DNA of 21,571 nt from Chthonomonadales bacterium (lineage in GTDB: Bacteria > Armatimonadota > Chthonomonadetes > Chthonomonadales > Chthonomonadaceae), in assembly GCA_038217285.1 (NCBI GenBank), contig JBBQPO010000076.1, positions 1-21,571 of the forward strand, in the 5' to 3' direction. Under the pieces are notes generated by a model that was not told where the DNA came from, ran no database searches, and saw only the letters and a program-made list of their open reading frames with translations. Numbering within the stretch: position 1 is the first letter of the stretch; every line of letters begins with the position of its first letter. Made by a program: the position numbers and the translations under genes. This document shows, in pieces, positions 1 to 21,571 of this stretch.

Positions 1-15
1 GTGATTGTCGGACAT
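1..15 (-). CDS. 5' end of a gene running off the left edge (MSDNH...), possibly an IS transposase
   Basis: Minus strand reads AAAGGAGACACC-ATG TCC GAC AAT CAC: a strong Shine-Dalgarno followed by ATG at 15. Only 5 codons are visible, so the product cannot be assigned. Confidence 0.5.
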
Positions 16-286
16 GGTGTCTCCTTTTTCTTTTGTCGGAACAAAGAGTACCATTTTCGACGGTCACCGCATCATTTTACCGGCCTAAAACCCGGTTTAA
101 GTGGACAAACTCACGCAGACATTAAAGGGTAGGGTACTGAATCATACGCAGGAGTTTTAACTATGTCAAGTCGTTTTTATAAATTCACCTGGTTTCTTTC
201 GGTTTGCCGTTTTTGTCGCACATCTGCATAGTTCGCCCGGTCGGTGTGAAGCACATTGCATAGGTGATTCCGGGCTGACAGCCATT

Positions 287-448
287 TGAAACGCCCTACA
301 CATACATCTCGGTGATCGCCACTTTGAGGGCTCGCTCGCTCCGTAGTCCCTTCTCCAGGTTGCTGCGACAGAAGTCCCCGTTGTCGGACCTGTGGCAACG
401 ACACTTGCAAGGTGCCAACACTACTGGTGATGGTTTTGGCCGTCAGGC
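287..448 (-). pseudogene. IS256-family (Mutator-like DDE) transposase internal fragment
   Basis: Minus strand reads GLTAKTITSSVGTLQVSLPQVR, then after a 1-nt frameshift near 383 NGDFCRSNLEKGLRSERALKVAITEMYV*GVS. This matches the IS256 segment 'KTLKTRVG..L.VPQVR..FYPS.LEKG.RSERALK.A.AEMYVQGVS', with the Gln codon mutated to TAG (296-298). Confidence 0.85.
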
Positions 449-550
449 CTTTTTGCGAATGTATTGATAGAGCAGATGTAGTATAATCAAACAATACGAA
501 CTTAGGTTCGTGTTGTTTGGGCCATAGCGTGTTGGAGAGCAAAGGAACCT

Positions 551-868
551 ATGATGGCAACTACAACTGTACAAAAAACAATCCATGAGGCCGCAAAAGA
601 TCTCGCTAAACATCATTTCGAATCAGATTCGGATATCGAAAGGATCTACTTGTTTCCTCATGACAGCGAGATAAGATTGGCGGTTGTCGACCCGGCCACA
701 GCACCGAGTAAGGTTCTATCACCATTCTATTTCGTAGCGTCTCCAGACGATGATCTACCATATGCCTCTGCTCTCGCTCTTATTCTGCCAAGAGAGGAAC
801 GAAGGATCAAATTACCGCGCGGTTGGGACTGGTCCACGGCAGAGGTCATCCCGCGGGCGGAAAATTAA
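551..868 (+). CDS. Small protein with a degenerate minimal-nucleotidyltransferase (MNT)-like pattern; putative antitoxin
   Basis: 105-aa ORF with AAGGA RBS. IERIYLFPHDSEIRLAVVD resembles the MNT pattern 'IYLFGS..RG....DSDIDLLVV' without the GS loop. Ends 2 nt before a HEPN-like gene; low GC. Confidence 0.6.
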   Translation: MMATTTVQKTIHEAAKDLAKHHFESDSDIERIYLFPHDSEIRLAVVDPATAPSKVLSPFYFVASPDDDLPYASALALILPREERRIKLPRGWDWSTAEVIPRAEN

Positions 869-870
869 GC

Positions 871-1377
871 ATGCTTGACACCTGGCGATCTGCCTACTTC
901 AAACAGGCTCATGCAGATTATGAACTATTTCTTCTGCTTGAAAATACCAAAAATATACATGTGTGTCATCGTCTCCATTACCTTCAGATGGTGACAGAGA
1001 AGCTTGGCAAGGGGTTTCTGACGGAACCGGGAGGAATGGAACAAAGACATAGCCACCAGGCTTTTGTTCGCTTTATGAGAACTGCAAAAGCGCGCGACGA
1101 AATCAAAAAAGCCTATGGTAACATGCCGACACACAATTTTCGGAAACTTATCGATGGTTTACTTCCTCTCGCTGATAAGATCGAGAATCTTGCACCGAAC
1201 TTAGCAAATGGGGTAAATCCGGAGTACCCATGGCAAATACACGGGCGAATTACTGCTCCCGCCGATTTCGGTTTTCCTGATATAGACTTAACCGCGAAAA
1301 ACTTGTCTCTCAAGAAGCTGCTGACTTTTATTCAAATTTGCTTTGACATAGCAAACCGCGAGTTGGCCGACGTCTAG
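871..1377 (+). CDS. HEPN-like helical protein; putative toxin
   Basis: ATG at 871 right after the upstream TAA. Motifs YFKQAHADY, HYLQMVTEKLGK, RHSH and NPEYPW parallel the HEPN pattern 'WL.QA..DL / FHAQQA.EKALK / THDL / RYP'. Confidence 0.65.
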   Translation: MLDTWRSAYFKQAHADYELFLLLENTKNIHVCHRLHYLQMVTEKLGKGFLTEPGGMEQRHSHQAFVRFMRTAKARDEIKKAYGNMPTHNFRKLIDGLLPLADKIENLAPNLANGVNPEYPWQIHGRITAPADFGFPDIDLTAKNLSLKKLLTFIQICFDIANRELADV

Positions 1378-1426
1378 AATGGCGTAGTAAACCCCATACT
1401 TCCCTACCAAGGATAAAAGAAACTCA

Positions 1427-2362
1427 ATGAAGATTCGACCCATACTATTCGGAGCGACACTGGCACTGGCCGCCGTCGCACTGCCTATCACGCTGCTGAC
1501 GGCGCATAAGGCGCAGGCCGCACGCTCGCATAAGAGTAAAAAGCATCTGCTCGTCGTCACCGTGACAAAGGGCTTTCGGCATGGCAGCATTCCCGTCGCG
1601 GAGGAGACGATCCAGAAACTCGGCGACAGCACCGGGGACTGGGACACCGATTTTGTCCGTACCGACGAAGAGATGAAGGCGAAAATGACGCCGGACGCGC
1701 TCAAGAATTATGGGGCGGTGGTTTTCGCGAACACGACCGGCGTTTTGCCACTCCCCGATCCACAAGGCTTTCTCGACTATATAAAGGCGGGGCACGGTTT
1801 CGTCGCCATACACTCCGGCAGCGACACCTTTCACGAATGGCCCGGCCAGAAGCCCGGAGAGATTTCGGCCTATATCGATATGCTGGGCGGCGAGTTCCTG
1901 ACCCACCATGCGCAGTCAGCCATCGACTGCCATCTCGAAGACACACGGAGCCCGGCGACCCTCCCGCTGGTGAAAGCCGCCAAAGGCGTGGCCGCAGATA
2001 CGCAGAAGGATCTGCACAAAGAGACCCTTCCCGTCACCGAAGCGAATCACCACACCACCTGGAAGGCGTTCGACGAGATCTATCTGCTCAAAAATAACGA
2101 CCGCTCGAAAGTCCATGTCCTGCTCTCGCTGGACAAGTACCCGAACGACGGCAGCCCCGAGGCCAACCAGCCCGGAGATCACCTCATCTCCTGGGTGAAG
2201 TCCTACGGCAAGGGCCGTGTCTTCTATACGGAGCTTGGACACCGGGACGAGATGTGGCGTGATCCGAACTATCAGGCGCACATCACGGGCGGCATCCGCT
2301 TCGCGCTCGGTCTGGCCAGCGGCTCGACCAAACTTAGCGCGCCACTACAGGCCGCTCCGTAG
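1427..2362 (+). CDS. Exported ThuA (trehalose utilisation)-like domain protein
   Basis: N-terminal signal peptide; motifs TKGFRHGSI, VVFANTTG, GFVAIHSGSDT, DEIY, SWVKSYGKGRVFYTELGH typical of ThuA-domain proteins. Confidence 0.88.
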   Translation: MKIRPILFGATLALAAVALPITLLTAHKAQAARSHKSKKHLLVVTVTKGFRHGSIPVAEETIQKLGDSTGDWDTDFVRTDEEMKAKMTPDALKNYGAVVFANTTGVLPLPDPQGFLDYIKAGHGFVAIHSGSDTFHEWPGQKPGEISAYIDMLGGEFLTHHAQSAIDCHLEDTRSPATLPLVKAAKGVAADTQKDLHKETLPVTEANHHTTWKAFDEIYLLKNNDRSKVHVLLSLDKYPNDGSPEANQPGDHLISWVKSYGKGRVFYTELGHRDEMWRDPNYQAHITGGIRFALGLASGSTKLSAPLQAAP

Positions 2363-2388
2363 GAGACTAGGGTCAGGAGGGTCCGGCG

Positions 2389-2958
2389 ATGACGGTGTCT
2401 CAAAAACAGTGTCCACGCTGCGGCACCGTGGCTCCTCTGGATGCCACGTTCTGCGGGCAGTGCGGAAGACAGTATCGTACCCAGTTTGGGCCGCAGGGGG
2501 ACGGAGGACACAGTGTCCCCTCTGCGCCGCAGGGGGCGGCTCTGCCTGCTTTTGCGCCGCGACCGCTGTCTGTCTGGATGTTGCGGGCCGCTCAAGGCGG
2601 AATCGCGGCGTTGGTCTGCATGGGGGTGCTGTTCTTTTCGGGAGTGTTTCGACACGATGGCAAGAGCAGCGCGCCTGTCGTGACGTCGGCTCCGGCCTCA
2701 CCGCACAGCGTCGATCCCCCTGCGGGACTGAATGAGGAAGCACGCAAAGCCCTGAGCGAGGATCCCCTCGAAGCCCAGGCGCGCCGGGTCGTGGATCGGG
2801 AAAGCCAGAAACTGAGTCTGCCCCCTCCCGTAAACGCGGATGGCAAGATCCATCTGCGCAGCGGCGGCACGATCTCACGGGAGGAGTGGGACGCGGCCAG
2901 CCGTAAAGCGCAACAGAGTCCTCTCCTACGTGAACCGCCGAAACCGCCGCCACTCTAA
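2389..2958 (+). CDS. Zinc-ribbon membrane protein
   Basis: N-terminal CPRCG-x8-FCGQCG zinc ribbon, one hydrophobic helix (GGIAALVCMGVLFFSGVF), Pro-rich tail; AGGAGG RBS. Confidence 0.75.
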   Translation: MTVSQKQCPRCGTVAPLDATFCGQCGRQYRTQFGPQGDGGHSVPSAPQGAALPAFAPRPLSVWMLRAAQGGIAALVCMGVLFFSGVFRHDGKSSAPVVTSAPASPHSVDPPAGLNEEARKALSEDPLEAQARRVVDRESQKLSLPPPVNADGKIHLRSGGTISREEWDAASRKAQQSPLLREPPKPPPL

Positions 2959-2967
2959 AGGGAACTA

Positions 2968-2996
2968 TTGCCCTCCCCTCTGGGTTTGGGTATACT
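2968..2996 (+). promoter_or_regulatory. Sigma70-type promoter for the phosphatase genes
   Basis: TTGCCC (2968-2973), 17-nt spacer, TATACT (2991-2996); GGAGG RBS before ATG 3021. Confidence 0.6.
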
Positions 2997-3020
2997 GTCG
3001 GGGAGGAGAGAACCGCCGCT

Positions 3021-3725
3021 ATGAATATGGAAGCCCCACCCTTGGATGCCGTGCCGACATCCCAGCCGACGCCGAAACGCCGCCACCGACGTTTATGGAT
3101 CGGGGCGGCGGCTATTCTGCTGTCGCTGATCGCTTTTCTATGGTATATCGGGGTGCTGGGCGGCAATGTACGGATCGTAGATTCCGGGCGCTTCTATCGG
3201 AGCAGCCAACTGACTGGGAACGGCTATGATGGCGTGAGTGCGCGCCTGGCAGGCAACTCGCTCGACGCGGTCTTGCAGCGCTACGGTATCCATACGGTCG
3301 TCTGTCTGCGCGGCGCCTCCAATAAAGACCGCTTCTATCGGGAAGAGACGGCCGTCTGCGCGAAGGATCATGTGGATCATGTTGATGTTCCTTTCAGCGC
3401 CATGCATCTCCCCTCTCCGGAGACCGTACAGAAACTCCTGGAGACCTTCGACCATGCCCAATATCCGGTGATCGTCCACTGTCAGGCCGGTTCGGATCGC
3501 ACGGGCCTCGCCTCCACCCTCTATGTCCACCTCTATCGGCATGTCCCTCTCGACGAAGCGCAGAACGAAGAGCTGACATGGCACTACGGCCATTTCCCCG
3601 TGCAGAAGACGCGCCGCATGGACACATTTTTCGACCTCTACCGCAAAACCGGGGACGGGATGGATCTTCGTACCTGGATCGATCAGAAGTATCCCCAGGT
3701 CTACGCCGCCTCCCCCGACAAGTGA
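3021..3725 (+). CDS. Membrane-anchored Cys-dependent (dual-specificity/tyrosine) phosphatase
   Basis: Catalytic P-loop VHCQAGSDRTG (CX5R), plus FYRSSQL and TVVCLRG motifs; basic stretch followed by a TM helix at the N-terminus. Confidence 0.88.
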   Translation: MNMEAPPLDAVPTSQPTPKRRHRRLWIGAAAILLSLIAFLWYIGVLGGNVRIVDSGRFYRSSQLTGNGYDGVSARLAGNSLDAVLQRYGIHTVVCLRGASNKDRFYREETAVCAKDHVDHVDVPFSAMHLPSPETVQKLLETFDHAQYPVIVHCQAGSDRTGLASTLYVHLYRHVPLDEAQNEELTWHYGHFPVQKTRRMDTFFDLYRKTGDGMDLRTWIDQKYPQVYAASPDK

Positions 3726-3803
3726 GAGAGCGAGCCAGGCCGTGTGAGTTCAGGTGACCGTGCGCGGAGAGAGCAACATCCATTCGGAGGTCTTAACCCA
3801 ACT

Positions 3804-6422
3804 ATGAAACGATCTTTCCACGTGCCCCGCTGGATCGCGCTTGGCGTCGCAGTTACCGGCGGCTGTGTCGGGCTGGCGGCGGCCTGGGGTGGACGACAGA
3901 ATGCAGAACGTCTGCCGCTCTCGACGGGCAAATTCCTGACGCCGCAGGGTACACAGACCGCAGTCGGCAGTTTTCCTGCGAACATGATCCTGAGCCCGGA
4001 TGGGAAGTGGGTCGTCGTCACCGATACCGGCGCGCGCGAGTTTCTCTCCGTACTGGATGCGACCAACGGGCAGTTGGTTTCGCAGATCGCACTTGACGGT
4101 GGTTCCGGTGGACAGAGGCCGGCGCTCTATGTCGGACTGGCGTTCGGGCCGACAGGTTCGGACGGCGCCCTTCTCCTCTACGCCTCTCGTGGTCCCGAAG
4201 ATAAAGTTGCGCTCTATACCCTTGGTGCGACCGGCAAACTGACGGACACCGGGCGCCGCCTGGACGATGCTTCCAGTCTGCCCGTCGAGGCCAAAGCGGC
4301 TCGTCCGAACTTCCTGGCCGGCCTCGCGGTCAGCGCAGATGGGCGGCGCTGTTATGCCGTCCACAACGAAACCAGCGCCTATACCGACTACAAAGGTTCG
4401 GTCAGTGTGATCGACACAGCGACCAACCGGGTACTGGGCAAAGTGACGACGCCCGCGTTTCCATACGCCATCGCCGCGCGAACGGAAGACAAAGGGGATA
4501 CGGTCTATGTCGCAAGCGAGCGCGACGGCGTGGTGTCGGTGCTGAACGTCGCGCAGTCGGACGCGCCTGCCCTTACCCAGGACATCAAGGTAGGCGATCA
4601 TCCAATGGCCCTTCTGCTCGATAAGGCGCAGCGCCGCCTGTTCGTCGCCAACGCCAGCAGCGACGATGTGTCGATCCTCGATACCGACACAAACCGGGTA
4701 ACGCGTACCCTGCCGCTCCGACCTGCGGGCGGCACCCCTCTCCCCGGCATGACCCCGACAGGTCTGGCGCTCAGCCCGGACGAGGCGCACCTCTATGTCA
4801 CGCTTGGGGACTGGAATGCCGTCGCGGTCGTCGATCTGAAGACCAACCGGGTCGCAGGCTATCTGCCCGTAGGCTGGTATCCGACCGCTGTCGTCGTCAG
4901 TTCGGACGGAAATCGCCTCTTCGTCTCCAATGCCAAAGGCGACCAGACACGCAATTCCAACCGACCTTATGGGAAGCGGGACACCTATATCGAGAATATC
5001 CTGGAGGGCACGGTCTCCCTGCTGCCCGTTCCCAAAGCGGAGAGTCTGAAGAGCGGAACCGCGCAGGTGCTCGCCAACAACCGCTTCTCTCCGGATGGCA
5101 AGATCGCGGACGACCCGGCGCGGACGGCGCTGACGCAGAGCGGCATCAAGCATGTCGTCTACATCATCAAAGAGAACCGTACTTACGATCAGGTGTTGGG
5201 CGATCTGCCGCAGGGCAACGGCGACGCGAGTCTGGTGCTGTTCGGGCGCGCCGTGACCCCGAACCTCCACGCGCTCGCCGAGCGGTTCGGCCTCTACGAT
5301 AATTTCTACGACTGCGCGGAAGTCTCCGCCGACGGCTGGAACTGGTCTACTTCCGGCATGACCAGCGAGTATACTGCTCGCAACGTGCATTTCAACTACA
5401 GCGGGCGCGGACGAGGCTACGATTTCGAGGGGGCGACCAATGGCAGTCCGGTCGATCTACTCGGGATGAAGGATGTGGCGGAAGCCCCCGGCGGCTATCT
5501 CTGGGATCAGTGCCGTAAACATGGGCGTTCGTACCGGACATACGGCTGCTTTACGGCCTTCGACGACCTGAAAGATCCAAAGGGCCATCTGCTGGCCCTC
5601 GCCAATACACCCCTGAAGAAGGCGTTGATCGGGCATAGCGACGACAACTTCCTGCGCTTCGACATGAACTATCCGGACAGTGAGGCGTGGCAGCAGCACA
5701 CCGCCATACCCGGTATGATGACAAAGTTCGGCAAATTCGACGCGCCAAGCCGCTATTCGGAGTGGAAACGGGAGTTCGATCAGTTTGTGAAGGAGGGCAA
5801 TCTGCCGCAGTTCGAGATGGTGCGGCTGCCGTGCGACCATACGGCCGGGACGAAGCCCGGATCGCGCTCGCCCCGCGCGATGGTCGCGGACAACGACTAC
5901 GCGGTGGGGCAGTTGGTGGAAGCGATCAGCCATAGTCCCTACTGGAAAGACACCGCCATTTTCGTGCTGGAGGACGATGCCCAGGATGGCCAGGACCATG
6001 TCGATGCTCACCGCTCGATCAACTTCGTCATCAGTTCGCATCTAATACGCGGCACGGTCGATCACCACTTCTACAACACCGACAGTGTGCTGCACACAAT
6101 GGAGGTGCTGCTTGGCCTGCCGCCCATGAACCAGTACGACGCGACGGCCCCGCTCTTCCCCGGTTTCGGCCCGACGCCGGTAAACGCCGAACATTATGCC
6201 GCCCTTCTGCCCACCCAATCGATCTTGGGAGAGATCAACACCGCGACCGCCTATCGCGCCCGCGACAGCCGCCTATTGGACTTTACACAGGCCGACCATG
6301 TGCCCGACGGACTTTTGAATGACATCCTCTGGCATAGTATCCAGGGCGTCAACACCCCGATGCCCGCCCCGCGCCACCTTTTCCGCGTTACCGCCCGCAC
6401 TCAGCGTCGCGATATCGATTAG
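3804..6422 (+). CDS. Secreted YVTN/YncE beta-propeller + phosphoesterase (alkaline phosphatase superfamily) protein
   Basis: Signal peptide from ATG 3804 (GGAGG upstream). YVTN-type repeats (VGDHPMALLLD...LFVANASSDDVSILD; PVGWYPTAV). Phosphoesterase motifs IKHVVYIIKENRTYDQVLGD, EVSADG, EDDAQDGQDHVDAHRS. Confidence 0.9.
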   Translation: MKRSFHVPRWIALGVAVTGGCVGLAAAWGGRQNAERLPLSTGKFLTPQGTQTAVGSFPANMILSPDGKWVVVTDTGAREFLSVLDATNGQLVSQIALDGGSGGQRPALYVGLAFGPTGSDGALLLYASRGPEDKVALYTLGATGKLTDTGRRLDDASSLPVEAKAARPNFLAGLAVSADGRRCYAVHNETSAYTDYKGSVSVIDTATNRVLGKVTTPAFPYAIAARTEDKGDTVYVASERDGVVSVLNVAQSDAPALTQDIKVGDHPMALLLDKAQRRLFVANASSDDVSILDTDTNRVTRTLPLRPAGGTPLPGMTPTGLALSPDEAHLYVTLGDWNAVAVVDLKTNRVAGYLPVGWYPTAVVVSSDGNRLFVSNAKGDQTRNSNRPYGKRDTYIENILEGTVSLLPVPKAESLKSGTAQVLANNRFSPDGKIADDPARTALTQSGIKHVVYIIKENRTYDQVLGDLPQGNGDASLVLFGRAVTPNLHALAERFGLYDNFYDCAEVSADGWNWSTSGMTSEYTARNVHFNYSGRGRGYDFEGATNGSPVDLLGMKDVAEAPGGYLWDQCRKHGRSYRTYGCFTAFDDLKDPKGHLLALANTPLKKALIGHSDDNFLRFDMNYPDSEAWQQHTAIPGMMTKFGKFDAPSRYSEWKREFDQFVKEGNLPQFEMVRLPCDHTAGTKPGSRSPRAMVADNDYAVGQLVEAISHSPYWKDTAIFVLEDDAQDGQDHVDAHRSINFVISSHLIRGTVDHHFYNTDSVLHTMEVLLGLPPMNQYDATAPLFPGFGPTPVNAEHYAALLPTQSILGEINTATAYRARDSRLLDFTQADHVPDGLLNDILWHSIQGVNTPMPAPRHLFRVTARTQRRDID

Positions 6423-6425
6423 GCC

Positions 6426-6503
6426 TTCGTCTGTAACGTGGGCGCTTCCATAGGCCGCTATTGCTAACCCGCCGATGAGGACGAACCGCACGTCATTTTG
6501 TAG
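6426..6503 (-). pseudogene. N-terminal fragment of a nucleotidyltransferase-like gene (AbiEii/DUF6036-type)
   Basis: Reads LQNDVRFVLIGGLAIAAYGSAHVTDE, matching the 'V.FVLIGG.A...HG..R.T.D.D' start of these nucleotidyltransferases. It is cut off by the 3' end of the convergent phosphoesterase gene. Confidence 0.6.
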
Positions 6504-6546
6504 CCGAAAAGGGACGTGCGGATCATTAATGCATACCAACCAACCC

Positions 6547-6599
6547 AGGCCGATGAATCGGCCTTACCGCATCAGGCCGCTCGTTTACGGGCGGTCTGA
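6547..6599. repeat. Two adjacent REP-like palindromes
   Basis: AGGCCGAT-GA-ATCGGCCT (6547-6564) and TCAGGCCGCTCG-TTTA-CGGGCGGTCTGA (6572-6599, two G-T pairs) in a convergent intergenic region. Confidence 0.5.
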
Positions 6600-6611
6600 G
6601 CAGTAGTATGG

Positions 6612-6645
6612 AAAAAGCCCCTCTGTCCGGCGAAGGAAGAGGGGC
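6612..6645 (-). terminator. Rho-independent terminator of the HEAT-repeat gene
   Basis: Minus strand GCCCCTCT...AGAGGGGC stem followed by TTTTT, about 45 nt after the stop at 6690. Confidence 0.75.
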
Positions 6646-6689
6646 CGACAGGCGTTTTGAAGTTCGGGCCATGGTGGCGAAGCATCGGT

Positions 6690-8309
6690 CTACGGCGCCT
6701 GGGGCTGACCGAGGCGGGCGAGTTGGGCCTGGGCAACGTAGGCCACATCGGGGTCGGGGCTTTTCGCGAGATCCTGCAGGGGCTTGCTCGCCTCGGCAAC
6801 GCCCATGTCGCCCAGGGCGACTGCGGCCCAGCGCTGACCGACGGGATGGGCGCTGTCGGCGGCGAGTTTTTTGAGGGCGTCCAGGGCAGGCATGCCCTGC
6901 TGCGCAACGGCCTGCGCGGCGTAAAAGGCGTCGGTGTGGCCGGTCTGCATGGCGCCGATGAGCGCATCGGTCGCCTCCGGGCCGATCTGCACCAGAGCAT
7001 CGCGCGCGACGTCGCGGACATCGCCGTCGCGGTCGCTCAGCGCGCCGATGAGGCCGGGAACGGCGGCGGTGTTGTGGGGATAGCCCAGAGCGGTCGCGGC
7101 GGCGACGCGCAGATCCGTTTCGTTGTTTTCGTTCTTGAGGGCGGCGATCAGCGCCGGGTCCGCTTCCGGCGCGGCGACGCGGGTGAGGGCGTTGGCAGCG
7201 CCGGTGCGAATGTTGTCGTTGGTGTTGGAAAGCGCTGCAATCAGCGCCTGGAGTGCCAGCGGCTGCGTTGGGCCGTTCAGGGTCGGGCGACCGGCATGGG
7301 CGAGCGCCGCGACCGCCGCCGAGCGCATTTTCAGGTCGGGATCGTTGAGGGAGGCGACCAGGGTCTTGATCGCAGCAGCCGAGGCGATCTTGCCCAGCCC
7401 GGACGCCGCCTGAAGCCGCGCCTCCGCATCGGCGTTTTTATCTTTGATCGCCTGAATCAGCGCCGCTTCGCCGGAAGGCGAGGCGATCAACGCGATGGAG
7501 CCGATAGCCACTCGCTGCACCGTCGGCGTATCCGTCTTCAACGTGTCGATCAGGGGCTGGACGGCTCTCGGGTCGCCGATCTTGCCCAGCGCCTCCGCCG
7601 CGCCACTGCGCGAGCCTTCGTCGTTTTTGAACTTCGTAGCGTCTTTCGGATCTTTCTCCGTCAGGATCGTCAGCAGCAGCGGAATGGCGATGTCAGCAAC
7701 GCCCTCTTTCAGAAAGCGCGGACTGCCCAGCACATCTCCTCCAGGACCGCGTGTGCCGGCGTCCCCTTTCATCTTATCGATTAGCGCCTCGACCACCGGC
7801 TTTTTCGGACCGATTCCGTCCGATTCGGTCATCACACGCGCCACGCCCTTGCGCACATTGCCGTCGCCATCCCCCACTCCGCCTATCAACGCGGTCAGGT
7901 TGCCTGTAGCGCTGTAGTCTATCTTTTTGAGAGCGGCGACGGCCGCTGCGCGCACTTTCTTATCGGTGTCTTTCAACAGGTTCAGGCCCTGCTTCACCGC
8001 CATCGAACGGTAGTCCGGCGCATCCTTCTCGGTGCCCATCACCACGCTGGTATCGTTCGCGAGAGAGAGAACGGCATCGACGGCATGCAGCCGAACGCTG
8101 GGATCTTCGCCCGTGATCGAGTCCGAAAACTGCTCGGTCTTGACCAGTTCCAGCGCCGCGTGGCTGCGCGTCGCGTTGTCTGCGCTTCCCATCGCGTCTA
8201 CCAGAGAACGCACGTAGCGACTGTGGTTGACAGCGATGCCGACGACCAGGAGAACGACGACCGCGAAAATCAGATAGTTCAGGTATCTCTTCAAGGACAG
8301 ACTCCACAT
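6690..8309 (-). CDS. Membrane-anchored HEAT (PBS lyase-like) repeat protein
   Basis: N-terminal TM (YLIFAVVVLLVVGIAV) and many repeats of the type R..AA.ALG.IG...AV..LI..L.D.D..VR. Confidence 0.88.
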   Translation of the reverse strand: MWSLSLKRYLNYLIFAVVVLLVVGIAVNHSRYVRSLVDAMGSADNATRSHAALELVKTEQFSDSITGEDPSVRLHAVDAVLSLANDTSVVMGTEKDAPDYRSMAVKQGLNLLKDTDKKVRAAAVAALKKIDYSATGNLTALIGGVGDGDGNVRKGVARVMTESDGIGPKKPVVEALIDKMKGDAGTRGPGGDVLGSPRFLKEGVADIAIPLLLTILTEKDPKDATKFKNDEGSRSGAAEALGKIGDPRAVQPLIDTLKTDTPTVQRVAIGSIALIASPSGEAALIQAIKDKNADAEARLQAASGLGKIASAAAIKTLVASLNDPDLKMRSAAVAALAHAGRPTLNGPTQPLALQALIAALSNTNDNIRTGAANALTRVAAPEADPALIAALKNENNETDLRVAAATALGYPHNTAAVPGLIGALSDRDGDVRDVARDALVQIGPEATDALIGAMQTGHTDAFYAAQAVAQQGMPALDALKKLAADSAHPVGQRWAAVALGDMGVAEASKPLQDLAKSPDPDVAYVAQAQLARLGQPQAP

Positions 8310-8403
8310 TGGGAAAGACTAAAATGGTGCATGGACAGGAGACGACGTCATCTCGAAAACGGTGCAGAAGAGGCGGCAACTGTCAACGACAGTCACCACT
8401 TGC

Positions 8404-8433
8404 AGTATAACATGCCAATCGGACCGTTGTCAA
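8404..8433 (-). promoter_or_regulatory. Sigma70 promoter upstream of the HEAT gene
   Basis: Minus strand TTGACA (8433-8428), 18-nt spacer, TATACT (8409-8404), with an extended -10 TG. Confidence 0.7.
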
Positions 8434-8464
8434 TGGCGGCTCCCCTCCTGCTGTTATCGTGCTT

Positions 8465-10396
8465 TTAAGGCACGGTGTTCACGACATGGAACAGCACCCC
8501 ACCGGTGACCAGACCGAGCACGACCAGCGCAGCGCCCCAGAACTTCCATCGGCGCAGCGTAAAGAGTTGAATCAGCAGCGGCGCTGCAATTAACGCTCCC
8601 ATCGGCAGGGAAACTGCCATCGCCTCCCGAGCCAGCGCGCTGTGTGCACCCGCCTGAGCAGAGACGCCCAGCACGAAGCACATAACGGCCATCAGCAGGC
8701 CACAGGCCAGACGCTCGGCCATGCCGACATTGGCGGCAACCCCGACGAGAAGCAGCATCATCGCCAGCAGTCCCGTCGTCAGGGAAGCGGAAGGGATCAG
8801 TCGTGTCATGGCCTGTGAGACGGAGCCGTTGGTTCCGAATGCAACCACCAGCACCGGCAGGAGCGTCACGAGGTACAACGGCACATACCATTTCGCGATC
8901 TGTCGGAAGGAGGGACGGGAGCGCAGCACGACCAGCCGAACAGGAATCTCGGCGATGCCGGCGCACGACTCAACGCGTACAGTCTCGTTAAACTCGCCTG
9001 TTTCCCAGGTCCGCGCCGAGTGGGCCATCAACGTAATCGTCTGGCGATGCCGGTCGAACGCCGTGGGATGAACTGTCAGCCAGCCAGGCGTAGAGAGAAC
9101 GCGCCCCTCGGCAGGCGTCTCGATGCCCACGACGCGGGCCAGAATTTTGACGGTGCGCGTCTCGCCTTTGAAGACCGTTCCAAAATCGACGCTTTGCGGA
9201 TCGACCAGAAGGCTGGCGTCTTTGCGCCGGAATAACCCGCCGCGAGAACGCTTGACCGGAACGACCGGAGTCTCGGATGGCGTCACTTCCGCGACGACGG
9301 TTCCCGGCCCCTCCCATGTTTGCGGGAGCGGTGCCGGTTCCGCGTGTTCCGGTCGTGCCCAAATAGGGAGCGCGCGGGCGGCAGGAAGGGGCTGCGTGGA
9401 GACGTCGGGGGTCGGAAGCGCCCCTCTGTCCGTCGCGCTGTATCCTGCTGCGGCTTCGCGTTTCATGCTGTCGGTCAGATCGTAATCGGGGACGCGCGGT
9501 TTGGGTCCGTGGCGTTGGGTCAGATCGTAGGCGGCGAGACGGCGTGCGGCGGTCTCTTTTTCTAGCCGCAGCGTGGAGGAGGCCAGGCTCTGACCTTCCC
9601 GCAGACGCAGCACATCGTCCCGGAACTCACCTGCCGTGCGATAGCGGCGGCTCTTGTCACGTTCGAGCGCGCGGTCGAGGATGGCGCGCAGGCCGAGCGG
9701 AGCCTCGGGCAGATAGTCGGTGATCGGAGTCGGAAGCTGGGTTTCCAGCACACGTTTCCAGGAGAACGGATCTTTGACGCGCGTCACCTGAAACGGCCGC
9801 TGTCCGGCGACCATCTCGTAGAGGGTGACGCCGACCGCCCAGATGTCGGACTGGCTGTCGGAGCGGTCCTCTTCCGCGAAGTCCTCCGGAGCCATATAGG
9901 CGTAGGTGCCCGCCCCGCCTGCATAGGCGTTGGTCGCCAGGATCTCGGCCAGACCGAAGTCCACCAGCTTGATTTCGCCATCGCGTCCGATCTGGATATT
10001 GGCCGGCTTGATGTCGCGATGTACGGTCTGCATACGGTGGGCGTAGTCGAGGGCGTCGAGCACCTGCGCGACGATGTCGAGCGCGCGGTCCAGCGGCATG
10101 ACGCCTTCGGCACGCAGGGTCTCCTGCATGTTCTGGCCGCGCACATACTCCATATCGATGACGACCTTGCCCTCGATACGATCAACACCGTTGACACGCA
10201 CGATATTGGGATGGCGGAGGCGATCCATCACCCGCGCCTCTTCCAGAAATCGACGCAGATCTCCCGCCTGCACATCGACCTCTTTCAAGGCGACCTGTTT
10301 GTTCAGGAGCGTGTCTTTGGCGAGATAGACGATGCCGGAGACGCCGTGTCCCAGCACATCCAGTCGCTCATATTTTCCCAGCATTCCCAGTGCCAT
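8465..10396 (-). CDS. Hanks-type Ser/Thr protein kinase with an Ig-like domain and about 5 C-terminal TM helices
   Basis: LGHGVSGIVY, VALKE, HRDIKPANI, DFG, GTYAYMAPE, DIWAVG. Ig/BACON-like segment VDPQSVDFGTV...PGWLTVHP; five hydrophobic helices at the C-terminus. Confidence 0.95.
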   Translation of the reverse strand: MALGMLGKYERLDVLGHGVSGIVYLAKDTLLNKQVALKEVDVQAGDLRRFLEEARVMDRLRHPNIVRVNGVDRIEGKVVIDMEYVRGQNMQETLRAEGVMPLDRALDIVAQVLDALDYAHRMQTVHRDIKPANIQIGRDGEIKLVDFGLAEILATNAYAGGAGTYAYMAPEDFAEEDRSDSQSDIWAVGVTLYEMVAGQRPFQVTRVKDPFSWKRVLETQLPTPITDYLPEAPLGLRAILDRALERDKSRRYRTAGEFRDDVLRLREGQSLASSTLRLEKETAARRLAAYDLTQRHGPKPRVPDYDLTDSMKREAAAGYSATDRGALPTPDVSTQPLPAARALPIWARPEHAEPAPLPQTWEGPGTVVAEVTPSETPVVPVKRSRGGLFRRKDASLLVDPQSVDFGTVFKGETRTVKILARVVGIETPAEGRVLSTPGWLTVHPTAFDRHRQTITLMAHSARTWETGEFNETVRVESCAGIAEIPVRLVVLRSRPSFRQIAKWYVPLYLVTLLPVLVVAFGTNGSVSQAMTRLIPSASLTTGLLAMMLLLVGVAANVGMAERLACGLLMAVMCFVLGVSAQAGAHSALAREAMAVSLPMGALIAAPLLIQLFTLRRWKFWGAALVVLGLVTGGVLFHVVNTVP

Positions 10397-10407
10397 GAAT
10401 TTCTCTG

Positions 10408-11961
10408 CTAATGCCCTGTCACAACCGTTGTTTCGATGCGGTAGAGTTTGTGGTTGTCGATGACGAAGAGGACGTCATCGGCATTGACCTGGATCCGGAC
10501 GGGGGCCTTGAGCCGTGATTTCCCGATGTCGGACCCGATGCGAGTGCCGCTCTTACTGTAGATACGAATGCTTTTGGTGTCGGGGTCGATGGCGAACAGG
10601 TTGCCGTTGGGGTCGAGTGCGAAGTCTGCGCGTGCCGACGGTGCGAACGGCGACGGGCGGCCTGTCGCCGGAAGTTCCGGCGACAGGCTCGGGAACGTAC
10701 CGCCGAGCAGATCCGTCGTGCCGTTGGGCTGCACACGAATGAGATTGCCGCTCAGGGCTGCTACAATGGGGTTGCCCTGACCGTCGAGCAGAAGACAGCC
10801 GTCCTGGACCTCTTTGGGCGTCAGCAGCTTTGGAATCCCATATTTTTGCAGGTCGTAGACCGGTTTCAGAGGCGTGATGATTTTCTCGTCCGGCCCTTTC
10901 TTGTTCATGAACCCACTCGAATAGAGCAGGTAGCCCTCCCCTACCGCAACGACCGCGAGCAGAAGCACCAGGCCGACCAGCAGGCCGTTCGCGCTGTCGG
11001 TCTGTTGCCGGGAACGGTGGGACGTCTGCTCCGGCTCGAGACGGTCGGGGCGCGGTTCCAGGCGACGGGTCGAAGTCACGGGCGCTTCGGCCGGCTCCTC
11101 CTCGTCTTCCTCAAGAGGGCGGCTGCGCATCTGCGTTCGCCACGCCTGGTCAGGATCGGTATCGTCCTCGTCCGTGGTCAGCGGCAGGGTAAACGGAACG
11201 AAATTGCCGTACCGCAGCGTCACGACGGTCACGTTATCGTGCCCGCCATGATCCAGCGCGGCCTGCACGAGTTTTTCACAGACCGCCTGGATATCGGCGT
11301 CACCGGCCAGAATCTGGGCGATCTCGGCATCGCGTATTTCTGAACTGAGACCATCGGAACAGAGGAGAACGGTGTCGCCCTCCTGCAGTGGGACGCGGAA
11401 GATATCGGTTTTCACCTCGGGTCCAAGGCCGATAGCGCGGGTAATACGGTTGCGGAACCGACTGCGCTGGGCCTCTTCGCGAGTCATGCGGTCGGCCAAA
11501 ACCTCCTGCCAGACTTCGGAGTGGTCGTCCGTGAGCTGCCGCAGTTTGCCGGCGCGGAGCAGATAGGCCCGACTGTCTCCCAGATTGGCGACGGTCAGCA
11601 TATCGTCCTTGACGATGGCTGTGACGCAGGTGGTGCCCATCTGCCTCAGGTCGGGCCGCTCGACTTTGCGGGTCGTCCAGACCTTGTGGTTGGCGCGGGC
11701 AAACGTCTCTCGCAGCATCTGCTCGACATCCAGCACGCTGCTCCGGCGATCATGGAGGAATTCGAGGATGGTATCCGGCACTGTCTGCGCCACGATGCGG
11801 GAGGCGATGTCGCCGCCCCCTGTCCCGCCCATGCCGTCCGCGAGGACCAGCAGCGCGTCCAATTGGCTGGAGAGATCGCTACGACGCAGAACCGCGTAAC
11901 TGTCCTGATTGCCGTTGCGCACGTTTCCCACGTGCGTTTTGAATCCGATTGTAAGAGCCAC
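10408..11961 (-). CDS. PP2C-family Ser/Thr phosphatase (PstP/PrpC/Stp1-like) with a TM helix and extracytoplasmic beta-repeat domain
   Basis: RNGNQD, LADGMGG, MGTT, NLGDSRAY, LLCSDGL, GGHDNVT. TM LLVGLVLLLAVVAVGEGYLLY; NHL-like repeats (DFALDPNGNLFAID, RIQVNADDVLFVID). GTG start with GAAGG RBS. Confidence 0.93.
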   Translation of the reverse strand: MALTIGFKTHVGNVRNGNQDSYAVLRRSDLSSQLDALLVLADGMGGTGGGDIASRIVAQTVPDTILEFLHDRRSSVLDVEQMLRETFARANHKVWTTRKVERPDLRQMGTTCVTAIVKDDMLTVANLGDSRAYLLRAGKLRQLTDDHSEVWQEVLADRMTREEAQRSRFRNRITRAIGLGPEVKTDIFRVPLQEGDTVLLCSDGLSSEIRDAEIAQILAGDADIQAVCEKLVQAALDHGGHDNVTVVTLRYGNFVPFTLPLTTDEDDTDPDQAWRTQMRSRPLEEDEEEPAEAPVTSTRRLEPRPDRLEPEQTSHRSRQQTDSANGLLVGLVLLLAVVAVGEGYLLYSSGFMNKKGPDEKIITPLKPVYDLQKYGIPKLLTPKEVQDGCLLLDGQGNPIVAALSGNLIRVQPNGTTDLLGGTFPSLSPELPATGRPSPFAPSARADFALDPNGNLFAIDPDTKSIRIYSKSGTRIGSDIGKSRLKAPVRIQVNADDVLFVIDNHKLYRIETTVVTGH

Positions 11962-12010
11962 GTGCCTTCTTTCAGACCGTTGTCGTATGTTGACCCAAGC
12001 CGTGCGACGT

Positions 12011-12109
12011 CTACTCGCGCTCCCGTCGCAGCATCTGAAACAGCACCAGCAGGAACAGCCCGAACCCGACCGGCAAGGCGATGCGCAACAACGAGAAAAT
12101 CCAGTTCAT
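12011..12109 (-). CDS. Unannotated 32-aa single-TM peptide
   Basis: ATG AAC TGG...GAG TAG encodes MNWIFSLLRIALPVGFGLFLLVLFQMLRRERE. Purine-rich RBS (GAGGAGAAGGGTGA) follows the fhaA-like stop; GC-rich codon usage; fills the operon gap. Confidence 0.7.
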   Translation of the reverse strand: MNWIFSLLRIALPVGFGLFLLVLFQMLRRERE

Positions 12110-12125
12110 GCTCTCACCCTTCTCC

Positions 12126-13406
12126 TCAGCTCCCGCCGACGAAGCGCAGCGTCAGGTCGCCGAGACCGATGTGGTCGCCGTCCTTGAGCGCGGTCGGTTT
12201 GTGAGCGGGCAGGCGAATCCCGTTTAGCGCGGTCAGCGCGCTGTCGCTCAGGCATTCGAGCGTATAGCCGTCGCCATCGTTGAGCAGGCGGGCATGGCGT
12301 GTGGCGATGGAGCGATCCGGCAGCACGACGTCATTGGTCACGCCTCGCCCGATCAGGGTCTCCGAGCCGAGCATCACCTCGTCCACATCCTGTTCGCCTT
12401 CCATGATCATCAGTCGCGCGGTATGGGGACGCAGTCGGCGCGACGGCGGGGAAGAGCTGCCCATGCCGTCCTCGGAGCGCACGGCTGCTGCGCCGCCGTA
12501 GGTTCCCTGCGGCCAGGCTCCGTTCGCGCTTGCGGCCAGGCTCGTTTCGCGTTCGGCGCTCTCGCTCCGACCCTGCTGCTGGAACGTGATCCGTGTCGCG
12601 CCGAGCGTGATCTCATCGCTGTCGTTGAGGACGCGGTTGTCCACCCGTCTGCCGTTGACCTTGGTCCCGTTGGTGCTTCCGAGGTCGTAGAGCGTAAAGC
12701 GGCCAGCCGAATCCATCTCGATGCGGGCATGCCGTTTCGACAACTGCCCGTCGCTTTCGATCACAAGGTCGTTACCGACGCGGGGTGAGCGCCCGATACT
12801 GATGGCTCCTCGCGCGATGGCGAACCGGTGCGGGGGCCGATCCGGGGCGTAGACGATGAGAGCGGCAGAGGCGACGGAGGGCACCGTCCCCTCTTCCATG
12901 TCATGATCGCCCCAGGCGCTGGCGACGGTGCGCTCCTCGAACGGAACAGCGGAAAGCGCCGCGTTCAGAGCGCCGGCCGGCTGCGGGTGCGCGAACTCCG
13001 GCTTCGGTTCCGGAGCGGTGACTTTGGTATCGTAGCGGCAACGGACGCGTACTTTCTCGCGCTTCCCGTTTTCGGCCTCCATCTCCTCGACCTCTTTGAT
13101 GGTGAAATCGAGTGTGCCGCGAATATGATAATGATTCTGCTGGCAGTAGCGGCGGAGCGCCACTTCCAGCTCATCCCGGTCCAGGAAGGAGAGCAGGTAC
13201 TGCTTCTCTTCCTCATCGTGGACGTTGATCTCCAGCACATACTGGTTCGGCACATAGACACGGCTGTCGAAGCCCTCTTTGCGGTGGTCCTCCATTGCGG
13301 CGATAATGCGCCGGAGGATGTCTTTGGGGCGCACATCGTCGCCCCCGCCGAACAGCCCTTCGTACCACGAGCCAAACGACCGATTGATCTTTTCGAATAA
13401 GTCCAT
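12126..13406 (-). CDS. fhaA: FhaA-like protein: DUF3662 domain + two FHA domains
   Basis: N-terminal MDLFEKINRSFGSWYEGLF...VRPKDI...YVPNQY (DUF3662-like). FHA1: IGRS...SKRHARI...DLGSTNGTKVNG. FHA2: IGRGVTNDVVLPDRSIATRHARL. ATG 13406 chosen for its AGGA RBS. Confidence 0.85.
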   Translation of the reverse strand: MDLFEKINRSFGSWYEGLFGGGDDVRPKDILRRIIAAMEDHRKEGFDSRVYVPNQYVLEINVHDEEEKQYLLSFLDRDELEVALRRYCQQNHYHIRGTLDFTIKEVEEMEAENGKREKVRVRCRYDTKVTAPEPKPEFAHPQPAGALNAALSAVPFEERTVASAWGDHDMEEGTVPSVASAALIVYAPDRPPHRFAIARGAISIGRSPRVGNDLVIESDGQLSKRHARIEMDSAGRFTLYDLGSTNGTKVNGRRVDNRVLNDSDEITLGATRITFQQQGRSESAERETSLAASANGAWPQGTYGGAAAVRSEDGMGSSSPPSRRLRPHTARLMIMEGEQDVDEVMLGSETLIGRGVTNDVVLPDRSIATRHARLLNDGDGYTLECLSDSALTALNGIRLPAHKPTALKDGDHIGLGDLTLRFVGGS

Positions 13407-13515
13407 TGCTGTCCTGTCCGTCCTGCATTCTCTGCCATAGCGGAAGAGTACAGAAGGGGCGCATCCCGCCATCTCGCATAGAATTTCGGCGGAGGTTGTG
13501 GGGCTACGTGCCTTC

Positions 13516-13544
13516 ATTATAGTCTATGACGGACTTTCCGTCAA
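13516..13544 (-). promoter_or_regulatory. Sigma70 promoter of the fhaA operon with an overlapping 7-3-7 inverted repeat
   Basis: TTGACG (13544-13539), 17-nt spacer, TATAAT (13521-13516); TGACGGA-ctt-TCCGTCA at 13527-13543. Confidence 0.75.
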
Positions 13545-13607
13545 TCCGGTTGCAGAAAGGTTAGACCCGAGACAGACGATTCTCCGTCGAACCGACGGCT
13601 CCTCATT

Positions 13608-14558
13608 CTACTTCCTATAGACGTTTTTCTGATGCCATGCCAGCGCTTCAGAGGCAGGCGCGTACTGTACCTGCGCGGGAATAAGGAGGCAAACGCCTTC
13701 GGGGAGGTACGCTGCGGCGTTTCTGAGACACGGAGAGAGCAGAATTTTGTAGTCGGCGGTCGCGGTAAACCAGCCTGCATCAAAGCCCCAATGGTGGTTT
13801 TTGCAGAGAGAGATGCCGTTACGCGGATCGTCATTGTGGAAGAGGCCGAATGGCATAATGTGGGCGGCATCCACCAGGTCGCGACCGTCCTCTGTGTGGA
13901 CATTCAGACGACAGACAGCGCACGAATCGTTGTAGAGCGACCGGATTACTTTTGGAAAGAGTGCGTGTCGGACGTAATACCCCGTTTCGTCGTGGTCCTC
14001 CCGAACCTGCTTTGGACGGAATTTACTGTTCGCTTCGGCCTTGAGTTTCTCCGCTTCGTAGTCCAACGGGTTCGAATGCAGACCTGGCTGGACATCCGCT
14101 ACTCCCCTACTGAAATAGCGTTCGAGCAGGAAAATTCTCAGAGTGCTACGTGCAGCCCGATCCTGCAAGAGCTCCCAGAGGTCAGATGCCAGAACCGCGC
14201 CGTCCGTTTCCGCCATCAACTGCCGGATAGACGGGTTCATACCAAGCGACTGCGTGGAGACAGGAAACCCATTTTTGATCAGTTCCCAAAACCCCTCCTG
14301 CATCATAAATCGGAAAGGATTAGCTATTCGTTCCTGCCACGTATCTTTCGTCACCAGTACGCGCCAGTAGTCACGGAACGCAATGATTAGATTCAGCGTG
14401 AGTCCAATGCGATTTTCCACAATGCGTCCGCGTTCCATCTCGTCCAGCACGGCAAGCAGGAGAATAGGCTTGTGAGGCGCTCCACCCCACCGTGGATTCT
14501 GGTTGCGGTGCAGATGGCCGAAAATGCCGAGATATTCGCTTAACCGATCTATGGGCAT
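13608..14558 (-). CDS. HNH endonuclease with an N-terminal SBD-like domain (putative modification/phosphorothioate-dependent type IV restriction enzyme)
   Basis: N-terminal APHKPILLLAVLD and NPFRFM...FWEL. C-terminal HNH: CAVC...VDAAHIMPF...DDPRNGISLCKNHHWGFDAG. Confidence 0.85.
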   Translation of the reverse strand: MPIDRLSEYLGIFGHLHRNQNPRWGGAPHKPILLLAVLDEMERGRIVENRIGLTLNLIIAFRDYWRVLVTKDTWQERIANPFRFMMQEGFWELIKNGFPVSTQSLGMNPSIRQLMAETDGAVLASDLWELLQDRAARSTLRIFLLERYFSRGVADVQPGLHSNPLDYEAEKLKAEANSKFRPKQVREDHDETGYYVRHALFPKVIRSLYNDSCAVCRLNVHTEDGRDLVDAAHIMPFGLFHNDDPRNGISLCKNHHWGFDAGWFTATADYKILLSPCLRNAAAYLPEGVCLLIPAQVQYAPASEALAWHQKNVYRK

Positions 14559-14580
14559 AGGTCGTAATCAGATGGCGGGT

Positions 14581-14769
14581 TCATTTGGGAGTGTGGCGAT
14601 TCATGTATATGGTGACGATGGTACCGATTATCAGGATCAAGGCCAGAGCGCCGAGGCCGGTATAGAACCACATTAGCGGCCAATGCATCACGGCAAACAG
14701 AATGACCGTTCCAATCAGACAAACTATACCGACGGAAAGCATCCGTTCAGGGGATGAATGGCGCATCAT
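14581..14769 (-). CDS. Small 2-TM membrane protein
   Basis: 62 aa with two hydrophobic helices; GAGGT RBS. Confidence 0.65.
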   Translation of the reverse strand: MMRHSSPERMLSVGIVCLIGTVILFAVMHWPLMWFYTGLGALALILIIGTIVTIYMNRHTPK

Positions 14770-14853
14770 TTACCTCTCCCGCTCCGGTACGGCCGTTTTC
14801 TGTTTTCTCTGCCGGTCGCACCACCGCCCTCTTATCCAGGCTTTTCATAGGTG

Positions 14854-15231
14854 TCAATGGCCGCTCGTCATATTGGGACTGCCGGCAGGTGCGCCCACGA
14901 CCTTTTTGTAGGTTACGGTCAGTCCTTTTGTGTCCAGGTTGTCTAACAGCGTTCTATCACTTGTGAGCTGATAGTGGTAACGGGAGGGCACTGAGCCGGA
15001 CAGAGACAGGGTTCCCCAGAACAACCGCCATGCGCCTGAACGTTCCGGCTGCTGTGGATCACGCATCGTATACGTATGGTCGGATCGAAGTTCCAGCCAG
15101 CTTTGACTATTTTCTATATTTTGCCACCGGCCTACAGCAAACGCGGGCCACTGCGAGGTATAGAGGAGAATGCTCACCGCGACCACGAAGAAGACTGTCC
15201 ACGGAATCCAGAACGACCTTTTCTTTTTCAT
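14854..15231 (-). CDS. Small membrane-anchored/exported hypothetical protein
   Basis: MKKKR followed by a TM helix, then a beta-rich segment (VGRW...LELRSDHTYT...SGAW); TATAAT (15254-15249) and AGGGGG upstream. Confidence 0.7.
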   Translation of the reverse strand: MKKKRSFWIPWTVFFVVAVSILLYTSQWPAFAVGRWQNIENSQSWLELRSDHTYTMRDPQQPERSGAWRLFWGTLSLSGSVPSRYHYQLTSDRTLLDNLDTKGLTVTYKKVVGAPAGSPNMTSGH

Positions 15232-15295
15232 GCTTATGCCCCCTAAACATTATACCCGCAGGGCCAGCATCTTGCGGTCGATGGCCTCTTCGTCG

Positions 15296-15523
15296 TCACC
15301 AGCGGACAATAGTGACGGCATCCAGCTTCAGCGTCCCGACGACCTGGGTGAACTCACAGTCGGGGTCGTTCCAAAACACGATCCGATGGCGTTCCTTCGT
15401 GAAGAGCCGCTGCAAACCACTCACGATCTGCGTCGTGTCCATGTCTGCGTGACCAAAAAGGCTCGCACTTTGCCCGCCTGTCGCGTCCGACGTTTCCTGC
15501 AAACTGTCGTTTAGATCCGCCAT
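15296..15523 (-). pseudogene. pglZ: Truncated BREX-1 PglZ (N-terminal fragment only)
   Basis: MDTTQIVSGLQRLFTKERHRIVFWNDPDCEF...LKLDAVTIVR matches the PglZ type A N-terminal motif RIVFWxDPxxEF. Stops after 75 aa, whereas intact PglZ is roughly 800+ aa. Confidence 0.85.
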
Positions 15524-15527
15524 CGGG

Positions 15528-16055
15528 TCAGGGCTTCCGCTTTACCGAATGGGGCGCGAGTTTTCGGTTCCATGAATCCATGTTCACCACCACGACATCG
15601 AATTGGGAAGCCCAGGGCGCCTGGAACGGCCCCGGCAAAAAACAGAGGCGCTTCAATTTGTCCTGAACGGTCAGCAGCATGGCCGCATCAAGGCGCGCTA
15701 ATCCGAGAAAGACGATGTACCGAATTTCATTGGTCGGAGCACGGTGGGCAAGCGCCAGATAGACGAGCGTATCTTTGAGTTTGGGAGCCAGTTCACGCGA
15801 ATAGAGCGTACCGGATCGCATCTTCTTGCGGAAGGAATTGCGGTTATGGGCAACATGAGGCGCGGGAATTTTGCTGTTTTCGGGGTCTTTGGCCTCTATC
15901 AGCCATGTTTGCAGGGCAGATTGAACAATAAAGTCCACCCGCTTCATCTGCACATGGCCCATCCCGTGGGTGTTATCGTCGTCAAACCGATCCGGAGTAA
16001 AGGCGTCGTCAAACGTGAAGATCAGATCCCCTTCGTCGATCTCTGTCGGCATCAT
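15528..16055 (-). CDS. Hypothetical protein with a PD-(D/E)xK nuclease-like motif; partner of the ATPase
   Basis: KRVDFIV-x7-WLIEAKDP (D...ExK); ATGA overlap with the upstream ATPase stop. Confidence 0.7.
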   Translation of the reverse strand: MMPTEIDEGDLIFTFDDAFTPDRFDDDNTHGMGHVQMKRVDFIVQSALQTWLIEAKDPENSKIPAPHVAHNRNSFRKKMRSGTLYSRELAPKLKDTLVYLALAHRAPTNEIRYIVFLGLARLDAAMLLTVQDKLKRLCFLPGPFQAPWASQFDVVVVNMDSWNRKLAPHSVKRKP

Positions 16056-17059
16056 TCGCTCCCCAGGGCGCGCTCGATTTCCAGGTCATAGATGCGCTCG
16101 AACTGCGCCGCGATCAGGTTCGGGCTGAGTTCATTATAAGAGTTGGCGGGATGCACTCTCACCGAGCCGTCTTTCTTGTTGCGCTCCATTGCGAAAAGGC
16201 GCAGGGTGTCGTCGGCTCTCTTCTGAAGATCCAGCTCCTTCAGGATGATGTAGTTGTGCGTGGAGAGGAAGATCTGTACGCCACGCTGCGTCAGTTCGAA
16301 TAGCAGGCTGATGACTTCGTCCATCAGCGAGGGATTCAGGTTGGTTTCGGGTTCGTCCCAATACAGGACGCTTCCGCTGGTGAGCGATCCATTGGCGATC
16401 AACTGATAGAGCAGCGCCAGTTTGCGCCATCCTTCGGCGACTAGATGCATCTCAATACGCCCATTTTTGCCCGTCAGATAGAACCGTTCTCCCTTCACTT
16501 CAACATGGCCTTCCAACTGGTTAGCGATTCGTTCCAGCAAGGGCGCTATATCACCTTGTGCTGCTTCGCGAAGTGTGGGTATGAACGCAAGGGAAAGAAT
16601 ATCGCGATGCGTCTCATCGAAATCAATATTGCGTTGATCGTAGAGCGACAGAAATCCGACCGAATGAGCTAGCATATCCTTGACAGGGATAAAGACAGGC
16701 TGAGTTACGTTGTCCCAGTGAACACCGTCGTCAAAAGCCGATCTATAACCGTCGAGTATTTGGATTGCGAATTTATAAGGCGTTCCATTCCAGGTTGCCA
16801 CAGGAGTTGATATGTCGGATCGATTCTCTTGGTGAAGCAGAGCATCCAGAGTTTCCGGGCGAAATATAGCCAGTAATCGCTCACCGATTTGCTGTCCGTC
16901 GCGTGATGGAAATTGCGCCTTTTGCATGGCATAGAGCAGTTTCATGACATGCGTTTTGCCAGTCGCATTTGCACCTACCAAAACATTAATACCGGGCACA
17001 AAATCGAAATCTGCCTTGCGGAAGACGGTGAAGTTATTGATGTGAAGCTTCTCAAGCAT
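16052..17059 (-). CDS. ABC-type ATPase (AAA_15/AAA_21-like, defence-associated)
   Basis: LHINNF start, Walker A GANATGKT, signature-like VAEGWRK, Walker B/D-loop LYWDEPETNLNP, H-switch STHN; no TM; AGGAG RBS. Confidence 0.9.
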   Translation of the reverse strand: MLEKLHINNFTVFRKADFDFVPGINVLVGANATGKTHVMKLLYAMQKAQFPSRDGQQIGERLLAIFRPETLDALLHQENRSDISTPVATWNGTPYKFAIQILDGYRSAFDDGVHWDNVTQPVFIPVKDMLAHSVGFLSLYDQRNIDFDETHRDILSLAFIPTLREAAQGDIAPLLERIANQLEGHVEVKGERFYLTGKNGRIEMHLVAEGWRKLALLYQLIANGSLTSGSVLYWDEPETNLNPSLMDEVISLLFELTQRGVQIFLSTHNYIILKELDLQKRADDTLRLFAMERNKKDGSVRVHPANSYNELSPNLIAAQFERIYDLEIERALGSE

Positions 17060-17181
17060 TGTCTTTGTTCTCCTGCCTGGATAGGGAAGACAAGTCGTTG
17101 CTCATGAGCGACCAATAGGAGTGGCAACGATGTTCTACCCTGGAATTAGGCAATGTGCATTGATACGGCTGCCATTTCAGA

Positions 17182-17304
17182 TCAGTCATCGCCGCCCCCT
17201 GTCACCGCTTTGACTTCTGCGAGGAGATCGCCGAATTTGCCGTAGTTGACCTTCACGCCATCGCCGCAGTCGAGACTTATGCGCATGTCGGCATAGTGAC
17301 GAAG
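17182..17304 (-). pseudogene. pglX: C-terminal 40 codons of the BREX-1 methyltransferase PglX (BrxX)
   Basis: Minus strand reads LRHYADMRISLDCGDGVKVNYGKFGDLLAEVKAVTGGGDD*, the hallmark PglX C-terminus (consensus LRHYAD.RI.LDLDDGVKVNYGKFGDLLA.VKA.TG). Not present in the ORF track. Confidence 0.9.
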
Positions 17305-17606
17305 AAGTCGGCGAGCAGAAGGCTGTGTTTCAGAGTCGCCGCCAGAACAGCCTGAGTCGCTACAGCAGGCGAACCGTCACGAACTAGCTCCCATAAGTCG
17401 GGCTTCATCGTGGAAAGACGATGGCGAATATACTCCGCGAAGGTCTTGGCCGTACTTGCGCTGCGCTTTTGGAGAACATTCTCATTCACAATCGCATTTT
17501 GCCACGCCGCGTCGTCTACGCCTTCGAGCAGAAGCGCTGCTATGAGGCGACTCTCCGCGACTTTGAGAGAACCTTTGGTCAGATTAGCCGAGTAGAGATT
17601 TTTCAC
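17277..17606 (-). pseudogene. brxA: Truncated BREX BrxA (DUF1819)
   Basis: From GTG 17606: YSANLTKGSLKVAESRLIAALLL...WQNAIVNENVLQKRSASTAK...IRHRL...LWELVRDGS...LAATLKHSLLLADF, then out-of-frame pglX sequence. About half of a normal BrxA. Confidence 0.88.
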
Positions 17607-17986
17607 GTACTGTGGGGCACCTTCGTAGAGCCGGTAAAACCTGAACTTCTGTTGTCGCAGCAAGTCATACCGCATAATCTTGGCAAACGTTTGGCTTCCA
17701 GGTTGAACTGGCATGTGGATCGGATCGAGGTCGTTCATCTCAGTTCAGATGTCCCACAAGATTGGACGCTGGCGTGGAGAATTCCTCCTCTATCCGGCAA
17801 TCAAAGAGGAGGATCTGCCACCGTGGTCAGTGCATCTGTGATTTGCGAGGCATAGCGCTCGGCCAAGTCCAACGCGCTGAAGGAAATGCACAGGGAAACT
17901 ACTCACAAGCATCGAAGAATACCTGAAATTCCTTCAGCACGAACAACGGCGACAGTTGGCATAAACAGACGCATCCCGGAGAATAT

Positions 17987-19024
17987 CTACTTTCCGAAGG
18001 CTGATTTCAGCCCATCGGCCGCAAACATTTCGGCGTCTTTGGCCTTGTCAACGACGGCTCCCATGCCAAAGAACTCATGAGTCACGCCGGTATAGTTTCG
18101 GTACCGCACCGCGACGCCTGCCTGTTTGAGCTTGTCGGCATAGGCTTTCCCTTCGCTCATGAGAGGATCGATCTCATCGGTGATGACGGTCGCCGCCGGC
18201 AGCCCTTTGACGTTTCCCTTGAGGATCACGAGATAAGGATTTTTGGTGTCGGCCGCGCTTTTGACGGTGTTTCGGAGGAACCAGGCCATCATGGGCTTGT
18301 TTAGCGGTTTGGCATTGGCATTGATCTGGTAAGAACGCGTGTTCAGGTTGCTGTTGGCGACCGGATAGACCAGCACTTCATAGATGGGCATCATGCCTTT
18401 GCGGTCGCGCGCCATCATGCAGATCGCGCTGGCCATGTTACCGCCCGCGCTCTCCCCCATGACAGCGACGCGCTTCGGATCGCCCTTCATCTTTCCTGCG
18501 TTCTTCATCACATACTGCAGTGCGGCGTAACAGTCTTCATGGGCGGCGGGAAACCTGTGCTCTGGGGCTTTGCGATACTCGACTGAAACGACCATGGCGT
18601 TCGTGAGGTTGACCATGGCGCGTGGGGAGGCGTCGTAGGTGTCCATGGTCGCGATCACCCATCCGCCGCCATGAATGTAGAAAATTACCGGAAACGGACC
18701 CTCTCCAGCCGGAGTATAGATACGGACGGGGATCGGGCCGGCAGGGCCGGGAACCGTCGTGTTCTGTACGCTTCCCACAGGCTCGGGATCGGTGCTTTTG
18801 CCCTGTTTTTTAAGCAGCATCTTCACAGCGTCGGCCGGTGTGGGCTGCTTGCGCGCTTCCTTCGCAGAAAGCTGGGGGATGGGTTTGCCGTGCAGGGCTC
18901 CCAGTTCATCCAGAACGGCTTTCATCTGTGGGTCGGGCTTCGGTGGGGTTTGTGCGTGGGCCAATGGTGCAAGGCAGGCGCTCAATATCAGCGCGGGACG
19001 AAGAAGGGAACGGGTAGCTTTCAT
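17987..19024 (-). CDS. Secreted alpha/beta hydrolase (HSL/GDXG-family esterase-lipase)
   Basis: Signal peptide (..PLAHA-Q), YIHGGGWV, EYRKAPEH, GESAGG nucleophile elbow, DPL, HEFF; GAGGAG RBS before ATG 19024. Confidence 0.93.
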   Translation of the reverse strand: MKATRSLLRPALILSACLAPLAHAQTPPKPDPQMKAVLDELGALHGKPIPQLSAKEARKQPTPADAVKMLLKKQGKSTDPEPVGSVQNTTVPGPAGPIPVRIYTPAGEGPFPVIFYIHGGGWVIATMDTYDASPRAMVNLTNAMVVSVEYRKAPEHRFPAAHEDCYAALQYVMKNAGKMKGDPKRVAVMGESAGGNMASAICMMARDRKGMMPIYEVLVYPVANSNLNTRSYQINANAKPLNKPMMAWFLRNTVKSAADTKNPYLVILKGNVKGLPAATVITDEIDPLMSEGKAYADKLKQAGVAVRYRNYTGVTHEFFGMGAVVDKAKDAEMFAADGLKSAFGK

Positions 19025-19232
19025 CGTAAACGATCTCCTCGTGACGGACAGAACAGGCGTTGGACACCCATACGTCACCGGAGGACGCTCAATACTACTG
19101 ATCAGTTCCCTACAATATGTCATTTAACCCGGCGGCGCGGCAATGCCGCACCAATCGGGAGGAGATAACGACCTTGTGGCGCATATTACGGGTGCTTCAT
19201 GAGGCGGTTGTGTTGTTAAAATAGCAGGCATG

Positions 19233-19262
19233 AAAAAGGGGTTAGAGAATATTCTCTAACCC
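19233..19262 (-). terminator. Rho-independent terminator after tRNA-Pro
   Basis: Perfect 24-bp palindrome GGGTTAGAGAATATTCTCTAACCC (19239-19262) followed on the minus strand by CTTTTT. Confidence 0.8.
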
Positions 19263-19278
19263 ACTTAACACTCTATGA

Positions 19279-19350
19279 TCGGGGTGACTGGATTTGAACC
19301 AGCGACATCTCGCCCCCCAGACGAGCACTCTACCACTGAGCTACACCCCG
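19279..19350 (-). tRNA. tRNA-Pro(GGG), CCA not encoded
   Basis: CGGGGTG acceptor stem, D arm TAGCTCAGTGGTAGAGT, anticodon arm CTCGT-CT GGG GG-GCGAG, T arm GGTTCAAATCC, ending CACCCCG-A; 72 nt. Confidence 0.95.
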
Positions 19351-19363
19351 GCGAAACCTTGCT

Positions 19364-19393
19364 ATTATATCGCGACTGAGGGCGTTCTGTCAA
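19364..19393 (-). promoter_or_regulatory. Consensus sigma70 promoter of tRNA-Pro
   Basis: TTGACA (19393-19388), 18-nt spacer, TATAAT (19369-19364), 13 nt upstream of the tRNA. Confidence 0.85.
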
Positions 19394-19674
19394 GGTCGAA
19401 TGTGCCGACGGCCATTTTGCCATGCGTCTCCCACGAACTGACTGCCGTCCCTGTCGAAGAGGCCAGTGCCAAAAAACTGCAACCGGCTCGCGGTGAAGAA
19501 GGTATTGAGATTGAGAGTGGCGTACTGGTTTAGCACGCAGACGTAAAGGATGGTTGCCCAGAAAGGCAATGACCCTCTGCGGGCAACGGACACGGTCGAC
19601 GACACCCCGGTTCCTACACAGAGACCCGCAGGCAGACCGCGACAGGCAGCCTGGGGAGAAGGAGAGTTCACAGC

Positions 19675-20505
19675 ATGGCAGCAACACCAGAGGGAGGGGC
19701 TCCGATGTATTCCGGCTACGGACAAGCTCCGAAAATTCGCTTCGAAGTGATCGGTGAGGCCTGGCAGCTTTTCACCCAACAGATGGGAACATGGGTCATG
19801 GCGGTCCTGCTCATGTTCGTGGTCCTGATGGTCCCCGCGGCAGTGATGTTCTTCAGTATGTTCGGGATGCTGATGGCGTCGCTGGCAGGGGGTCGCAACG
19901 GAGCGCCTATCTTCGGAGTGGGCATGATGCTGGGTTTCCCGGTCGCAATAATGCTCCTCATGGTCCTCGCCTTTGTCTTGATGGGAGGTCTGTACCGCAT
20001 GGCGATCAAGCAGGTACGCGGGGAGCCGATCCAACTGAGCGATGTCTGGTCGGTCACCGATGTCCTCGTCAACCTGCTTGGAGGCGGCCTCCTTGTCGCT
20101 TTCGCCACAATGGTGGGGGCCGTGCTCTGCTACTTGCCGGCGCTGATTGTAGGCGGCCTGCTTATGCTTACTATACCCCTTATCGTCGATCAGAAGATGA
20201 GTCCCATCGAAGCGGCGACCAGGAGTTGGAACGCCCTCAAGTCGGAATGGCTCATGGCAGGCGTCCTCTTCTTCGTCCTGTCGTTTATCGGCGGTCTGGG
20301 CGCTATCGCCGTCTACATCGGCATGTTGTTTACGTACCCGATCTTCATCCTGGGAGTCGCGCTCGTCTACCGTGACTTCATTCTGGGTCCCGGCGGCCCG
20401 CCCCCACCCGGCAGCGGCAGTCCCTACCCTGTCGGCGTCACTCCCGGCAGCTATCCGCCAGCCCCCTACGTTGCCGAGCCGCCGCCGCCAGGCGAGCTGC
20501 GATAG
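19675..20505 (+). CDS. Integral membrane protein with a Pro-rich C-terminal tail
   Basis: AAGGAG RBS; about 5-6 TM helices; pattern IGEAWQLF...GGLYRMAIKQVRGE...IVDQKMSPIEAATRSW. Confidence 0.8.
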   Translation: MAATPEGGAPMYSGYGQAPKIRFEVIGEAWQLFTQQMGTWVMAVLLMFVVLMVPAAVMFFSMFGMLMASLAGGRNGAPIFGVGMMLGFPVAIMLLMVLAFVLMGGLYRMAIKQVRGEPIQLSDVWSVTDVLVNLLGGGLLVAFATMVGAVLCYLPALIVGGLLMLTIPLIVDQKMSPIEAATRSWNALKSEWLMAGVLFFVLSFIGGLGAIAVYIGMLFTYPIFILGVALVYRDFILGPGGPPPPGSGSPYPVGVTPGSYPPAPYVAEPPPPGELR

Positions 20506-20535
20506 CGCGGAGGGAACTGCGAACGCTCGGAAGTT

Positions 20536-20608
20536 CTTGCGCGGCAATCCTGACTACTTGCGCGGCAATCCTGACTAAAGGTATACTAATAGTCCGAATT
20601 GCCGCGCA
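20536..20608. repeat. 21-bp tandem duplication plus an inverted copy enclosing the cysteine synthase promoter
   Basis: CTTGCGCGGCAATCCTGACTA at 20536-20556 and 20557-20577. Inverted copy TAGTCCGAATTGCCGCGCA at 20590-20608 (17/19 match). TTGCGC, 18-nt spacer, TATACT spans 20558-20587. Confidence 0.85.
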
Positions 20609-20658
20609 GTTTGTCCTCTTCACGGAACAGGAAAAGCGCGGGGAGCGTAAACGGGAGT

Positions 20659-21571
20659 ATGACGACGTTGACCCGAACCACCGTAGAACCCACTGTGCGA
20701 GAGAGCTTTTCCGTGGAGAGGCCCGCTGTTGCGCCTCATCCTGTCGGCCTGCTCGATCTCGTCGGTAATACGCCCCTGCTGCAGTTGCGCCGCCTCGTGC
20801 CGCGCAATCCGCGTGTCACGATCTATGCCAAAGCGGAGTGGGCCAATCCCGGCGGCTCGGTGAAAGACCGCGCGGCGCGTAACATGCTGCTGGAAGGCGA
20901 GCGCTCCGGCAAGCTGCGGCCCGGCAAAACTATTCTGGATTCGACCTCCGGCAATACGGGAATCGCCTACGCCATGCTCGGCGCCGCGATGGGCTACGAG
21001 GTGCATCTCTGCCTGCCGCTCAATGCCAATGAGGAGCGTAAACAACTGCTCAAGGCGTATGGGGCGCATCTGATTTTGACCGACCCACGTCAGTCCTCCG
21101 ACGGGGCGATCCTGAAAGCCCGTGAGATCTATGCCGCCGACCCTGATCGGTATTTCTATCCCGATCAGTACAACAATCCCGCCAACTGGCAGGCGCATTA
21201 CGAAACCACCGCGCCCGAGATCTGGAAACAGACCGGTGGGCGTATCACCCATTTCGTCGCGGGCCTGGGCACCAGCGGCACCTTTATGGGCGTCGGGCGT
21301 CGCCTGCGCGAGCTCAATTCGGCTGTCCGCCTTATCTCCTTCCAGCCCGACTCGCCGTTTCATGGCCTGGAGGGCATGAAGTATATGGCGACCTCCATCG
21401 TGCCGGGCATCTACGACCCGACTCTCGCCGACGAGAACCGCGAAGTCGGCACCGAGGCCGCGCATACGATGGTCAAACGACTGGCGCGGGAAGAGGGCGT
21501 CCTGGTCGGTGTCTCGGCAGCGGCGGCGATGGTCTGCTCGCTGCAGCTCGCGGAGGAGTTGGACGAAGGCG
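20659..21571 (+). CDS. cysM: PLP-dependent cysteine synthase (CysM/CysK family), 3' end outside the window
   Basis: Open frame from ATG 20659 (absent from the ORF track because it has no stop in the window): LVGNTPL, KAEWANPGGSVKDR (PLP lysine), STSGNTG, QYNNPAN, GLGTSGT, HGLEG, LAREEG. Confidence 0.9.
   Translation, partial: MTTLTRTTVEPTVRESFSVERPAVAPHPVGLLDLVGNTPLLQLRRLVPRNPRVTIYAKAEWANPGGSVKDRAARNMLLEGERSGKLRPGKTILDSTSGNTGIAYAMLGAAMGYEVHLCLPLNANEERKQLLKAYGAHLILTDPRQSSDGAILKAREIYAADPDRYFYPDQYNNPANWQAHYETTAPEIWKQTGGRITHFVAGLGTSGTFMGVGRRLRELNSAVRLISFQPDSPFHGLEGMKYMATSIVPGIYDPTLADENREVGTEAAHTMVKRLAREEGVLVGVSAAAAMVCSLQLAEELDEG

Follow-up and report, generated by a model that had tools for sequence, protein, structure and literature searches.

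The pair of genes considered here, in the window (the whole 21,571-nucleotide stretch of DNA analysed), is very probably an ordinary member of the HEC-02 family, once carried as cargo by a type 1 BREX system, since largely deleted, in the interval from pglX to pglZ. HEC-02, the Hma-embedded candidate 02, comes from Payne, Hughes, Fineran and Jackson (bioRxiv 2024, 10.1101/2024.01.29.577857), the available text of which describes an ABC ATPase paired with a NERD-like PD-(D/E)xK protein carrying a (D/E/Q)xK motif, and reports that one representative protects E. coli from phages, with both genes needed. PADLOC profiles match both window proteins over their full length: the 335-aa ATPase matches HEC-02A (PDLC04213, E 1.1e-101, residues 1-333 on profile positions 1-335 of 337), and the 175-aa partner matches HEC-02B (PDLC04227, E 8.3e-46, residues 5-174 on profile positions 9-179 of 184). 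The two genes are direct neighbours on one strand, as HEC-02 requires.

The preliminary description had taken the pair for an undescribed system, naming the absence of a PADLOC match as support for novelty and a match to a described system as its refutation; the full-length matches to a system described and tested in 2024 therefore remove that claim. Its broader reading, a two-gene module of an ABC ATPase and a PD-(D/E)xK-type protein, holds, as this is the HEC-02 kind with anti-phage activity reported elsewhere (10.1101/2024.01.29.577857). A search for later literature on the HEC-02 mechanism returned only the 2024 preprint itself and papers that count HECs with PADLOC. The window's HEC-02B is 35-44% identical to homologues on genome contigs outside its own genus, including the proteobacterial proteins with the top PADLOC model scores, and the closest named relatives of the genome are Armatimonadota MAGs, one Chthonomonadaceae MAG reaching 87% identity.

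Table 1. Features of the HEC-02 pair and its surroundings in the window.
Feature	Coordinates	Strand	Basis
HEC-02A, 335-aa ABC ATPase	16052..17059	-	ORF call, PADLOC, Pfam, AF2 model, Foldseek
HEC-02B, 175-aa protein of predicted PD-(D/E)xK fold, D41/E54/K56	15528..16055	-	PADLOC, AF2 model, VIA-align, motif conservation
ATGA stop/start overlap coupling HEC-02A and HEC-02B	16052..16055	-	read from sequence
truncated brxA (N-terminal half), which stops a few codons past the deletion junction	17277..17738	-	Pfam BrxA, PADLOC BrxA
remnant encoding the C-terminal tail of PglX (final 40 codons or so), in a different frame from the brxA stub	17185..17314	-	PADLOC models
N-terminal stub of pglZ, closed by a stop after about 47 codons	15296..15442	-	PADLOC PglZ
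Island of lower GC that contains the HEC-02 pair, the BREX relic and a gene for an HNH endonuclease	13100..19400	.	composition: GC 0.49-0.59 against 0.61-0.66 in the flanks

ORF calling recovers both genes intact at precisely the positions first proposed, together with the overlap that couples them (Table 1). The four shared bases read tcat on the forward strand and hence ATGA on the coding strand, so that the HEC-02A stop overlaps the HEC-02B start. This arrangement recurs among related loci with upstream sequence, where ORF calls give the 4-base overlap and the A-then-B order in 10 of 11 and abutting genes in the eleventh. Nine of these loci were scanned, and in every one the A gene proved to be HEC-02A.

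The ATPase, which also matches Pfam AAA_21 and AAA_15, carries a Walker A motif (GANATGKT, residues 29-36), a signature-like AEGxRK (208-213), a Walker B/D-loop WDEPE (234-238) and an H-loop TH (267-268). In 41 homologues the columns of these motifs are either invariant or conserved to at least 90%. The claim that the ATPase motifs are preserved is borne out for these four elements, and no Q-loop was identified. An AF2 model (pLDDT 91.9) retrieves ABC-type heads in all of its top Foldseek rows, comprising PtuA, SMC, Rad50, cohesin SMC1A and the retron Eco8 OLD protein (PtuA, SMC and Rad50 at E 6e-14 to 3e-12). On the model, the ATPase is a member of the ABC clade and not of AAA+. The HEC-02A profile matches PDB sequences at the P-loop and Walker-B level only.

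All PADLOC matches of the partner are to HEC-02: ten models named HEC-02B, PDLC04227 included, and one named HEC-02A. Pfam and NCBIfam searches return nothing for this protein. The D...ExK motif that had been read in it is confirmed as D-x12-E-x-K: among 98 sequences D41 and E54 never vary and K56 is conserved in at least 90%, while a 24-sequence alignment shows all three residues as invariant. The AF2 model of the partner (pLDDT 96.1) finds no PDB match by Foldseek at E <= 0.001; its weak rows are enriched in PD-(D/E)xK nucleases, and the model was therefore taken to VIA-align. This comparison yields 23 rows at Z >= 4.8, mostly restriction-endonuclease-fold proteins, including BstEII, Can2, Card1, N.BspD6I, FokI, McrC, Cfr10I, EcoO109I, PspGI and CdiA-CT, with top rows at Z 5-8, a range that the tool grades as middling. 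Judged from the model, the partner fold is the restriction-endonuclease-like PD-(D/E)xK fold. A profile of the partner family returns no PDB sequence at E <= 10. NERD (PF08378) is touched by 4 of the 98 family members (best E 0.016), other PD-(D/E)xK families being touched about equally often, and these profile comparisons do not confirm NERD as the specific label. Prediction of a HEC-02A-HEC-02B complex, run without controls, scored 0.23 and 0.29, where the mark is 0.32, and speaks neither for nor against an interaction.

The pair lies within the remains of a BREX locus, as the preliminary description had proposed in placing it between BREX genes cut to stubs: brxA and pglX remnants occupy one side and a pglZ stub the other. 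The brxA stub matches Pfam BrxA (residues 49-147 on profile positions 3-101 of 184) and PADLOC BrxA (E 1.4e-37, positions 14-114 of 209). Residues 23-60 of the ORF at 17182-17376(-) align with the very end of PglX (PDLC02521, positions 1139-1171 of 1174, E 5.8e-10), and the same ORF matches the end of a type IIG REase-MTase model (positions 1164-1199 of 1205, E 1.5e-13). Across the pair, residues 28-74 of the ORF at 15296-15523(-) match the beginning of PglZ (PDLC02547, positions 1-45 of 855, E 2.2e-9), the PglZ homology starting at ORF residue 28. Flanked by what a decayed type 1 BREX has left of pglX (the tail) and of pglZ (the N-terminal stub), the pair sits in the pglX-pglZ slot, in agreement with the earlier placement. 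BrxB, BrxC and BrxL have no PADLOC match among the 16 window ORFs scanned; the complete brxA-brxB-brxC-pglX-pglZ-brxL set is thus absent, leaving the N-terminal half of BrxA, the tail of PglX and the N-terminal stub of PglZ. The HEC-02 pair was very probably embedded in this slot of a type 1 BREX, from which one deletion then removed the 3' half of brxA, brxB, brxC and most of pglX, and another most of pglZ together with brxL.

Contigs from other metagenomes support these junctions. One contig of 4472 bases (depth 23), from a run that belongs to another study, spans 14500-17675 unbroken, differing from the window at 51 letters (~1.6%) and by one 3-base gap at 14820; because it bridges both junctions independently, the BREX deletions are real and not an assembly artefact. 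Contigs of another run, possibly of the source sample, likewise bridge both. In two further runs, contigs fit the window to ~15302 and ~17314 and then run on unlike it; they may come from related populations whose alleles of pglZ and pglX are intact.

Embedding in BREX is repeated elsewhere, with HEC-02 pairs in BREX loci at four places. Besides the window relic, the same genome holds a second, divergent pair on another contig, C258 (26% identity in B), with PglXI on one side and, on the other, a BrxH-type helicase and then PglZ, in a type-3-like BREX that is apparently intact. A Magnetococcus MAG carries an intact system in the order BrxB-BrxC-PglX-[HEC-02A-HEC-02B]-PglZ-BrxL, and a Magnetococcales contig shows HEC-02A/B followed by PglZ. 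In 11 further loci of relatives, HEC-02-like genes had neither PglX nor PglZ beside them at E <= 1e-12, and neighbours with a link to defence were limited to a PLD-helicase, a type I MTase fragment, a C5 MTase and a Lon-like BrxL C-terminal match. HEC-02 matches occur in 9 of 40 relatives and in one of four same-genus genomes.

The window pair could owe its integrity merely to the recency of the deletions, its promoter having gone with the upstream BREX genes and its function with it. We consider such a decaying relic unlikely. The deletion stubs on both flanks speak for it, and the intact Magnetococcus locus lends it weight: ORF calls there show pglX overlapping the A gene, which suggests that the A gene is probably co-transcribed with BREX, and the corresponding upstream genes are lost in the window. 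The 122 bases that precede the ATPase gene (upstream of 17059, minus strand) showed no sigma-70-like site, and a sigma-70/terminator scan of 14500-18100 gave counts no higher than shuffles, in a scan that may not fit this phylum. Against decay, all invariant residues of the family are retained, and the ~98%-alike population of the other study has the same relic architecture with, among the differences listed, substitutions only and no indel in the pair. HEC-02B appears from codon comparison to be under purifying selection, with a dN/dS of 0.10 over 100 codons shared with a same-genus MAG, a span that includes time before the deletions. In that MAG, likeness to the window stops ~45 bases past the HEC-02B stop and the pglZ stub is not detectable downstream, on a contig that begins inside HEC-02B. 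A life outside a host system would also be in keeping with the family, as the available preprint text states that HEC candidates were chosen for being common outside host systems too (10.1101/2024.01.29.577857), and four of nine unrelated loci examined here have no defence neighbour at E <= 1e-15.

Starting from former BREX cargo, a further reading, to which we give somewhat less than even weight, is that the HEC-02 cassette is self-sufficient, outlives its BREX host, is kept by selection and is still active; in bolder form, the pglX-pglZ slot would be a recurrent landing site for it across phyla (Armatimonadota, Magnetococcales). If the pair is indeed active after loss of its BREX flanks, its sensing would be independent of BREX proteins. 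For HEC-02 membership as such, the likely mechanism, by analogy with other ABC-ATPase defence pairs, is that the ATPase would act as infection sensor and regulator, answering to some trigger, and would license the small nuclease-fold partner to cut a nucleic acid substrate. This putative nuclease activity would stop phage replication, possibly with an abortive outcome, and the window copy would have to be expressed and active without BREX.

Assignment to another ABC-ATPase pair, whether PARIS (AriA/AriB), Septu (PtuA/PtuB), AbiL, PD-T4-4 or Menshen, is highly improbable. The ATPase does have partial PADLOC matches to AriA (3.4e-21), AbiLi (7.3e-18), NsnB (2e-15), PD-T4-4_A (4.5e-13) and PtuA (2e-10), and PtuA is its nearest fold among solved defence ATPases; these sequence matches are, however, confined to P-loop or Walker B parts, the PtuA model covering only residues 2-44, and stand 80 orders of magnitude behind HEC-02A. 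The partner speaks against it too, as it matches HEC-02 models only, with no AriB, PtuB, AbiLii or other partner-family match in PADLOC at E <= 0.01, and its predicted PD-(D/E)xK fold is neither TOPRIM nor HNH. The pair is thus neither PARIS nor Septu, in line with the earlier remark that its partner shows neither TOPRIM nor HNH motifs.

That the genes form a housekeeping DNA-repair module with no part in defence, pairing a RecF/Rad50-like ATPase and a NucS/Hjc-like nuclease, is scarcely credible: some ATPase homologues are named "DNA recombination protein RecF" in the database, its fold resembles Rad50/SMC heads, and NucS and Hjc occur among the weaker VIA-align rows of the partner, but the distribution among relatives is patchy, the pair lies within a low-GC island, four occurrences are BREX-embedded, NCBIfam RecF/Rad50 scores fall far under their cut-offs (27.8 against 172 bits), and phage protection is reported for the family (10.1101/2024.01.29.577857).

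As a discovery, the ordinary HEC-02 member in the window has little value, the family being catalogued in PADLOC-DB with one representative reported to defend E. coli (10.1101/2024.01.29.577857). The BREX embedding of ABC-ATPase/nuclease pairs and the idea of an anti-BREX backup are both already in print as well. The available text of a 2026 NAR article (PMC12839542) reports OLD-ABC ATPase plus PD-(D/E)XK nuclease pairs inside BREX; across 594 taxa of BREX and related loci it describes OLD-family ABC ATPases with HNH, PD-(D/E)XK or PIN nucleases replacing TOPRIM, and it proposes such dyads as backup or suicidal effectors. The suggestion that the pair guards against anti-BREX proteins is accordingly a published hypothesis for embedded ABC-ATPase systems (10.1101/2024.01.29.577857; PMC12839542). 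What the locus offers is a clean natural case in which embedded cargo has outlasted the deleted system around it, an independent metagenome confirming the junctions, and an extension of HEC-02 to type 1 and type-3-like BREX in a genome nearest to named Armatimonadota MAGs. The orphaned and the embedded pair, lying in one genome, provide a natural comparison of the two copy types, and the divergence between them could be used for specificity tests.

Set against known systems, the window pair resembles described HEC-02 in the order of ATPase then small partner, the full-length HMM matches, the ABC fold, the PD-(D/E)xK-fold partner with ExK and the embedding in a DNA-modification-based defence system. 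It differs in its host, which is BREX here (a type 1 relic, and type-3-like on C258) and Hma in the original description as available, and in that the host system of the window is largely deleted. The context also fits the OLD-ABC ATPase plus PD-(D/E)XK dyads as the available text of PMC12839542 presents them, a likeness of context and not an OLD-family assignment. PARIS, reported to be BREX-embedded too and triggered by the anti-restriction protein Ocr (10.1101/2024.01.29.577857; PMC12839542), shares the logic of an ABC ATPase sensor with a separate nuclease effector, to which the partial AriA match corresponds; its AriB is a TOPRIM protein (DUF4435), in contrast to the PD-(D/E)xK fold here, and solved AriA chains have 464 aa compared with 335 aa in the window ATPase. 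Septu and retron I-A come close through PtuA, one of the solved structures nearest in fold to the window ATPase (Foldseek E 6e-14 to 3e-13), with a sequence likeness of E 2e-9 limited to the P-loop, whereas PtuB is an HNH nuclease and HEC-02B has a different predicted fold and lacks the HNH motif.

By profile comparison, the pair is HEC-02 (Hma-embedded candidate 02), an already catalogued system. P0001, the ABC ATPase, aligns over its full length with HEC-02A (PADLOC-DB PDLC04213; E 1.1e-101, residues 1-333 on 1-335 of 337), and its partner P0002 likewise with HEC-02B (PADLOC-DB PDLC04227; E 8.3e-46, residues 5-174 on 9-179 of 184). The AriA, AbiLi, NsnB, PD-T4-4_A, GajA and PtuA models cover only P-loop or Walker B parts of P0001, at E 1e-21 or weaker, and P0002 is matched in PADLOC by HEC-02 models only. 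Payne et al. (10.1101/2024.01.29.577857) describe HEC-02, which they found within Hma systems, as an ATPase associated with a protein that has a nuclease-related domain (NERD), with ABC-type HEC ATPases and a (D/E/Q)xK motif in HEC-02B. In their account, E. coli MG1655 deltaRM expressing one representative per candidate was exposed to BASEL and classic phages; the single HEC-02 representative gave phage protection that needed both genes. The preliminary description had called the pair a candidate undescribed system, looking to the lack of a PADLOC match for support and naming a match to a described system as what would overturn it. Both proteins match HEC-02 at full length and HEC-02 is published; the claim of novelty therefore falls. 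Taking the pair for a defence module that occupies a decayed BREX slot was right; that module is HEC-02.

The two minus-strand ORFs lie exactly where first placed, and tcat on the plus strand at window 16052-16055 reads ATGA on the coding strand, so that the P0001 stop overlaps the P0002 start, as had been claimed. P0001 matches Pfam AAA_21 and AAA_15 and carries four conserved ATPase motifs; no Q-loop was identified in it. Its predicted model (pLDDT 91.9) matches ABC heads in Foldseek at E 6e-14 to 3e-12, among them PtuA (Septu, retron I-A), SMC, Rad50, cohesin SMC1A and retron Eco8 OLD, and a profile of the ATPase searched against solved-structure sequences found nothing past P-loop and Walker-B level.

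Coordinates of the pair, its BREX relic, window neighbours and related loci. P0001 motifs lie in columns that show no variation or at least 90% conservation among 41 aligned homologues.
Feature	Location	Strand	Basis
P0001 ORF, 335 aa	window 16052-17059	-	ORF call
P0002 ORF, 175 aa	window 15528-16055	-	ORF call
Walker A GANATGKT	P0001 residues 29-36		alignment
Signature-like AEGxRK	P0001 residues 208-213		alignment
Walker B/D-loop WDEPE	P0001 residues 234-238		alignment
H-loop TH	P0001 residues 267-268		alignment
BrxA, N-terminal half only	window 17277-17738	-	Pfam BrxA 3-101 of 184; PADLOC BrxA 14-114 of 209
PglX, last ~35 residues	window 17182-17376 (ORF)	-	positions 1139-1171 of 1174, E 5.8e-10; type IIG model E 1.5e-13
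PglZ stub, downstream of pair	window 15296-15523 (ORF)	-	PglZ positions 1-45 of 855, then stop
125-aa ORF	window 14854-15231	-	
316-aa HNH_2 protein	window 13608-14558	-	
Signalling gene run	window 6690-13517	-	
Second HEC-02 pair	C258 (L005) 5944-7480	-	A E 7.2e-88; B E 3.3e-11
PglXI	C258 (L005) 7493-8788		cut by contig end
BrxH-type helicase	C258 (L005) 3284-5986		
PglZ	C258 (L005) 1560-3317		
PglZ-like (788 aa), then short BrxL (482 aa)	C186 (L018) 7234-11026	+	weak PglZ match, E 4e-7; BrxL E 9e-126
HEC-01 pair	L016 8190-10012		2.6 kb downstream of HEC-02 pair
HEC-02B homologue	C48 of genome G017 (L024) 2335-2832		E 1.2e-29

P0002 has no match in Pfam or NCBIfam. Among 98 family members, D41 and E54 never vary and K56 is at least 90% conserved; a 24-sequence alignment, one member of which is a paralogue at 22% identity, shows no variation at any of the three positions. 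In the predicted model (pLDDT 96.1), this D...ExK falls on core strands two and three. A Foldseek-independent structural search places an Upx chain (Z 8.0), BstEII (7.0) and an XisH-like protein (6.2) first, followed at Z 5-6 by Cdn1, Can2, N.BspD6I, Card1, CdiA-CT, FokI, McrC, NucS, Cfr10I, EcoO109I, PspGI and Hna, nearly all of the best rows being restriction-endonuclease-fold proteins. Since Z below 8 is middling by the tool's own warning, the predicted PD-(D/E)xK, restriction-endonuclease-like fold is suggested by the enrichment of such rows and the conserved motif. The D...ExK proposed earlier for the partner holds in its residues. Foldseek returned no match to the model at E <= 0.001. 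Pfam NERD touches 4/98 HEC-02B family members (best E 0.016), DpnII 6/98 and SduA_C 5/98; the specific NERD label for P0002 is not confirmed by sequence.

The flanking matches give the order brxA(5' half)/pglX(tail)-[ATPase-partner]-pglZ(5' stub), with the PglX tail on one side and the PglZ stub on the other, and the pglX-pglZ slot of a deleted BREX was correctly recognised. The PglX-tail ORF overlaps the BrxA-stub ORF in a different frame, and the relic lies inside a ~6-kb stretch of lower GC (0.49-0.59 versus 0.61-0.66 in the flanks). The deletion junctions are not an assembly artefact, because a 4472-base contig from a different study (run X2) spans 14500-17675 unbroken at ~98% identity, and contigs of run X1, possibly the source sample, cross the two junctions as well. 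The X2 contig has one reported indel, a gap of 3 bases at 14820 that lies outside the pair. Contigs of two other runs, X3 and X4, match the window up to ~15302 and ~17314 and then continue as unlike sequence; these points fall at the deletion junctions of pglZ and pglX, and the contigs may come from related populations retaining full genes. An X2-population contig carries 1207 other letters in place of 106 bases at 17828-17935, between the brxA start and an alpha/beta hydrolase gene, which is an insertion or replacement. The 125-aa ORF, whose start adjoins the pglZ deletion junction, has a hydrophobic N-terminus and no match in Pfam, PADLOC or NCBIfam.

Comparison of HEC-02B with a same-genus MAG over 100 shared codons yields dS 0.78, dN 0.077 and dN/dS 0.10, a ratio that also covers time before the BREX deletions. 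Across the pair, the differences listed for the X2 population are substitutions only; 35 others could include a nonsense change. Together, the ratio and the substitutions-only pattern favour maintenance of the orphaned pair. A sigma-70 promoter and terminator scan of 14500-18100, a method that may suit this phylum poorly, gave counts at or below those of shuffled sequence and placed no site upstream of the ATPase gene. The locus is a neat case from nature in which embedded cargo has outlasted the BREX that carried it.

A 1.84-billion-protein library yielded 273 representative clusters of the partner family at E <= 0.001, nearly all with lengths of 160-190 aa; for the ATPase, 1347 clusters were listed at that threshold. 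Twelve loci with P0002 relatives were confirmed in genome_contigs; a Chthonomonadaceae MAG comes nearest at 87% identity, then a Fimbriimonas MAG at 44%, and the others are from Proteobacteria (35-39%). Upstream sequence is present at 11 loci. By ORF calls, a ~330-370-aa gene overlaps the partner gene by 4 bases in 10 of them and abuts it in the eleventh; HEC-02A was confirmed as this upstream gene in 9/9 scanned loci. A Magnetococcus MAG (L009) holds an intact type 1 BREX, BrxB-BrxC-PglX-[HEC-02A-HEC-02B]-PglZ-BrxL, and on a Magnetococcales contig (L015) HEC-02A/B is followed directly by PglZ. A Magnetococcales MAG (L016) has two ABC-ATPase candidate systems, HEC-01 and HEC-02, side by side. 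L010 and L014 have a mad3-like ATPase within a few kb, and L007, L008, L013 and L017 have no neighbouring gene of defence type at E <= 1e-15.

P0002 has a match in 9/40 relatives, including one of four same-genus genomes, at identities from 87% down to 24%, a patchy distribution as expected of mobile defence genes. At 11 further loci of relatives, a HEC-02A gene lies beside the P0002-like match in eight, and PglX or PglZ in none (E <= 1e-12). At one locus, L024, no HEC-02A gene was called adjoining the HEC-02B homologue at E <= 1e-12; the homologue may lack an ATPase partner, or the ATPase gene may have been disrupted.

The window's own genome (459 contigs, 6.2-Mb assembly, 95% complete) contains a second, divergent HEC-02 pair, whose B protein is 26% identical to P0002, so that one genome holds two divergent pairs. 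This copy is flanked by PglXI and a BrxH-type helicase, with PglZ after the helicase, in a type-3-like BREX that the end of the contig truncates. On another contig, C186, a C5 DNA methyltransferase lies 2.3 kb upstream of the PglZ-like and BrxL genes, possibly another locus related to BREX.

The HNH_2 protein, encoded immediately downstream of the relic, resembles NF045808 (phosphorothioated-DNA-binding restriction endonuclease) over residues 26-315, though its 80 bits fall short of the model's cut-off of 180, and matches PADLOC 'HNH' at E 2.5e-11; it may be a modification-dependent nuclease of the same island. The signalling run encodes a 539-aa HEAT-repeat protein, a 643-aa Ser/Thr kinase, a 517-aa PP2C phosphatase and a 463-aa double-FHA protein with an FhaA N-terminal domain. 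The high PD-T4-6 and mad6 scores of the kinase in PADLOC (E 1e-68) probably reflect only a generic kinase domain.

Triggering of embedded ABC-ATPase systems by BREX-inhibiting anti-defence proteins such as Ocr is already proposed in the discussion of Payne et al. (10.1101/2024.01.29.577857). Another study reports 594 taxa in which BREX and related loci have OLD-ABC ATPases paired with HNH, PD-(D/E)XK or PIN nucleases, reading such pairs as backup or suicidal effectors (NAR 2026, PMC12839542). In HEC-02, the ABC ATPase would serve as sensor and regulator, licensing the putative PD-(D/E)xK partner to cut nucleic acid, a scheme suggested by the conserved catalytic-type residues and by PARIS and Septu, the analogues for its ATPase-plus-nuclease logic.
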